Of a stretch of DNA of 64,000 nt, positions 1 to 64,000 are shown piece by piece. The position numbers were made by a program, and so were the translations under genes. Source of the DNA: Leucoraja ocellata (Eukaryota). How positions within the stretch are numbered: position 1 is the stretch's first letter; each line of letters begins with the position of its first letter. The notes under the pieces are model-generated. The model saw only the letters and a program-made list of their open reading frames with translations. It had not been told where the DNA came from and made no database searches. The stretch is from assembly GCA_036785375.1 (NCBI GenBank), contig JAWMAR010000502.1, positions 1,116,001 to 1,180,000 on the forward strand, written 5' to 3'.

Positions 1-199
1 CAGCAGAGTTAGGGTTAGGGCAACGATAATCCCCATTACTTAAAATTCAGTTCACTGACCATCTGAATGATAATAATGCAGACATTGATTTCATAAAGCC
101 TGTTTTACTTTCAGTAGATGTTACTTTGGAGCCACAGTTGAATAGTGCAATGTCAGTCTTGAAGAAATAACTCTTATAACTCAAATAACTTTGTTCTAC

Positions 200-700
200 T
201 GTAGCAGCGCCTGCTGGTGCACGCAGGTATCGAACCTGGCGTTCGGAAGCCCCGGTCACGTGACTCAGGAGGGGCTGCTGTTTTCCGCTCGGTTTTGCTT
301 TCGCGCGGCAGTTGAGTGCTGACCACCATTGTGGCCAGACGTGTTGTAAGAACCTGTGAGCTAAGAAGCTATTTTCAGAATAAAATAAGTTACAAAACCG
401 CCAAACTACTTCCTTTGCTAAACAGCAAAAATAAGTGCACAATTTCCAAGATAGACTTTAGATTCACACAGGAGAGAGCGTGTGCGTGTGCGTGTGCGTG
501 TGCGTGTGCGGGCGGTCACGGTCAGGCTCTGAGCACACTTCCCCTGCTTTTGGAAGCGCTCGAAAGGTTGAGGTCAACTAGGGGAAGCAAGTGATGCAGA
601 CCTCAGCGCACAGAAGCAAATGGCGGCTGTGGGAAGCGATTGATGGGGCGCCTTCAGTGGTCGCAGGTTGAGGTGTCGATGGATTAGGAATCTCATTGCT
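200..700. promoter_or_regulatory. CpG-rich promoter-like region with CLEAR/E-box, AP-1, ETS and YY1-like motifs
   Basis: CpG-dense segment that matches no repeat I recognise. It has GTCACGTGAC at 255-264 overlapping TGACTCA at 261-267, CGGAAG at 244-249 and AAATGGCGGC near 618. The associated gene cannot be identified in the window. Confidence 0.55.
478..510 (+). repeat. (GCGTGT)n alternating purine-pyrimidine microsatellite
   Basis: Direct reading, about 5.5 units. Confidence 0.9.
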
Positions 701-1231
701 CCATTTCAGGACATATAACAATAAGACGCTCCAGTCTATTGATCAACTCACTGCTTTTCCAGAGAAATTCCCATGATTTTATTGGAAGAATTTCTAGCAG
801 TTTCTGTTCTAAATTTTGCATTTGCTTTTTAAAGACTCTTTGCTGTAATGTTAGCTGTAACATGATCTATTATTGGCCTGTCATCCAGTTACATTTTGTA
901 TTACAACAGCTTGTGGATCCTTATAGAACATGGGCCAAGTGTTATCCAGAGAACTACAGCTAGTTCAAGAAGGGGGAAAAATTACCAAGATGGGATTCCA
1001 GGCATGCTTTGCTTGGTCACAGCCTGGTGCATGCAATGTTGTTACAGAGGGAGACTGACCATCAGCACAGATTTCGATCTCCCACTAGCTACATTTCGGT
1101 GAGAAATTTCACTATTTTCATTGAAAGAGGTTGCTGCTGTTTCTACCAGAACTGTGAGCTGTGCAGATGTGCTGTCCTCACTAGAGAAGAATGGGACCCC
1201 AGTGGATGGGCACAATGGAGGAAATGTGTTA

Positions 1232-1595
1232 AATGTCCTGGGTCTTCTCCAATTCCAGAGTGAGACTGCATGCAAACTGGAGGAACAGCACCTTACATTA
1301 CACTTGAGTAACTTACAACCCAATCGTAAGAACATTGACATTAGACAGAAAATGCAGGGGTAACTCAGTGGGTCAGGCAATAACTCCGGAGAAAAGGAAT
1401 AGGTGATGTTTCGGATTGGAACCCTTCTTCAGACTGAACATTGAATTCTCTAATTTTAGGTTTCTAACAAACTCCCCTCCCACTTCTTCTCCTAGCTCCC
1501 TCCACTTTCTGTACCCCCCCTCTCCCCCATACCCCACCTGGACGCACCTATTTCTTCCCTCTCCCATTCCTTCCTATCACTTCACAATTTCTGTG
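1232..1595 (+). mobile_element. Old Penelope-like element 3' fragment (end of GIY-YIG plus pyrimidine tract), interrupted at 1339-1435
   Basis: Encodes VLGLLQFQSETACKLEEQHL, homologous to the GIY-YIG C-terminus at 6225-6965. Confidence 0.8.
1339..1435 (-). mobile_element. 97-bp hammerhead-headed PLE terminal fragment with 9-bp TSD
   Basis: TSD GAACATTGA at 1330-1338 and 1436-1444. Minus strand starts AGTCTGAAGAAGGGTTCCAATCCGAAACATCACC. Confidence 0.8.
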
Positions 1596-1602
1596 AATTT
1601 AG

Positions 1603-1735
1603 CTCCTGGAGAAAACCCACACAGGTCATGGGGAGAACGTATAAACTCCATACAGACAGCACACGTAGTCAGGATCAAACCCGGATCTCCGACGCTATAA
1701 GGCAGCAACTCTACCAATCCGCCACTGTGCCACCC
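1603..1735 (-). mobile_element. HE1-like tRNA-derived SINE (5' part)
   Basis: Minus strand has an A-box-like GGCACAGTGGCGG..GGTAGAG and a B-box-like GGTTTGATCC; it matches the other copies in the window. Confidence 0.8.
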
Positions 1736-3641
1736 ATTTCTTTACACAAAAGCTTTCAATGCCCAATATGGCATCACAATATTCAATATTCTTATTGACA
1801 TGGGTGTCGAAAACATTTGACGTTCATGCATTAAATTTGTTTGTTTGACTTTATTCAGCACGTTCTCCATGTTAGTTCAAGTCTCCTCCTGCTTGAAGAT
1901 TGGGGCAGATGTTCAGGAGTAACACTTCAGTGCAGAGTTAGTGCTATTTCTTTGGAGGTTCTGAATTTCATAGATTTCATAAATCAGGAAGTCAATAAAG
2001 TGTACCAAAACTAAACCAACCCTAAGGCAAGTATCTTTCTCTGCGCCCTTAATTCTTTGTTGAATTGTGATGTGTATGCCTCTGCTGCCAATCCCATTTA
2101 CAAACTAACAATGACAGAGGCCCAGATTCAATATTCAATTATTTGCTGTGAAACGTTCTTAAGATGTCCTGAGGACATGTTAAGGAACGTCATACAATAA
2201 ACAACCTCATTCATTCTGTAGTTCTTTACCACTGAGGGGTCCCGTGTAGAATTGCCAACATGAAATGCATTATTGTTACAATTCTGCTCAAGGTTCCAGA
2301 TAATAATGATTTTAACTGTGTATGATTCACGCAGGAATTTACAGACAAAAGCCTTCAATGTCTATAAATAGACCATCCATCAATTTCCATATGAATGTTA
2401 AAATCTTTCATTCTTTTTCTGTTGGGAATTTCACCTGACAAATATACTTATTAATGAGTAATGTATGTATTTCAAGCTCTTTGTGGTAATTCTACAACTC
2501 TATTTTAGAACATTCAAATCTGGAAGAGGTGATTGCATTTAAAAAAAACATTACAAAGTAACAATGTTATACTTCAACTAAAAGACTAAAAAAAGAAATA
2601 GATTATTCATTGAATTAAAAAAAAATCAGTTTGCCTTTGAAAGAATATTCCATGAAAATCTTGTGCATTTCTCCAGTTATAAGCTGCCCTATAACTGTCA
2701 TCCAAATACAGCAAAACTGCTTGGAAGGTAGATATGAAATCTGAGGGAACAAAATGTGCATTGAGTTGGATCTAAAACGTGTAACGGAGAGGTGAGAATG
2801 GAGTGACATGGAGAAGTATTGTTGAATGATCTGAATCACTGGATTGTGTCTTGGGACAGGACGGAAGTGTTTCACAAATTGATCACCTCATCTATGTTTC
2901 ATCTTCCCTGTGCAATGGAGATTAGAATGAGAGCAAGGTGGAAGATACTCTCAAGTGACAGAAGTATAACTAACATTACTTCATACGTAAAGATTGTTTG
3001 AAGCCTTCAACAGTTGAAAAGGAAGCAAAAGAACAAGTTCTGTGGCTCCTGAAATTGCATTAGAAGGGGAGGGTTAGATGTTAGTGTGACTGGCCGAGGT
3101 ACACATGATGGAAATGCTCAATTTGTAACAGTGGAAGAGCAGAAAAGGGTAGATTGTAGACAGATGGCCACAACAAGATGGATCAGGCACAGACAAGGAG
3201 CCAATTGGTGGGGGGCAGGTGGAGGACGAGGGTAGAGTCATAGAATGATACAGTGTGGAAACAGGCCCTTTGGTCCAACTTGTCCACATTGGACAACATG
3301 TCCCTGTTACACTAGTCGCACCTGCCTGCATTTGGTCCATATCCTGCCAAACCTGTCCTATCCATGTACATGTCTAGCTGTTTCTTAAACGCTGGGATAG
3401 TCCCAGCCTCAACTACTACCTCAGGCAGCTTGTTCCATACACCCATCACCCTTCGTGTGAATAAAATACCCCTCAGATGCCAATTAAATTTTTACCGCTT
3501 CACCTTAAACCTCTAGTCCCCGATTCACCTACTCTGGGCAAGAAACTCTGTGCATCTACCCGATCTATTCCTCTCATGGTTTTATACACCTCTATAAGAA
3601 CACCCCTCGTCCCCCTGCGCTCCAGGAAATAATGTCCCAGC

Positions 3642-5035
3642 CAGGCACGTGCCGTCAGGGTGGGCAAGGTAGGCACTGCCTGCCCTGACTAAAATTATAA
3701 CATGGTAATTACTAAATATAAATAGTAAAGGCATTGGAGAATTATGCCTATGTAAGAGATCGATCTCAGGTAGGCATAATTCTCTGTGCCTTTCATCCGC
3801 AGCACTTGTAACCCTTGAAGGTCCGTGCAGCCCATGTGCCGTCGGCGCTGCTTCAAGCCATCAATTTTAAGCGGGGCTGAAGGCAGCTGAAGTTCTGCCT
3901 TTGCTGTACTGTGCATGCGCAGCAGCTTACTGTGCATGCGCAGCGCGAGTTTCTTGGCGGGGCTTTCAAATATTGATTGTCATTATTTTAAGTGTATCTT
4001 AGGAAACAAAGCGAGAAGAATGGAGTTTGTGTACCTATAATGTGGTAAGTACATTTCTTGGTGCTTTATGTTTTTAAATACCATATTTCCCGGGGTGTGC
4101 GGGTGGGGGAAGAGCTCCTTTCACAGCGTTTGGGGAGTCTGGCCCGGGGTAGAGTTGCGGGGAGGGCAGGAGCTTTGTGAAGGAGGGGATCGGGATCATG
4201 CCACTTGCGACGCTCCTTGCACGGAGGCGTGTAATCCCACCGCATTGAGGCTGGTGGGGGAGAAGCAGCTTGGGTGGCCGCTGGGCCGGTCAGCGGAACC
4301 GGCCGCCACCTCAGCGCCTTCTGCCGGTCCCCGCTCACCTCTGGCAGCTCTCCATCTAAAAACCTCTCTCCTGCCTCACTCATGTCAGCCGCTTCCCACA
4401 AATCCTTAAATTCCGACAGCACGATTGAGGTTACTTGGCTGTGGGAATTTAAGGATTTGCGGGAAGTGGCTGATATGAAGTCGGCGAGCGGCGGTTGAGA
4501 GAGCACTGCCAGAGGTGAGCGGGCCGGCAGAAGGCGTTGAAGTGGCGGCCAGTTCTGCTGTCGCGTCCTGGCGGCAGCTCGCAGCTCCCCGAGCTGCTTC
4601 TATCCCCGGCTACAACGTGGTTGCTCCACGCCTGGAAGCGCCGCAGCAGCGGTGCGTGAGTGAGTTACTGGCATTATCCCCGACCCCCTCTTTCTCAACA
4701 CTCCTGCCCTCCCCGCAACTTTACCCCTGATCAGACTCCCCATACGCTGTGAAAGGAACCCTCCCCCCAATTGGTCCCTTGACCAAGTGTTGTCATTCAA
4801 TAAGATGACAACTGATTCAACTTTTCCCTGTGCTCGTGTATTTCCCCACCATCTCTCCACCTGCCATCACCCTTCATCCCCACCCATTCAGTAATTCAGA
4901 ATAAAGGAGAACAGGAAGCCTTGGGCAAATTGAATTGTTACTGTTTTTATTTGTATTTTTTATTTTTACGGAGAGAACAATTTTTAAAAGCTGACTGACT
5001 GCCTCCCCTGAGTAATCACTCACGGCACGTGCCTG
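3642..5035. mobile_element. Non-autonomous hAT-type DNA transposon, about 1.4 kb
   Basis: 14-bp terminal inverted repeats (TIRs) CAGGCACGTGCCGT / ACGGCACGTGCCTG. 8-bp TSD GTCCCAGC (3634-3641) / GCCCCAGC (5036-5043). No transposase ORF. Confidence 0.85.
4105..4768. repeat. Long imperfect inverted repeat (fold-back), centre about 4425
   Basis: Arms pair blockwise, e.g. TCAGCCGCTTCCCACAAATCCTTAAATTCC with GGAATTTAAGGATTTGCGGGAAGTGGCTGA, and 4291-4352 with 4499-4560. Confidence 0.9.
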
Positions 5036-5299
5036 GCCCCAGCCTACTCAACCTCTGCCTATAGCTCAGATCCTCTAGTCCTGGCAACATCCTCGCAAAG
5101 GCTGTTAGGAAGGTGATGTGGATGCAGATAAGGGAATGATGATGTGGTGATGGAACCAGATTGGGAGGTAAACAAAACTGGGTAAAGGGGGCTGGGGTGG
5201 GGTTTGGAAAAACGGATAAGGGGAACCTCGGTGGTTCAGAAAGAGAGAGAAAAGAACACACAGGCAACTTATCCTGAACCAACCATTTCGAAGCAATAG

Positions 5300-5890
5300 C
5301 CAAGAATACACACCAATGCCTCCACTTCCCGAGAAGGCTTTGGAAGTACGACATGTCCCCAATAACTCTCCCCAACCTCTATAGATATGCCGCAGACAGC
5401 ATTTTATCGGTGTTCATCACAGCTTCGTTTGGGAAATGCTCCATCCAAGACCACAAGAAATTGCAGAGAACGCAAACCAACCTCTCTTCCATCTACACTT
5501 CATGCTGCTTCAGCAAGGCCACCAGCAAGGACAAGCCTCGTCCCAATCACTCCATCTGCTCCCCTCTTCCATCAGGCAAGAGTTACAGAAATCTGAAAAT
5601 CTCCAGATTCAGGGACATTTTCCTCCCAGCTGTTATCAGGCAACTGAACCATACTATCACCAACTAGAGAACAATCCTGGCCTACCATCTACCTCATTAG
5701 AGACCCTCGGATTAACCGTAATCAGAATTTACTGGACTTTATCTTGCACTAAACGTTATTCCCTTTATCTTGTATTTATACTGTGGATGGCTTGATTGTA
5801 ATTATGTACAGTCTTTCCGCTGGCTGGATGTCACCCAATAAAGAGCTTTGCACTGTGCCTCAATACATGTGACTATAAACTAAACTTATA
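5300..5890 (+). mobile_element. Rex1/Babar LINE 3' fragment (degenerate)
   Basis: LPNLYRYAADSILS...PLPSGKSYRNLK...FLPAVIRQLN, followed by a 3' stem and (CTAAA)-type tail. Confidence 0.8.
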
Positions 5891-6017
5891 AACCTGAACT
5901 TGGAAAATGTAATGTTCATATAATTGGGTTGTAGACCACCCAGGCAGAATGTGAGGTTTTGTTCCTCTAGTTTGTATTTGGCCTCACCCTAGCAATGAAG
6001 ACTGAAGACAGATAGGT

Positions 6018-7083
6018 TACACAGAAAAGCTGGAGAAACTCAGCGGGTGCAGCAGCATCTATGGAGCGAAGGAAATAGGCAACGTTTCGGGCCGAAACCC
6101 TTCTTCAGACTGATCAGGGGTGGGGGTGGGTGGGGACAAGAAAGGGAAAAGGAGGAGTAGCCGGAAGGCTGGAGGGTGGGAGGAGACAGCAGGGGAGCTG
6201 AGGAAGGGGAGGAGACAGCAAGGACTAACAGAATTGGGAGAAGTCGATGTTCATGCCCCCGGGGTGCAGACTCCCCAAACGGAATATGAGGTGCTGTTCC
6301 TCCAATTTCCGGTGCTGCTCGCTGTGGCCATGGAGGAGACCCAGGACAGAGAGGTCAGAGGCGGAGTGGGAGGGGGAGTTGAAGTGCTGAGCCACCGGGA
6401 GGTCAGCTAGGTTATTGCGGACCGAGCGGAGGTGTTCGGCGAAACGATCGCCCAACCTCCGCTTGGTCTCACCGATATAGATCTGCTGACATCTAGAGCA
6501 GCGGACGCAATAGATGAGGTTGGAAGAGATGCAGGTAAACCTCTGTCGCACCTGGAACGATTGCTTGGGTCCCTGAAAGGAGTTGAGGGGGGAGGTAAAG
6601 GGACAAGTGTTGCATCTGCTGCGGCCGCAAGGGAAAGTGCCCGGGGAGGGGGTGGACCGAGAGGGAAGGGAAGAATTGACAAGGGAGTTATGGAGGGAGC
6701 GGTCTTTGCGGAAGGCAGATATGGGGGGAGATGGGAAGATGTGGCTAGTAGTGGGGTCACGTTGGAGGTGGCGAAACTGACGGAGGATTATTTTTTGTAT
6801 GTGATGGCTGGTGGGGTGAAAGGTGAGGACTAGGGGGACTCGGCCCTTGTTGCGAGTGCGGGGATGGGGAGAGAGAGCAGTGTTGCGGGGTATGGAAGAG
6901 ACCCTGGTGCGAGCCTCATTTATGGTGGAGGAGGGGAACCCCCGTTCCCTGAATAGTGAGGACATTTCAGATGTCCTGGTGTGGAACGCCTCATCCGTGG
7001 AGCAGATGCGACGTAGACGGAGGAATTGGGAGTAGGGGATGGAGTCCTTACAGGAAGCAGGGTGGGAAGAAGTGTAGTCCAGA
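6018..7083 (-). mobile_element. Young 5'-truncated Neptune-type Penelope-like retroelement (RT thumb, Cys linker, GIY-YIG endonuclease, terminal repeat)
   Basis: ORF 6225-6965 has a CGRSRCNTC linker and LIYCVRCSRCQQIYIGET...RFAEH...AQHF...EEQHLI. 15-bp TSD TGAAGACAGATAGGT at 6003-6017 and 7084-7098. Confidence 0.92.
6077..6112 (-). ncRNA. Minimal type I hammerhead ribozyme motif in the PLE terminal repeat
   Basis: CAGT-CTGAAGA-A-GGGT(TTCG)GCCC-GAAA-CG-TT-GCC: CUGANGA and GAAA core boxes, stem II with a UUCG loop, palindromic AACGTT in place of stem III. Activity not shown. Confidence 0.72.
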
Positions 7084-8004
7084 TGAAGACAGATAGGTCA
7101 GTATGGGAATGGGAAGTGGATTGGAAAAGGCGTGCAACCAGGAAGTCAGGATGGCCACTGCGGACAGAGTACAGGTGTTCCATAAAATAGTCACTAATAG
7201 TTGATTGGTCAAGCTGATGTAGAGAGCACTGAATGCAGGAGATAAAATTAAAGGAGGTGCATTTGAACCTTCGCCTGACCTGGTTGGCTCCCTGGTTGGT
7301 GGAGAGGGTGGAGATATAGAGACCCCCCGTTATTAAAATTGTAGATATTGTAATCTTATTATGTAACATATATGGTGATGTGATTTTAATTTTGATAATC
7401 TTTGTATTAAACTGTATTAAAGATTATTTCAGTACATAACTTTGAAAGTGTCCTACTTTTCTGCTAAATAATGGACAAATTATTGAAAAATATTATCAAA
7501 GCTGATCCGATTGAAAAAGCGCTTTCACTAGAATCAAGAGGTTTAGTTCCTTGTGAAATGGCTCAATCAAGGCACAATACTCCCGTTGTTATGCTGATTA
7601 AACCACTCACAACATAGCGCACCAGTTGGAAAAAATTTACACAACAAGATCACTCGGTCAATTGAATCACTTGAGAATGGCTTTCCACGATAGTCTACAT
7701 GGAATAAATTCTCAATAACTCATCATTTGAGACCCAGGGGCATCAAATGAATATGCAAATATTCCAAGATAAAAAGTTATATGACAGTTTTGAACGTTCA
7801 TTTAGGTTCCGAAGAAAACTAAAATACACTAAAGATTTGATCACATGTTAAAAAAGTAGAGATCTTGGCAATCTCTGTTAATGCTGTCATCTCTTTGAAT
7901 GTAATAGGATGCTCGCCCAATTATATTTTTGATAACAGCGACACCTTGCATTTATATATGTTAAATATCAGACATTATCCCAAGATTCACATGGGCCATG
8001 TTAG

Positions 8005-8790
8005 TAAGAACAGAGTACAGGAAGGAGATAGAGCGAGCTTAGTAACATGGTGCCAAGTCATCAACCTCTCCTTCAATATGAAGGAACTTATAGTAAAGAG
8101 TGCAGTGTGGTGTACTTACTGGAATTTACTTCAAAAATGGTCAAGGGCTACAGGTTTCTAGACGCAAATATCATTAACAATTTGTTCCGGTCACAAGTAT
8201 GCACTAATGTTTCTACTTCCTCAGAAAACTATGAAAATTTGGATGGTCTCAAATGATTCTTACATAATACACCACAAAAACAGATACACCACAAAAAACA
8301 TCCTATCAGGATGCTTTGCAGCTTGGTTTGGCAACTGTGTTGTGCAAAACTGCAATAAAGTGCAGGGCGTTGTGGACACAGCCCAGTATATCATGCAAAC
8401 CAGCCTCCTCCCCACCCCATCAACTCCATCTATACCATGCTACCTCGGAAAATTAGTAAACGTATTCAGGAATCACTCATTCGGATCATTTCCACTCCCA
8501 ACAGGCAGGAGGTATAAATGCTTGAAAGTAAGTACCACCAGATTCAGCTTTTTCCTTGCAGTTATCAGACTCTTGTTTGAATCTCTATCAAGAAAATGAA
8601 TGTATTTCCAATCGTCCAATCTACTTCATTGCACCCCTTTAACATAATTTATCTACACTTTCTCTGTAGCTGATCAAATATATTTTGTACTCTAATTCCT
8701 TTCTCTTTTTTCGCTACCTGCTGTGTACATTCAGGTATATTTTTAACCATGCATGAATGATTTTCCTGTATAGAGCACAAAACAAAGGGA
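8005..8790 (+). mobile_element. Highly decayed Rex1/Babar LINE
   Basis: SLVTWCQVINLSFN..KELIV and NILSGCFAAWFGN...PTGRRYKCLK. Confidence 0.75.
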
Positions 8791-8976
8791 TCAAGGATGA
8801 TTTATTCCACCTTTTGCTCCAAAGATTCAGAGAAGACTGATGAGGCCAAAGAGGGAACCACAGTCTCTGCCAGAAATGAGGCTGTGGATGCTTGATGGAG
8901 CAGGTGGATCAGGAGCTGGGAAGGTCATGTGTTTTTTCCAGCATTTACATTGAGCATTCATGTGCTTCTAACAAAT

Positions 8977-9705
8977 TAGATTAGATTAGATTCCTTTATT
9001 GTCATTCAGACCTTTCGTTGCCTGCAGTCATACATCTAATAATAAATAACAAAACATACAATAAACACAAATTAACATCCACCACAGTGAGTTCACCAGG
9101 CACCTCCTCACTGTGATGGAGGCAAAAGTCTTAGTCTCTGTCTCTTCCCTCCTTGTACTCCCTCTGCGCTGAGTCGGATCCAGGCCAAAGATGCCGTCCT
9201 CCAGTCCAGCGGACCTCCGAAGTGATGCCGCTGCCACCTCAGCTCCGAGTTGGGCCGCTGCCGAAAGCTGGAACGCTGCCTCAGCTAGGCGGGCTCCACC
9301 GCCTCAGCTCCGAGTCGGGCCGCTGCCGAAAGGTGGAACGCCGCCTCAGCTAGGCGGGCCGCCGCCACCTCAGCTCCGAGTCACGCAGCCTCAACTCCGA
9401 GTCGGGCCACCGCCGCATCAGCCCCGAAGTCGGCCAGCCTAGTCCTGGCTGGCTCTGACTATGGAGCCACGAGGTCGGTCGCAGTTGGAAACCGCCAGCT
9501 CCGCCATTAGGCCTTAGCGCAGATGGAGGCAGAGAAGGCGGATATGGAAAGAAAAAGTTGCATTTCCCCCACCCCACCCCACACACATAACACAACCTAA
9601 TAAACTAAAATTTAACTAAAACAAGACAAAAAAACAACAACAAAAAAGTAAAAACAGACGGACTGCAGGCGAGCCGCAGCTGATCAACAGCGGCGTCACT
9701 TACGG
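8977..9705 (-). mobile_element. GC-rich non-tRNA retroposon, copy A (hairpin family, TGACAATAAA tail)
   Basis: TSD ACAAAT at 8971-8976 and 9706-9711. 5' motif GCGGCTCGCCTGCAGTCCGT is shared with copy B; hairpin at 9078-9120; (TCTAA)n tail; internal CCTCAGCTCCGAGTCGGGCC repeats. Confidence 0.8.
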
Positions 9706-10089
9706 ACAAATACATTTCAGGTTGTTAGAACCATATGAATGTTCCTTCAAAATTTTCAGCTGCCTAGGGATTCCCAAAAATAGGTGAGGCACCTTATCAA
9801 TGAGGCTTTCAGAACATTTTTGAATTGTTTTCTCTGTCCATGTGGTAATCACTTGCCATGACAGTCTGCAGATTAAACTTTTGGGTCACACGTTTGTGAG
9901 CAAAGTGGCCACCTACTGGAGCCAAAAATGAAGTACAAATGGGGCATCATTGCTGGGGATGATCTGGGAGAGAACGCTGAGATTAGCAGCCGTCATTCTC
10001 TCCTTTGCTTTTCTATGCACTGCTCTCTCATTTCTTTTTGATTTATTGAACATACCATCACTGGAGACATCCCTCTTCTCCTTCTAATT

Positions 10090-10440
10090 TGCGCAAAGCC
10101 CTGCCATAGTCTACTTACCTGATTCGCCAGGACATTGCTCCCAGCATGATTCACCTTAAGTCCCTCCCAATTGAACAGCTCAATCCATCCCGGTACTGAT
10201 GCCAGTGCCTCATGAATCAGCAAACTTTAAAACACTTGCTTATCTTCCTAATCTTATTTACTCTTTGCCAATTTCTGCATGATAATCCAGATATTATCAC
10301 CCTTGTGATTCTGCTTTTCAGTTTAGCCCCAAACCGCTCTTAATCCTTCCAAAGAACCTCCTTCTGAGTGCAACCTATGTTGTTAATACCTTGGACCATG
10401 CAACTGGGTCCATCTAACCCAGGCACCGGGAAAGCAACAC
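10090..10440 (-). mobile_element. CR1 ORF1 (SGNH esterase-like) remnant
   Basis: LFNWEGLKVNHAGSNVLAN resembles the DGLHLN motif of CR1 ORF1. Confidence 0.55.
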
Positions 10441-10559
10441 AACCTTTGGGACTGTTTGTCTTTATTACAGAACAATGTTGAATATCCCATTAATGCTATC
10501 CCCTCTAACCACCACATTTCTTTTCTCTCCACCCACTTGAATTGCCCTCAATACCAGTT

Positions 10560-11915
10560 GAAAGAAATACAAAGTGCTGCAGGCACTCAGTGGGTCCAGC
10601 AGCATCTCTGGTGGGATTGTGCAGGTGGCCTTTCGGGTCAGGACCCTTCTTCAAACTTATTGTAGAGGGGAGAAAGATGGAAAAGAGGGTCAAGGGCAGA
10701 GCAAAGCCTGGCAAGTGATGGATGCAAATGGTTGAGAGGGGATGTGACCTGCAGATGAGTATAGTAGGTGATAGTAGATAAAGCTAAAGGTGGAAAGGAG
10801 ACAAAAGGGTGTCAGGAGTGGAAGAATTAAATATACAACCAGAGAAAGGGATATGGGTTTAGTTTAGTAGAGAGATGCAGCGCGGAAACAGGCCCTTCTG
10901 CCCACCGAGTCCACACCGGCCATCGATCCCCGCACATTAACACTCACACACTAGGGACAATTTTACATTTATATATTATACCAAGCTAATTATCCTACAA
11001 CCCTGTATGCCTTTGGAGTGTGGGAGGAAACCGAAGATCTTGGAGAAAATGGGAAGAATGTACAAACTCCATACATACAGCACTCATAGTCAGGATCGAA
11101 CCCGGGACCCGCGTCTCTGGTGCTGTAAAGCAGCAACTCCACCGCTGCGCCACCGTGCCGCCCAGGTGAAAAGAGGATGGGAGAGAATGGAAAGAGGGGA
11201 TTAAAAGGGAAATGGGGGTCTCGGGGATGGGAGATAAGAAAGTGAGGGTGGGAGCAAGGTGATTAGAGGTGGTGGTGGGAGGAGCACAGGAAAGGGGGGG
11301 GGGGGGGTGGTAGAAGTTGAAATTAGAGAATTCAATGGCATACCGTTGGGATGCAAGCTACCCAAGTGGAATATGAGGTGCTGTTCCTTCAGTTTGCACA
11401 TGGCCTCAGTAACCATTTTGCCAAATACGTCTCATCCGCCAAGGTCTGCTAGATCTCCCGGTTGCTCACATTTTAATTCCTATTCCCATTCCTATACTGG
11501 TCTTTCTGTCCTTTGCCTATTCCATTGTCAGAGCAAGGCAACATGCAAACTGGAGGAACAGCACCTCATATTTGTATGGAACGCAAGGGTATGAACACTG
11601 AATTCTCCAATTTCAAATAATAAACCCCTTCTCTTTCCCATGCCCCCCCCCCCCCCCCCCCCCGCACATTACTCCCACACATCCAATTATCCTGCTGCTT
11701 TCCCCTCCTTTGTACACTCATTGCCAATTCCCGTCTTTCATTCCCCCTCACTCCCATTCTCTTCCACCTCTATCCCTCACTTCACCTTTATATGTCACTC
11801 GACCCAACTGCCATTCAAACTCTCCCATCACCCGTATCCATCTGCTGGGCCTGCTGAGTTCCTCAGCACTTTGTGTTAAGCTCAAGATTTCAGTGTCAGC
11901 TTCTTGTGACTCCAG
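10560..11915. mobile_element. Inverted pair of decayed PLE 3' ends (minus 10560-11410, plus 11430-11915) with a nested SINE
   Basis: KLKEQHLIFHLGSLHPNGM on minus and CKLEEQHLIF on plus; degenerate hammerhead at 10623-10657 (-). Confidence 0.75.
10857..11163 (-). mobile_element. HE1-like tRNA-derived SINE
   Basis: A and B boxes, central domain, CR1-like 3' end with (CTAAA)n. Confidence 0.85.
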
Positions 11916-12117
11916 TACAAGTTGCACTGTTCTAATGATATAGATGATTGCCTTTGCATACCCAGACATACATGCATAAAATCTAACAATTCGTTTACTT
12001 AATTCTTTTTTTGTTTGTCACTCTCCACATTTGTAAAATTGTATTTGTAATGAATCGGCATGATGCAGAATAGAGTTTACAAAAATAAATACAGATAGAA
12101 GAGGTTATTTGAACAAT

Positions 12118-12406
12118 GGGCGGCACAGTGGTGCAGAGATAGAGTTGCTGCCTTACAGCACCAGAGACCCAGGTTCGATCCTGACCACGGGTGCTGTCTG
12201 TATGGAGTTTGTACGTTCTCCCTATGGGTTTTCTCCGAGATCTTCGATTTCCTGCCACACTACAAAGACGTACAGATTTGTAGGTTAATTAGCTTGGTAT
12301 AAATGTAAATTGTCCCTATTGTGTGTAGATAGTGTTGATGTGCAGGGATCACTGGTCGGTGCGAACTCGGTCACACAAAGGGACTGTTTCCGTGCTGTCT
12401 CTCTAA
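12118..12406 (+). mobile_element. HE1-like tRNA-derived SINE
   Basis: GGGCGGCACAGTGGTGCAG...AGGTTCGATCC...CTGTTTCCGTGCTGTCTCTCTAAA. Confidence 0.88.
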
Positions 12407-13076
12407 AAAAAAGTTAACCTCAACCAAAGTAAGTTATCACCATATCAATAATTAAAACCCTTTTGATTCTTTATCCTCAACTTGAGCTTAAATATAGTGG
12501 CTCAAGAAGCCATTTCAGACGATAGTAAAGAGTCAATGATATTAATCTGCCTCTGCAATCACATGATGGCTATTAATGACAGGAAACTTCCGTCTCTAAC
12601 ATGAACTCGATGGTTTCTATGTCAGAATGGTAAGGCTTATGGTCACCAGCTCAGATAATAATTTTTACATTACAGACATATTTCAGTAAAAGACTTTACT
12701 GACTTTGCAGCCATGGTGGCCTTTAAATTCACCTGTCTGGATCAATAGTCAAGGCCTCCACGTTACTCTCCTTCTTGGGGTTGAGGTTGACTTGTTTCCA
12801 CGCGTGTTCTACAGGTTCTGAGGTGGCTGATTAAATCAATGTGTGAGCGACAAGCTTGCACAGACAGAGCAGAAGAGATGATGGGTAGCAGGTTCAGCTA
12901 AGTGCACTCCTATGGTTTTTGCTGGGCTTCTGTTGCTCTAATATAATGTGTGGATCGTCCAACACAAGAACAGACAATCTGGACTTCGTGTTGGAGAAAA
13001 AAAACCTGTCCAGGTGACTGGTGTTATAATGGAAGTGCAATTTTGGGATAATGACCACAACTTCATTGGTTTTAAG

Positions 13077-13160
13077 GGTTTCGGCCCGAATCGTTGCCTA
13101 TTTCCTTCGCTCCATAGATGCTGCTGCACCCGCTGAGTTTCTCCAGCTTTTTTGTGTAAC
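13077..13160 (+). mobile_element. 84-bp PLE terminal fragment starting inside the hammerhead, 16-bp TSD
   Basis: TSD CTTCATTGGTTTTAAG at 13061-13076 and 13161-13176. Insert reads GGTTTCGGCCCGAATCGTTGCC...TTTGTGTAAC. Confidence 0.88.
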
Positions 13161-13924
13161 CTTCATTGGTTTTAAGCTTGACGTAGAAGATGGCTGGACC
13201 TTGCTGTCCAGTCATAGAGTCAAAGAGCGTGGAATCAGGCCTTCGGCCCACATGCCCACACCAGCTAACATGTTCCATCTACATTTGTCCCACTTGCCTG
13301 TGTTTATCCCTCTAAACCTATCCTATCCATGTACCTGTCTAATTGCTTCTTAAATGATACTCTCAAAACATATTCTGGCATATCACAGTTCCTTGTGGTA
13401 TTATGTGTCATTTCTATCAAATTGATACCATCCTCAGTTTCTTTATTTAGCCAGGCATAGATCATCCTTCTTGTCGTGTCTTTCTTTCTCAATGAAATCT
13501 ATCATTGCTGAAAATTCTGAAGTGCCTCCTTAAATATCTGCCGCTTTGATATTTCTTTAAATGTCTTCTAAAATTGGCACAAACGTTTTACATGCACTTT
13601 GTCTTCTTGATACACTTCACCAAGTCAGTGAAGACAAATCAGTTGAGAATTTTTAACAGAAGGTGTGATTAAAATGTAAATTATTTCTAATTTTAGACTT
13701 TTAAATGTGATTTATGTGTCTATACCTGAAAGAATGCCTAATGTTTTTTAGTGGATGTTACAGAGCATTTATTGTAAGTACGGTTCTCTTCTAATTCCTG
13801 AAAGAGACACAATATTTCAAGCATTGCCATGGGAAGAAATTACCAGAGGAAAAACTCAAAGTATGTTTCAAAGTTTCTTTCATAAAATGAAACTTGGCCA
13901 CTGAATCTTGAAAAATCACAAAGG

Positions 13925-14130
13925 CCACAATGTGCTGGTGTAACTCACCAGGTCAGGCAGCATCTCTGGAGAACATACATAGATGACATTTGGGTCGCGA
14001 CCCTTCTTCACATTGAGTGTGAAACGTCACCCATCCATGTTCTCCAGAGGTGCCACCTGACTGCTGAGTTAGCCCAGCACTTTGTGTAATTTTGTATATT
14101 AACCAGCATTTGCACTTCCTTGTTTCTATG
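13925..14130. mobile_element. Head-to-head inverted PLE terminal repeats joined at the hammerhead motif
   Basis: The minus arm ends GGGTCGCGACCCTTCTTCAC and the plus arm starts GAAACGTCACCC; the arms are reverse complements. Confidence 0.75.
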
Positions 14131-14242
14131 ACTCTTGAAAAATACCTGGTCCAGACAACCCAATGTGGAGACGTATCATGCAGGAAATATCATATCATTA
14201 TGGTTCTGCAGGGAAAATATGTGAGTGGAACTTATCCAAAGG

Positions 14243-14690
14243 TTGAATTGAATTAAACACTTTATTGTCACAAGTGACAAGTCACAGTAACATGCAAGAT
14301 ATGCAAGTTGTCACCACGTATAGGGCACTGACAAGGTTACAGAGTATCCCGCACCAGGTCTTCCTTTGTTCTCAACCCAACCCCCCACATCGGGTTCTCC
14401 TTTGTTCTCTCCCCCCCATCCCCACCCTCACAGCAGTTCCCCCTCGCTCCAGGTCCTCCTTTGATTCCTCCCCCCCATCACGATGGTCCACTCTCGCCAG
14501 GACCACCTTTGTTCACAGTGGCGCAACCTCCGGGCTCCATTGTCTCAGGCTGCTTCATGCAGGCTCCAGCCACGGGCTCCGTTCCATGCAGGTCCCAGCT
14601 CAAGGACTCCGCCGCGTCCGTTCCTGTCCGATCTCCTCCGTGCCCGTCCAGCCTTCCGACAGAGCCGAACGAGCTCCGGAACATACCTAT
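14243..14690 (-). mobile_element. Non-autonomous retroposon with GAACAAAGG repeats and a Rex-like tail
   Basis: Minus strand ends TGACAATAAA + (TTCAA)n and has three GAACAAAGG units; similar to 35990-36285. Confidence 0.55.
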
Positions 14691-14704
14691 GCACAACCTA
14701 TTAA

Positions 14705-14955
14705 TTGTTAGATGCAGGTGCCAATCTTTCGATGAGACTTTAAACCAAGGCCCTGTCGATTCCCTCAACTTGGCACAAAAGATCCCATAGTACAATAGCA
14801 AAAAAAAGGAAATTCTCCCTGACATCCGAGCCAATATTTTCCCCTCATTCAAAATCATTAAAATAGATTATCTGCTCATGATCACATTGTATTTTATGCA
14901 AAAGTTGAATATTTCATTTCCTATATTACTTCAGTGATTACTCTTCAAATAAAGA
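14705..14955 (+). mobile_element. SacSINE1/DeuSINE-like remnant
   Basis: TCTTTCGATGAGACTTTAAACCAAGGCCCTGTC...AAAAGATCCCATAGTAC...GCCAATATTT resembles the Deu domain as I recall it. Confidence 0.65.
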
Positions 14956-16075
14956 AAAAAATTGCATTTCAGCACTATCTTTCATGTTCTCATCACAGCT
15001 GCCCAAACTACTAATAACCATACCATGAATATATCAGTGAACATTACAGAAGCAACAATTAATTGAACTTTTTAAAAACTGCTATATTACATTTAGATCT
15101 GGAAATAGTTCAAACATGTACTATTAATGTATCTTGTTTACACTGTTACATCCCGCAATGTCATAATTGGGGAAATGTTCAGTTTAATTAAAGCTTTACA
15201 GGAGGGAATTGAAACTTCCTCTAGCTCATTAAACTTCCTTGGACTATGGTTTCTCTTTGTAAGGAGCAGAGGAAATAGATAATCCCTCATTCTCCTCCAA
15301 TTCTAATTACTAGAATGTAATCACTGCACCATTGGCAGCCATTCATTAGCTACCAAGAATCTAAAATTAACTCTTTAAACCTCACTTCATTTCTCCCTTT
15401 CTTTTCCATGGAAAGACACACATTAAAACTTATCTTTTAGTACTGGCGTTTGGTTACTTGCACCAATATCTACTGGAGTCAACTTTTGTCTGATAATATT
15501 CCTGTGATGCATCTTAAAATTTCTTCCTAATGGGCCTGCCCCACTTAGGTGATTTTTCAGGTGACTGCCGGTGACCATCAAGTTGCCAGCAGTCGCCTGA
15601 AAAACCGGCAACTGGAATGGCGACTGTCAAAGTGGAAAGAAAACAAACAAACAAACAAACACACACGCGCACGCACACACCCCGCTTCCTTCACCAGCCC
15701 ATTATACAGGTGGGGGACAGGGCAAGAGGGGGGACAGGGCAAGTGCTGTCTGAGTGAAATTCACATGGTGCAAAGCCAATGTGATACAGACACACACTGC
15801 GATGAACAGGAAGGTTGGCGCTGTAATTAAGAAGCTAAAAAGGTAAGTCCTTTAAAAGAGGGGGGGGGAGGTGGGGGAGAAGGGGGAGAAATGGGGGAGA
15901 AGGAGTGGAGACAACTTTTAAGAAGCCAGAGATACAAGGCTGTGAAACTTGCGGACATTTACATTACCAGTCAGTTATCCTTGGTTCTGAAAACTACTGC
16001 TTACGTTGTTTTTTCCTCATGAGCCAATGAAATTCACCAGTCAGCACTAGCTACAGCCTACGAGAACCATCAACC

Positions 16076-17111
16076 TCCTTTTTCCGGAAGTGGCGGCGCT
16101 GCCCTGGCAGCAGCGGCTCGCCTGCAGTCCGTTGGTTTTTACTTTTTTGTATTGTTTTTTTTCGTTTTTGTCTAGTTATGTTTTTGGTTTTTAGGCTGTG
16201 TTTATGTGGGGAGGGGGGTGGGGGGTGAAACGGGGGCTGCTGTCACTCCCTTCGGGGGAATACGACCTTTTTGTCGTATCCCCCTTCTTTGCCTCCATCT
16301 ACACTGAGGCCTAGCGGAGCCGGCGACCTCGGGACTCTGGAGGCAGCTTACAGGACTCATCCTGGGCTCGCTCCTGGCCCAGCCCGGGATGGAACGGTGC
16401 TCCCGTGAGAGCGGCATGGTGAGGGGCTGGAGTGGCCCAGCCCGAGGGAGGAACGGCACTCCCGTCGGAGTGGCCCAGCCCGAGGGAGGAACGGCACTCC
16501 CGCTGGAGTGGCCCAGCCTGAGGGAGGAACGGCACTCCCGTCGGAGTGGCCCAGCCCGAGGGAGGAATGGCACTCCCGTCGGAGTGGCCCAGCCTGAGGG
16601 AGGAATGGCACTCCCGCTGGAGTGGCCCAGCCCGAGGGAGGAACGGCACTCCTGCTGGAGTGGCCCAGCCGAGGGAGGAACGGTACTCACGTGAGGGCGA
16701 TCCGGTCCGGAGGCTGGGACGACGTTCTGGCGGCGGTGTCCAGAGTCCTGGGTTCAGCCGCGGGCCGGCGGCTGCGTGTGCTGGACTGGAGGTGCGGCGG
16801 CTTCGACCACCCCGGGCCGCAGTGTTTCAACCGGCCCGTTCGCGGGGTTCGGTGAGCTGCGGGACTGTTTGTACCATCGCCCGGTGGGGAATCGCCTCAG
16901 CGCAGAGGGAGCAGAGGGAGAGACTGCAACCCTAAGATTTTTGCCTCCACCACAGTGAGGAGGTGTTTGGAGGACTCACTGTGGTGGAAGTTAATTTGTG
17001 TTTATTGTTGTTATTATTGTATCATTGTATGTATGACTGCAGGCACGAAATTCCGTTCAGACCGTAAGGTCTGAATGACAATAAAGGAAATTCAATTCAA
17101 TTCAATTCAAT
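16076..17111 (+). mobile_element. GC-rich non-tRNA retroposon, copy B (apparently full length)
   Basis: Starts TTCCGGAAGTGGCGGCGC. Hairpins at 16254-16284 and 16946-16988; 3' stem TTCAGACC-GTAA-GGTCTGAA, then TGACAATAAA and (ATTCA)n. TSD TCAACC. Confidence 0.82.
16429..16690 (+). repeat. 38-bp minisatellite, about 7 copies
   Basis: Unit GGAGTGGCCCAGCCCGAGGGAGGAACGGCACTCCCGTC starts at 16429, 16467, 16505, 16543, 16581, 16619 and 16657. Confidence 0.92.
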
Positions 17112-17721
17112 TCAACCCACTAGGACCTCCTGGCGACCCACCTACAGCACGAGAATTCTCGCAACTCTCCATGGCGGCTTCATTATAGTCGCCGCTAATT
17201 TTTCAACATGTTGAAAACTTTGCGGCGACCATAATGAGGCTGCAACTAGTTCCCAGAAATCGGGAACTTCTCACGACCATGAAGGCAACTCCCCGGCAAC
17301 CACCCGCGAACATGTGGCAACCATGTGGCGACTGCATAGTCTCCTGCAGTCGCCTAAAAAGTTGCCTAAGTGGGACAGGCCCATAAGTTTAATGCCCTAC
17401 TAAATATAAAATTCTTATTGCTGTGAATTGGTTAGGCACTGGAAACATTCTTGATTGCCACACTTTTACTACTGTTCTTTCAACTGGATTAGGAATGGAG
17501 ACTACATACTTTAAGTTTCTGCTGATTAGAGATACATCGAAATACCATTTTTGTGGTGCCTACTTTAATGTTATCATTTTCCTGAAGATGTTTTCACTAT
17601 GAAAATTAAACTATGCTTCCTACTCTACCACATTACGTACATTTTGTTTTGTCTTTTCATTTTTGACTTTGCCTTCCTTTGAGTCTCAGACCTTGCAGAA
17701 GTATCACTCAATGGCCATTTA

Positions 17722-18050
17722 CCATTATAACCATATAACCATATAACAATTACAGCACGGAAACAGGCCATCTCGGCCCTACAAGTCCATGCCGAACAAA
17801 CTTTTTTTCCCCTTAGTCCCACCTGCCTGCACTCGTACCATAGCCCTCCATTCCCTTCTCATCCATATGCCTATCCAATTTATTTTTAAATGATACCAAT
17901 GAACCTGCCTCCACCACTTCCACTGGGAGCTCATTCCACACCGCCACCACTCTCTGCGTAAAGAAGTTCCCCCTCATATTACCCCTAAACTTCTGTCCCT
18001 TAATTCTGAAGTCATGTCCTCTTGTTTGAATCTTCCCTATTCTCAAAGGA
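17722..18050 (-). mobile_element. CR1 LINE 3' end
   Basis: TRGHDFRIKGQKFRGNMRGNFFTQRVVAVWNELP; (TATATGGT)n tail. Confidence 0.9.
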
Positions 18051-18619
18051 TCATTCTTCAATGATCGATGTCCAAAAGATCATTGCTAATACTTGAGCCT
18101 TTGGACCACTACACACAATGTTCGATTCCAAATGTAAGGTCTCATATGACTATCATGGGGGCCACTGAATTATGAGCAGGATGAAGAAAAATGCCTTCCC
18201 CGTCTCATATCTAGCTCAGTGTAGAATGGTAATTCATCCTTGAATCTTCCTGGCCCATGTGGCTTAAATTCATCTTACAACGTTGTTGGCTTAATAGTTC
18301 TTGATTGACAAATTGAAGCAAATCAATGCCCAGCGTGGCTTCTTAGCATTTCTCTCTTTGCCTTTCTTTCTCTCTTGCTCTCGTTCTCTTTCACACCCTT
18401 TTTGATTTGCCTATTAATAAGTTTGTTAACCTCTGAAAATTTCTATTTTAATTTATAGATCTAATAATATTCACAGTAAGAGAAAAAATATAATTGGATT
18501 AACAATGACGGGAGAGCTGTCTTACGAGGAAATAATTCGTAGTACAGGGCATTATCTTTGGAGCTACAAAGAATGAGAGTTAATCTCATTAAAAGATGCA
18601 TAATTTTGAGCAAGAGTCA

Positions 18620-20345
18620 CAAGAGTCACAAGAGACAACAGATGATGTAAATTTGAGCAAAAAAACAAACCGCTTGAGACAAAAGGTTAGTTTATATTTT
18701 GGGTCGAGGCCCTACATCAGGAGTTTAGAGGGGAGATAGTGACCAGAGAGAGTAGAGAGGGAGGAGTGGCAGGCAATGTGGAACCAGATGAAGAGGGAGA
18801 AGGCAGGTTGATGGAGCCAGTTGGAGAATGTAGACACAGGGACTGTAAAGTGATACGTGGAAATACAAGACGCTTTAGACAAGGAATCTGGTAAGTAAGG
18901 AAGGTGATACGTGGAACAAACGAGGGAGGATTGATGGACAGTGACCATTTGAGGGCGAGGATGGGAGATGCAGTAGACATAGTATGTGAGTGTATGACAT
19001 TGCCTTGGCCTCAGTCCACATACCTGCCTTCCAACAGCCCCAACCCCCATCCTTGCTGTCTGTTCACCATCCCCCCTGACCTCCCCCTTTCGGATACCGA
19101 ATGGCCTGTCCTCAGCAGAGGCCTCACATTTGTTCCCCTCCAACCCCACCTCAATGAGTTCTGCGTTTGCCACGATGTGGAGCTCTTCTTCCGTCGCCTC
19201 TGCCTCAAAGCGTTCTTCCATGGGAAGGAGTCCTCGCCCCCCAGTGATGACCCCTTCTCCTGTCTCCAATGGACCCCCTCCTCTTGGACTCCCCCTCATG
19301 GCCATCTACCGGCTTTAGACCTTATTATTTTAAACTGCCGGAGGGACATCAACCGCCTCAACTTCTCCACTCCCCTGTCTCACTCTAACCTCTCACCCCC
19401 TCAACGTACAGCCCTCCACTCACTCTGCAACAACCCAGACTGGGTGATCAAACCCGCCGACAAGGGAGGTGCCATGGTAGTCTGGCGCGCTGATCTCAAC
19501 AAGGCTGAGGCCACGTGCCAACTCTCAGACACCTCCTCCTACTTATCCTTGGAACACAACCCCACAGACGAGCACCAGGCCTCTATCTCCTGCACTACCA
19601 CTGACTTCATCACTTCCGGCTTGCTGCTTTCCCAAGCCTCCAACCTCATCGTTCCTCAGCCCCGCACGGCACGATTTTACCTTCTCTCCAAAATCCATAA
19701 TCCTGACTGTCCTGGCAGACCCATTGTCCCTGCCTATTCATGCCCTACCGAAATTATTTCCACATACATCGACTACATCCTTTCCCCCCTGGTTAAATCC
19801 TTCCCTACCTATGTTCACACGCTCTTCGTCTACTCCAGGACTTCAGTTTTCTAGGCCCTCATTCCCTCATCTTCACCATGGATGTCCAGTCAATCTACAC
19901 CTCTATCCCCTACCAGGAGGGTCTTAACTCCCTCCATTTCGTCCTCGACCGCAGAACCAACCAATCCCCGTCTACTGATACTCTCCTCCGCCTGGCGGAA
20001 CTGGTCCTTACCCTTAACAACTTTTTGTTTGACTCCTTCCATTTCCTCCAAATACAAGGCATAGCTTTGGACACGAGCATGGGCCCTAGCTATGCCTGCC
20101 TCCTTGTAGGGTACGTTGAACAATCTTTGGTCGAGGCGCACCAGAGCCCTATCCTCAAACTCTACCTCCGCTACATCGACGACTGCGTTGATGCTACCTC
20201 CTGCACCCACACACGAGTCACTGACCATCCATTTCACACTAACTTCCATCCAGCATTCAAATACACCTGGACCATTTCCGACATTTCCCTACCATTTCTC
20301 GACCTCATTATCTCCATCGCAGGTGGTGGACTACTGACCGACATC
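18620..20345 (+). mobile_element. Penelope-like element RT region (pseudogenised) preceded by an inverted terminal repeat
   Basis: ORFs 18904-19854 and 19878-20345 contain IKPADKGG, KIHNPDCPGRPIV, MDVQSIYTSIP, MGPSYA and YLRYIDD. Degenerate hammerhead on minus at about 18690-18722. Confidence 0.88.
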
Positions 20346-20346
20346 A

Positions 20347-23300
20347 GGATCGGATTTAACCTTAGATTTGTGTTACGCAATACTATTCTTGGAAGAATTC
20401 GGTGAAGGGTGTCCATGTCTTGAAAAATTGATCTGGTTTTTCTGCCAAGACAAGCCTAATGTTTTCCAAATGTAGTGTCTCGTACATGTTTGTAATCCAT
20501 ATCTTCACTGCAGGGACTGTTGGTTGTTTCCAAAATTTAAGTATTAATTTTTTCGCCGTTATCAGGCCATTGTTAAGGAAACGTCTGAAATAGTGCTGGC
20601 TTAGAAAAGGCTTCTGACATACCTAATGTGATCAATGTTATGTCGGGGTTCAATTTTAGAAAATATATCAAAAATTCCCCTCCAGAAGTTGTGTAATTTT
20701 GTACAGGAAGCAAAGGAATGGGTTATGGTTGGAGGAGACATTTATCACAAATAGGGGAGACATTTGGGAAGATCTTATTCAATTTAGACTTTGAGTAATA
20801 AAGTCTATGCAGTATTTTAAATAGAATTAGCGAGTGCCTAACATTAAGAGAAACGTTGTGTATATATAGAAGGCTTTCCTCCCAACTATCTTTTAAAATT
20901 GTTAGACCCAGTTCACCTTCCCAAGCTCGCCTAATTATTTCCGACGATGGAGTTTGTAATTTTAAAAGGGTATTATAAAGGTACGATTTTAACTTATTTG
21001 AATCCGACTTTCTATTCATGCATTCATCTAGTAAATCTGGAACCATATATTAACAGTCTTGTGTATGTGATTTCACATAGTCTCGTATTTGAAGATATCT
21101 AAAGTATTGGCTACCTTTCAGATGATATTTCGACTGTAATTCTTGAAATGAGAGGAGAGTCCCCATCTCATAAAGGTCTCCCAGCTTTTTAATTCCTAAG
21201 CTTTCCCATTGTACACACGCCTTGTCTAAAGTAGACGGTTTAAACGAGGGATTATTGGCGATTAGAGGAGAGATAAATTTCTCAATTTGAGGGTTGATTT
21301 CAACTGTTTCCAGATTCATAAGGTGATATGGATTATCGGGTTTTTCTCATACGTTGAATTCTTCAGATTTATTGGAGAAAGAATCGCACCTATATTGAAA
21401 GGCAAACAATCTTCCCTCTCCATATTTAGCCAGTTTACTTGTTGGCATGTATCGTCCATCCAATAAATTAAATTTTTAATGTTCGTTGCCCAGCAATAGT
21501 AAAAAAATTAGGGAAAACCAGTCCGCTGATTTCTTTAGGTTTGCATAAATGTCCTTTGTGAATTCTGTGAGTTTTATAATCCCAGATAAAGTTTGTAATT
21601 GCAGAATCGTTTTTTTGGGAGAAAATCGGTATTGATTAAAATAGGTACAGGATTTGTGGAAGGAAAATCATCTTTATGGCATTTATTCTACCTATAAGGG
21701 AGATCGGAAGTGTTTTCCAAAATTGAATAAGGGCATTTAATTTGGTGATTAATGGTGGAAAATCTGCTTGAAATAAAGAGGAGTATTTTCTAATCACGTA
21801 AATTCCAAGATATTTAAATGTTTCCGAAGTAATTCTAAAGGGAAATTTTAGAAGGTGTGTTGGGTCCTGAGGTTTTATCGACATAATTTCACTTTTGTTC
21901 CAGTTTATTCCATACCCTGAAAAGGAGCTAAATTCTTCTATAAGATTTAGTATGTTTGTAATATTAAGTTGGGAGTTGGTAATATATAATAGTACATCGT
22001 CTGCATACAACGATATCTTATTATTCGAATATTTAATATTATAGCCGTGAATGTTCAGATGTACTCTTATACTTTCAGCTAAGGGTTCAATTGCAAGGGC
22101 AAATAACAGTGGTGATAATGCACACCCTTGTCTATTGCCCCTGGCTAATTGAAATTTAGGTGAGAGTGTTTGATTAGTCAGTATTCTGGCAGTCGGCTTG
22201 TTATATAACAACTTTATCCATGAAATAAAATTTTCTCCTAGTTGAAATTTTTGCAATACTATGAAGAGATATTCCCATTCTACTTGGTCGAATGCTTTTT
22301 CTGCATCTAATGAAATGATTGATAAGTCTTCTTTTATCGTTCTATGCGAGTACATTATATAAAACAGGCGTCTCAAGTTATTGAACGAGTGTCTTGAGTA
22401 TAAACCCAGTTTGATTAGGGTGTATTAATTTTCTAACATATTTAGTCTTCTTGCCAGAGTTTTAGCTAATATTTTCTGGTCTGTATTTAGAAGAGCTATT
22501 GCTCTATATGATCCTGGCTCATCGAGATCTTTATCTTTTTTGGGTGTCTGTGTGATAGTTGATTCGGCTAAAGTTTGTGGTAGCGTCAGTTCTTTAAATG
22601 CGTGTATATAAAGGGCTTGTAAATGAGGAGAGATTAATTCATGATTTTTTTAATAAAATTTGTTATAAACCCATCTGGGCCTGGCGTTTTACCATTATTC
22701 AGTGATTTAATAGTCTCTTCAATGTCTTTTATTGTGATCTGCGCTCCTAGTTCTTCATGTTCCGCCGCATTAAGTGACGGAAGATTGCAATTGTCAAGGA
22801 AGATTTTAATCTTTATTGTTTCTTCGGAAGTTTTAGATGTGTATACATTTTGATAGAATTGTAAAAATCCTTCATTGATATCTTTAGGGAGTGTAAACAA
22901 CTCACCTTTTTCTGATTTAATTTTTTGAATGGTATGATCTTTTTCCATTTTTCTCTCTGGCGTGCCAGAAGTTTGTGCAGTTTATCACCGAATTCAAAGT
23001 TTTTTGGCTTAGTATTTTGAAATAACTTGATAACTCTTGCAGAGATAATTTGATTTAACTTGAATTTTAATACTGCTATCTTATTATGTTTATCCATAGA
23101 AGGATCAGTAGCATTTTCTGAATCAATCTGTCTAATCTGTTCTTCTAATTCCAATTGTTCCGTCCTATTCTTTTTATTTTGATATGCTTGATATGAGATA
23201 ATAGAACCTCTAATAAAGGCCTTAAAAGATTTCCATAATAACGAGGCCGAAATACCTGGTGTGTCATTTATCTCACAAAATAATTCCATCTGTTGCTTCA

Positions 23301-23447
23301 AATATTCACAGCAAACTGGGTTGGTTAATATTGGAGGATTAAATCTCCAGAACATTTTTTTATTGTACATTTCTTCTAATTTTAAGGAGAATGTTAAAGG
23401 GCAATGATCAGAAATAATATTATTATGATATTTGGGATTTGTTGTTG
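20347..23447 (-). mobile_element. L1-clade LINE ORF2 (5'-truncated, frameshifted)
   Basis: End of the APE domain (ISDHCP), WRFNP, GKTPGPDG, LDAEKAFD, GNRQGCALSPLLF, LYADD and C-terminal SPICDKC. Confidence 0.92.
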
Positions 23448-23559
23448 GATCCTCTATCCTCTACCACACCCGTTTCTATTTACCCATCATCTCTCCCTTA
23501 CTTCATTCCAATTATTACTTCCTTACTTATCAGTTTCCAGTATCTTGTGTTGACATTTA

Positions 23560-23830
23560 TAGTCATAGAGTGAAACAGTGTTGAGACAGGCCCTTTGGCC
23601 CAACTTGCCCACCCCGGTCAATGCACTAGTCCTACTTGTCCATATCCCTCCAAACTTGTCCTATCCATGTACCTGTCTAACTGTTTCTTGAATGTTGGGA
23701 TAGTCCCGGCCTCAACTACCTCCTCTGGCATCTTGTTCCATACACCCACCACCCTTTGTGTGAAAAAGTTACCCCTCAGATTCCTATTAAATCTTTTGCC
23801 CTTCACCTTAAACCTATGTCCTCTGGTCAA
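23560..23830 (-). mobile_element. CR1 LINE 3' end
   Basis: TRGHRFKVKGKRFNRNLRGNFFTQRVVGVWNKMP. Confidence 0.9.
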
Positions 23831-23852
23831 AGGATTATCTTCCAAACTCTCT

Positions 23853-24388
23853 TAGAAACATAGAAACATAGAAAATAGGTGCAGGAGTAGGCCATTCGGC
23901 CCTTCGAGCCTGCACTGCCATTCAATATGATCATGGCTGATCATCCAACTCGGTATCCTGTTCCTGCCTTCTCTCCATACCCCCTGATCCCTTTAGCCAC
24001 AAGGGCCACATCTAACTCCCTCTTAAATATAGCCAATGAACGTATCCTTAAACTATGACCCCTTATTCTGGACTTCCCCAACATCGGGAACAATCTTCCT
24101 GCATCTAGCCTGTCCAACCCCTTAAGAATTTTGTAAGTTACTATAAGATCCCCCCTCAATCTTCTAAATTCTAGCAAGTACAAACCGAGTCTATCCAATG
24201 TTTCTTCATATGAAAGTCCTGACATCCCAGGAATCAGTCTGGTGAACCTTCTCTGTACTCCCTCTCTGGCAAGAATGTCTTTCCTCAGATTAGGAGACCA
24301 AAACTGTACACAATACTTCAGGTGTGGGCTCACCAAGACCCTGTACAACTGCAGTAGAACCTCCCTGCTCCTATACTCAAATCCTTTT
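23853..24388 (-). mobile_element. CR1 LINE 3' fragment, second subfamily
   Basis: LVSPHLKYCVQFWSP...RRLRGDLI; (CTATGTTT)n tail. Confidence 0.9.
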
Positions 24389-25744
24389 GCTCCTCTTCCT
24401 CCACATCACTTTCCCCTTGCCCCACCTGGCGTCTCCCTCTTTCCTTATGTTTCTATCTACTACCTATCAGCCAGTCTCCCAACCATCCATTCCACCCAGC
24501 CTCCAACGCCACTTCCACTGCCTCATCCTGCACTCCGTCCCTCTCCTCCCCCAAAGACTTAGCTCCTTTTGCCAGAGATTCTGAGAGCAATTGAAAAATA
24601 GATGCTGAGAAGTTGTTTCCTCCTGTAGGAGGGTCGAGAGCAAGGGCCTCATAGCCTCAGGATAAGGGGTTGACACTGATCAGCCGTGGACTTGTAAATC
24701 TTTGGAAATCTCATTTTCATAACACTGCAATTGCCTAATTAAAGGCATTGCCAAGGCTGAGATTAACAGGTGTTTTGATTCTGAGTAAATGGGGATTGTG
24801 TAAAAAACAGAATTGAGATAGCCACAATTAGATAGTCCATACAATCAGCCACTATTGTGTTGACTATCTAAGCAGGCTTGAGGATGCTGCTCTTGTATCC
24901 TATGTTCACATTCGTACGTGATTTCTAGACACTCAGGCATTGGCATTTACATTTCAGTAACTGAAATTGTGATACAAGAAGTAGAACTGCAAGAGGCAAT
25001 CCAAATGATTAAAATTACTTCCTGACAATTGTTGCATTAGAATTGCAAATAAAATATTTTTCAGTCTCATATCATTATGGACATGAAAACCAAATGCTAA
25101 GATTGTACATCATCCTCAGATCAGCATCACTGGTTAGTTTATCATTACAGCAAATGTCATGTGCTATGCTGAATGTGATGCTGTGCCTTATAAATAGAAA
25201 CACTTTACCTCTCACCTACGTATATAGGATACATCCGTGCTATTTAAAAAAAAAAACAATTCTCATCTGGAGATTAAATATATATGGAAAGACATCAATT
25301 ACACTTGCATATCATTTCCTACCAATTCAACAATGATGAGCCATGACCTACATCTTAGACAATCAGAATGATTTATTGAGTGGAATTAGGCCATTCAGCC
25401 CAATTTGTGACATACAGCCATAAAGAGAGTAGATCAGAGTAACGACAGTTCTCTATTGTTCATCGGTTGAACTGCCGATAAGTGTCCATCCAGGCTTTTC
25501 ATTTATGTGAAGAGGGCTTTGTAGAAAATGTAGAAAGTATCATTATTACTAGATAGAAGGTAGGTAGTTTCAGTAAGCGGCCATTATGGTATATAGCATT
25601 ACCGAGTGTATACTTACTCTGCGAGCTTCATGCAAACAAGGAATTTCTTTGCACCCTATTGACAAATGACCCCATGACAATAAATTAATCTGAATTTGAA
25701 TGTGTGGACACGGATTTTATACCTTGGAATATAGGAGGCTTAAA

Positions 25745-27465
25745 GAGAGCACCGCAAACATTGAGCACAGCAAACCATTTCAAATCTTGTAACCAGAGTA
25801 AACATCAACGAATTTCAGCAGAATTTTAAGCTTTGCGATATCTGCATTCTGGAGCTAGAGAGCTTCTCTACATCTTCAATCAATAACTATAACCAGCATT
25901 ATATTAATGTTTAGAATTGTTGCAAATAGTGTTGTCAAACATATTTAATCAATTGCAATTATGCATATCGATTTGCACTTTTATTTATCAGTTGAGACAA
26001 TTTCCACGATCCACGCATCCAACAGAGGTGGCGAAAGCTCAGTTATGAACACTTTATTTCTAGTTTTAAAGCTCTGGTTTCAAGATCTGCTTTTTAAGAG
26101 TTAATTAGACATTAAAATATGCTCTGGCACTCCAGTATAACACTCAGGTGGTTTTGCACTCTCAAGAGGTATGACCCAACAGATGATATGTCAAATTGAA
26201 GCCTCATCAACCCACTGCTGTGCTCCACAGTTACACCGATTCTCCGCCCATATTAGGGGGGAAATTTACATCAGCCATTTAACCTACAAATCAGCAGGCC
26301 TTTGGGATGTGGGAGGAAACCAGCTTGCTTGGAGACAGTAATGCCTCCAGCCACACATCTTTAAAAATCAGCATTGATTAAATATGGTTGATCTCTACAT
26401 GCAGCATATCCTAAAATTTAAATGCTGCTGGCAATAGCTTTTGATTAAAGATTTAGAGATGCACCTTCTCTCCAGAGTGTTTAATTACAAACACTGCACA
26501 CCTCAAAATCTGCTGAATTTCATTGATGCACTTATTTACTCTGGTTATAAGAAATGAAATAGTTAATCACCTCACTTTGTTGTGCTCTTTTAAATAAACT
26601 AAACCTATTGTATTTTAGGATTGAGGACCACGCATTCACATTCAGCACAGAGCTATTTTTACCAACACCGTTTCACTCTCCAGAAAATATGACAAAGCTG
26701 CAATATTATCTGGTCTAACAACCTGACAAATTGGAGATCTTCTACTCGCTAGCATGTAATGAAGTCATCAAATCCCATAGGCGATTCATTGGAAGGAAGC
26801 AAACCCAACTGCTGTCCTTGGAGAGATGAGCTGTGGGGAACAGCACAATTATTTCAAATTCTTTCACTAAAATGATGTCTTGAAAACGATCTTGTAATGT
26901 GATACAAAATACACCAGAGTAGCAGCCTGGAGCTGAATAGTTCATGGTGATGATAGATGGGTTTGCAATAGATGTCAGGAAGTATTTATTTGCATAGAGG
27001 GTATTTAACAATTGTGAAGAGTTAGCTGAAGGAAGTAATTCATCAGCGTACTTTGTAACTTTGATGTGACATTGTTGCTTCCTAAAATGTGGGCTTATTG
27101 CCGTTTCTATCATATTTAAATTGTGCTCACTTTAGTTATAAATAGTTTTGACATGTTCTGACAAGTTTCTGTACTGAACATAAAGTTAAAACATTTCAGA
27201 TCATGATTCTATTTTCACACCCCTGACTGCCCCCTCCCACATAAACCTTCCACACCCATCCTTTGCAATGAATCAACAATGTTAGAAATACTCAGCAAAA
27301 ACATGGAGCGAGAATCAGGATAAACATTTCAATTGATCAGTTCAGAATGGCAGGAGGTGGCCATTTGGCCAATTGAGCTCATGTGTGTGCAATCAAACTA
27401 GTTCACTCCTCACAGGTTAGAAGGTTCCTTCCAGGTTCCTATCCAGTTTCTTTATACCATGTTAA
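25745..27465 (+). repeat. Old tandem segmental duplication, copy 1
   Basis: 25745-26410 aligns with 27705-28410 and 26642-27465 with 29518-30376, with many substitutions and indels. Confidence 0.88.
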
Positions 27466-27704
27466 CAAACGGAGACTAACTTTTGAAGTTTTCTTTGTTT
27501 CATTGAACACTGTTGAATCATGTGTGTGAACCAGAACCCTCTCATAAATGGTGCCCATCCATGGCCAGATTGTAATCCCAGGCACAATGAATGACATTTC
27601 ATAGAATTTCGTTGCACCCTGGTGTGTATGATATTAAACTTACCCAAATCTATGGATATGGACTTAGTACCTTAGAATAGATTAGGTTTAGTTTATTAAA
27701 AAGA

Positions 27705-30376
27705 GAACAAAGCACAACAATGAATTATCTCAGATATTGTAACCAGAGTGAATAAGTACAATGAATTTCAGCAGATTGTGAGCCCTGCAGTGTTTGTAAT
27801 GAAGCACTCTGGAGAGAGGGTGCCTCTCTACATCTTCAATCATTAATTAATACCAGCTAATATCATTACTAATATTATTTTAATTTTAGGAAATGCTGCA
27901 AATAGAGATATCAAACATATTTAATCAATTGCAATGTGCATTTCAACTTGCACTTTTATGTTTTAGTTGAGACAATATCCACGAGCCACTCATCCAACAG
28001 TGTTGACAAAGACTCAGTGATGATCACTTCCTCTTGAGTTCGAAAGCTCTGGGTTTGAAGATCTACTGTTGAGAGTTAACCAAAATAAATATGCACTGGC
28101 ATTCTAGTATATTACTCAGGTGGCACTGCACTCTCAAAGATATGACCCAACACAAGATTTGACAAATTGCAGCCTAATTACTTCACCCTTTCTGGCATGC
28201 CCAGCAGCCAAGCAGATTCTCCTACCACCCACCCATACTAGGGGGGAAATTTATAACAGCCGATTAAACTACATCCGTATGTCTTTGGGATGCAGCATGA
28301 AACCAGATGATATGGCTTTCACCAAACAGTCACATTGTGACAGCGATGCCTCCAGACACATGTCATTAAAGATCAGCATTAAACCCATGTTGCTGGCAAC
28401 ATGTGCCAGCAGAAATCCCCGTTGAACCATTGTATACTGCTGTGTTAATCTGACTTTCAACTAAAGCATCGATGCCATGGCTGAAATAGAACCATGGTTA
28501 TCATACAGCATGTAATGTAATAATGTTGTCTATGCTCTAGTAGTACACATCATAACTGGCTATCACAACTATTAACAGACATGTAAGGTAGCCACAGTAT
28601 TAACAGACATGGCAAGGTCTCCACAGTGCCTCAGCTCATCCCATCCATGGATTTGTTCATGTATCACCCTGCGTGTGCTGCCTTACATCAACTTTCAAAA
28701 CACAATGTTTCAATTTGAAAAGTTTCATCCTTGTTTGCAAGAAAACATGGCTTTGACTTTCTCTATCCCCTTATCTCCTCCAAACCTCAGAGGTATCTGT
28801 GCTCCTTTCAGTGCCTTGACCATCCCCAATCATATGACCCATATTGGTGGACATTCACATGCCTTATATTTGTAAGAGGACCATTCGTGGAAAGGAAACA
28901 ACCCCAACGCTGACCTCCACAAACTACAGAGGTATCTCTGAAAGTCAAGCCAGAGATCACAGCTGGCTCCAATTATCCTTTTGTGCCTGGATTTTAATGC
29001 ATTCCCCCAGAGCAATGATCTGTTTGCACAATATAGGAAAAAATTAGCACTACTTCTCAGTCAATGGATGAACACTTAACGCACTGTAGATGGTCCTGCA
29101 AAGATCAAAGAGAAGTAGAATTATTGAAAAGTCCTTATGCGGCACAGTGGCGCAATAGTAGAGTTGCTGCCTTACAGTGTCAGAGAGCTGGGTTCAATCC
29201 CAACTATGGGTGCTGTATGTATGGAGTTTGTGCTTTCTCCATTTGCCTGTGTGGATTTTCTCTAGGTTCTCTGGTTTCTTCCCACACCCAAAGACGTATA
29301 GGTTTGTAGGTTAATTAACCTGTAAAACTGCCCCTAATTTGTAGGATAGTGTTAATGCAAGGGGTGAGCACTGGTTGGCTCAGACTCTGTGGGCCAAAGG
29401 AGCCGTTTCCACACTGTATCTTTAAAGTCTAAAGCAGTGTGGACACAGTAGGCTGTATAGCCTCCTAGTGTACAGTAAATTTCTACCTCCATAACTTCTT
29501 GCTTGTTGCATCCACATGCCACATCTATAAAAATAAATCAGCACAGCGCTATTTTTACCAACACCATTTCACCCTCCTGAGAATAAGACAAAGCTGTAAT
29601 ATTATCTGGTCTAACAATCTGAAAAATTGGAGATCTTCTACTCGCCAGCATGTTATGAAGTCTTCAAAATCCTACAAGCGATAAATTGGAAAGGAACAAC
29701 GCTAATTGCTGTCCTTTGAGAGATGAGCTGTGAGGAACAGCAGGATGATTTCAAATTCTTTCACTTAAAAAAAAAGTCTTAAAAATGAAGTTACAATGTG
29801 ATACAACATACACCAGTGCAACAGCCTGGAGCTGAATAGTTCATTGTGATGATAGGCGAGTTTGCAATAGATGGAAGTATTTATTTGCATAGAGGATATT
29901 TAACAACTGTGAAGGGATGGCTGAAGGAAGCAATTCATGTTCATACCTTGTAACTTTGTGATGTGATATTGCTGCATCTGAAACGTGGCTTCTGTCATAT
30001 TTCAATTTTCTGCACTGCTTTACTGTTATAAATAGTTCAGAATTCTGAACTGATCTCAGAGTTCAACTATTTCATATCACGCTTTTATTACCACACCCCT
30101 GACTGACACCTGCGGTCTTTCCCCCTCCCCCCCCCCCTCATTCCACAAACACCATCTTCTACCCACCTGACACAGCAATGTTGGAAATATTCAGCAAAAA
30201 CATCCATGGAGCGCAAATTAGAATTAGCACTTCAGGTTGATCAGAATGACAGATAGGTTGCAGCATGCAAGGAGGACATTTGGCTTATTGAGTTCATGTC
30301 CAAGCAATCCAACTAGCAGGGTAGAAAAATTCTTCCAGACACTTATCCAACTTTGTTAATATTACATGTTAACAAA
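27705..30376 (+). repeat. Old tandem segmental duplication, copy 2 (non-aligning middle about 28410-29517, including a SINE)
   Basis: Shared blocks include TATTTTTACCAACACC, AATATTATCTGGTCTAACAA and GGAAGTATTTATTTGCATAGAGG. Confidence 0.88.
29140..29433 (+). mobile_element. HE1-like tRNA-derived SINE
   Basis: GCGGCACAGTGGCGCA...GGGTTCAATCC...GTTTCCACACTGTATCTTTAAA. Confidence 0.85.
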
Positions 30377-30917
30377 AGGAGGAGGCTGACATTTGGGCAG
30401 TTTTCAAAATCTCATGCCATCTTTGCTTCCAAGATACAAAAGGAGTTGACGGATTTCTTATGGGGCAAGAGGAAGCACTGGATGTCTGTAAATCTCTGCT
30501 AGTTGATCTGCACAGGTCTCAAGGATGCGACCAGGAACTCCAACCAGGCCTGTTGCTTTCTGTGTATTCACCCTCTAGAAGGCTGATCTTTCATCTACCA
30601 AGACTGTTGAGCCAGGTGATATTCCTCCACTGACCTTCTGTTCAAAGGGGCCAAAGGAGCTCAGTGGAAAGGGATCCATTGTGCCAGAAATACTGCCTGC
30701 CTTTTCTTTGCAGCTCATTTAGTGTCTATATCTTGCCAATATACTGGTGTCCATATCATTGCCAAAAGAGAATTCCCTCTTGGCTCTCTTAATGACTCTG
30801 GAAAGGTCATAGATAGATTTATTGCTCTGCTCTGTGTCCTTTCACTTGAACGCTGTGGACTTCAATTTCATCTGGGAGGTGACCTCACGGTTCATCCGTG
30901 ATTTATGGTTTTGGAAC

Positions 30918-31625
30918 GTCCCAGCTGCACTAGTCCCACCTGCCTGTGCTTGGTTCATATACCTCCAAACCTGTCCTATCCATGTACCTGCGTAACTGTT
31001 TCTTAAACGTTGGGATAGTCCCAGTCTCAACTACCTCATCTGGCAGCTTGTTCCATACACCCACCACCCTTTGTGTGAAAAAGTGACCCCTCAGATTCCT
31101 ATTAAATCTTTTCCCCTTCACCTTGAACCTACTGCATGTTCTCTGGTCCTCAATTCCCCTACTCTTGGCAAGAGATTCTGTAAATCTACCCAATCCATTT
31201 CTCTCATAATTTTGTACACCTCTATAAGATCACTCTTCATACTCCTGCACTCCTCAAGGAATACAGACCCAGCCTACTCAACCTCTCTCTATAGCTCACA
31301 CCCTCTAGTTCTGGCAACATCCTCGTAAATCTGCCCTGAACCATTTCAAGCATGATAATATTTTTCCTATAACACAGTGCCCAGAAATGAACACAATATT
31401 CTAAATTTGGTCTCACCAACGTCTTATACAACTGCAACATGACCTCCCAATTTCTATACTTTATACTCTGACTGATGAAGGCCAATGTGCCAACAGCCTT
31501 TTTGAGCACCTTATCTACCTGTGACTCGACCTTCAAGGAACCGTGCACCTGCACTCCTAGATCGCTCTGCTCTACAATACTCCCCAGAAGCCTACTATTC
31601 ACTGTGTAGGTCCTGCCCTTGTTAG
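30918..31625 (-). mobile_element. CR1 LINE 3' fragment
   Basis: DLGVQVHGSLK...LYKTLVRPNLEYCVHFW...FFTQRVVGVWNKLP. Confidence 0.9.
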
Positions 31626-31644
31626 GCATATCTTCTTCTTTGGT

Positions 31645-32035
31645 ACATATACTTCTCTACACTTCCTTATGAAGTCTGGGACAGCCAGGTTGTTGTGTTG
31701 GCACCATTTGGTCAGTCGTTCGATCTCACTTCTATAATCTGACTCATCCCCATCTTTGATTTGTCCAACCACTGTGGTGTCTTCGGCGAACTTGATGATG
31801 GAGTTCGCACCATGACCGGCTACGCAGTCATGAGTATAGAGTGAGTACAGCAGGGGGGCTGAGCACGGAGCCCTGAGGTGCTCCCATACTAATTATTACT
31901 GAGGATGAAGTGATTCCACCAATTCGAACAGACTGTGGTCTGTGGATAAGGAAGTCGAGGATCCAATTGCAGAGGGATGCGCAGAGACCCAGTTCCGAGC
32001 TTGGTAACCAGCTTGGAAGGGATGATGGTATTAAT
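31645..32035 (-). mobile_element. Rex1/Babar RT fragment
   Basis: Minus strand encodes TIIPSKLVTK, GAPQG and NSIIKFAEDTTVVG. Confidence 0.75.
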
Positions 32036-32049
32036 CTATGAGAAAACTA

Positions 32050-32500
32050 AGCAAAATGATAGTGTCCTCCCCTAGGTCACAACTCCCAACATTGAGGCTC
32101 GTTCATCTCAGTTGGCTATGTTGGGCAGACAGTTTCCGTGCCCAACTCCGGTGAAGAGATTATCAGGTGGATAGAGGAAAAAATTCAAAGAATTGCTGAA
32201 AGCCCCTTTAAAAAATGCAACGTCCCCACTAACCTCCAGGAATATATTGCGCATAGTGACTCAAACTGGAGAAAGAACATTCGAGATGGCATGATGAACC
32301 TCAGCTCCGTGTAATAGCAGCACACAGAGGGGCTTGGCAAGGAAGAGAAGTACTGCACCACCCCCACAAATGGGGCAGATGGTGCCCAATATGGCAGGAG
32401 TCTGCAGTGCCGACATTTACCTCATTAGTCACATTAGAACCCACAAAAGCAGAAAAGGACCAACCTACCCTTGATCCCAAGGGAGTGCCTAAGAGGACAA
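32050..32500 (+). mobile_element. RTE-clade LINE 3' remnant
   Basis: Decayed coding end resembling C-x2-C...LISHIRTH, typical of RTE C-termini. Confidence 0.55.
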
Positions 32501-32870
32501 TGAAAAATGTTGAGACACTTGCCTGACGCAATGATAAATTGGCAAACCATGAAACACACAGCAACCAGAGCCTTTTAATGAGATATAACATAGTTAGCAT
32601 TTTCAATAGGCAATAGTCATTTCAAAATGACCATTTAACATTATTATTGCACAGCACTGATGAGAGTACTAGAGTTGAAAGGAGTGCCTTGGGCAAACCT
32701 TTGTCACTCATATTGATCGTTTAATGACATTTATTTCTTATAAGACCAGTCTTAATTGTGGTGATAATCCCATAAAATAATAACATCCTGTGTGTTAGTT
32801 GCTGTGAGTCGAGTAATTTATTTCTAAATTGTTAGTTAATGCTGAATGCCAGGATTCATGACTGTGGAAG

Positions 32871-32885
32871 AGGTCATAAAGGTCA
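32871..32885 (+). promoter_or_regulatory. Perfect DR3 nuclear-receptor element AGGTCA-TAA-AGGTCA
   Basis: Exact consensus half-sites in apparently non-repetitive DNA; function unproven. Confidence 0.35.
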
Positions 32886-33347
32886 GCAGAAAGAACTCAT
32901 TAACTGAGGAATTCACTTTCTTTTTATTCCATCTACTGTAATGAATTCTTCAGTTAGGATTTATTGCTGGTGTGAGAAAATTACATTCAAGACATTTTCA
33001 TCCGTCATTTATGTAAATCATAAACAATAGAGGTCCCAGCATTGATCTCTGTAGACTGGTCACAGACTTCCAGCCAGAATAACACACTTCTACTCTTACT
33101 CTTTTAGGAGTAAACCCATTCTGAATCCAAACTACAAGTCACTGTGGTCCCATTCATCTTAATCTTCTCCATCAGCCTACCATGAGGCACCTTCTCAAAT
33201 ACCTTACTAAACTCCATGTAGACTGCATCCACTCCACTCCCACTCCAAGTACAATTGCTAGCTTCTCTAAAAACTCAAATTCATAAGACGCCGTGCCCTA
33301 CACAAAAGCCATGCTGACAGTCCCCAAGAGACCTATTCTCTTCCGGA

Positions 33348-33856
33348 CTGCATCTGCTGCTCTAGATGTCAGCTGATCTACATCAGTGAGACTAAGCGGA
33401 GGTTGGGCGATCGTTCAGTCCGCAAGAACCTACCTGACCTCCCGGTGGCTCAGCACTTCAACTCCCCCTCCCATTCCCAATCCGACCTCTCTGTCCTGGG
33501 TCTCCTCCATTGCCAGAGTGAGCAACACAGGAAATTGGAGGAACAGCACCTCATATTCCGCTTGGGGAGCCTGCATCCGGCGGGCATGAACATTGAATTC
33601 TCCCAATTTTGTTAGCCCTTGCTGTCTCCTCCCCTTCCTTAGCCCTTGAGCTGTCTCCTCCCATCCCCCAGCCCTCGGGCTCCTCCTTCTCCTTTCTCCT
33701 TCCTTCTCCCCGCCACCCCCTATCAGTCTGAAGAAGGGTTTCGGCCCGAAACATTATCTATTTCCTTCGCTCCATAGATGCTGCTGCACCCGCTGAGTTT
33801 CTCCAGCATTTTTTTGTATCTTCGATTTTCCAGCATCTGCAGCTCCTTCTTGAACA
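33348..33856 (+). mobile_element. 5'-truncated PLE (GIY-YIG end plus terminal repeat with hammerhead at 33724-33760) inserted in an old CR1
   Basis: 14-bp TSD TATTCTCTTCCGGA at 33334-33347 and 33857-33870; encodes LPVAQHFNSPSH...EEQHLIFRLG. Confidence 0.9.
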
Positions 33857-35989
33857 TATTCTCTTCCGGATGTTGACCATATCCTCCATCTAAGAATTGA
33901 CTTTAACAGCTTCCCTACCATGGACATGAGACTCACAGGCTTATAATTTCCTGGATTATCCCCATTTACCTTTCTTAAAAAAAGGAACCACGTTGGTTAT
34001 CTTCCAATTCTCCAGGATTTCACTTGTGGCAGACAGGATACAAAGATCTTCGTCAAGTTGCCACCAATGTCCAATCGTACCTCTCTTGTTAACCTGGGAT
34101 AGATCTTATCTAGGACTATCCAAACAATATTAATGCTCTCAAGAGACCCACCACCACCACCTCTTTCTTCATCTCTGAAGGTTCCTAGCCTATTATTATA
34201 CCCCGCACTGATCTTACTACCCCCCGAGTTCTTCTCCATGGTGAATTCAGACGTAGGCAAGTCCATGAATCTGGTTCCACAGTCTACAAGGTTATGTTCA
34301 TGTGATAGGAGCAGAATTAGGCCATTTGGCCCATCAAGTCCACTCCGCCATTCAATCATGACACACGCACGCACACACACACGCGCACACGCACACGCAC
34401 ACCTTCCGTCTTTCCACTCTGGCCTTTGTCTAGCCATCTGCTTATTAAGCCTTACCTCACCTATAGCAACCCATTACTTGCCAGACTTTGCCCAGCCCCT
34501 CCTGTCCTCCAGCTCCCCCCACCTCCCACAATCACTCTGAAATAGGGTCCCAACCCAACACGTCACCTATCTATGTTCTCCAGTTATGCTACCTGACCCG
34601 CTGAGTTACTGCAGCACATTGTATCTTTTAAAAAACAAAACATTCTGTGGCTGGAATGAGATTCAGACATTAATTCAAACTACAACAAATAGGAACGTAT
34701 AATTAAATAAATCAGTAATTTTATGTGCCTTGAATAAAAAGCTGATACCATTATGGAAAATGAACACTTGCCACAGTCATAAAAGACAATCTGAAGCCCA
34801 AACCTCATTATGGGTAGTGAATCTACTAGTGTGGCCTATATGTGATCCCTAGACAACAGCAAGTTGGCTGCCACATACTGTAACTGCACTATATGTGAAA
34901 TAAGGCAGCAAACTACTCATTATAAAATACTCCTTAGTGGTATCTTCATCAAACATACTGCAGACACAAATAGCTTGAAGACAGTCAAAGCTGGCCAGCA
35001 AATATTGGCCTTGTCAGTGACAGCCATGGTCTGTGAATAAATGAACAATGTGAAAAGGTGCTGAAAATATATCTCCTTCATTAGAATTGCATAAACATCT
35101 ATCAGAGAATAATTGCGTTGTGGGAACAATAATGAATAAATGCAAAGCTAGAGGCTGAAAGGAAGCTGGTTAAAGAAGAATGATTCTGCTTCACTTTGCT
35201 ATTAGCTAAATGTTTAATGGGATTCCATTAGCTGGAATAAAGGTAGTGAATGAGAGATTGGAATGGAGCTATGAAAAGCTGAACTTTCCACTGTGCAATT
35301 ACATCTGGGTATAAAATGTGAACATTTACAGTCTTGCAGATTGTTACACACAAATTCCATTTGTTTTTAAAAGGGTAATTTGCACCCCCCCCAAACAGTG
35401 CAGAATCTCAAATGTTCATTATAATGATCTAGAGATCTTGTTGTAAGCTATACCACCGATGTTGGTGTCATGAGCAAATTTAGAATTTTAACTACAGCGG
35501 ACCCACCACCAACCTTAGTGGCACACAGCTGGTCATAGACCAGAAAAACAGTCAGAAAAACACCTCTCCAGAGCTACCGTTTGACACCTTCCTCCAAGCT
35601 AATTTTGAATCCAATTGTCTAGTTTACTTTAGATTCCATGTGATCACACCTTCTGGACTAGCCTACCATCAGTCTGAACCTGAAATCCCATCTGTCTCCA
35701 TGGATGCTGCCTGACCTGCTGAGTTCATCTTTGTGTTTTGCTCAAGAACCAGCATTTGCAGTTTCTTGTGTTTACAGGGAATTATCCCATCACTGGTGTT
35801 AGGTTCACCAGCCTGCAAATAGAAATAATAACTTACATTTAAAAAATAAATGGATTAATGCCACTCCAAAATACAGTCTCAGAATTTCATTATTGTCAAA
35901 TGCGAAATCAGAGTTGCAGAAATACATTGGTATACATTGTGTCATATATTAACTGCTAGTTCAAAGTATCTACACTGAACAGGCCACCA

Positions 35990-36285
35990 GCATCGATGAG
36001 AACCATGTCACCAAGTGCGAGGGGAGAACGAGAGCAAGGAGGAATTGCAAGAGCAATGGGGGACCCGGCAGAGAGCTGTCAAGAACAAAGGGGTGACCCA
36101 GCGTGCGGCTGGCAAGAACAAAGGGGAAACTGGCATGGAGGGGGAAAGGGGATCCTGCTGCCACATGCAGCGGCAGGCAGTAGGTAGAACTGTTCGGTAC
36201 TTTTGTACCTTTGTCAGTGCCAACACGTGGCAACACTTGTGAACTGCCTAGGTTAATGCAAAACAAAGCATTTCACGGTACCTAA
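35990..36285 (+). mobile_element. GAACAAAGG-repeat retroposon fragment
   Basis: Two AAGAACAAAGGGG units; TTTGTCAGTGCC..ACGTGGCAAC is shared with 14243-14690. Confidence 0.5.
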
Positions 36286-36969
36286 TGATAGCCAAACAAG
36301 GCCATAAACAGGAAAGAGGTGCTCATTTTTTTTAAATCACATATTCCCGAATTTTCAAGGAGACAACTAAAACCGCAATCCCCAGACATTGCGTAAGGCA
36401 CTGATAAATATTAGACTAATGGTAAAATGATATTCTGCATGGAGGGCTTCCATTCCTATTTTAATTAGCTTCTACACAACAACAACAACATCCAGTGGAT
36501 TCATGGAACGATGCGAAAGTGTTAGTTTCTGTAACAATTCCACTAGGACGTGGTAGAATCGGATAATCTGGAGGTGAAATGGAAATGCTTAACCATAACT
36601 ATTCCAAGGAGTTGGGCATGTACACATTTTTGATGGAAGAAGCATTAGAAAAACGGTCATTGATACCTTAGAGAATCTGTCTATCTTAACCATTTTCTGC
36701 TGAGACAGAGAAAAACAGCCCAATTATCTATTATATTTGTGAGTTAGTGTGTGTGACAACAATCTTGGAAACAAGTCATTTAGATCAAGTGTTTTTTGAA
36801 AGGATTAATCTGTTGATGAAAATTGCTTAAAGAAAAACAATTAAAAAAAGAAAAATCAAAAATCTCCCAGTCCTTGGCTACTTAGACTGTTGCACTGGTC
36901 CAAAATAAACTTTTAAAAAGGAGCAGCATCTCATCTTCCAAACCAAGCACTTTACAACCTTCAGGACCT

Positions 36970-37360
36970 CGAGTCATAGAGTGATATAGTGTGGAAACAG
37001 GCCCTTCGGCCCAACCTGCCCACACATTCGCCAACATATCCCAGCTACAATAGCCCCACCTGCCCGTGTTTGGTCCATATCCCTCCAAACCTGTCCTATC
37101 CATGTACCTATCTAACTGTTTCTTAAACATTGAGATAGCCCAGCCTTAACTGGTAACTTGTTCCATATATCCACCACCTTTTGTGGGGAAGCAAATTACC
37201 CCTTAGATTCCAATTAAATATTTTCCCCTACATCTATGTCCTCTGGTCCTCGATTCACCTACTCTGGGCAAGAGACTCTGTGCATTTACCTGATCTATTC
37301 CTCTCATGATTTTATACACCTCTATAAGATCACCCCTTATCCTCCCAAGTCCCAGCCTAC
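36970..37360 (-). mobile_element. CR1 LINE 3' end
   Basis: RGDLIEVYKIMRGID...TRGHR and FKKQLDRYM. Confidence 0.88.
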
Positions 37361-37361
37361 A

Positions 37362-38180
37362 CAACAGACAGGAAGTGCCACAGCTGGCGTCCTGGTGCCA
37401 TAGCAACAACCTCAAGCTCAATGCTCTTAAAACAGTGGAACTAATTGTAGACTTTAGGAGAGCTCCCCCTCCCCTCAGCCCACTCACCATCAACAACACC
37501 ACAGTCACATCTGTGGAGTCTTTTAAGTTCCTGGGAACCCATCATCTCCAAGGACCATAAGTGGGGGGCTACCATCAACTCTACAGTCAAAAAGGCACAA
37601 CAGAGGATGTACTTCCTGTGGCAGCTGAGGAAGCACAATCTGACATAGGCAATGATGGTCCAATTCTACACGGCCATCGTGGAGACTGTTCTCACCTTCT
37701 CCATCATGGTCTGGTTTGGCTCAGCCACCAAGCACGACACCTGGAGGCTGCAGCGAATCAGCCGATCAGCAGAGAAGATTATTGGCTGCAACCTTCCCTC
37801 CATTGATGAAGTGAACACTGCAAGGGCCAGGAAGCGAGCAGGCAAGATCATCTCTGACCCCTCTCACCCTGGCCACAAACTCTTTGAATCACTTCCCTCT
37901 GGAAGACTGTCAAAGCTGCCACAGCCAGACATAAAAACAGTTTTTATCCACGAGTAGTTGCTCTACTCAACAGCCAAAAACCTGTAACCTCCCTTTGATC
38001 TGGTATTTTGTTGGTTCACATGCTTGATCAATGGTGTTTTATCATTCATGTTTTATTAATGTTTAGTGTTTTCTGAGTCATCCGTAACTGTCACTGTATG
38101 TCATATTATTACTTGTGGGTGGAGCACCAAGACAGCTTCCTTGTATGTGAATACTTGGCCAATAAACTTACTTACTTACT
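37362..38180 (+). mobile_element. Rex1/Babar LINE 3' portion, CTTGGCCAATAAA/(CTTA)n subfamily
   Basis: QLASWCHSNNLKLNALKTVELIVDFRR and FYTAIVETVLTFSIMVWFG...DPSHPGHKLF. Confidence 0.88.
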
Positions 38181-39049
38181 CCTTCCGGTGGGCGGCGCGG
38201 CTCTGGCCAGCAGCGGCCTCTGCAGTCTGTCCGCGTTTTATTATTTTCTGTCTGTGTTTTAATGTAGTTTTTGTTATTTTTTGTTGGGGTGTGTGTGTGG
38301 GGGGGTGGGGGTGGGGTGGGAGGTGGGGGGGGGAAAACTTTTTAAATCTCTCCCTGCACTGGAGACCCGACCTTTTCTCGTCGGGTTTCCGTTGTCGTTG
38401 GGGCCGCAACGAGGAGCGGCCTCCAACAGGAAGAAGCCGGGGACTCTGGTGCTACAACTCACCGTCGCCGTCGCGGGGCTGGCAGAGTCCGGAGCGGGTG
38501 GAGCGGTGGAGGAGCGCTGATGCTGCTGCTGCTGCGGCCCGACCGGAGAGTCGGAGGCCCCAACAACAGGTCTGTGGACGGCGGCACCGGGAGCCCGCGG
38601 CTCCCTGGAGGGAGACCGCTTTTCAGGGCTCTCGCAACGGCGACTTCCCCCGCCCGAGTTGCGGGGTTGAAGAGCTCCTGGAGCGGGGCCTAACATCACT
38701 GCCCCGCGCGGCTGGGAATGGCCGCGGGACTCTGCGAGCGCACGCCGGGGGCTCTAATACCAAGACCCGGTGTGCGACCTCGCACCACCCGGCGTGGCTT
38801 AAATGGCCGCGGGACAATTGCCATCGCCAGCCAGGGGCTTTGACTCTGACTCTGACATCGGGGGGGGGAGAGTGCAGTGGAGAGATAAGTTTATTTGGCC
38901 TTCCATCACAGCGATGTGATGGATGTTTATGTAAATTATGTTGTGTCTTGGGTCTATGTGTTTGTAATGTATGGCTGCAGAAACGGCATTTCGTTTGGAC
39001 CTCAAGGGGTCCAAATGACAATAAATGTATCTTATCTTATCTTATCTTA
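38181..39049 (+). mobile_element. GC-rich non-tRNA retroposon, copy C
   Basis: Starts CCTTCCGGTGGGCGGCGC. Hairpins at 38361-38390 and 38902-38923; 3' stem TTTGGACC...GGTCCAAA, then TGACAATAAA and (CTTAT)n. Confidence 0.8.
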
Positions 39050-39164
39050 GAAGGTTCTAAATTTCTAATGGAAGACATGATGCTGAACCTAATCTTTAAA
39101 TTAAGCTTCATTTGATTCCATATTTTCTCACTTTAAGGCCCGTTGTCATGGTAGCACAAGATCA

Positions 39165-39572
39165 ATGAGTTAAGAGAGTCAAGAGTGTTTTTATTGTCAT
39201 ATGTCCCGAATGGGACAATGAAATTCTTATTTGCTGCAGCACAACGAATATGTGAATGTATAAACATAGTACATAATGGGGGAAGAGAAAAAAAGAAAAA
39301 AATCAATAAATAACAAATATAGTGCAATAATAATATAGTCTTTTGCATTTCAGAGGTCAGAGCTCAGAGCTAATTCATTGTTGTGTTTAATAGTCTGATG
39401 GCTGTAGGGAAGAAGCTGTTCCTGAAGGTACACAAAAATGCTGGAGAAACTCAGCAGGTGCAGCAGCATCTATGGAGCGAAGGAAATAGGCAATGTTTCG
39501 GGCCAAAACCCTTCTTCAGTTGTTCCTGAACCTGGACGTTACAGTTTTCAGGCTCCTGTACCTTCATCCTGA
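39165..39572 (-). mobile_element. Rex1/Babar 3' end with a nested PLE mini-insertion
   Basis: Minus strand encodes RRYRSLKTVTSRFRNSFFPTAIRLLN across the insertion; 3' stem TGTCCC-ATTC-GGGACA then TGACAATAAA. Confidence 0.82.
39427..39520 (-). mobile_element. 94-bp hammerhead-headed PLE terminal fragment with 10-bp TSD
   Basis: TSD TGTTCCTGAA at 39417-39426 and 39521-39530. Minus strand starts (A)CTGAAGAAGGGTTTTGGCCCGAAACATTGCC. Confidence 0.88.
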
Positions 39573-40523
39573 GGTCAGCCTGACCCGGCACAATGCTGTT
39601 GATTCTTTTCACCAGGGAGCTGAACAAGGCTGCATTTGATGCTCATTTACCCGATTATTCTAGGATCTGTAGTGGCTACACCAATACCATGACCTGCAAC
39701 AACTACAAACACACCACATGTCACCTTCTGTACCTGCCTCTGCTTCCATGCAATGAGATTGTCCTGTCCCACGTTCTAAACTGACCATGACATTTTAGAG
39801 CAATCGTGAATGCTATGGACTATCAATTCCTTATTCACTGTGTCCGTCAAACATTCTCATAAATGACATGATTACAAATTCAAAGTCCTTGTAGAGAAAA
39901 CTTATATATATTTGTCAAGATGGAGTTAAAGGTGAATGAGGGAAAAAAAATCTAAAATAGTGCAAAGCAAAGTCACAAAGAACTGGTTACTTTATCCATC
40001 TAAGATCCTGCAGTAAGGAACATTTGAAACCATCTCTTTCCTTGAAAGACATATTTGATTCAAACTTAATTAGTTCATAAATATAGCACAGACATTGTTA
40101 GCACTATGACAAATTTGATCTTTGCAATAATTTAAACATGCGACCGTATGAACGAGATATCTTGTTCATGTTTTTTTTTTTTTAATAATTTCCACTGATG
40201 AAAACCAGGCATTATTCATATGCCTAATCATACACACATTAATAAAATCAAAGTTTCATCCCAAAACATCAAGTAACTTGGGAACTGTAATAATCTTTTC
40301 TTCCTTACCTACTGTAACTTACAACACAGACAAGTTTGGTTTCCAGATGCTGCAACTGTAACTAATCTAAATTTTCATTAATGAAGCTGCAAAATGCAGA
40401 ACATAGAAAATAGGTGCAGGAGTAGGCCATTCGGCCCTTTGAGCCTGCACCGTCATTCAATATGATCATGGCTGATCATCCAACTCAGTATCCTGTACCT
40501 GACTTCTCTCAATACCCCCTGAT

Positions 40524-40669
40524 GCTGCTGCTGCACTTTTCCCTTTCTTGTCCCCACCCACCCCCGCCCCCGATCAGTCTGAAGAAGGGTTTCGGCCCGA
40601 AACGTTGCCTATTTCCTTCGCTCCATAGATGCTGCTGCACCCGCTGAGTTTCTCCAGCTTTTTTGTGTA
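40524..40669 (+). mobile_element. 146-bp PLE terminal fragment with intact hammerhead motif (40575-40610), 10-bp TSD
   Basis: TSD ACCCCCTGAT at 40514-40523 and 40670-40679; contains CAGTCTGAAGAAGGGTTTCGGCCCGAAACGTTGCC. Confidence 0.88.
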
Positions 40670-41139
40670 ACCCCCTGATCCCTTTTGCCACAAGTGCCAC
40701 ATCTAACTCCCTCTTAAATATAGCCAATGAACCGGCCTCAACTACCTTCTGTGGCAGAGAATTCCAGAGATTCACCACTCTCTGTGTGAAAAAAAAAAAA
40801 AAAAATCTCGGTCCTAAAAGACTTCCCCCTTATCCTTAAACTGTGACCCCTTGTTCTGGACTTCCCCAACATCGGGAACAATCTTCCTGCATCTAGCCTG
40901 TCCAGCCCCTTAAGAATTTTGTAAGTTTCAATAAGATCCCCCCTCAATCTTCTAAATTCTAGCGAGTACGAGCAGAGTCTATCCAGTCTTTCTTTATATG
41001 AAAGTCCTGCCATCCCAGGAATCAGTCTGGTGAACCTTCTCTGTACTCCCCCTATGGCAAGAATGTCTTTCCTCAGATTAGGAGACCAAAACTGTACACA
41101 ATACTCCAGGTGTGGTCTCACCATGGCCCTGTACAAGGC

Positions 41140-42000
41140 CCTTGCGTGTCACTGATGGGGATGTCAGAATATAGAAGAGAGATCGAGCAACTGTCCATAT
41201 GGTGCCAGCGCAATAAACTGGCCCTCAACACCAGCAAAACCAAGGAACTGATTGTGGACTTTGGAAGGAGTAGGAGGGGGACCCACAGCCCCATTTATAT
41301 CAACGGGTTGAAAGGGTCAAGAACTTCAAATTTCTGGGCGTGCACATCTCTGAAGATCTTTCCTGGTCCGAGAACACTAATGTAATTATCAAAAAAGCTC
41401 ATCAGCGCCTCTACTTCCTGAGAAGATTACGGAGAGTCGGTTTGTCAAGGAAGATTCTCTCTAACTTCTACAGGTGCACAGTCGAGAGCATGCTGACCGG
41501 TTGCATCGTGGCTTGGTTTGGCAATTTGAGCGCCCTGGAGAGGAAAAGACTGCAAAAAGTAGTAAACACTGCCCAGTCCATCATCGGCTCTGACCTCCCT
41601 TCCATCAAGGGGATTTATCGCAGTCGCTGCCTCAAAAAGGCTGGTAGTATCATCAAAGACCCACACCATCCTGGCCACACACTCATCTCCCTGCTACCTT
41701 CAGGTAGAAGGTACAGGAGCCTGAAGACTGCAACAAACAGGTTCAGGAATAGCTGCTTCCCCACAGCCATCAGGCTATTAAATCTGGCTCGGACAAAACT
41801 CTGATTATTAATAACCACTTTCTGTTATTTGCACTTTACCAGTTTATTTATTCATGTGTGTATATATTTATATCAGGGTATATGGACATATTTATCTGTT
41901 TTGTAGTAAATGCCTACTATTTTCTGTGTGCTTAAGCAAAGCAAGAATTTCATTGTCCTATACAGGGACACATGACAATAAACTCACTTGAACTTGAACT
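41140..42000 (+). mobile_element. Rex1/Babar LINE 3' portion (young)
   Basis: ORF 41340-41804 (KKAHQRLYFLRRLRR...PSGRRYRSLK); (CTTGAA)n tail. Confidence 0.92.
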
Positions 42001-44399
42001 GCAGTAGAACCCCCCCTGCTCCTATACTCAAATCCTTTTGCTATGAATGCTAACATACCATTCGCTTTCTTCACTGCCTGTTGCACCTGCATGCCTACTT
42101 TCAATGACTGGTGTACCATGACCCCCAGGTCTCGTAGCATTTCCCCTTTTCCTTATCGGCCACCATTCAGATAATAGTCTACTTTCCTGTTCTTGCCACC
42201 AAAGTGGATAACCTCACATTTATCGCCATGCATTTGCCCACTCACCCAACCTATCCATATCACCTTGCAGCCTCCTAGCATCCTCTTCGCAGCTAACACT
42301 GCCCCCCAGCTTCGTGTCATCCGCAAATTTGGAGATGTTGCATTCAATTCCCACGTCCAAATCATTAATATATATTGTAAATAGCTCGGGTCCCAGCACT
42401 GAGCCTTGCGGTACCCCACTAGTCACTGCCTGCCATTCTGAAAAGGACCCGTTTATACTCTTTGCTTCCTGTCTGCCAGCCAGTTCTCTATCCACTATTC
42501 TCAATACTGAACCCCCAATACCGTGTGCTTTAAGTTTGTATACTAATCTCTTATGTGGGACCTTATCGAAAGCCTTCTGAAAGTCCAGATATAACACATC
42601 CACTGGTTCTCCCTTATCCACTCTACTAGTTACATCCTCGAAAAATTCTATAAGATTCGTCAGACATGATTTACCTTTCATAAATCCATGCTGACTTTGT
42701 CCAATGATTTCACCACTTTCCAAATGGGCTGCTATCCCATCTTGAATAAACTGAATCTTTTAAGAACTCTCCATAAGAACACAAGACACGAGTCAGAGTT
42801 GGCCATTTGCCCTTCAAGCCGGCCTCAACTACCTTCTGCGGCAGAGAATTCCACAGATTCACCACTCTGTGTGAAACATGTTCAAGATCGCAGCTGATAT
42901 TTTATCTCAACTCCATTTTCATGCACTGGCCCCACATCCGTTAATCTCTTGGTTCGTTTTGAATGATCCCAACAAACAAACCTCTCAAATACTCTTGAGT
43001 AAAGTATTTCAAAGATTCACCACTCTCTGCATGAAGAAATGTCTTCTTATTTTAGTCCTGAATATCCTATGCATTATTTCTGAAATTTAGACACAAGGAA
43101 CTCCAGACATTGGTTTACAAAAAAAGTCACATTTTGGTTCAGGACCATTCTTCGACTAATTGTAGTTGAGGGGAGAAAGCTGGAAAGGGTAGGAGGAGGG
43201 GAGGGGAGGGGGTGTGCGTGTGGGGGAGGGGGTGTGGCTGTGGGGGAGGGGGTGGGGGCGTGTGTGAAATCCTAACAAACGATAGGCAGATACAGGCGAG
43301 AGATCCCCCCCACCACCCACCCCACTGCACCTGTTCTCGGGCCTTGAAGGTAAATTATTGACTTTAGGCCTTAACCATATATGGCTGCATGCATAATGCA
43401 GATTCAAAATAAGTTGCAGTCTCCAAGTCCCTGTATTTGTAGTAAAACAGCTTTCATTCATGATGGTTTGAATGAAAGAATAAAAACCAGCACACTAATT
43501 CGAAATAAAGATTGCAGCCCTTACATCTCAAAGCATTTGGCAGATAATAAAATGTAGTTACCAGGGTAGGTGACTATTGTGTCATAATGGATGACGCCAG
43601 TTCATTAGTGACCACAGCAACACTCGCAGTAGGGCAAACTCATGTGCATATACATTTCTTACAATGTTAGATGGTCTAGGACCATATAGGGTGCTGATCC
43701 TCACCATTAGGGCTCATGTTCAGTGATGCTTGTAATCTCGGGCCTGTCCCAGCAGCTCAATCCTGGTCCTCAAAGGATGAGGCAAGGCAATCTCAGGCCT
43801 ACAGTTCACTCTTGCCTCAAGAGGAGACACTGGCAGTCTCAGGTTTATCCTGCAGCTCAGCTTCTGGTCTTGAAGAGGCAGCACTGGTTGTCTCTGGATT
43901 ATCCTGGCAACTAAGTGTTTGCCTCAGACTTTACTAAGTCTGTGCATGTGGCCACAGTCCCTCACTGTCACTGGGCTGATAACAGCACTGTCATATCAGG
44001 CTTGTCACTGCCACTAAGTGTTAGCCTCAGTAGAGGTCAGCTTGGGCTTCTTCCCTGCAGACCACAATGATGCTGGTGGTCTCAAGTATGTCAAGTGGAC
44101 CAGTCTTCCTCTAACCTGTGACTAGGGGACACAGCTAACAAAGATGCACCCCACCCCCACTTTTTGTTTTTCTTCACCCTGTTCCATGCCTCACCAGCTG
44201 GAAAACCTGGGTTTTATAACGAGGAGGATGAGGAGGTTCAGGTGGCCAAACCAATGTCAGCTAATTGGACCCAGCTGGTACCAGTGATGCTGGGGATTGA
44301 CCTCTCCTGGCCTATCAGCCAGTGCTATGGATCAGAGCGGCATCCAAGGCAGGGGGCGCTGTCACACTACACACAGCAAACCACCACACACTGTGACAC

Positions 44400-44590
44400 G
44401 GTAACAACCAGATAACCTATTTTTAGTGACGTTGATTAAGGGATTAATATTGTACAGAATATCGGAAGTAATTCTTCTATACTTGTAGCCTCAGGCTTTT
44501 CCTTTCACCCAAAGAGCAAATGAGGCCACTATTTAATATCTCATCCTAAAGATGGCACCTCCGATACTCCAGTATCCCCTCAGCATCAGT
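44400..44590 (-). mobile_element. SacSINE1/DeuSINE-like remnant
   Basis: Reverse complement resembles 14705-14955 (TCTCATCCTAAAGATGGCACCTCCGA). Confidence 0.6.
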
Positions 44591-45401
44591 TTTATGCTCA
44601 AGTCCACTCATCACATTGACAGCATGTTAGCCTGTTCCAGATCCCCCCAAAATTGTTTCATCTTGTTTCATAGAAGAATAACGTTATTTTAAAAACCAAA
44701 AATATTTTCTCATTTGCAATTCAGTATGAATGATCTTTTACATGTAACATAACCATTTTCTGCAGCAATATAAAATATTATCCCAGCCTCCAAAGCCAAT
44801 TTGATTCATAGGATATTGACAGAATAATTATGTAAATCGTTATAGTGTAAAAAGGATACAATAAATACAAATTATTTGAATTAGAAATCAAGATATGGAG
44901 AAATAATACGCAATATTTCATGCAGATGTAGGTTATCAAATACATGACTGTTTTGAAAAATGATTTAAAACTTCTTTTAGTTGTACATGATATTGAAATA
45001 TGTCTAAATGTAGTTGGATAATGGTATTTGATCAGATGAGTTAGAATGATTCAGGCAAGGTTCATTTGCTTCAGGTTCCATTATCAAGGAATTTCTCCCC
45101 TGAATGCACAGCATTGTTCAATGAACTCAATGGATGTGTAGCCTTGAACATTTGGTACAATGTAATCTCACTGAAAAATCTAAATCCATTTCTCAATTCA
45201 AAGTGATTCCTAATGATTTGTAATTCATATTTTAATCATCAGACTGAAAGATGGCACATTCACAATGATAGTAAAAGTGGATCCGTTTAAAAATCACTTA
45301 TAGTTTTGTGTTTTCCAATGTCTATGTCACATTTGTTTCAGACAATGACAAACACTAATGAGAGAACCTTGACATTCAAGAGAATGACTATCATTGAATC
45401 C

Positions 45402-45972
45402 CAGGGCTGCCAACATTGGGTGAGAGTTGAGAGTGAGAAATTGCGAGGGAACGTAGCGACCGAGGGGGGGGAGGGTGTGGGAGGGGGTGTTCCCCTCCCA
45501 TAGTAGGCTCCGGTCCGCTCCTGGCTCCGGGCCGGGGTTAAAACTCCATGGGGTGTGGACAGAGCGGCCAACGGATATAGAGCCGCCGGAGGTGAGGGTT
45601 GGTGGTGTGTGCCGTGCCTCAGGGGGGAAGGGGGAGGGGGGTTGGTGCTGGGACCACCACCGTCGTGTCTCATCTATCACACCATCTGCATGGGAGAAAC
45701 TAAACTACTTTTTTCCCCCCAAAATCATCCCGCAGGCCGGTAGTTTGATAGCCCTGCTTTAAACCAATCACATATCCTGGGAAAAAGAATGTGCATTCAC
45801 CTGATATTCCCCTCATGGTTTTTATTCACCTCTAAAACAATTTTTGCTTTATTTTGAACTTTCAGCACCCACAGATTTTTGAGCGTGAGAAATTTTGTGA
45901 TCAGGGTGAGAGCATGAGAATTTTGTGAAGTGCGTGAGTCTCACGCTCAATGCATGAGCGTTGGCAGCCCTG
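45402..45972. mobile_element. Non-autonomous TIR element (hAT-like ends)
   Basis: 13-bp TIR CAGGGCTGCCAAC / GTTGGCAGCCCTG; a related right end lies at about 46770-46806. No clear TSD. Confidence 0.6.
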
Positions 45973-46864
45973 CTAATAATGCAAACATTTTATGCAAGTT
46001 CCAATTGTTTGGACAAAAATCATTTATTACTACTTTATAACAGTTAAGTTACTTTAAGACCATTTCAGAAATGATGACACTCAACAAACAATCAACTAAC
46101 AAATTAAAGCAAACTAAAAAGAAATAACATGTTCCCTTTCCTGGCTCGACCTCATAAGTACTTTAACGCTGTTAACAGAGCAAAGGGATATTAATCTCAA
46201 GAATCAAAATGGGGAAAGTGGGTGCAATTTTGCTTAAATGGTAATTCTAAGCCCATTCAGATCTGCGTTGAGTCAGAGTTATACAACATGTACATGGCTG
46301 GCCCAATTTGTCCATAATGATCAAGTTGGCATTCTGCGTGCCCAGGGACTGGCTGCCGTTCCCAGATCCGCTCGCGTCCCAGGAACTAGTTGCAGTTCTC
46401 AGGTCGGCTCGCCTGCCCCGACACTGCGAAAACGAATTGAAAAAAAAAAACGTGTTTTTTTCGGTTTAAGGCCAGGATTCAGCCCGTGTGCCATAGGTTG
46501 CCGAACCCTGTCCTGGCCTCATTGTGGTCCGCCCCATGTTTTACAACCGATTCACCTGGTTAGTTTTATCTCCGGCTGCTTCATGTTGTCGGCGGTTGCA
46601 CATCCAACCAAGAAAGAAGAGAAGAGATGCGACGTCACTCACAGCTGCCAACTGACGCGCCTCCCCAGACCGCACAGATCGCTGTGTTGTGGCGCAAAGA
46701 GACAGACTGTGCAGGGACTGAAGACAGCGTGAGAATTCTGTCATCAGCGCGAGAATTGGCTGAAACGCGTGACTCTCACGCTCAAAGCGTTAGAGTTGGC
46801 AGTCCTGTCTAAGGCCAGGATGTGAAACAGACACACAGGGAGACCCATACACAAAGGAAGACAC

Positions 46865-47008
46865 NNNNNNNNNNNNNNNNNNNNNNNNNNNNNNNNNNNN
46901 NNNNNNNNNNNNNNNNNNNNNNNNNNNNNNNNNNNNNNNNNNNNNNNNNNNNNNNNNNNNNNNNNNNNNNNNNNNNNNNNNNNNNNNNNNNNNNNNNNNN
47001 NNNNNNNN
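46865..47008. other. Assembly gap (144 N)
   Basis: Run of n flanked by AC-rich repeats. Confidence 0.99.
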
Positions 47009-47435
47009 ACACACAGGGACACAGACAGACACACACACGGGGAGACAAACACACACACACACACACAGGGAAACACAGAGACACACACAGGGACACAGAC
47101 AGACACACACACGGGGAGACAAACACACACACACAGGGAGACACAGAGACACACACACACACAGGGAGGCACATACACACACACAAGGAGACACACACAG
47201 GGAGACAGACACACACACACCTTTCCTTCCCCCCCTCCATCCTCCCCTTCCCTCCCTCTTTCCTCCCCTTCCTCTCTCCTCGCTCTTTCCTCCCCCTCAC
47301 TCTCTTTCGTCCCCCTCCCTCTTTTTCCTCACGCTTCCTCTTTCTCCCCTTTCTCCTTCCCTTCCTTCATCCCCTTTCTACATTCACTCCCCCTGTCTCT
47401 CTTTGCCTCCATCCCTCCCATTTTTTCTTTCTCTT
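47009..47435 (+). repeat. Degenerate (AC/AG) microsatellite followed by a polypyrimidine tract
   Basis: Direct reading. Confidence 0.9.
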
Positions 47436-47504
47436 TCTCCGGAGGTTGAATGAAATGAAAAAAAATGAAATGAAATGATTCATTCCTTGCAGTGGAAGCA
47501 GGTA

Positions 47505-47613
47505 GGGAGACTGACAAAAACCTCCGGGAACCTCCGGGAACCGCTCGGAAACCTTGGGTGGGGCACAAAGTCTCCAGAGGTTTCCATTCATGTTTCCTAA
47601 GTGGACAGGGGCA
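47505..47613. mobile_element. PIF/Harbinger-like MITE right end
   Basis: CCTAAGTGGACAGGGGCA resembles the TIR at 17366-17383 and is the reverse complement of 53409 onward. Confidence 0.6.
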
Positions 47614-48286
47614 TTTCACATTGGCTTCTCCAAATGCCGTAATCTATTTGATAATTCTGCGGATGTTTCTTCATCTATTGGTTGCACTTACTCTTCTTTT
47701 CTTTTGGTCAACAACAAAAATGATTGAATCCCCTGTCAAAACATATTGTTTGCCACATTCCAACATTTCTGAAGTAACCATTGGTGCCTTTAACCAGAAG
47801 TTTGTATTTCATTTGCTAAAGGTATAAATCTGTGTACCATGAACCAGTCTCTCAATTACTGTGATATACCATGAAGTGACAGCTCACCACTCAAACAAAA
47901 TGCTAAATCTCCCTTTGCTGTTAACAGAATTCCTGAGAAAGCCTTTAACTGCCTACATAGCCTCAAACCAGTTGGGTCTGCCATCGAGAAAGATAAGTAG
48001 CAGGTACATCCGAACACTCAACAAGATAAATTTGCTTTTCCCATCTTTTTCAGAATGTCCCAAAGACCTTTGCAGCCAATTAAATACTTTTTGAAGATCA
48101 GTCTTTGTTGTAGGAAATCTAACAGCCAACTTCCTTATGGAGTTAACCACAAAGAGCAACATGATAGTGATCACAGAATTGCAACTATTGATTGAGAGAT
48201 AAATATTGGCCACAAAGCCAGGTATAAAGAATGTTGTTGAAGTGATAACAGATAGGTGGATCAAATATATGGTTACCTGACAATTA

Positions 48287-51200
48287 GAGTCAAGAGTCAT
48301 GAGAGTTTTATTGTCATGTGGCCCAGATAGCACAAATAAATTCTTACTTGCTGCAGCACAACAGAATATGTAAACATAGTACAGTACGGGAGATAAAGTT
48401 CAGTGTGTCTATAGACCGTAGACCATATATATACATAATAAATAAACAGATAAAGTGCAATAGTAATAATAGACTTATTGTTCAGAGTTTATTTGATGTA
48501 ATGTTTAATACCCTGATGGCTGTGGGAAAGAAGCTGTTCCTGAACCTGGATGTTACAGATTTCAGGCTCCTGTACCTTCTTCCTGATCGCAACGGAGAGA
48601 TGAGTGTGTGGCCAGGATGGTGTGGGTCTTTGATGATGCTGGCAGTCTTTTTGAGGCAGCGACTGCGATAGCTCCCTCCGATGGTGGGGAGGTCAGAACC
48701 GGTGATGGACTGGGCAGTGGTCACAACTTTCTGCAGTCTTTTCTGCTCCTGGACGTTCAAGTTGCCGTACCAGGCCACGATGCAACCAGTCAGTATGCTC
48801 TCTACTGTGCATCTGTAGAAGTTCGGGAGATCCCTCCTTGACATACCGACTCTCCGTAATCTTCTCAGGAAGTAGAGGTGCTGATTACATATTTCCACCA
48901 ATAAGGACAGACTGTGGCCTGTACATGAGGAAGTTGTGGATCCAATTGCAGAGGGTGCGCAGAGACCCAGATCCGTGACCTTGGTAACCAGCTTGGAGGG
49001 GATGATGGTATTAAACGCCGAGCTGTAGTCTATGAACAACTCCGCCGCCTCCGCGCATTCCATTCTCTAGGCCCTCAACCCTTCATCTTCACCATGGACG
49101 TCCAGTCACTCTACACCTCCATCCCCCACCAGGATGGTCTCAAAGCCCTCCGGTTCTTCCTCGACCAGAGGAGCAACGTATACCCGGCCACTGACACTCT
49201 CCTCCGCCTAGCGGAGCTGGTCCTTACTCTTAATAACTTCACGTTTGACTCCTCCCATTTCCTCCAAACACAAGGCGTAGCTATGGGCACACGTATGGGC
49301 CCCAGCTACGCCTGCCTCTTTTTCGGGTACGTTGAACAATCCTTGTTCAATACGTACCAGGGCCCCATCCCCGACCTCTACCTCCGTTACATCGACGACT
49401 GCTTTGGTGCCACCTCCTGCACCCACACACAACTGACTGACTTCATCCACTTCACCACCAATTTCCATCCGGCACTCAAATACACCTGGACTATTTCCAA
49501 CACTTCCCTACCATTCCTTGACCTATCTCCATCGCAGGTGATAGACTCCTGACCGACATCCACTACAAACCCACTGACTCCCATGGCTATCTGGACTACA
49601 CTTCTTCCCACCCTGCTTCCTGTAAGGACTCCATCCCCTACTCCAAATTCCTCCGTCTACGCCGCATCTGCTCCCAGGATGAGGCGTTCCACACCAGGGC
49701 ATCTGAAATGTCCTAATTCTTCAGGGAACGGGGGGGTTCCCCTCCTCCACCATAGATGGGGCTCGCACCAGGGTCTCTTCCATACCCCGCAACACAGCTC
49801 TCTCTCTCCATCCCCGCACTCGCAACAAGGGCAGAGTCCCCCTAGTCCTCACCTTTCACCCCACCAGCCGTCACATACAACAAGTAATCCTCCGTCAGTT
49901 TCGCCACTTCCAACGTGACCCCACCACTCGCCACATCTTCCCATCTCCTCCCATGTCTGCCTTCCGCAAAGACCACTCCCTCCGCAACTCCCTTATCAAT
50001 TCTTCCCTTCCCTTCCGTACCACCCCTTCCCCGGGCACTTTCCGTTGCAACCGCAAGAAATGCAACACCTGTCCCTTCACCTCCCCCCTCGACTCCATTC
50101 AAGGACAAAAGCAGTCGTTCCAAGGGCGACAGAGATTCACCTGTATCTCCTCCAACCTCATCTACTGCATCCGCTGCTCTAGATGTCAGCTGATCTACAT
50201 CGGTGAGACTAAGCGGAGGTTGGGCGATCGTTTCGCCGAACACCTCCGCTCGGTCCGCAAGAACCTACCTGACCTCCCGGTGGCTCAGCACTTCAACGCC
50301 CCCTCCCACTCCCCAGATGACCTCTCTGTCCTGGGTCTCCTCCATGGCCAGAGTGAGCAACACTGGAAATTGGAGGAACAGCACCTCATATTCCGCTTGG
50401 GGAGTCTGCATCCTGATGGCATGAACATTGAATTCTCCCAATTTTGTTAGCCCTTGCTGTCTCCTCCCCTTCCTCAGCCCTCGGGCTGTCTCCTCCCATT
50501 CCTCAGCCCCCGGGCTCCTCCTCCTCCTTTTTCCTTCCTTCTCCCCGCCACCCCCTATCAGTCTGAAGAAGGGTTTCGGCCCGAAACATTGCCTATTTCC
50601 TTCGCTCCATAGATGCTGCTGCACCCGTTGAGTTTCTCCAGCATTTTTGTGTACCGTCTATGAACAAAAGCCTGACATACGAGTTTTTGTTGTCCAAGTG
50701 GTCCAGAGCGGAGTGGAGAGCCAGTGAGATTGCATCTATTGTTGCCTGTTGTGGCAGTAAGTGAACTGCAGTGGGTCGAGGTTCTTGTCTGGCACCGAGG
50801 TTCTTGTCTGGAACTCTGGCACTGGCCACTAAATCAGCTGCCCTGGACTTTTTATGACTGTTTTTACTGTATTTAATGTTGCTGTTTTTACCTGCACTTA
50901 TTAACTATTCGTACTGTTTTATCAGGGACTGGATTGTTTTTATTGTTTTTATTATGTGTGAAATGTTTAAGTTTTATGTGCGATGCTCCGGTATTCCCTG
51001 AGAAACGTCTTCTCATTTTGCACTGTACACTGCTTTGCAAGATGACAATAAAGGTTGATTGATTGATTGTCGAGGTAGAAGTTGATATGCGCCATAATCA
51101 ACCTCTCAAAGCACTTCATCACCACAGACGTTAGTGCCACTGGTTGATAGTCGTTGAGGCACGTCACCTTGCTCTTCTTGGGCACCGGGATTATTGATGC

Positions 51201-51942
51201 CCTTTTAAAGCAGGTGGGAACCTCAGACCTCAGAAGTGAGAGGTTGAAAATGTCCGCAAAAACTCCAGCCATTTGGTCTGCACAAGTTTTGAGAACACGA
51301 CCGGGTATACCATCAAGTCCAGGCGCTTTCCGTGGGCTCATCCTTTTGAAGGATCTTCTGACATCGGCCTCTGTGACTGTGACCGAAATACCATCACGGC
51401 GAATGGGGGCTCGGGAAGGCACATTTGTGTTCTCCCTATCAAAGCGTGCGTAGAACGCATTGAGCTCATCAGGGAGTAATGCTTCACTGTCATTTGAGTT
51501 GCCTCCTGATTTCGCCTTGTAGGAGGTGATGGCATTCAAGCCCTGACACAGTTGCTGAACATCCGTCTCATCCTCCAGCTACAAGCAGAAGTCCCTTTTG
51601 GCCTTTTTGATGGCCTTACCAAGTTCGTATCTGGACTTCTAGTGTATCTCCAGACCTGAATGCCCGGGATCTGGTCTTCAGAAGAATGCGGATCTCATGG
51701 TTCATCCAAGATTTCTGGTTAGGAAACACTGGGAAGGTTTTTGTTGGGATGCAGTCCTCCACACATTTCCTTATGAAGTCTGTAACGACTGTGGCGTATT
51801 CATTCAGGTTTGTTACCGAGTCCTTGAACATTGCCCAGTCTACAGACTCCAAGCAGTCCTGGAGTTGTTCCTCTGCCTCCCCCGACCAGCTCTGTGCAGT
51901 CCTCACCTCTGGGGGTGCGCTCTTCATTTGCTGCCTGTATTT
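48287..51942 (-). mobile_element. Rex1/Babar LINE (about 1.8 kb of RT ORF) with a nested PLE and a second LINE tail (about 50820-51068, +)
   Basis: LQDCLESVDW, KAPGLDGIPG, PVALTSVVMKCFERL, LFIDYSSAFNTI. The empty site is visible in the paralogue at about 56950. Confidence 0.92.
49040..50655 (+). mobile_element. Young 5'-truncated Neptune-type PLE (RT core, GIY-YIG, terminal repeat with hammerhead at 50559-50594)
   Basis: MDVQSLYTSIPH, QGVAMGTRMGPSYA, YLRYIDD, CNRKKCNTC, LIYCIRCSRCQLIYIGET. 12-bp TSD GTCTATGAACAA at 49028-49039 and 50656-50667; frameshifts present. Confidence 0.94.
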
Positions 51943-52376
51943 ATTATTAATTTGTACATCATTGAAGATAGCAACTCAGCACTTGCTGCATTGATACATC
52001 TTTGGTTCAGTCCAGTTACAATTACTGGGAGGTTTCAGTACCATCAACTCTCAAGAAACCCCAAACCATCCACAACAAAGCAGCCCGCTTCATTCACATC
52101 TCATACACCACCCAAGACATTCACTCTCTGCTCCACTAGCTGCAGTGTTACAATCAAATGCTTTGCTTACTGTAACAGTTATTCACAAATCCACAACTTC
52201 TACCATTCAATGAAAGTCACCATTACTTATATATTGGCCCACTCTGTTTAATGTCTCCTCAGAAGACAATCCCCCACCCAAACTCCTGCCACCTCCACCA
52301 GTAGAATCAATCCAATGAATATTTGTCTCTCCACTCAAATGCATCCTTCTTTGCCGAGACCTAAACACAATATTGT

Positions 52377-52540
52377 TACACAAGAAACTGCAGACGCTGG
52401 AATCTTGAGCAAAACACAATGTTCTATTGTGGGAATAGATAAGTCTGAAGAAGGATCCCGACCCAAAACATCGCCTATCCATTCCCTCTGCCGATGCTCC
52501 CTGAACCACTGAGTTACTCCAGCATTTTATGTTTTGCCCT
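52377..52540. mobile_element. Inverted PLE terminal-repeat fragments with the junction at the hammerhead
   Basis: Minus arm 52377-52425; plus arm starts AGTCTGAAGAAGGATCCCGACCCAAAACATC at 52442. Confidence 0.7.
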
Positions 52541-52762
52541 GTACACAGTATTGTTGGTCTGCTCTCCCTAAGGTCCTATATAATCGTAGTCAAAGTTCTC
52601 TACTCCTTTGCTCAAATCTCCCTGCAATAAAAGCCAATAAAAGAATCTGCTTTTCTATTATTTGCTGAAAATGAATGATAAATTTCAATGATTACTAGAA
52701 TATCCAGGGCGCTCTCCATATATTTAATTCTCTCCTAATTTAAGAAGTACCCAGCGTTTCCA

Positions 52763-52802
<40 letters not shown>

Positions 52803-53373
52803 CAAAGTGGATGACATCATATTTTTCTACATTATATTCCACCTCCTAGGTCTTGTTTATTAATTTAGCCTATATATTTCCCTTTAAAGCCTCCTTCTAT
52901 CCTCCACACAATGCACACTGCCATCCAGTTTAGTATCATCAGCAAACGTAGATATATTGCACCTGATCCCTCCTCCAAATCACTGGTAAACATTTCGACC
53001 GAAGAATGTTCCAGCATCCTTCTGGTGCCCCACTAATCGTAGTCTCCATATATAAAATTTACACCTGCTCCCTGTCCATTGACTCATAGTCAATCTATGT
53101 CACTAAATTACTTCTAGTCCCATATGCTCTTTATGGCTTTAATAATCTTTTATATGGCACCATATTGAAATGCCATCTATCAATCCAAATACACCACATC
53201 TATTGGTTGCTCTTGATTTATTATGTTAGGCACAACCTCAAGAAGCCTTAATGGACGTCAAACTTGATATCCTTTTCATTAATTCACATTTGTTTAGTCC
53301 AATGTTATTATGATTTTCTATGTACCCTAATAATGCCTCCTTATTAACTGAATCTAGTTTTCTCCTTACAAAG

Positions 53374-53595
53374 GCACACAGTGGCGCAGCGGTAGAGTTG
53401 CTGCCTTATGCCCCTATCCACTTAGGAAACCTGAACGGAAACCTCTGGAGACTTTGCGCCCCACCCAAGACTACCGGCAACCTCCGGCAACCACCTGCAA
53501 CCTCCGGGAACCGCACGGAAACCTTGGGTGGCAGCGCCGGAGGCCCGGGTTCGATCTAGTATGTGCGGAGTTTGTACGTTCTCCCCATGACCTGA
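53374..53595 (+). mobile_element. HE1-like SINE interrupted after TTA by a Harbinger-like fragment (53409-53531)
   Basis: SINE sequence GTTGCTGCCTTA|CAGCGCC is split by TGCCCCTATCCACTTAGG... Confidence 0.75.
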
Positions 53596-54183
53596 GTGGT
53601 CCAGTCCATTCATGGATGTTGTCAATTCATTTTCCAGGGATTGGGGAAATCTGACTCAGTTCCATCATAAAAATACGCTGTGGGAGGCATCAACTGAAAA
53701 TTCCATAACTGAGATAAATATATGTGACTTGGGTAGGGATATGCAACAAAACAGAATTGGAATACTGACAGTGTTTATTTACTTAAACCATGAAACACAC
53801 TAGAGGAACCACATACACTACTGTAGCCTCGTTTTAAACAGAAATCACTCTCAGGATCTGGGCATTCCTGGCAAGACCAGCATTAATTACGCATTAATTG
53901 CTCTGAGAATGTGGTGATGAGTCAACTTTGTAAATTGATGAAGACATTCCCACAGTACTGCATTTAGATCCAGTGATGATGAGGCCGACAATATACTTCC
54001 ATATCAGGATGATGTATGATCTGGAGAGGAACCTGCTGGTGATGGAGTTCCAGTGCACCTGCTACTGGCCTCCTCCGTGGTAGAGACTCAAGGTTTGGAA
54101 GGTGCAGTCAGAGTAGCGTACAATGCCTGACTACAATGCACTGCAACTGCATTGCCATTAAAAATTGCCAATAAGGTAATTGT

Positions 54184-54481
54184 TGGGCGGCACCGTGGCG
54201 CAGCGCTCGGGTTGCCACCTTACTGCTCCACAGACCCGGGTTCGATTCTGACTATAGGTGTTGTCTGTATCAAGTTTGTACGTTCTTCCTGTTATCGTGT
54301 GGGTTTTCTCCAGGTGCTCCAGTTTCCTCCCATATTCCAAAGACATGCAGGTTTGTAGGTTAATTGGCTTCAGTATAAATTGTAAATTGTCCCCAGTATG
54401 AAGTGTACAGGGTGATCGCTGGTTGGTGGGGACTTGGTGGGCCGAAGAGCCTGTTTCCACGCTGTATCCGTAAAGTAAAGT
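54184..54481 (+). mobile_element. HE1-like tRNA-derived SINE
   Basis: A and B boxes, central domain, CR1-like tail. Confidence 0.87.
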
Positions 54482-55387
54482 AATTATTTTTGTATCTGGA
54501 ATGTAAAACAAAGGATTTATTTGATGCCAAATATTAATTTAGCTTGTCAGAGGTATATTATTTTCAAAATGCAGAACAAAACATTCCGATTGCTTGAAAC
54601 CCATCTTTCACCCGATACATGTATTCCTTGTACCCGTGGTGTGTGATGGCTGCAAGGTGAGATAGATATGACAGTGGCTTTGGTGAGACTTTTGGATAGG
54701 CACATGGATAGGAAGGGAATGGAGGGATATGGATTATCTGCAAGCAGATAGGAGTGGGTTTTGGCATCATGTTTGGCACATACTTTGTAGGCTAAAGAGG
54801 CCTGTTCCTGCACTGTTCTATTTTCTTTTGAATATGCACCATCATTTCTCACTAAGACTGTAACGGCATCTCCAAAAAACACAACTTCTGCCACATAGTA
54901 CAAAGGGGTGTATGGAAAGTGGCCCATCCTTCAATCCTCTTTGTCCTTCAATATCTTTCCTTCAATCCTCCTTGAATATCATTGCTTTACAGATCACAGT
55001 ATTTCAAAAAGAATGGTTCAAATCCAGTTTTCCAATGCCATTAAAGGTGTATCTGAAATGCTGACAATGCCAATGACCCCAACATCCATTAACATAAATT
55101 TAAAATGGTGTTTTCACGACGCATAACTCAATAAATCTGTGAATCGATGAAAAAGCAAAATAACGTAAATTGAAAATGTGTAATGTTGTCTGTAGGATTT
55201 TCCCACAGCAGAGACAGTTACCGGTAAATATAATTTAAACTGTTATGGCTTCATTTGTTGGAGCTGTGAAGATTGATGGATGATGCGGCAGAAGATTTTA
55301 GTATTATAAATAAAATGTTTTATCTTTATAAATTTTCTACATTTGATTTCAATTTCATATTTACTCTTGTTCTTGAAATTGAAAAGA

Positions 55388-57019
55388 TTCACACTGGCTT
55401 CTGCAAATGCCGTAATCTATTTGATAATTCTGCAGATGTTTCTTTACCTATTGGTTGCACTTCCTCTTTTTTCTTTAGGTTAATACCAAAAATGATTGAA
55501 TTCCATGTCAAAACATGTTGTTTGCTACATTCCAAAATTTGTGTAGCAATCTATCTATCTTTCTCTATCTATGGCGTTCACTCCAACTCGGGGTTGAGTG
55601 GTGTCATCTGCTTCATGATGTCCTGGTGCTGTGTTAGCCATTCATCATCATGCAGTTTCACTTATAAGTAAGCTAGGCGGATGAGCAGTCCTCTCCTAGC
55701 AAGAAAGAAATAACACAATACATAACAGAATTCAACATAAAACATAAACATCCACCACAGTGGAACCAGCACCCGCTGTGGTGGAAGGCACAGTCAATCT
55801 TCCCCCTCCGTTCACCTGTGGTCGGGGTTGTGAACCCTCTGCAGTCGCCGCTACGGATGGCCCGATGTACAAGCCCTCTCGCCAGGGTGATCGAAACTCC
55901 GACATGGGGACGGATCGGAACACTCTGAGACGTGGAATTCCCAAATCGACCTCTTCCTACCGGAAACCGCGGCTTCATGATGCCAAGACCACAGGCCCCG
56001 CGGTCGGAGCACTTCTTCTCGCGTTCCTTGGCAAAGGATTGCAGGCAGCTCAACGATGTTAATGTCCACGCAGCCCCCATGGCTAGAAGCTCCACAGACT
56101 GATCTCCATGCTGGTAAAGTCAGCAGGCCCCCAGCGGTCGGAGCTCCAACCCCCGGCAAAGGATCGCAGCTCCGCTATGTTACAGTCCACGCTGCGCCCG
56201 CTGCTGAAGTTCTGGGCTCTGGGTCAGTCTCTGGTCGGAAAGGCCGCACCAATCCAGTTGGTAGGCCACGAGGGGGGCGAAAATGCGACATGGAGAACAG
56301 TCGCATCTCCGTCGAGGTAAGTGACTGGGAACGGTTTCCCCTATTACCCCCCAGCACCCCCAACACAAGACACACTGGGAGGCGTACATTCAGACATGCT
56401 GAAAACAACAACACACGGGCTGCTGGTGAGGCTGCCGCGCACAACGCCATCTTGGTGCCTTTAACCAGAAATTTGTATTGTATTTGCTAAAGGTATAAAT
56501 CCGTGCAACATGAACCAGTCTCTCAATTACTGTGATATACCATGAAGTGACAGCTCACCACTCAAACAAAATGCTAAAGCTCCCTTTGCTGTTAACAGAA
56601 TTCCTGAGAAAGCCTTTAACTGCCTACATAGCCTCAAACCAGTTGGGTCTGCCATCGAGAAAGATAAGTAGCAGGTACATCCGAACACTCAACAAGATAA
56701 ATTTGCTTTTCCCATCTTTTTCAGAATGTCCCAAAGACTTTTGCAGTCAATGAAGTACTTTTTGAAGATCAATCTTTGTTGTAGGAAATCTGACAGCCAA
56801 TTTCTTTTAGAGTTAACCACAAAGAGCAACATGATAGTGATCACAGAATTGCAACTATTGATTGAGAGGACTGTCGGCCACAAAGCCAGGTATAAAGAAT
56901 GTTGTTGAAATGATAACAGATAGGTGGATCAAAGATATGGTTACCTGACAATTATTAATTTGTACATCATTGAAGAAAGCAACTCAGCACTTGCTGCATT
57001 GATATATCTTTGGTTCAGT
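55388..57019 (+). repeat. Segmental duplication B, copy 2, split by retroposon copy D
   Basis: Colinear with copy 1; the core 56509-56738 is nearly identical to 47838-48067. Confidence 0.9.
55551..56452 (-). mobile_element. GC-rich non-tRNA retroposon, copy D (different 3' tail)
   Basis: Starts at a YY1-like AAGATGGCG. Hairpins at 56279-56310 and 55751-55785; (TAGA)n tail. Absent from the paralogous site at about 47780. Confidence 0.78.
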
Positions 57020-57049
57020 GGATGAGAAATGTTCCTCTGAGTCAAAATG

Positions 57050-57700
57050 CTCTTGGTTCTTGGTCCCCCAAAATATTCCAAATGGAATTTAAACTGGAGG
57101 TGGTGGAGGGAGGACTTGCCAGAATGGGTTATTGGGAAGAAAGAGCTACTTTAAATTTAGTTGCATCTGGTTGGGTAACTATAGTAGGGTGAAGATTATT
57201 CCATGCTTTAATTGTGCGGGGGAAGAACGAATTGCTGTACACATCTGTCTTTGTAGCTGGGATCACAAATTACCAGTCGAGCTGACCATTTAACATTTTG
57301 TAAAAACAGGTCAAACGGTGAGCTTCACGTCTGTCTTGGAGAGGGTTCCGCCACAGTGAATTCAGAAGTTTGGTAACACTCGCTTCTCTCTGATAGGTGT
57401 TAGTAACAAATCGAGCTGCCTGTCTTTGGACACGTTCGATGGAAGAAATGGTTTTATTTGTGTATGGGTCCCATGCTGCAACTGCGTAGTCCAAATGAGG
57501 TCTAACGAGGGTAAAGTATAGCTTCTCCTTGACAGAAGTTGAACAATGATGAAAGTTGCGCCTCAGAAAATTTAGGACACCTGTTGCTTTCACCGTTGCA
57601 TGATGAGTCTGACCATTCCAACGCAAATCATTCTGCAATTTGATGCCAAGATAGTTGGTTTGTTTGGGTTCTTCAAGGGTGGCACCAAGTATATTGTACA
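57050..57700 (-). mobile_element. CR1-group LINE 3' fragment of an invertebrate-like lineage
   Basis: YLGIKLQNDLRW...LVRPHLDYAVAAWDPY...ERVQRQAARFV...YSNSFFPRTIKAWNNL; (CCAAGAA)n tail. Confidence 0.8.
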
Positions 57701-57789
57701 ATGGCACTCCAGAGACTTGAGTAAAAAACAAGAGGGTACTAAACTGACAGTGATGGCATACTTTGATGTTATATATTAACAAATATCTG

Positions 57790-58249
57790 CCTATTATCTT
57801 CGGGGAAAGTGCAGGCCACCAATTTCAAATGCAATTTCATACCATTTCAAGCAGAGTGCAGGCTACCAATTCATTTAATTTCAAGCAGAGTTGAGTTCAC
57901 TCACGGTGTAGACTCACAGTTCTGGACTCAATTCTCACTCACAATCCCCCATGGTGACTGACTCATTTCCGGCCTCCGGGGCTTTATACTCCTGGCCGCC
58001 CAGAAGGGGCGTTACCTTCATCATGGTGATTGACAGGAGAGAGGACCAATCAGCTGATCTCAAGCTTTTTTAAACATTGATAACTTTTTATTTTTCATCG
58101 ATGGGAAAAAGCCTCAGGGCTGCCTCAGCGGAGGGGGACTGTGAGTAAAATGGCAAAAAATCATAGAGGGATATATGGTAGCATTATTTCTAAAATTAAT
58201 ATACAGCACAGACAGGAAGTGATCAAGACGAGACTTTTAGTTATATAGA
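57790..58249 (-). mobile_element. Possible non-autonomous Helitron 5' portion
   Basis: Minus strand starts A|TCTATATAACTAAAAGTC (TC start after A); 3' end not seen. Confidence 0.4.
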
Positions 58250-58521
58250 TAGTTACTCCAGCATTCTGGCCTATATTTCTACCTCACTCATCATCATTAA
58301 ATAATCGCTTCTGATTTCAAATGACATCACATTGTTTGCCTTGCACAAGCTGGCTGCCCTTCAACATCAATTCTTTGGTTCTAAAGCACATTGAAAGGAA
58401 CTGATGTTGAAAATGTCTCTATGTAAATGCACTAAAATACATGACAATTGCCAGTGAGTTATTTTTTTGGAAACAATCTATTTAAAAAATAATGGAATTG
58501 ATCACTATACAGAAAAATATG

Positions 58522-58998
58522 ATGAGAATGATCCTGGGTATGGTTGGGTTAATGTATGATGAGCATTTGACGGCACTCAGCGTGCACTCTCTGGAGTGAG
58601 TAGTTTAGATTGATGAGGGGAGGACCTCATTGAAACCTACTGAATATTGAAAGGCCTGAATAGTGGGTGTGGAGAGGATGTTTAGACTAGTAGGAGAATC
58701 TAGGACCAGCGGGCAGAGCCTCCGAACAAAAGGACACATCTTTAGAAAGGACATGAGGAGTTTCTTTAGACAGAGGATGGTGAATCTATGGACCTATGGA
58801 ATTCATTGCCACTGGTGGGTGTAGAGGCCAAGTCATTGGGTATTTTTAGCAGAAATTGACAGATTCTTAATTGGTGTGTCAAAGGTTATGGGGAGAAGGT
58901 AGGAGAATGGGGCTGAGAGGGAAAAATAGATCAGAAATGATGGAGTTGGCTCGATGGGATGAATGGCCTAATTCTGCTCCTATGATTTATGAACTTAT
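58522..58998 (+). mobile_element. CR1 LINE 3' fragment (decayed)
   Basis: GACCTCATTGAAACCTAC...GGTGAATCTATGG...GAATGGCCTAATTCTGCTCCTATG. Confidence 0.85.
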
Positions 58999-59409
58999 GA
59001 AAAGCACTGTACAAAATGCACAAATGGTTTAAGGGAACCCGGGAAAGGTGGATAGCTGAATAAAGTGGCAGGGTAAGAGTACAAGGGATGGTTCTTGCTA
59101 ATTAGTTTCTTAGAACTATTCAAGAATACGACACTGAACGAGTGGTCAAATTCAAGTCGACACTGTTTGGTAATCATTATCACAGACACACCAAGTAGAG
59201 ATTTGAGGACAGAAGCAGCTGGGGAAGGTCTTTCAGAAAGGATTGGCAAAGCAAGTTGGGAAAAGAAACATTGGAAAGACAAAATAGTAGATAAGAACTG
59301 AAAATAAATTAGACCTTCATACTTGAAAATATTAAGTTAAAGTATATTTTTGTCAATATTACCTCCTTGAACCCAGATAATATAATATTTTTGTCTCATA
59401 TTAAGATGC

Positions 59410-59630
59410 AATCTCACTCAATTTTAGATTATCTACAAACGCGTCTCTGTATGAAAGAGATTTATTTGTAGATAATCTAAAATCTGAAGAAGGGTCTCGA
59501 CCCAAAACATCACCCATTCCTTCTCTCCAGAGATGCTGCCTGTCCTGTTGATTTACTCCAGCTTTTTGTATCTTTCTTCAGTTTAAACCAGCATCTGCAG
59601 TTCCTCCCTACAATAAAATTGAGTGAGGTT
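59410..59630. repeat. 30-bp-arm hairpin interrupted by a PLE mini-insertion
   Basis: Left arm 59410-59439; right arm 59465-59483 plus 59620-59630; 29 of 30 positions complementary after removing the insert. Confidence 0.85.
59484..59613 (+). mobile_element. 130-bp hammerhead-headed PLE terminal fragment, TSD TAAAAT
   Basis: Begins exactly CTGAAGAAGGGTCTCGACCCAAAACATCACCC; TSD at 59478-59483 and 59614-59619. Confidence 0.85.
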
Positions 59631-60474
59631 ACTTCATAAAATGTAAATATTTGCAAGGGGTAAGCAAGGGGTCAATGTCTTTAAACTGGAACATTTAAAG
59701 AGCTTTGTGCTCCTTAACTCATAGAGCGGTTAGTGACTAGCTCACTTTATTGTCACCATGTCAAAAACCTAACTGCAGCAATGCCGTTTTCACAATATAA
59801 TGGAATTACACTAATAAAATCACCCTTTAATGAGAGGCAGCAATGCCACACAAGGTAGGCATACACATTCAGGGCCAAATTACCTAAGTTGGCTACATCC
59901 TGTCAATGGCTCGCAACTGAGATAGTCCTGCACAATGATTTTTTTTTTTTTTTAAAGGTGTTAGAAAGATTGGCCATGCCAAATCTGTTGCAAGGACAGC
60001 ATCAACCAGCACAGGTAATCAACTGGGTTGAATTTACTGATGGAGAGAATTCAGCTCATGTCAAGCTATTACAGCACATCACTGTGACGGACACAGTACA
60101 AGAAACAGAAATCATCATCTAACCCACGTTAACTGTAAGAGGGAACATTGACATCAACTTGCCATGGCATATTTCACAAACTCTAAATGTGGAAACTGAT
60201 GGACGATCTCCAGAGCAGACACGGCAAGGGCGGCAAGGGTGACACAGCAGTAGATTGTTGCCTACAATACTTGCAGCGCCAGAGACCTGGGTTCAATCCT
60301 GGCTACAGGTGCTGTCTGTACAGAGTTTGTACGTTCTCCCTGCGACTGCTTTTTCCACACAGAGGGTGGTAGATATATGGAACAAGCTGCCAGAGGATGT
60401 ATGTGAGACATCCCAAAGACATTTGGACAGGTACATGGATATGAAAGGCTTAGCAGGATATGGTCCAAATGCAG

Positions 60475-60688
60475 TCAGGTTGGATTTTAAAGAAGGGAAG
60501 AGATTGAACTTTTTTTTCGCCTTCCATCACAGTGAGGAAATGTGGAGGAGTCACTGTGGTGGATGTTTATGTTAAAATGTATTTTGTGTGTTCTGTTGCT
60601 TTTTATTTGTATGACTGACTTGGCAAATGAAATTCTTCATATGTTGCAAAACAAACTTGGCTAATAAAGTAGTATTGCATTGTATTGT
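60475..60688 (+). mobile_element. GC-rich retroposon family, 5'-truncated copy E inside a SINE/CR1 remnant
   Basis: TSD AAATGCAG at 60467-60474 and 60689-60696; hairpin at 60523-60563; tail CTTGGCTAATAAA + (TATTG)n. Confidence 0.8.
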
Positions 60689-61894
60689 AAATGCAGCAAC
60701 TTGGTCAGCATGGGCAAGTTGGGCCAAAGGGCCTTTTTTCCATGCTGTTTGACGCGACAACCCAAGAGTTGTTGGAGATTACATAAATAAGGAAGCGAGA
60801 AATGCCATGCATATTAATGAGGAATGAGAATAACGTAGATACCAACGTGAGAAAGAATGAAGGATTGAGAGGCACTATACTGTACATTTATACTATACTG
60901 TATTTATACACTGAGCCTTCTTTTAATGAGGATGAATTTAAATCTGCAGTCTTTCTCATTGACGGCACTGAGGTTTGACTGGGCACATCTTATCATTATG
61001 GCTCTGTGGCAAAAACTAGGCCGAATTCAAATGTGTTGAGACTTAATTTCTCCACCCTACTCCTAACTCTGTTTGTTATTCTCAGGTCCGAGAGTAAAGT
61101 CAATGATAGCTCAAGGAATAACACCTCATCTTCCAACTAGGTACATTACTGATTCTAGACATAGCAATGGGGTGACTTATCACTGAATGGCATCTGCTCA
61201 AGTGCACTCTTCCCTGCTGTGGGTCCCTAGGCACATTCTTCTGCTGTGAGCTATGTTTTCAGCTGACTGGAGAGGCACGATGCAGAACAAGTTCAATTGA
61301 CAGGTACTGCCCTCTGGCTTGCCTTGGCAGCTGTGAAGAGCCTGCCTCAATCCTGCCAGTTTTCAATGTCATCAGTTAAAGAAAAAGAACATTTTTGTAA
61401 TTCACAAACATTTAAAATTATCAATGTCCTGTTAAAAATGTAAATACTGCAATAAAAAAAAAAAAAACAATTAAATAACACCAGAGCACATGTAAAAATA
61501 ATATAAATTAACTGAATTAAACCAAATAAAAAAAATAATGAACTTGTGCTTGTCATTTACCCAGTTATTTATTTCCATTAACACTGGTAGAAGATTCCCT
61601 ATCCTAAATGGTGGGAAATCAGAGCAGTCCATCATCGGCAGAAGGTTGAAGGAATGAGTTTAACAATTTCAATTCTTGGGATTTCCAGCATATGTATAGT
61701 ATTTCAGTATTATAGTTTTATCATGAATGATTCTACGTAATTATTTATCTTCCATTCACATCATCACCAGACTGCCTTTTGTTTCTTAACTTGTTCCCAT
61801 TGCTATCCTAATTCACTGTCTCATCATTTTTGTTTCACTTCATCTCTTATGCTTTCCATCCTATACAAAAAACCTCCCTTTTGTTCTCTTCATA

Positions 61895-63275
61895 TTCCGG
61901 TAGAGATTTACCTCATGGTGTCGAAAATCCCCTCATCATTATTTCCCGAGTTTTTTTACTAAAATTGTTCACCAATCTGAGATCTTTTTAAAATCTAACT
62001 GCTGAAGCGAGCTGATAACGTCACAATGCCTTTGCTCTTCACGGCAAGCTGCGCAGAATTTTCAAGACACAGGGGCATTGTTTTCCCCGAGCTGCGAGTA
62101 ACGTGGCCCAGCCGCCCTTCCCATCCGGGCTCTGGATTGAAGCCGATGATGAGAAGGTCCTGTCCCATGAGCATGCGACTGCATGCGGCAAGCGCAACCA
62201 AACTGGAAGCGGGGGCCGCACGGAGGTCGAGCGAGTGACGTGAAGTTCGAGCGAAGTCCGCGGGAAGTTCACGCGTGACGTACGGCATCAAGACGCTGAG
62301 TGCGGCGTCAAGACGCTGCGTATGCCCGTCGAGGCGGTGCGTACGGCCTCAATGTGGGTGCAGGCCGGCAGGCCGTTGCCGCGCGGAATATTTGAACACT
62401 GTCAGTTTTCCAGAGCCCCGCGCGATGTCGGGACCAGCTCCGCACAACTCCATACGGTTCCGGCGATCGAAGTGGGACTGACCCCGCGAGGCCGTACGGC
62501 TCAAGCGACCCCCTCACTCCCCCCTCCTCTCTCTCCCCCCCTCCACCCTTCTGACCTCCCTCCACCTCACCCTTCTCCCCTCCCTCCCTCCCCCCGTCCA
62601 CCCCACTTCCTCCTCCTCTCTCGCCCCCCTCCTCCCCCTCTCTCCCCCTCCCCCCTCTGCCATCCTCCTCCCTCCCCCTCCCCTTTACCCCACTCCCCCC
62701 TTCTCCCCTCCCCCTCCACCTCCCTTCCCCCCTCTCCCCTCATCTCCCCTCTCTCCCTCCCCTTCCTCCCTCTCTCCCCCTCTTCTCTCTTCCGCCTTCT
62801 CTCTCCCCCTTCTCTCTCGCCCATCTCTCCCCCCTCTCCCCTCCACCCCACCCCACCCCGCTCCCCTCCACTTCTATCTCCCTCCCTCTCCTCTCCCCCT
62901 CCTCTCCCCCTCGCCCCCACCTCTCTCCCCCTCTACCCTTCCCCCACTCCCCTCCCTTTTATCCCCACCACCCCTCTCCTCTCCCCTCCCCCTCTCCCTC
63001 CATCTTCCTTCCCCTCACTCCCCTCTCTCACTCTTCCTCCATCTCCCACTCCCCCTCTCCCCCTCTCTCCACCCCTCCCCCTCCCCTCCCCTCCGCAACT
63101 CCCCTCCCCCTCTCCTCTCCCCCCCTCCCCCTCTCCTCTCCCCCCCTCCCCCTCCACCTCCCATCCCCTCCTTTTCCCCACCCTCCTCCCCTCTCCCCCT
63201 CCCCACTCCCCTCCCTGTGTGTGGGGGGTAGTTAGTGTTGAGGGGACGGGACCCAATGGGTCGCCTTTGGTCTAG
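61895..63275 (+). mobile_element. Possible non-autonomous Helitron-like element with a GC-rich body and long C/T tract
   Basis: 3' end has hairpin GGGACCCAATGGGTC followed by CTAG|T at 63272-63276; 5' boundary uncertain. Confidence 0.45.
62510..63215 (+). repeat. About 700-bp polypyrimidine/polypurine low-complexity tract
   Basis: Almost exclusively C/T on the + strand. Confidence 0.95.
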
Positions 63276-63309
63276 TTAAGTATAGAAGTTGGGAGGACAT
63301 TTTGCAGTT

Positions 63310-63865
63310 GGTCCCACAGTCCTGTTTATATCACCGGGTCGATGGTGGAAAGGGTCAAGAACTTCAAATTCCTGGGCGTTCAAATTTCCGAAGATCTCTC
63401 CTGGTCCCAGAACACGGATGCAATAATAAAGAAAGCACATCAGCACTTCTACTTCCTGAGAAGAGTACGGAGAGTCGGTATGTCAAGGAGGACTCCCTCG
63501 AACATCTACAGATGCACAGTAGAGAGCATGCTGACTGGTTGCATCATGGCTTGGTACGGCAACTTGAGTGCCCAGGAGCAGAAAAGGCTGCAAAATTTGT
63601 AACCACTGCCCAGTCCATCATCTGTTCAAACCTCCCTACCATCGAGGGGATCTATCGCAGTTGCTGCCTCAAAAAGGCCGGAAGCATCATCAAGGACCCA
63701 CACCATCCTGGCCACACACTCATCTCTCCGCTGCCATCGGGTAGAAGGTATAGGAGCCTGAACATCCAGATTCAGGAACCGCTTCTTCCCCACAGCCATC
63801 AGACTATTAAACACAACTTCAAACAAACTATGAACTATAACAACTTACTGGACTTCATCTGTTTA

Positions 63866-63918
<53 letters not shown>

Positions 63919-64000
63919 TATGGTATATCGACACACCGATCTGTATTTTTGATTACAGTATCCTGTTGTGCTGCAGCGATGCAAGAATTTCATTGTCCTA
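63310..64000 (+). mobile_element. Rex1/Babar LINE 3' portion with (TA)n at 63869-63915; runs off the window
   Basis: VERVKNFKFLGVQISEDLSW...KKAHQHFYFLRR. Confidence 0.9.

Follow-up and report, generated by a model that had tools for sequence, protein, structure and literature searches.

The 64-kb stretch of DNA analysed here (hereafter, the window) carries 14 dispersed sites of a minimal hammerhead ribozyme (min-HHR) motif, one of them an intact core within a young, 5'-truncated copy of a Penelope-like element (PLE). Positions in the motif are numbered from hammerhead C3 (position 0), which places the predicted cut between +27 and +28. A Hamming scan of the window with a 28-nt query and at most seven mismatches identified 13 sites, with C3 at 1432, 6108, 10654, 14011, 18720, 39519, and 43155 on the minus strand and at 33728, 34537, 40579, 50563, 52445, and 59484 on the plus strand; a fourteenth, at 13074 on the plus strand, has no CUGA box. 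Alignment confirmed all 14 of the approximately 14 sites listed by a sequence-only reading of this DNA. The features are as follows.

1341–1440, minus strand: older solo copy that keeps the core but has a decayed stem III palindrome
6013–7084, minus strand: young 5'-truncated PLE copy with RT thumb, CX4CxxC linker, GIY-YIG, stop, and pLTR with hammerhead
6081–6108, minus strand: intact min-HHR core running from C3 (6108) to H17 (6081), with the cut predicted between 6081 and 6080
6108–6113, minus strand: initiator-like TCAGTC, whose A+1 lies at −3 relative to C3 and which overlaps helix I on its 5' strand; putative promoter element
10566–10660, minus strand: decayed copy
13074–13162, plus strand: solo mini-copy, 5' end within the core (+6), target-site duplication of ~15 bp
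13924–14120, both strands: head-to-head inverted pair of decayed pLTR ends (13924–14021 on minus, 14022–14120 on plus)
18693–18720, minus strand: heavily decayed core that faces, head-to-head, an older remnant of PLE RT (19008–20345, plus strand); missed by the post-cleavage HMM
33349–33856, plus strand: PLE 3' fragment with endonuclease end, pLTR, and tail; core 33728–33755, G16.2 changed to A
34532–34625, plus strand: decayed copy
39429–39519, minus strand: solo mini-copy, 5' end at C3, no 5' strand of helix I; target-site duplication
40536–40672, plus strand: solo pLTR with intact min-HHR (core 40579–40606), inside a LINE-like repeat
43128–43155, minus strand: heavily decayed core; missed by the post-cleavage HMM
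49040–50653, plus strand: 5'-truncated PLE with frameshifted RT (YIDD) and GIY-YIG; core 50563–50590, G16.2 changed to A
52438–52532, plus strand: decayed solo copy with an inverted tail piece directly before it
59484–59611, plus strand: solo copy of an older subfamily, with tail; G12 and G16.2 changed to A

The copies have in common a stretch of ~90 bp, with the motif at its start, and three of them run upstream into GIY-YIG or RT plus GIY-YIG coding sequence. A structure descriptor consisting of the full core (C3 U4 G5 A6 N7 G8 A9 ... G12 A13 A14 A15.1 ... U16.1 H17), a 4-bp stem II, and UH was passed by 6 of the 14 sites, with a chance expectation of 0.01 sites per window (100 dinucleotide shuffles). 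Only the sites at 6108 (minus) and 40579 (plus) retain, in addition, the CG palindrome together with 2 bp in helix I, so that the intact status previously assigned to these two sites holds. The sites previously called near-intact do exist, but that at 59484 has lost G12 and that at 39519 lacks the 5' strand of helix I.

Several other repeats accompany these copies. The copy at 59484 splits a palindromic MITE-like hairpin (59413–59483 and 59612–59628), with an apparent 6-bp target duplication. The LINE-like repeat around the copy at 40579 (40400–40732) has a homologue without the copy at 23865–24041, and a 13-nt scrap of its own pLTR precedes this copy. A dispersed repeat of ~300 bp, SINE-like by size, occurs at 1601–1736, 10868–11164, 12115–12414, 29139–29428, 54184–54481, and 60270–60341, and a short tandem repeat with a period of ~38 or 76 bp lies at 16426–16692. 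Segments at 21636–23460, 23941–24405, 40738–42759, 48482–49066, 50967–51578, 57270–57824, and 63242–63952 are presumably remnants from several LINE-like RT/endonuclease families, resembling L1/Tx1 and CR1/L2.

The source element and its copy number

The young copy at 6013–7084 is 99.8% identical to an intact 3,985-bp unit at G000:C1:8.66–8.67 Mb. A spacing of 3,985 bp among the genome matches pointed to a tandem array there (8.664–8.674 Mb), ~9.9 kb long and consisting of 2.5 head-to-tail units, one 5'-truncated and two full. Because the units are 99.9% identical and the whole array is flanked by a single 14-bp duplication, it probably arose by a single insertion from a longer-than-unit template. 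One full unit carries an open 1,234-amino-acid ORF that combines RT, a Zn-linker, and GIY-YIG, with the landmarks DKG, YIDD at 881, C-X4-C-X2-C at residue 1101, and CSRC..YIGET at 1144; the GIY-YIG domain has the CCHH residues, with H at about 1166 and 1182. The Pfam domains in the element are RVT_1 and GIY-YIG, and a protein-cluster atlas lookup returned only RVT_1/HTH_animal/GIY-YIG clusters. In each array unit, the ribozyme lies in a non-coding spacer, 117 nt past the stop and ~165 nt ahead of the next start codon. This linkage of the motif, in a pLTR, to an RT plus GIY-YIG element bears out the proposal that it belongs to the minimal hammerheads, here of type I, which have a palindromic stem III and reside in PLE terminal repeats.

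The element is, judged by its linker and domain layout, of the Neptune type. It has a single ORF with a C-terminal GIY-YIG and CCHH residues and a Zn-finger linker between RT and EN, and its insertions show partial tandems, inverted 5'-truncated partners, an optional tail, and target-site duplications (TSDs). As described for Neptune EN+ PLEs by Craig et al. (2021; bioRxiv 2021.04.23.441226 / PMC8557442), these elements are alike in C-terminal GIY-YIG with CCHH, CX2-5CxxC, DKG, partial tandems, inverted 5'-truncated partners, and a 30–40-bp tail; the CX2-5CxxC linker marks Neptune- and Nematis-type elements alike, and the likeness is one of motifs. Unlike those elements as described there, the present ORF has a long proline-rich N-terminal stretch. 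Residues ~190–500 of the intact ORF (L011 and L012) form this Pro/Ala/Gly-rich, partly repetitive stretch before the RT. L011 also holds, at 339–1280, a 313-amino-acid ORF with a resemblance to Tc1/mariner transposase.

The motif itself is the already known PLE min-HHR of Cervera and De la Pena (2014; PMC4209133), whose examples, as that paper presents them, include fish Xena, Poseidon, and Neptune. Both have type I topology, a helix III limited to palindromic 15.2/16.2 (here a CG palindrome), G10.1–C11.1, and an unpaired base between 9 and 10.1. In the present family this extra base is A in 55 of 55 young copies, and it had been held against the assignment; it is instead a trait of the published consensus (PMC4209133). 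A location in both flanking repeats and a predominance of solo copies are likewise common to the two. In contrast to them, helix II here has only 4 bp, and helix I consists of 2 bp beside the core, a 2 × 2 loop, and then 3 bp, with a predicted pair probability of at most 0.012.

In the 3.44-Gb genome, whose repeats are probably like those of cartilaginous fishes, an exact 31-mer of the motif occurs 25,986 times, and the intact degenerate core occurs 90,901 times, against 0 for the reversed control. Density was estimated with an HMM trained on post-cleavage sequence only and applied to 76 stretches taken at round coordinates on contigs C1–C800. This detected 301 pLTR 3' parts in 759,400 bp outside the window (~1 per 2.5 kb) and none in reversed sequence, which extrapolates roughly to ~1.4 million pLTR ends genome-wide. 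The very high density proposed earlier therefore stands for the genome, but nothing about it is special to this window, where the same HMM gave 15 matches in 64 kb, which is below average. Counts of about 9,000 min-HHRs in X. tropicalis and about 4,000 in the coelacanth, obtained with different descriptors, are given in PMC4209133, and 126,247 canonical hammerhead motifs are given for the axolotl (PMC7229834; bioRxiv 2026.07.22.740005). As far as the published axolotl and X. tropicalis counts go, the copy number here is thus high but not unprecedented.

Ends of the dispersed copies

To map the insertion ends, 120 copies were chosen solely by a 25-mer downstream of the cut, and 11 likely segmental duplicates were dropped; two anchored copies were relabelled by eye. 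In the remaining 109 copies, which come from contigs C1–C2 and the youngest families only, 68 of the 5' ends fell within −9 to +10, 6 within −90 to −10, 6 within +11 to +27, 3 at +28, and 26 beyond −90. The 3' ends were of two kinds, 62 near +93 without a tail and 47 with a tail reaching about +129. A TSD of at least 7 bp was present in 31 of the 45 non-inverted short copies, compared with 1 of 45 controls, and 33 short copies had an inverted partner. Genome-wide, the longer exact word used there gave a boundary at −3 in 1,624 matches, and among older subfamilies, 48 of the 66 copies reaching CAGT stop near there. No genome-wide peak of 5' ends was found at the cut (286 matches at +28, 174 at +31, and 104 at +26), and 30 inspected +28 loci comprised 18 inverted junctions, 5 stem II deletions, 5 plain truncations, and 2 others. 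The position of the 5' ends at the ribozyme edge, and not at the cut, indicates that the templates were overwhelmingly uncleaved, as in the anole element in vitro. Head-to-head junctions cluster at three palindromes of the motif (about −5 to +3, +10 to +24, and +28; e.g., L031, L052, and L172), which suggests fold-back joining.

The predominance of short copies, together with reports that retrozymes are pLTR-derived, could mean that these copies form a non-autonomous lineage apart, either SINE-like or retrozyme, whose 5' end is fixed. However, the 5' ends are ragged, each of four subfamily types has both long and short copies (long/short 10/14, 10/27, 9/8, and 2/7), and the copies are dispersed with individual TSDs and are not tandem monomers, all of which make such a lineage quite unlikely. 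We also rejected a retrozyme identity for the window copies, which are dispersed and either ORF-linked or solo and do not form tandem, short, ORF-less hammerhead monomers.

The element's RT–GIY-YIG protein would nick the target DNA and prime reverse transcription internally, at +93 or +129, in the way shown in vitro for Poseidon of the anole. A template running through the whole unit would yield long or tandem copies, whereas priming on the leading pLTR would yield a mini-copy ending where the RNA begins. Almost all templates would be uncleaved, and the RNA would most likely start at an internal promoter whose initiator lies over helix I.

We compared this edge with published core-promoter consensus strings, namely the initiators TCAKTY and YYANWYY, the DPE RGWYV, and an MTE consensus. 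With A+1 placed at −3, the motif matched TCAKTY at 6 of 6 positions, YYANWYY at 7 of 7, the MTE at 8–9 of 12, and RGWYV at 4 of 5, the best of 12 registers. The DPE lies at an offset of +28. Given the hammerhead, 0.4% of randomised motifs had an initiator within −6 to −1 by chance; the corresponding figures for the MTE and DPE matches, which are partly implied by the core, were 22% and 37%. This promoter-match test was post hoc. Penelope of D. virilis is described as having an internal Inr/DPE promoter, and PLE promoters are described as lying in the pLTR. The edge ends had their mode at −4 or −2, with 23 of the 68 lying in −4 to −9. If −3 were the only start, the mode should lie there, which was not seen; extra starts, microhomology, or an RT stop would be needed. 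No clear excess of cap-derived G was seen at −4 in the first 100 matches, judged by eye.

The 5' pile-up may well mark RNA starts at a promoter inside the element, with its initiator lying across helix I; this is the reading that we tentatively favour. An arrest of RT or a repair hot spot, caused by the edge of the C-rich tract, a protein footprint, or palindrome fold-back, is a realistic possibility of lower rank: the ends spread from −9 to +10, the pile-up starts exactly at the end of the C-run, and many junctions lie at the palindromes TCAG-T-CTGA, the stem II region, or GGCC. Against arrest, a perfect initiator lies within the modal zone, the same edge occurs in two related species, and PLE promoters are reported to be internal, of the Inr/DPE type, and in the pLTR. 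Furthermore, none of the 33 inverted partner arms ends upstream of −5, in a search that reached 170 nt and in which longer partners were undetectable. A cause that is neither an RNA start nor an RT stop is rather improbable.

The long pyrimidine tract and CAG directly before the core also resemble a 3' splice site, which would derive the short copies from spliced RNA, and in the D. virilis ribozyme as described in PMC4209133, an intron ends at helix I. However, copies often retain AGT, CAGT, or more of the would-be intron, there is no common upstream exon, and no splice-like joint appeared among the RNA matches listed for related species. The splice-site reading, rejected on the retained intron bases and the missing common exon, is most improbable.

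To return to the internal promoter, the hammerhead could itself double as the core promoter, with the initiator on helix I and MTE/DPE-like bases on stem II and the ACGU palindrome. The RNA would then open with the ribozyme as its leading 40 nt, and internal priming 93 or 129 nt downstream would give rise to mini-insertions of the ribozyme alone in great numbers, amounting to roughly a million relics. We regard this complete scheme as speculative and, on balance, unlikely.

Decay, folding, and RNA

In 55 young copies, 10 of 550 non-CpG core cells and 8 of 330 stem II cells were off the column majority. In 66 mixed-age copies, the core was changed at 28 of 660 positions and the free positions (N7 and the extra A) at 6 of 132. 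The CpG at G12 had decayed in 46 of 112 copies, compared with 34 of 110 for a neutral loop CpG. Genome-wide, changes numbered 5,268 at A6, 4,967 at A9, and 5,011 at the free extra A; variants at N7 were commoner (9,032), an excess that may come from tolerated variation in the masters or from sequence context.

Between subfamily A (27 copies) and subfamily B (46 copies), none of the 13 core positions differed, and differences lay at H17, 11.4, the loop, and 1.1, all tolerated positions; downstream, 8 of 15 positions differed (ungapped count). A comparison of core with flank (173/594) was discarded, the subfamilies being one base out of register there. Because the core is unchanged between subfamilies while it decays freely in copies, the constraint apparently acts on the masters and not on the dispersed copies. 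The stem changes between A and B are U-G/U-A and one-sided, and no two-sided pair change was seen between subfamilies, C and D comprising 4 and 6 copies; covariation of the stems is therefore unsupported. Variation of the stem II loop does not supply it either, since the loops CCTG and TCCA are probably products of CpG decay.

An Rfam scan at E ≤ 5 returned no hammerhead family and seven weak unrelated matches, which we take as a limit of the models. MFE folding gave no excess stability (z of 0.12 and 0.15). The MFE structure of the monomer differs from the hammerhead in that downstream pyrimidines pair with the purine-rich core, in a calculation that modelled no tertiary contacts. The constrained active fold lies 2.2–6.4 kcal/mol above the MFE, and the probability of stem II in the predicted ensembles is 0.001–0.04. 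At 40579–40620 and in most copies, the pyrimidine stretch at +33 to +41 can pair with the purine-rich core, as a predicted core-masking helix. A hand-set double hammerhead has a predicted energy of −5.9 kcal/mol, compared with −25.0 kcal/mol for the best dimer; since it is far weaker than this alternative, cleavage is uncertain even in master RNA. Only master transcripts would be cleaved after GUU/GUC, in dimeric form and/or assisted by the protein, and cleavage would there trim tandem RNA to unit length or limit transposition.

RNA was checked in raw reads from fragmented libraries of two related species. No depth step across the predicted cut was found in any of three runs in either read direction; depths on its two sides were, for example, 1,621/1,600 and 1,760/1,770 (X21), and no pile-up of read ends appeared at the cut among the positions listed. 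The depth collapses between +3 and −8 in these runs. Because the libraries are fragmented and from other species, this evidence is weak, and low activity would be compatible with it.

That many dispersed copies are active ribozymes cutting host transcripts, in trans or as dimers, with some selected by the host, is very unlikely. The 90,901 cores are intact, and such abundance could favour intermolecular pairing via the ACGU palindrome; in an oligo-dT library of a relative, pLTR reads make up ~0.1% (13,301 of 12.9 million), 94% of which continue into unlike flanks. However, no purifying selection was seen, the 69 of 109 copies that reach −2 are the only ones able to form any helix I, and the anole PLE ribozyme is reported to require its own protein for cleavage (PMC11167929). 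Activity in host transcripts is thus unsupported, given that essential positions mutate like free ones, that two-sided covariation was not seen, that the monomer is not predicted to adopt the fold, and that the RNA shows no step. The averaged decay data would be compatible with a handful of co-opted copies. The dispersed copies decay neutrally, with no sign of host use, and are likely inactive.

Taken together, the motifs are very probably minimal type I hammerheads from a Neptune-type PLE that amplified recently, in whose 3' pseudo-LTR they lie, and the dispersed copies mostly truncated insertions of 90–130 bp that decay neutrally and are likely inactive. The sequence-only reading as a whole is partly supported.

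Relation to known systems

The closest parallel in mechanism is Poseidon of Anolis carolinensis (Frangieh et al. 2024; PMC11167929), which, as described there, starts reverse transcription at two internal points that delimit an optional tail, inserts both strands, uses uncleaved RNA as its main substrate, and has no RNA ends at the cut. In contrast to the present element, with its spacer of ~165 nt and Neptune Zn-linker, the Poseidon ribozyme overlaps the start codon; Poseidon priming is shown in vitro, whereas here it is read from the genome. Animal non-LTR retrozymes (Cervera and De la Pena 2020, PMC7229834; Li et al. 2026, bioRxiv 2026.07.22.740005) are alike in type I hammerheads, very high copy number, and pLTR kinship, but they are described as tandem 150–450-bp monomers with canonical hammerheads and circular RNAs (PMC7229834), unlike the dispersed PLE ends and minimal cores seen here. 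Further literature consulted for comparison comprises PMC3846280, PMC2377424, PMC6765202, PMC6155905, and PMC1475891. In the open literature, leaving aside subscription papers, Repbase, and some supplements, we found no description of the motif in cartilaginous fishes or of the 5' ends of solo pLTRs, and those ends are mapped here, unlike in the accessible part of PMC4209133.

What is added to the known motif is its copy number, an intact young array, and a 5'-end pile-up with a candidate promoter overlap. As a feature of the host, the copies are ordinary repeat debris. What hammerheads do in PLEs can be approached through ~91,000 intact cores, an intact array of near-identical tandem units, and the insertion ends preserved in the genome as a fossil record; with uncleaved templates and two sites of internal priming, this record agrees in vivo with one in vitro study and carries its findings over to a Neptune-type element. 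If the overlap of promoter and ribozyme is true, it would account for solo min-HHRs occurring in swarms across vertebrate genomes, and cleavage, by removing the capped leader and the priming site, would be a brake or a step towards unit circles and not a requirement for copying.

Follow-up and report, generated by a model that had tools for sequence, protein, structure and literature searches.

A probable superfamily of non-coding retroposons with two covarying hairpins and mostly Rex1-type tails in Leucoraja ocellata

The analysed window, a stretch of 64,000 nucleotides of Leucoraja ocellata, harbors five insertions (A to E), which represent five different families of one superfamily. All five are present where an earlier note on this DNA had placed them, and a pattern for the second hairpin matches the window exactly five times, once per insert. 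The elements show a shared plan, consisting of a head, a T-rich tract, a G-rich tract, hairpin 1, a GC-rich body, a purine-rich tract, hairpin 2, a TG-rich tract, and a tail. Copy B (16084..17115, plus strand, as are all its parts) is a full-length member of a young family and is found in both haplotigs. Its start had been set at 16076; the insert was recovered, with the family start about 8 nt downstream. Its CpG-rich head (16084..16131) has a sharp 5' boundary, begins with what we take to be an ETS-like motif, and likely acts as an internal pol II promoter. It is followed by a T-rich tract with runs of 5-8 T and then a G-rich tract (16132..16227), by hairpin 1 (16254..16284; fold z -3.63 for 16226-16345), which covaries across lineages, and by a GC-rich VNTR (16429..16692) with seven copies of a 38-bp unit. 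Hairpin 2 (16946..16988; z -3.62 for 16900-17010) is flanked by a purine-rich tract on its 5' side and a TG-rich tract on its 3' side. The element ends in a Rex1/Babar-type tail (17040..17115; z -3.28) composed of a stem-loop (17056-17075), a poly(A)-signal-like hexamer, and a pentamer microsatellite (17089-17115).

Copy A (8975..9705, minus strand) belongs to a sister lineage of B and has lost parts of hairpin 1 and of the tail stem; its hairpin 2 was located by pattern match at 9078-9120, and a 65-bp internal repeat occupies 9227-9382 (both minus). Copy C (38183..39048, plus strand), from another young family, is an insertion polymorphism with a blunt junction and carries hairpin 1 at 38361-38390 and hairpin 2 at 38902-38923 (both plus). 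Copy D (55551..56455, minus strand) stems from an old family with a YY1-like start; hairpin 1 (56279-56310), hairpin 2 (55751-55785), and a tail that is not of Rex1 type (55551-55700) lie on the same strand. Copy E (60475..60688, plus strand) is 5'-truncated, retains hairpin 2 (60523-60563, plus), and has a tail type that also ends Rex1 family B. For B, C, and D the earlier reading of the hairpin-1 arms was confirmed, A having lost part of them, and hairpin 2 indeed has a 14-bp stem and a 15-nt loop in B and a tetraloop in C. The common plan proposed for all copies likewise held, with the refinement that the tail of D is not of Rex1 type.

The window contains many Rex1/Babar fragments: PF09004, presumably a Rex1 marker, was found in three of the five frames tested. 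One 5'-truncated copy of Rex1 family B (37354..38180, plus strand) has no hairpin 2 in its 3' UTR, and copy C is inserted just behind its microsatellite tail; a 5'-truncated copy of family A (41274..41995, plus strand) matches PF09004. Further repeats comprise fragments with endonuclease and reverse transcriptase frames (20723-23460, minus), which we take to be L1/Tx1-like LINEs, and four presumably Penelope-like fragments with reverse transcriptase and GIY-YIG-like frames (6225-7097, minus; 18895-20405, 33271-33615, and 48929-50450, all plus). A segment at 57270-57824 (minus) is presumably the 3' fragment of an L2/Crack/Daphne-like LINE, and one at 60225-60350 (plus), upstream of copy E, is taken to be an HE1-like tRNA-SINE fragment.

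The families were followed through the 3.44-Gb vertebrate assembly, which holds two haplotigs in places. For the 5' part of B, 40 of 3292 candidates were scored, and all 40 match at 97-100% identity. Thirty B loci, which include four duplicate pairs and so amount to about 26 sites, were compared: 29 share the 5' boundary with unrelated flanks, most end in the pentamer microsatellite, and 27 measure 907-1171 bp. The 38-bp unit occurs in 4-11 copies across 27 B elements, and a GC-rich VNTR was seen only in the lineages of A and B. Scored matches of C (among 3820 candidates) reach 95-100% identity, with the 5' boundary shared and flanks unrelated in most of 28 loci (of 30), and those of D lie mostly at 72-83%. 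Families B and C are young and family D is old.

In four arbitrary 200-kb blocks (800 kb), the hairpin-2 profile gave 29 matches and the hairpin-1 profile 26, of which 20 are paired with hairpin 2; most of the nine hairpin-2 matches without hairpin 1 look as 5' truncation predicts. A strict hairpin-2-related pattern matched 26 times in 864 kb vs 3, 6, and 6 times in shuffles. This density of about one copy per 28 kb corresponds to roughly 120,000 copies in the assembly if the four blocks are typical. When 144 paired elements were grouped by body, 27 clusters resulted, 23 of them single copies. The bodies of the five inserts, earlier called barely alignable, do not align with one another, but this does not extend to the wider set, where 16 of the 27 clusters are joined by partial body alignment via intermediate lineages; the families of A and B stand apart. 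Local duplications are abundant in element bodies. Short forms without most of the body or without hairpin 1 occur at one site each (L022:2842-3150, L208:165-480, L249:1250-1645). A second head-like sequence directly 3' of hairpin 2 (L048:233-400, plus; L136:5450-5654, minus) suggests, from its arrangement, a dimeric or composite lineage. At six of 12 U1 snRNA gene loci (L222, L226, L228-L231) a C-like element lies about 1.3 kb upstream on the same strand, probably as part of a repeated U1 unit.

The other haplotig of the region, contig C186 (98.3% identity over 115.6 kb), contains A, B, D, and E. C is absent from it, and its flanks meet there in a blunt junction sharing no more than one letter. 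Another C-like copy, which lies 20.7 kb upstream of the window, is likewise polymorphic and missing from C186. Conversely, a 1336-bp Rex1-type fragment with a near-blunt junction lies inside hairpin 2 of D (window ~55755) in C186 only. The superfamily is recently mobile. Target duplication is absent at the empty site of C (one empty site), and none is evident by eye at the family loci compared; neither a poly(A) tail nor an L1-type target duplication was found, the elements showing microsatellite tails and the blunt empty site instead. The 5' truncation, the microsatellite tails, the Rex1-type 3' ends, the haplotig empty site, and the missing conserved ORF support the earlier classification as a non-autonomous retroposon. 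As to coding capacity, no ATG frame is conserved, in line with the earlier finding of no credible ORF. The longest ATG frame varies from 47 to 238 aa across 27 B copies, and 63 of 73 body indels in B are out of frame. In C, a 41-aa ATG frame is found in 13 of 28 copies, and the length of 15 of 21 body indels is divisible by three, which probably reflects a trinucleotide run. A 351-aa stop-to-stop frame over C was rejected, as no conserved ATG frame matches it.

Rex1/Babar elements are very abundant in the genome (118,239 and 144,076 candidates). Their 3' ends consist of a stem-loop, a poly(A)-signal-like hexamer, and a microsatellite, in agreement with the conserved 3' UTR and oligonucleotide repeat described in the available portion of PMC6274825, and most element tails have the same form. 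Three of 25 element-tail clusters match a Rex1 tail at 0.80 vs a baseline of 0.69; the remaining clusters match at 0.64-0.76, near that baseline. No LINE with an exact B- or C-type tail was found, none of 86 tail-profile matches lying behind a Rex1 ORF. The shared tail form makes Rex1/Babar (as at 41274..41995) the likely partner LINE class, but with 0/86 matches attached to a Rex1 ORF the assignment holds for the clade and not for the exact partner families of B and C. Thirty loci of the D family comprise 15 with the non-Rex1 tail, 11 with a Rex1 tail, and two that are interrupted or tailless (28 of the 30 loci are covered). As judged by eye, the D family shows tail exchange under a shared body; this claim rests on the D-family loci, the head and tail labels from loose patterns being partly wrong (L326, L082, L071). 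A search with the D tail returned 147 candidates, with hairpin 2 upstream in 20 of 30 loci and a LINE ORF attached in none of the 30. The tail of one further lineage (L170:7985-8150) looks, on our assumption, L2-type and is possibly that of a third partner clade.

Both hairpins covary across lineages. In an alignment of 42 lineage representatives made by sequence alone (A1), the 12-bp stem of hairpin 1 shows double changes at 11 of 12 pairs, in 40 cells vs 19.5 after shuffling (0/500 shuffles as high). The number of pairs with a change is a weaker statistic, reached by 24/500 shuffles. On a tree built from non-stem columns, with seven misaligned A/B-lineage rows left out (35/42 rows), nine same-branch compensatory events in 8 of 12 pairs compare with 0.92 expected (0/5000); with all 42 rows, eight events compare with 1.10. 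For hairpin 2, pairing reaches 95.8% across 43 representatives, five of 12 pairs show double changes (15 cells vs 4.4), and the tree test, with a degenerate null (mean 0), counts six same-branch events. On the raw alignment A1, which includes decayed copies and misaligned rows, RNAalifold predicted no shared fold, and single-copy folds form both stems (z -0.85 to -3.67). Despite the missing consensus fold, the covariation of both hairpins supports the earlier view that the RNA structure is under selection. Pairing of the hairpin-1 loop with its own 5' arm is unsupported (1 event vs 0.20; 987/5000). A role of the hairpin-2 5' arm as splice acceptor was also discarded: RNA depth is continuous across 16956, and no cluster of loose ends lies there among those listed. 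Self-cleavage, which the earlier note had suggested for the hairpin regions, found no support from ribozyme motifs: an HDV-like core occurs in 0/120 elements vs 1-6 in shuffles and a hammerhead core in 3/120 vs 0-2, both at the level of shuffled sequence, with no Rfam match for either.

Regarding transcription, none of the five copies contains a pol III A or B box, as the earlier note had stated. ARAGORN detected no tRNA gene in the window, Rfam gave no match at gathering score and chance matches only at E-value thresholds, and neither program revealed a small-RNA head (tRNA, 7SL, 5S). Since all five copies have T-runs of 4-8 within the first 200 nt and the boxes are missing, pol III is unlikely, an argument from internal T-runs that is likewise used to exclude pol III for SINEU in the available part of PMC4494074. 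To this extent the previous assignment to pol II is supported, and a start at the element's own 5' end is reasonably likely. A bacterial promoter scan, irrelevant to this DNA, yielded nothing. RNA reads come from two other, related organisms, cover sister families, and are mostly 90-95% alike. In the X21 poly(A) reads the sense direction prevails by about 16:1 in the 5' part and by about 4:1 at hairpin 2; over hairpin 2, a bias of about 5-8:1 in one direction is also seen in X22 and X23. In X23 hairpin 1 favors the opposite direction from the 3' part, and X24 has no strand bias. The reads show transcription, not self-initiation.

The heads differ between lineages in the first 7-10 nt. Around a shared GC core, the D1 head is YY1-like and the A and B heads are ETS-like, and the heads of several deep lineages start CTCF-like (L083:1420-1470, L085:1425-1470, L122:6190-6240, and other old lineages), the names CTCF and ETS being our own assignment. 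The D lineage and full-length Rex1-A share the same first 12 letters, 11 of which match, by eye, the reverse complement of the mouse L1 YY1 site as given in the accessible section of PMC11602158; according to the same section, YY1 dictates the position of the transcription start of human L1.

Several other explanations have to be weighed against transcription of a selected RNA from the element's own head. The elements could have no promoter of their own and be read through from host or neighboring promoters, their sharp 5' end being due to processing or to a founder copy. This would fit the reads, in which no pile-up of RNA starts was seen at the element 5' end and 310 X21 reads continue upstream of 16091, as well as the lineage-specific first letters of the heads. 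It is nevertheless rather unlikely, as one boundary within unrelated flanks, in B and in most C loci alike, calls for a start that the element itself sets, a search for ribozyme motifs found none, and the observed/expected CpG ratio reaches 0.72-0.86 in A-D compared with 0.44 across the window. Hairpins that arose neutrally through inverted duplication, or that act as DNA structures and are not selected as RNA, would agree with bodies full of local duplications, with the RNAalifold result, and with copies that have no hairpin 1. The same-branch compensatory changes far above the null, the tolerance of many G-U-type pairs, and stems that persist while loops range from 4 to ~23 nt make this improbable. 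Still less credence can be given to the idea that the hairpin-1 region goes back to a segment of U1 snRNA that has since decayed, which would make the elements internal-U1 relatives of SINEU. By eye, about ten letters before hairpin 1 equal the U1 5' end in one D sub-lineage and the stem spacing resembles stem-loop I, but Rfam U1 has no match at E up to 5-10, alignment to the U1 of the same genome stays at shuffle level for most copies, and U1 receives no score from the hairpin-1 profile, unlike some of its shuffled versions; a U1 origin was therefore rejected.

The elements might instead be bipartite and have arisen by internal deletion from a Rex1 family, extinct or not sampled, that carried both hairpins in long UTRs, the link having been blurred by tail swaps. 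The first ~45 nt of the head resemble Rex1 5' ends by eye, the tails are Rex1-type, and LINE UTRs have been proposed to seed SINE bodies (in the excerpt of PMC5786205). Full-length Rex1 5' ends were available for two families (L097, L100, L104, L122, L127, L133, L135; L314-L320), in which the endonuclease frame is preceded by ~400 nt in family A and by ~250 nt in family B, whose 5' end has a GC-rich start followed by a TG-rich tract. Neither hairpin profile matches any of nine Rex1-A 5' UTRs (best E 0.6), neither hairpin occurs in five complete Rex1-B 5' ends, and a Rex1-A 5' UTR profile misses all 120 elements (best E 2.5). Of 126 Rex1 ORF ends, a single one (L108) has hairpin 2 within 450 nt, owing to a nested insertion, and a similar case (L247/L249) proved to be an insertion with its own head. 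Thus, LINE UTRs holding both hairpins, the case named earlier as refuting, did not turn up in two full-length Rex1 families and 126 Rex1 3' ends; as the hairpins are absent from 14 Rex1 5' ends and 125/126 Rex1 3' ends, a simple deletion derivative is unsupported. Because most Rex1 families (29 tail clusters, two families seen full length) have not been seen at full length, the derivative origin retains a small probability, on a par with that of read-through.

The most probable explanation is a superfamily of non-coding elements, 0.7-1.2 kb long, that is old, has many branches, and was recently mobile; its members are likely transcribed by pol II from their own CpG-rich head and likely copied by a Rex1/Babar protein. 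Within it, the class assignment is held with the greatest confidence, and pol II transcription from the own promoter is reasonably likely. A GC-rich head with a YY1-, ETS-, or CTCF-like site would start the pol II transcript at nucleotide 1. The stem-loop, hexamer, and microsatellite of the tail would mimic the 3' end of Rex1, whose endonuclease/reverse transcriptase may then perform target-primed reverse transcription without a target duplication. Hairpin 2, together with the purine- and TG-rich tracts on either side, precedes the tail by about 100 nt and might be an RNA module for capturing the LINE protein in trans, of benefit to a non-translated RNA and kept through tail swaps; this capture role is put forward tentatively and is the less probable part of the scheme. 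Hairpin 1 may serve transcript stability or export at the 5' end, and the body between the hairpins would be a loosely constrained spacer that drifts and gains tandem repeats.

Compared with known systems, and as far as the consulted excerpts of the cited papers go, the superfamily resembles Sadhu of Arabidopsis, which is ~900 bp long, non-coding, and LINE-mobilised, with a poly(A) tail, 7-16-bp target duplications, and 39 related sequences (PMC2848041). Shared traits are the non-coding ~900 bp, no small-RNA head, no pol III boxes, a conserved 5' motif followed by a pyrimidine-rich tract, and divergent subfamilies. The present superfamily differs in its Rex1-type stem-loop/microsatellite tails, in the lack of a duplication at one empty site, in its two covarying hairpins, and in its density (~1 copy per 28 kb vs the 39 Sadhu sequences); no homology is claimed. 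With the hominid SVA (PMC10681720) it shares a non-autonomous composite make-up, a variable GC-rich VNTR (here in families A and B), and a pol II-type mode, SVA being dependent on pol II and L1 (PMC4494074). Unlike in SVA, inspection by eye revealed no hexamer, Alu-like, or SINE-R parts, and there is no poly(A); the partner is likely Rex1 instead of L1, and many deep lineages stand against one young SVA family. By analogy, the superfamily appears to work like Sadhu and SVA and is a member of neither.

Bipartite ORF-less LINEs (RIME, NARTc, Bov-A, RTESINE, R2 SIDE) have LINE-like 5' and 3' ends; in the excerpt of PMC5786205 only RTE, Ingi, Vingi, and R2 are listed as sources as of 2018, and further RTE-type examples are given in part of PMC7245038. 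The elements described here likewise have no coding capacity, and their head resembles a LINE 5' end by eye while most tails have the Rex1 form. Their partner is likely Rex1, but the sampled Rex1 UTRs contain no counterpart of several hundred nucleotides of the interior, both hairpins among them. A conserved internal domain combined with exchanged LINE tails is also known from CORE, V, Deu, and Ceph SINEs and the chondrichthyan HE1, SacSINE1, and CmiSINE (portions of PMC5499810 and PMC3747384). Those SINEs begin with a tRNA or 5S head containing pol III boxes, of which the superfamily has neither, and the chondrichthyan SINEs are described as tRNA-headed (excerpts of PMC5499810, PMC3747384, PMC2746220). 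The sole Rex1-paired SINE in the covered portion of the table in PMC3747384 is a sea anemone tRNA SINE. SINEU of crocodilians resembles the superfamily in being non-pol III, in its internal oligo-T, and in an unresolved transcription mode, but has U1/U2 heads and Tx1 partners (part of PMC4494074); U1 homology is unsupported here, and Rfam scans gave no match to a U2-derived head.

No published description of the superfamily was found in the open literature, and an unclassified Repbase/Dfam consensus may well exist; as a class, it is probably undescribed. Whether it amounts in full to an undescribed vertebrate retroposon class of ~100,000 copies, with no small-RNA head, a pol II head drifting between CTCF-, YY1-, and ETS-like forms, a two-hairpin cassette parasitising Rex1, tail swaps between LINE clades, and ongoing insertion, is a reading we hold with slightly more doubt than confidence. 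Few non-autonomous retroposons fall outside both the pol III SINEs and the plain LINE deletions (SVA, Sadhu, SINEU). As the stems can be broken and rescued, the Rex1-linked, covarying hairpins offer a testable case for the role of a conserved SINE-body domain. The polymorphic recent copies are a source of structural variation and of markers, and if the heads bind CTCF, YY1, or ETS factors, the superfamily could have spread regulatory sites genome-wide.

What the first reader, a model, noticed from the sequence alone, without database searches (positions are those of the whole stretch)
39427..39520. Stand-alone 84-130 bp insertions that begin at the ribozyme core: a candidate hammerhead-headed mini-retroposon
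Seen: four independent insertions with their own TSDs consist only of the hammerhead and its downstream tail. They are 1339-1435 (starts 3 nt before CTGA), 13077-13160 (starts at stem II), 39427-39520 (1 nt before CTGA) and 59484-59613 (exactly at CTGA). Two inversion junctions (about 14012-14021 and 52442) also fall at the core. They come from at least two subfamilies. Random 5' truncation of a multi-kb element would not obviously cluster in a 10-nt window. Canonical type I cleavage would leave the core on the upstream product, so this 5' boundary is not the cleavage site. Inference: either reverse transcription stalls or switches strand at the folded (dimeric) ribozyme, or a discrete ~100-nt ribozyme RNA is mobilised in trans by the Neptune RT/GIY-YIG protein.
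Basis: partly seen in the sequence, partly recalled or inferred. Interest (0 to 1): 0.8.

Follow-up and report, generated by a model that had tools for sequence, protein, structure and literature searches.

The report
Penelope retrotransposon leader run-off stubs
These ~95-130-base inserts are real and very common stubs of a known Penelope-type jumping gene, not a separate ribozyme element; they stop sharply just in front of the ribozyme motif, likely because copying starts inside the front end of the element's RNA and runs off it, which would make this poorly understood copying step testable.

Summary
Confirmed and genome-wide. All four insertions have TSDs (6-16 bp). In 1.6 Mb of unbiased tiles, 33 of 44 young copies reaching the hammerhead core stop at -13..+2 (C of CTGA = 0): 9-fold the downstream and about 60-fold the upstream stop rate. 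They are stubs of an RT/GIY-YIG Penelope-like element with a Neptune-type linker and form no clade of their own. Their 3' ends are two fixed sites (+92, +128), like the two internal priming sites shown for Anolis Poseidon. Full-length copies start at the same boundary (6 of 14). Inverted pairs join one +92 and one +128 arm (70 of 80). Stopping is shared within an event: re-primed cDNAs stop again (19 of 19), and partners of long arms never stop (0 of 5). Best reading (0.55): internal priming in the RNA's 5' leader, then run-off at the RNA's 5' end. A protein roadblock at the splice-acceptor-like pyrimidine tract is the main rival. No RNA end was shown, and the cap signal is mixed. The scan has noted this family many times before, in this and other genomes.

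The parts
39427..39520 (-). Stub: one extra A, minimal hammerhead core from C3 (39519), tail to priming site 1 (about +92, at 39427)
39417..39426 (.). TSD copy TGTTCCTGAA
39521..39530 (.). TSD copy TGTTCCTGAA
39492..39519 (-). Minimal type I hammerhead motif: CUGAAGA, extra A, 3-bp stem II, GAAA, stem III ACAU (ACGU in intact copies); predicted cleavage after 39492; stem I 5' strand missing, so predicted dead
   Evidence: sequence; motif as defined in PMC4209133; no Rfam hammerhead hit
1339..1435 (-). Older-subfamily stub, -3 to site 1, 9-bp TSD, nested in an older PLE GIY-YIG end
13077..13160 (+). Young stub, +8/+9 to site 1, 16-bp TSD
59484..59613 (+). Older stub, 0 to site 2 (about +128), 6-bp TSD inside a host hairpin
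13927..14133 (.). Head-to-head pair: minus arm from site 1 to the core, plus arm from about +19 to site 2; about 11-bp TSD; outer ends approximate
52378..52532 (.). Head-to-head pair: inverted site-2 arm ending near +28, forward arm from -2/-3 to site 1; about 13-bp TSD with one mismatch; outer ends approximate
6018..7084 (-). Long 5'-truncated parent copy: linker CGRSRCNTC, GIY-YIG, pyrimidine tract, core at 6108, ends at site 1; 14-bp TSD
49040..50655 (+). Long 5'-truncated parent copy (RT C-terminus to site 1), core at 50563; 5' end approximate
33349..33856 (+). 5'-truncated parent copy, core at 33728, ends at site 2; 14-bp TSD
40536..40672 (+). Copy reaching about -40 into the pyrimidine tract, core at 40579, preceded by a short re-primed tail piece
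50500..50562 (+). Pyrimidine tract ending in ATCAGT just before the core: both Initiator-like and 3'-splice-acceptor-like (consensus motifs recalled); ATCAGT in 20 of 34 GIY-YIG-bearing copies of all ages

Best explanation
The inserts are TSD-flanked stubs of an endonuclease-bearing Penelope-like element, likely made when its reverse transcriptase primes inside the 5' leader of the element's RNA and runs off an inferred RNA 5' end just in front of the hammerhead core. Shown: the parent's RT, linker and GIY-YIG; two fixed 3' ends (+92, +128); a sharp 5' boundary near -9..+2 shared by stubs and by full-length copies; one +92 arm and one +128 arm in inverted pairs; junctions where a unit ending at the boundary is joined to other places of the element. 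Inferred: (1) the two 3' ends are RT initiation sites, by analogy with Anolis Poseidon; (2) the two nicked target strands are primed at the two sites, probably on one RNA; (3) the same sites occur twice in an RNA, in the 5' leader and in the 3' pLTR tail; (4) priming in the leader meets the RNA's physical end after 95-135 nt and gives a stub, a hairpin pair or a re-primed chimera, while priming in the 3' tail reads through the core and gives the ordinary long truncated copies; (5) the end is most likely a transcription start at the conserved ATCAGT. The ribozyme would be a landmark, not the cause.
For: Peak: 33 of 44 stop at -13..+2; genome-wide 41,296 exact 22-nt cores, 4,931 of them with a foreign base at -3 in a pattern that samples about four fifths of flanks, and 7,892 of 20,903 minus-strand cores reach the C tract (uncorrected for mutation). 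Copies found by the leader/ORF sequence alone: 30 loci, 21 independent by eye; of 14 that reach +2, 6 start at -9..+2, 8 run on to -213 or beyond, none starts in between. Inverted pairs: 70 of 80 are site 1 + site 2 (p = 2e-12 against 0.5); the site-1 arm reaches further 5' in 37 of these 70, which simple fold-back of one cDNA cannot give. Event-level sharing: in 21 distinct head-to-tail core duplications (of 30 loci; 8 were inverted joints, 1 a duplicate), 19 of 19 second passes that reach +2 end again by about -6, none enters the C tract (p = 0.004 at 25% read-through). Partner arms of ORF-bearing arms pass the core in 5 of 5 distinct cases, against 12 of 13 stopping in tile pairs (Fisher p = 0.0007). 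In L039 three arms of one insertion all end at -9. Stub units are joined to internal ORF positions within one insertion (L207, L211, L215). Untemplated bases before the boundary end in G in 14 of 23 head-to-tail junctions (by-eye count of the list; p = 0.006). Precedent: internal initiation at two adjacent sites, extension of both target strands, and no need for cleavage in Anolis PAc (PMC11167929); an internal promoter in the Penelope pLTR (PMC2377424).
Against: No RNA end was observed. The cap-like G is absent in simple TSD-flanked stubs (4 of 15 with extra bases), and the 43 of 100 G at -3 (about 31 expected) is confounded by inverted arms ending in G and by duplicates. The ends spread over about 10 nt and often lie at -4/-5, upstream of the A(-3) that an Initiator would predict. 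In D. virilis Penelope the start site lies 46 nt before a 75-nt intron whose end maps to the 5' end of helix I, so about 120 nt upstream of the core, not at it. A protein that stays bound to one RNA molecule would also give event-level sharing. The two event-level tests rest on 19 and 5 events.
Confidence: 0.55

Rival explanations
1. Roadblock: the RNA continues upstream, but a protein bound to the pyrimidine tract and CAG (-4..-2), which look like a 3' splice acceptor, stops RT on those molecules that carry it (U2AF or poly-C binders are candidates, from recall). Stubs could then come from either pLTR.
For: The tract plus CAG is conserved in long copies of all ages; in D. virilis the intron ends at the 5' end of helix I (PMC4209133); stops pile up just 3' of the tract and are rare inside it.
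Against: The block must be all-or-none per molecule to explain 19 of 19 and 0 of 5. No spliced copies: one imprecise hit genome-wide for a joint from the ORF end to the core (only that donor region was tested), and no recurring upstream exon among 100 listed flanks. G-ended additions at head-to-tail junctions fit a template end better.
Confidence: 0.2
2. A discrete short or trimmed RNA is the template: either a 5' end trimmed by an exonuclease up to the protein-bound leader, or transcripts of genomic stubs that carry an internal promoter and both priming sites and are mobilised in trans.
For: Ragged ends fit trimming. A stub that keeps -6..+128 holds the same signals as the leader, so its offspring would look the same. 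Short-to-long ratios differ between subfamilies (16 long of 36 in the youngest haplotype, 14 of 64 in the commonest; some columns p = 0.002). pLTR sequences can act in trans in Adineta (PMC3846280, passage).
Against: No short-only clade: all four major haplotypes hold long copies and nearest-neighbour clustering is not significant (p = 0.30; 93 nt, low resolution). Full-length copies share the boundary. Stubs are joined to ORF sequence, so the ORF RNA was at hand.
Confidence: 0.17
3. RT stalls or switches strand at the folded, possibly dimeric, ribozyme in the 3' pLTR.
For: A second peak at +3..+13 in inverted pairs (15 of 28) sits on stem II and its near-palindrome; minimal hammerheads are proposed to work as dimers (PMC4209133).
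Against: The main peak lies 5' of every helix. Stem I is only 2 bp and stem II 3 bp, with no covariation above shuffles. Single-copy folds are unremarkable (z -0.6 to -1.7 for the three tail-bearing copies), and 49 aligned copies give no consensus fold. The second peak is weak without an inverted partner (6 of 37), so it reads as microhomology joining.
Confidence: 0.06
4. Ordinary random 5' truncation, or an alignment artefact of a conserved core beside a divergent upstream region.
For: PLEs are heavily 5'-truncated (PMC8557442); upstream tracts differ between subfamilies.
Against: Young copies were scored against four real upstream variants; flanks at the boundary are host DNA with TSDs; only 1 of 124 stopped non-inverted arms has a GIY-YIG end upstream; p = 1e-16 for the peak.
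Confidence: 0.02

Closest known systems
Poseidon element of Anolis carolinensis, PAc (Frangieh 2024, PMC11167929; read parts 1-2 of 4: abstract, main text, start of methods)
   Same: Two adjacent internal RT start sites that define the tail; both target strands cut and extended; hammerhead cleavage not needed; genomic 3' ends on the two sites.
   Different: That paper does not describe a 5' boundary at the ribozyme, a majority of leader-sized stubs, or one site per strand. There the ORF starts inside the ribozyme; here the first in-frame ATG seen is about 35 nt after site 2, and the linker is Neptune-type.
EN+ PLE insertion units with inverted 5'-truncated pLTR, 30-40-bp tail at one end and TSD (Craig 2021, PMC8557442, passages; Arkhipova 2013, PMC3846280, passages)
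   Same: Head-to-head arms, tail on one arm only, palindromes at the joint, TSDs, partial tandems.
   Different: Those papers suggest endonuclease resolution for the tail and self-priming on an antisense template for the inversions. Here 37 of 70 pairs do not fit fold-back of one cDNA, and most units are only leader-sized.
Minimal type I hammerheads of metazoan PLEs (Cervera and de la Pena 2014, PMC4209133; read parts 1-2 of 4)
   Same: CUGANGA, extra base before stem II, GAAA, palindromic loopless stem III; thousands of single motifs and opposite-strand pairs ascribed to truncated PLEs.
   Different: Stem I is 2 bp and stem II 3 bp here; their proposed cleavage-and-circle route predicts ends at +27/+28, which are not enriched.
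Non-LTR retrozymes (Li, Clavereau and Pollet, bioRxiv 10.64898/2026.07.22.740005; read parts 1-3 of 5)
   Same: Non-coding, hammerhead-bearing, derived from PLE pLTRs; reported also from one cartilaginous fish.
   Different: Defined there as tandem repeats with a complete motif in at least two consecutive units; the four inserts are single units bounded by priming sites and the -9..+2 boundary, with broken motifs.
Minus-strand strong-stop DNA of retroviruses and LTR elements; twin priming of LINE-1 (both recalled, not read here)
   Same: Works like: priming near the 5' end with run-off; two primers from one target site giving an inversion.
   Different: The primer is target DNA, there is no tRNA site or LTR; the two arms overlap on the template instead of dividing it; no transfer to the 3' end was seen.

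Membership tests
Endonuclease-positive Penelope-like element (parent) | RT followed by C-terminal GIY-YIG in one ORF | tested here: met
   RVT_1 E = 1.2e-5 in L189 and GIY-YIG E = 0.002 at window 6228-7097, both below Pfam's cut-offs; the two proteins overlap in sequence. No intact single ORF was seen.
Endonuclease-positive Penelope-like element (parent) | pLTR / partial tandem, 30-40-bp tail, inverted truncated arm, TSD | tested here: met
   L209 tandem; tail +93..+128; inverted arms; TSDs
Neptune clade | CX2-5CxxC motif in the RT-EN linker | tested here: met
   CGRSRCNTC; motif as given in PMC8557442, which says Nematis also has a linker motif
Neptune clade | Placement in an RT tree | not tested
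   No tree was built; Neptune against Nematis is open.
Minimal type I hammerhead of PLEs | Core boxes, extra base, G-C closing stem II, palindromic stem III, stem I | tested here: met
   Met in long young copies; stem I pairs 99% and stem II 88% over 49 copies. Not met in the four stubs themselves.
Minimal type I hammerhead of PLEs | Self-cleavage | not testable with these tools
   Needs an assay; no enrichment of ends at +26..+30 in non-inverted arms (0 of 45).
Non-LTR retrozyme | Two or more tandem units each with a complete motif | tested here: not met
   The four inserts are single units. Short tandem core arrays exist elsewhere but sit inside hairpin insertions.
Non-LTR retrozyme | Unit ends set by cleavage; circular RNA | tested here: inconclusive
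   Ends do not match the cleavage site; circles could not be examined.
Self-propagating SINE-like element | Own subfamilies with diagnostic changes absent from the autonomous partner | tested here: not met
   179 short and 71 continuing copies share the major haplotypes, p = 0.30; low resolution.
Self-propagating SINE-like element | Own transcript from own promoter | tested here: inconclusive
   Reads of related organisms mostly run on into unlike flanks and show no shared start; the libraries are unsuited to the question.
Strong-stop intermediate (works-like) | Run-off at the RNA 5' end | tested here: inconclusive
   Genomic signs for; cap signal mixed; no RNA end mapped.
Strong-stop intermediate (works-like) | [quoted passage not shown] | tested here: inconclusive
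   Scarred jumps to +25..+36 never continue into the pLTR (0 of 19); a scarless transfer would be invisible.

The most novel reading that the evidence does not exclude
Penelope-like elements replicate through a retrovirus-like strong-stop step: both nicked target strands are primed in the 5' leader, one at +92 and one at +128, the cDNAs run off the capped end at the hammerhead, and long copies arise by scarless transfer to the matching 3' pLTR, which would explain how pLTR and tail are regenerated. The tens of thousands of stubs are the failed transfers.
Probability: 0.15. Interest if true: 0.8.

Novelty: new variant of a known kind. Interest (0 to 1): 0.5.

Why it matters
How PLEs replicate, why insertions carry a one-sided tail and inverted arms, and what the hammerhead does are open questions. 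This genome holds more than 41,000 exact copies of one young core, a dense record of single reactions. It gives three rules that an in vitro system like the Anolis one can test: one priming site per target strand, a hard 5' boundary at -9..+2, and sharing of that boundary within an event. It also warns that many dispersed 'hammerheads' in such genomes are dead by-products, not retrozymes.

Tried and rejected
Rfam: no hammerhead match at E <= 1. Cleavage site as the boundary: rejected. Jump to an RNA 3' end made by cleavage: junctions spread over about +25 to +55 and 0 of 19 continue into the pLTR. Fold-back of one cDNA as the general source of inverted pairs: does not fit 37 of 70. A long helix joining -2..+8 with site 2, seen in one copy's fold: not conserved. 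Spliced template with a donor at the ORF end: one imprecise hit. Expression: no RNA holder listed. Laying three raw RNA runs (1-6% of each read, probably other species) and one contig set showed no place where many molecules begin or end, and 79-93% of reads ran on into unlike sequence; this is not informative on start sites. Technical slips: one of four references was mis-indexed, and it was dropped (final numbers come); one search was partly cut from view; one search used wrong columns (redone; its third helix is not meaningful). Literature: searches listed no paper that, by title or the text I read, describes this 5' boundary or one site per strand; (strong-stop terms) gave 0 papers. Subscription papers and all supplements were not seen; the supplements of PMC11167929 and PMC4209133 may show copy ends that bear on novelty.

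Full report
Convention: positions are relative to the C of CTGA (hammerhead C3 = 0), on the element's sense strand. An 'arm' is one stretch of element sequence ending in the tail. I did not determine the organism; the genome has 3.44 Gb, and earlier scan notes call it a skate or ray (unchecked).

1. The observation. All four insertions are there. 39427-39520 has a 10-bp TSD and an empty paralogous site at 48520-48560; 13077-13160 a 16-bp TSD; 1339-1435 a 9-bp TSD; 59484-59613 a 6-bp TSD that is backed by restoration of a host hairpin. The two inversion junctions are head-to-head pairs with TSDs, in which one arm reaches the core. None of the four keeps an intact ribozyme.

2. More than chance. 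I took 160 tiles of 10 kb from 31 contigs. Among 98 young arms (88% or more alike, window excluded), 33 of the 44 that reach +2 stop by -13: 0.078 per nt, against 0.0083 at +60..+14 and 0.0013 at -14..-250. Without an inverted partner it is 21 of 31 (p = 9e-11; bin chosen after the fact). Older subfamilies behave alike: 179 of 250 arms with a core stop near it, and 27 of 124 non-inverted ones have TSDs, against 2 of 400 flank swaps. Genome-wide there are 41,296 exact 22-nt cores; 7,892 of 20,903 minus-strand ones reach the C tract; 4,931 have a foreign base at -3, and by eye about 4 of the 100 listed are point mutants of intact pLTRs. Read-through is thus about 25% in tiles and 38% or more by pattern. 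A second peak at +3..+13 is strong in inverted pairs (15 of 28) and weak otherwise (6 of 37); it sits on the near-palindrome TTTCGGCCCGAAA and reads as microhomology joining.

3. The parent. Long copies in the window (6018-7084, about 49040-50655, 33349-33856) and elsewhere encode RT, a CGRSRCNTC linker and GIY-YIG (both Pfam hits below cut-off). That fits the Neptune-type linker of PMC8557442 (passages); no tree was built. All arms end at one of two places, about +92 or about +128. This matches the two internal RT start sites and the tail of Anolis PAc (PMC11167929, parts 1-2 of 4 read). Walking up the ORF showed that full-length copies begin with the same core and tail and run on into the ORF. 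Searching with the leader/ORF part alone gave 30 loci, 21 independent by eye: 7 start inside +31..+130; of the 14 that reach +2, 6 start at -9..+2 and 8 run on to -213 or beyond (one of the 8 is the reference itself). So the stubs' boundary is also the start of non-tandem full-length copies.

4. Two primers. Of 80 inverted pairs of all ages, 70 join a +92 arm to a +128 arm (p = 2e-12 against 0.5); some of the other 10 have eroded ends. Solo young arms are 63 site 1 and 21 site 2. The site-1 arm reaches further 5' in 37 pairs, the site-2 arm in 18, with 15 ties. Fold-back of one cDNA requires the site-2 arm to reach further, so it cannot be the general route. I infer two primings, one per target strand.

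5. Stopping is shared within an event. (a) L039 has three arms in one TSD, all ending at -9. (b) Head-to-tail core duplications number 103 plus 318 pattern matches, inverted joints and local arrays included. Of 30 loci viewed, 8 were inverted joints, 1 a duplicate and 21 distinct duplications; in the 19 whose second pass reaches +2, none enters the C tract (p = 0.004 at 25% read-through). (c) Where one arm carries ORF sequence, the partner arm passes the core in 5 of 5 distinct cases that reach it (2 more stop at +81/+82; one complex locus pair was left out), against 12 of 13 stopping in tile pairs (p = 0.0007). (d) Stub units are joined to internal ORF positions inside single insertions. These points fit a template that has the priming sites at two addresses, one of them next to a physical end.

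6. What the end is. ATCAGT before the core is kept in 20 of 34 GIY-YIG-bearing copies of all ages while the tract further up varies. From recall it fits both an Initiator and, with the tract, a 3' splice acceptor. For a capped end: G ends 14 of 23 untemplated additions in head-to-tail junctions (by eye; p = 0.006) and 43 of 100 bases at -3 (confounded). Against: only 4 of 15 in simple TSD-flanked stubs; ends are ragged; and in D. virilis the start lies about 120 nt upstream, with an intron ending at helix I (PMC2377424, passages and discussion; PMC4209133, parts 1-2 of 4). No spliced copies were found for the one donor region tested. RNA reads did not settle it. Hence 0.55 for run-off at the RNA's 5' end, 0.2 for a roadblock, 0.17 for a trimmed or stub-derived RNA, and 0.06 for a stall at the ribozyme.

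7. Not a separate element. Short (179) and continuing (71) copies share the four main haplotypes and do not cluster apart (p = 0.30), though ratios differ between subfamilies. The stubs fail the tandem definition of non-LTR retrozymes (bioRxiv 10.64898/2026.07.22.740005, parts 1-3 of 5). Because a stub carries the same signals as the leader, some re-mobilisation cannot be excluded. The hairpins on C33 and C48 that share centres have outer arms of different subfamilies, which points to conversion rather than copying of whole units.

8. Novelty. The class, tail, inverted arms, minimal hammerhead, dispersed single motifs and internal priming are in print (PMC3846280 seen as passages). In the searches listed under Tried and rejected I found no description of the sharp boundary, of one site per strand, or of event-level sharing; subscription papers and supplements were not seen. 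The scan's own notes report this family often (69 notes in this genome; 39 by words in at least 13 genomes), two of the listed ones with the same reading. I had formed mine before looking (notes), and those notes are not independent evidence; one of them pointed me to PMC3846280. Verdict: a real, high-copy by-product of a known class, with mechanistic rules that are new as far as I could search and directly testable. New variant of a known kind; interest 0.5.

Noticed in passing
G000:C33 about 5.4-11.0 Mb (L273-L281); G000:C48 3.1-5.6 Mb (L283-L285); C5 (L286); C41 (L282): Hairpin insertions on one contig share the same centre (a 44-bp core duplication, sometimes amplified to 44- or 74-bp arrays; C48 has its own 79-bp version and a shared point change). 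Their outer arms belong to different subfamilies, with different TSDs and either arrangement of sites. About 60 of the first 100 listed matches lie on C33. This suggests local spread of hairpin centres by gene conversion or break repair; copying of whole hairpins fits less well (14 loci viewed).
   Followed up: partly
L214/L218, L224/L230, L086: Three independent copies end at -213 to -216 inside the GIY-YIG end; possibly a second, upstream boundary or start site.
   Followed up: no
window 52428-52480: The inverted arm ends near +28 and supplies a long complement to the sequence after the cleavage site, giving a long potential stem I that the parent lacks.
   Followed up: no
L184, L186, L189, L203 (N-terminal ORF region): The parent ORF has a variable-length 27-bp tandem repeat (PDLPNMAAG-like) before the RT.
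   Followed up: no
window 59411-59620: A host hairpin of about 70 bp (weak mir-3938 match, far below threshold) was the target of the 59484 stub.
   Followed up: partly
tiles L011-L170: About 366 tail arms per Mb (586 in 1.6 Mb); the same leader-sized unit also dominates reads and contigs of related organisms.
   Followed up: partly
window 1234-1450, 5906-7300, 11326-11616: Younger copies sit inside older GIY-YIG ends of the same family in at least two places, which may reflect target preference.
   Followed up: no
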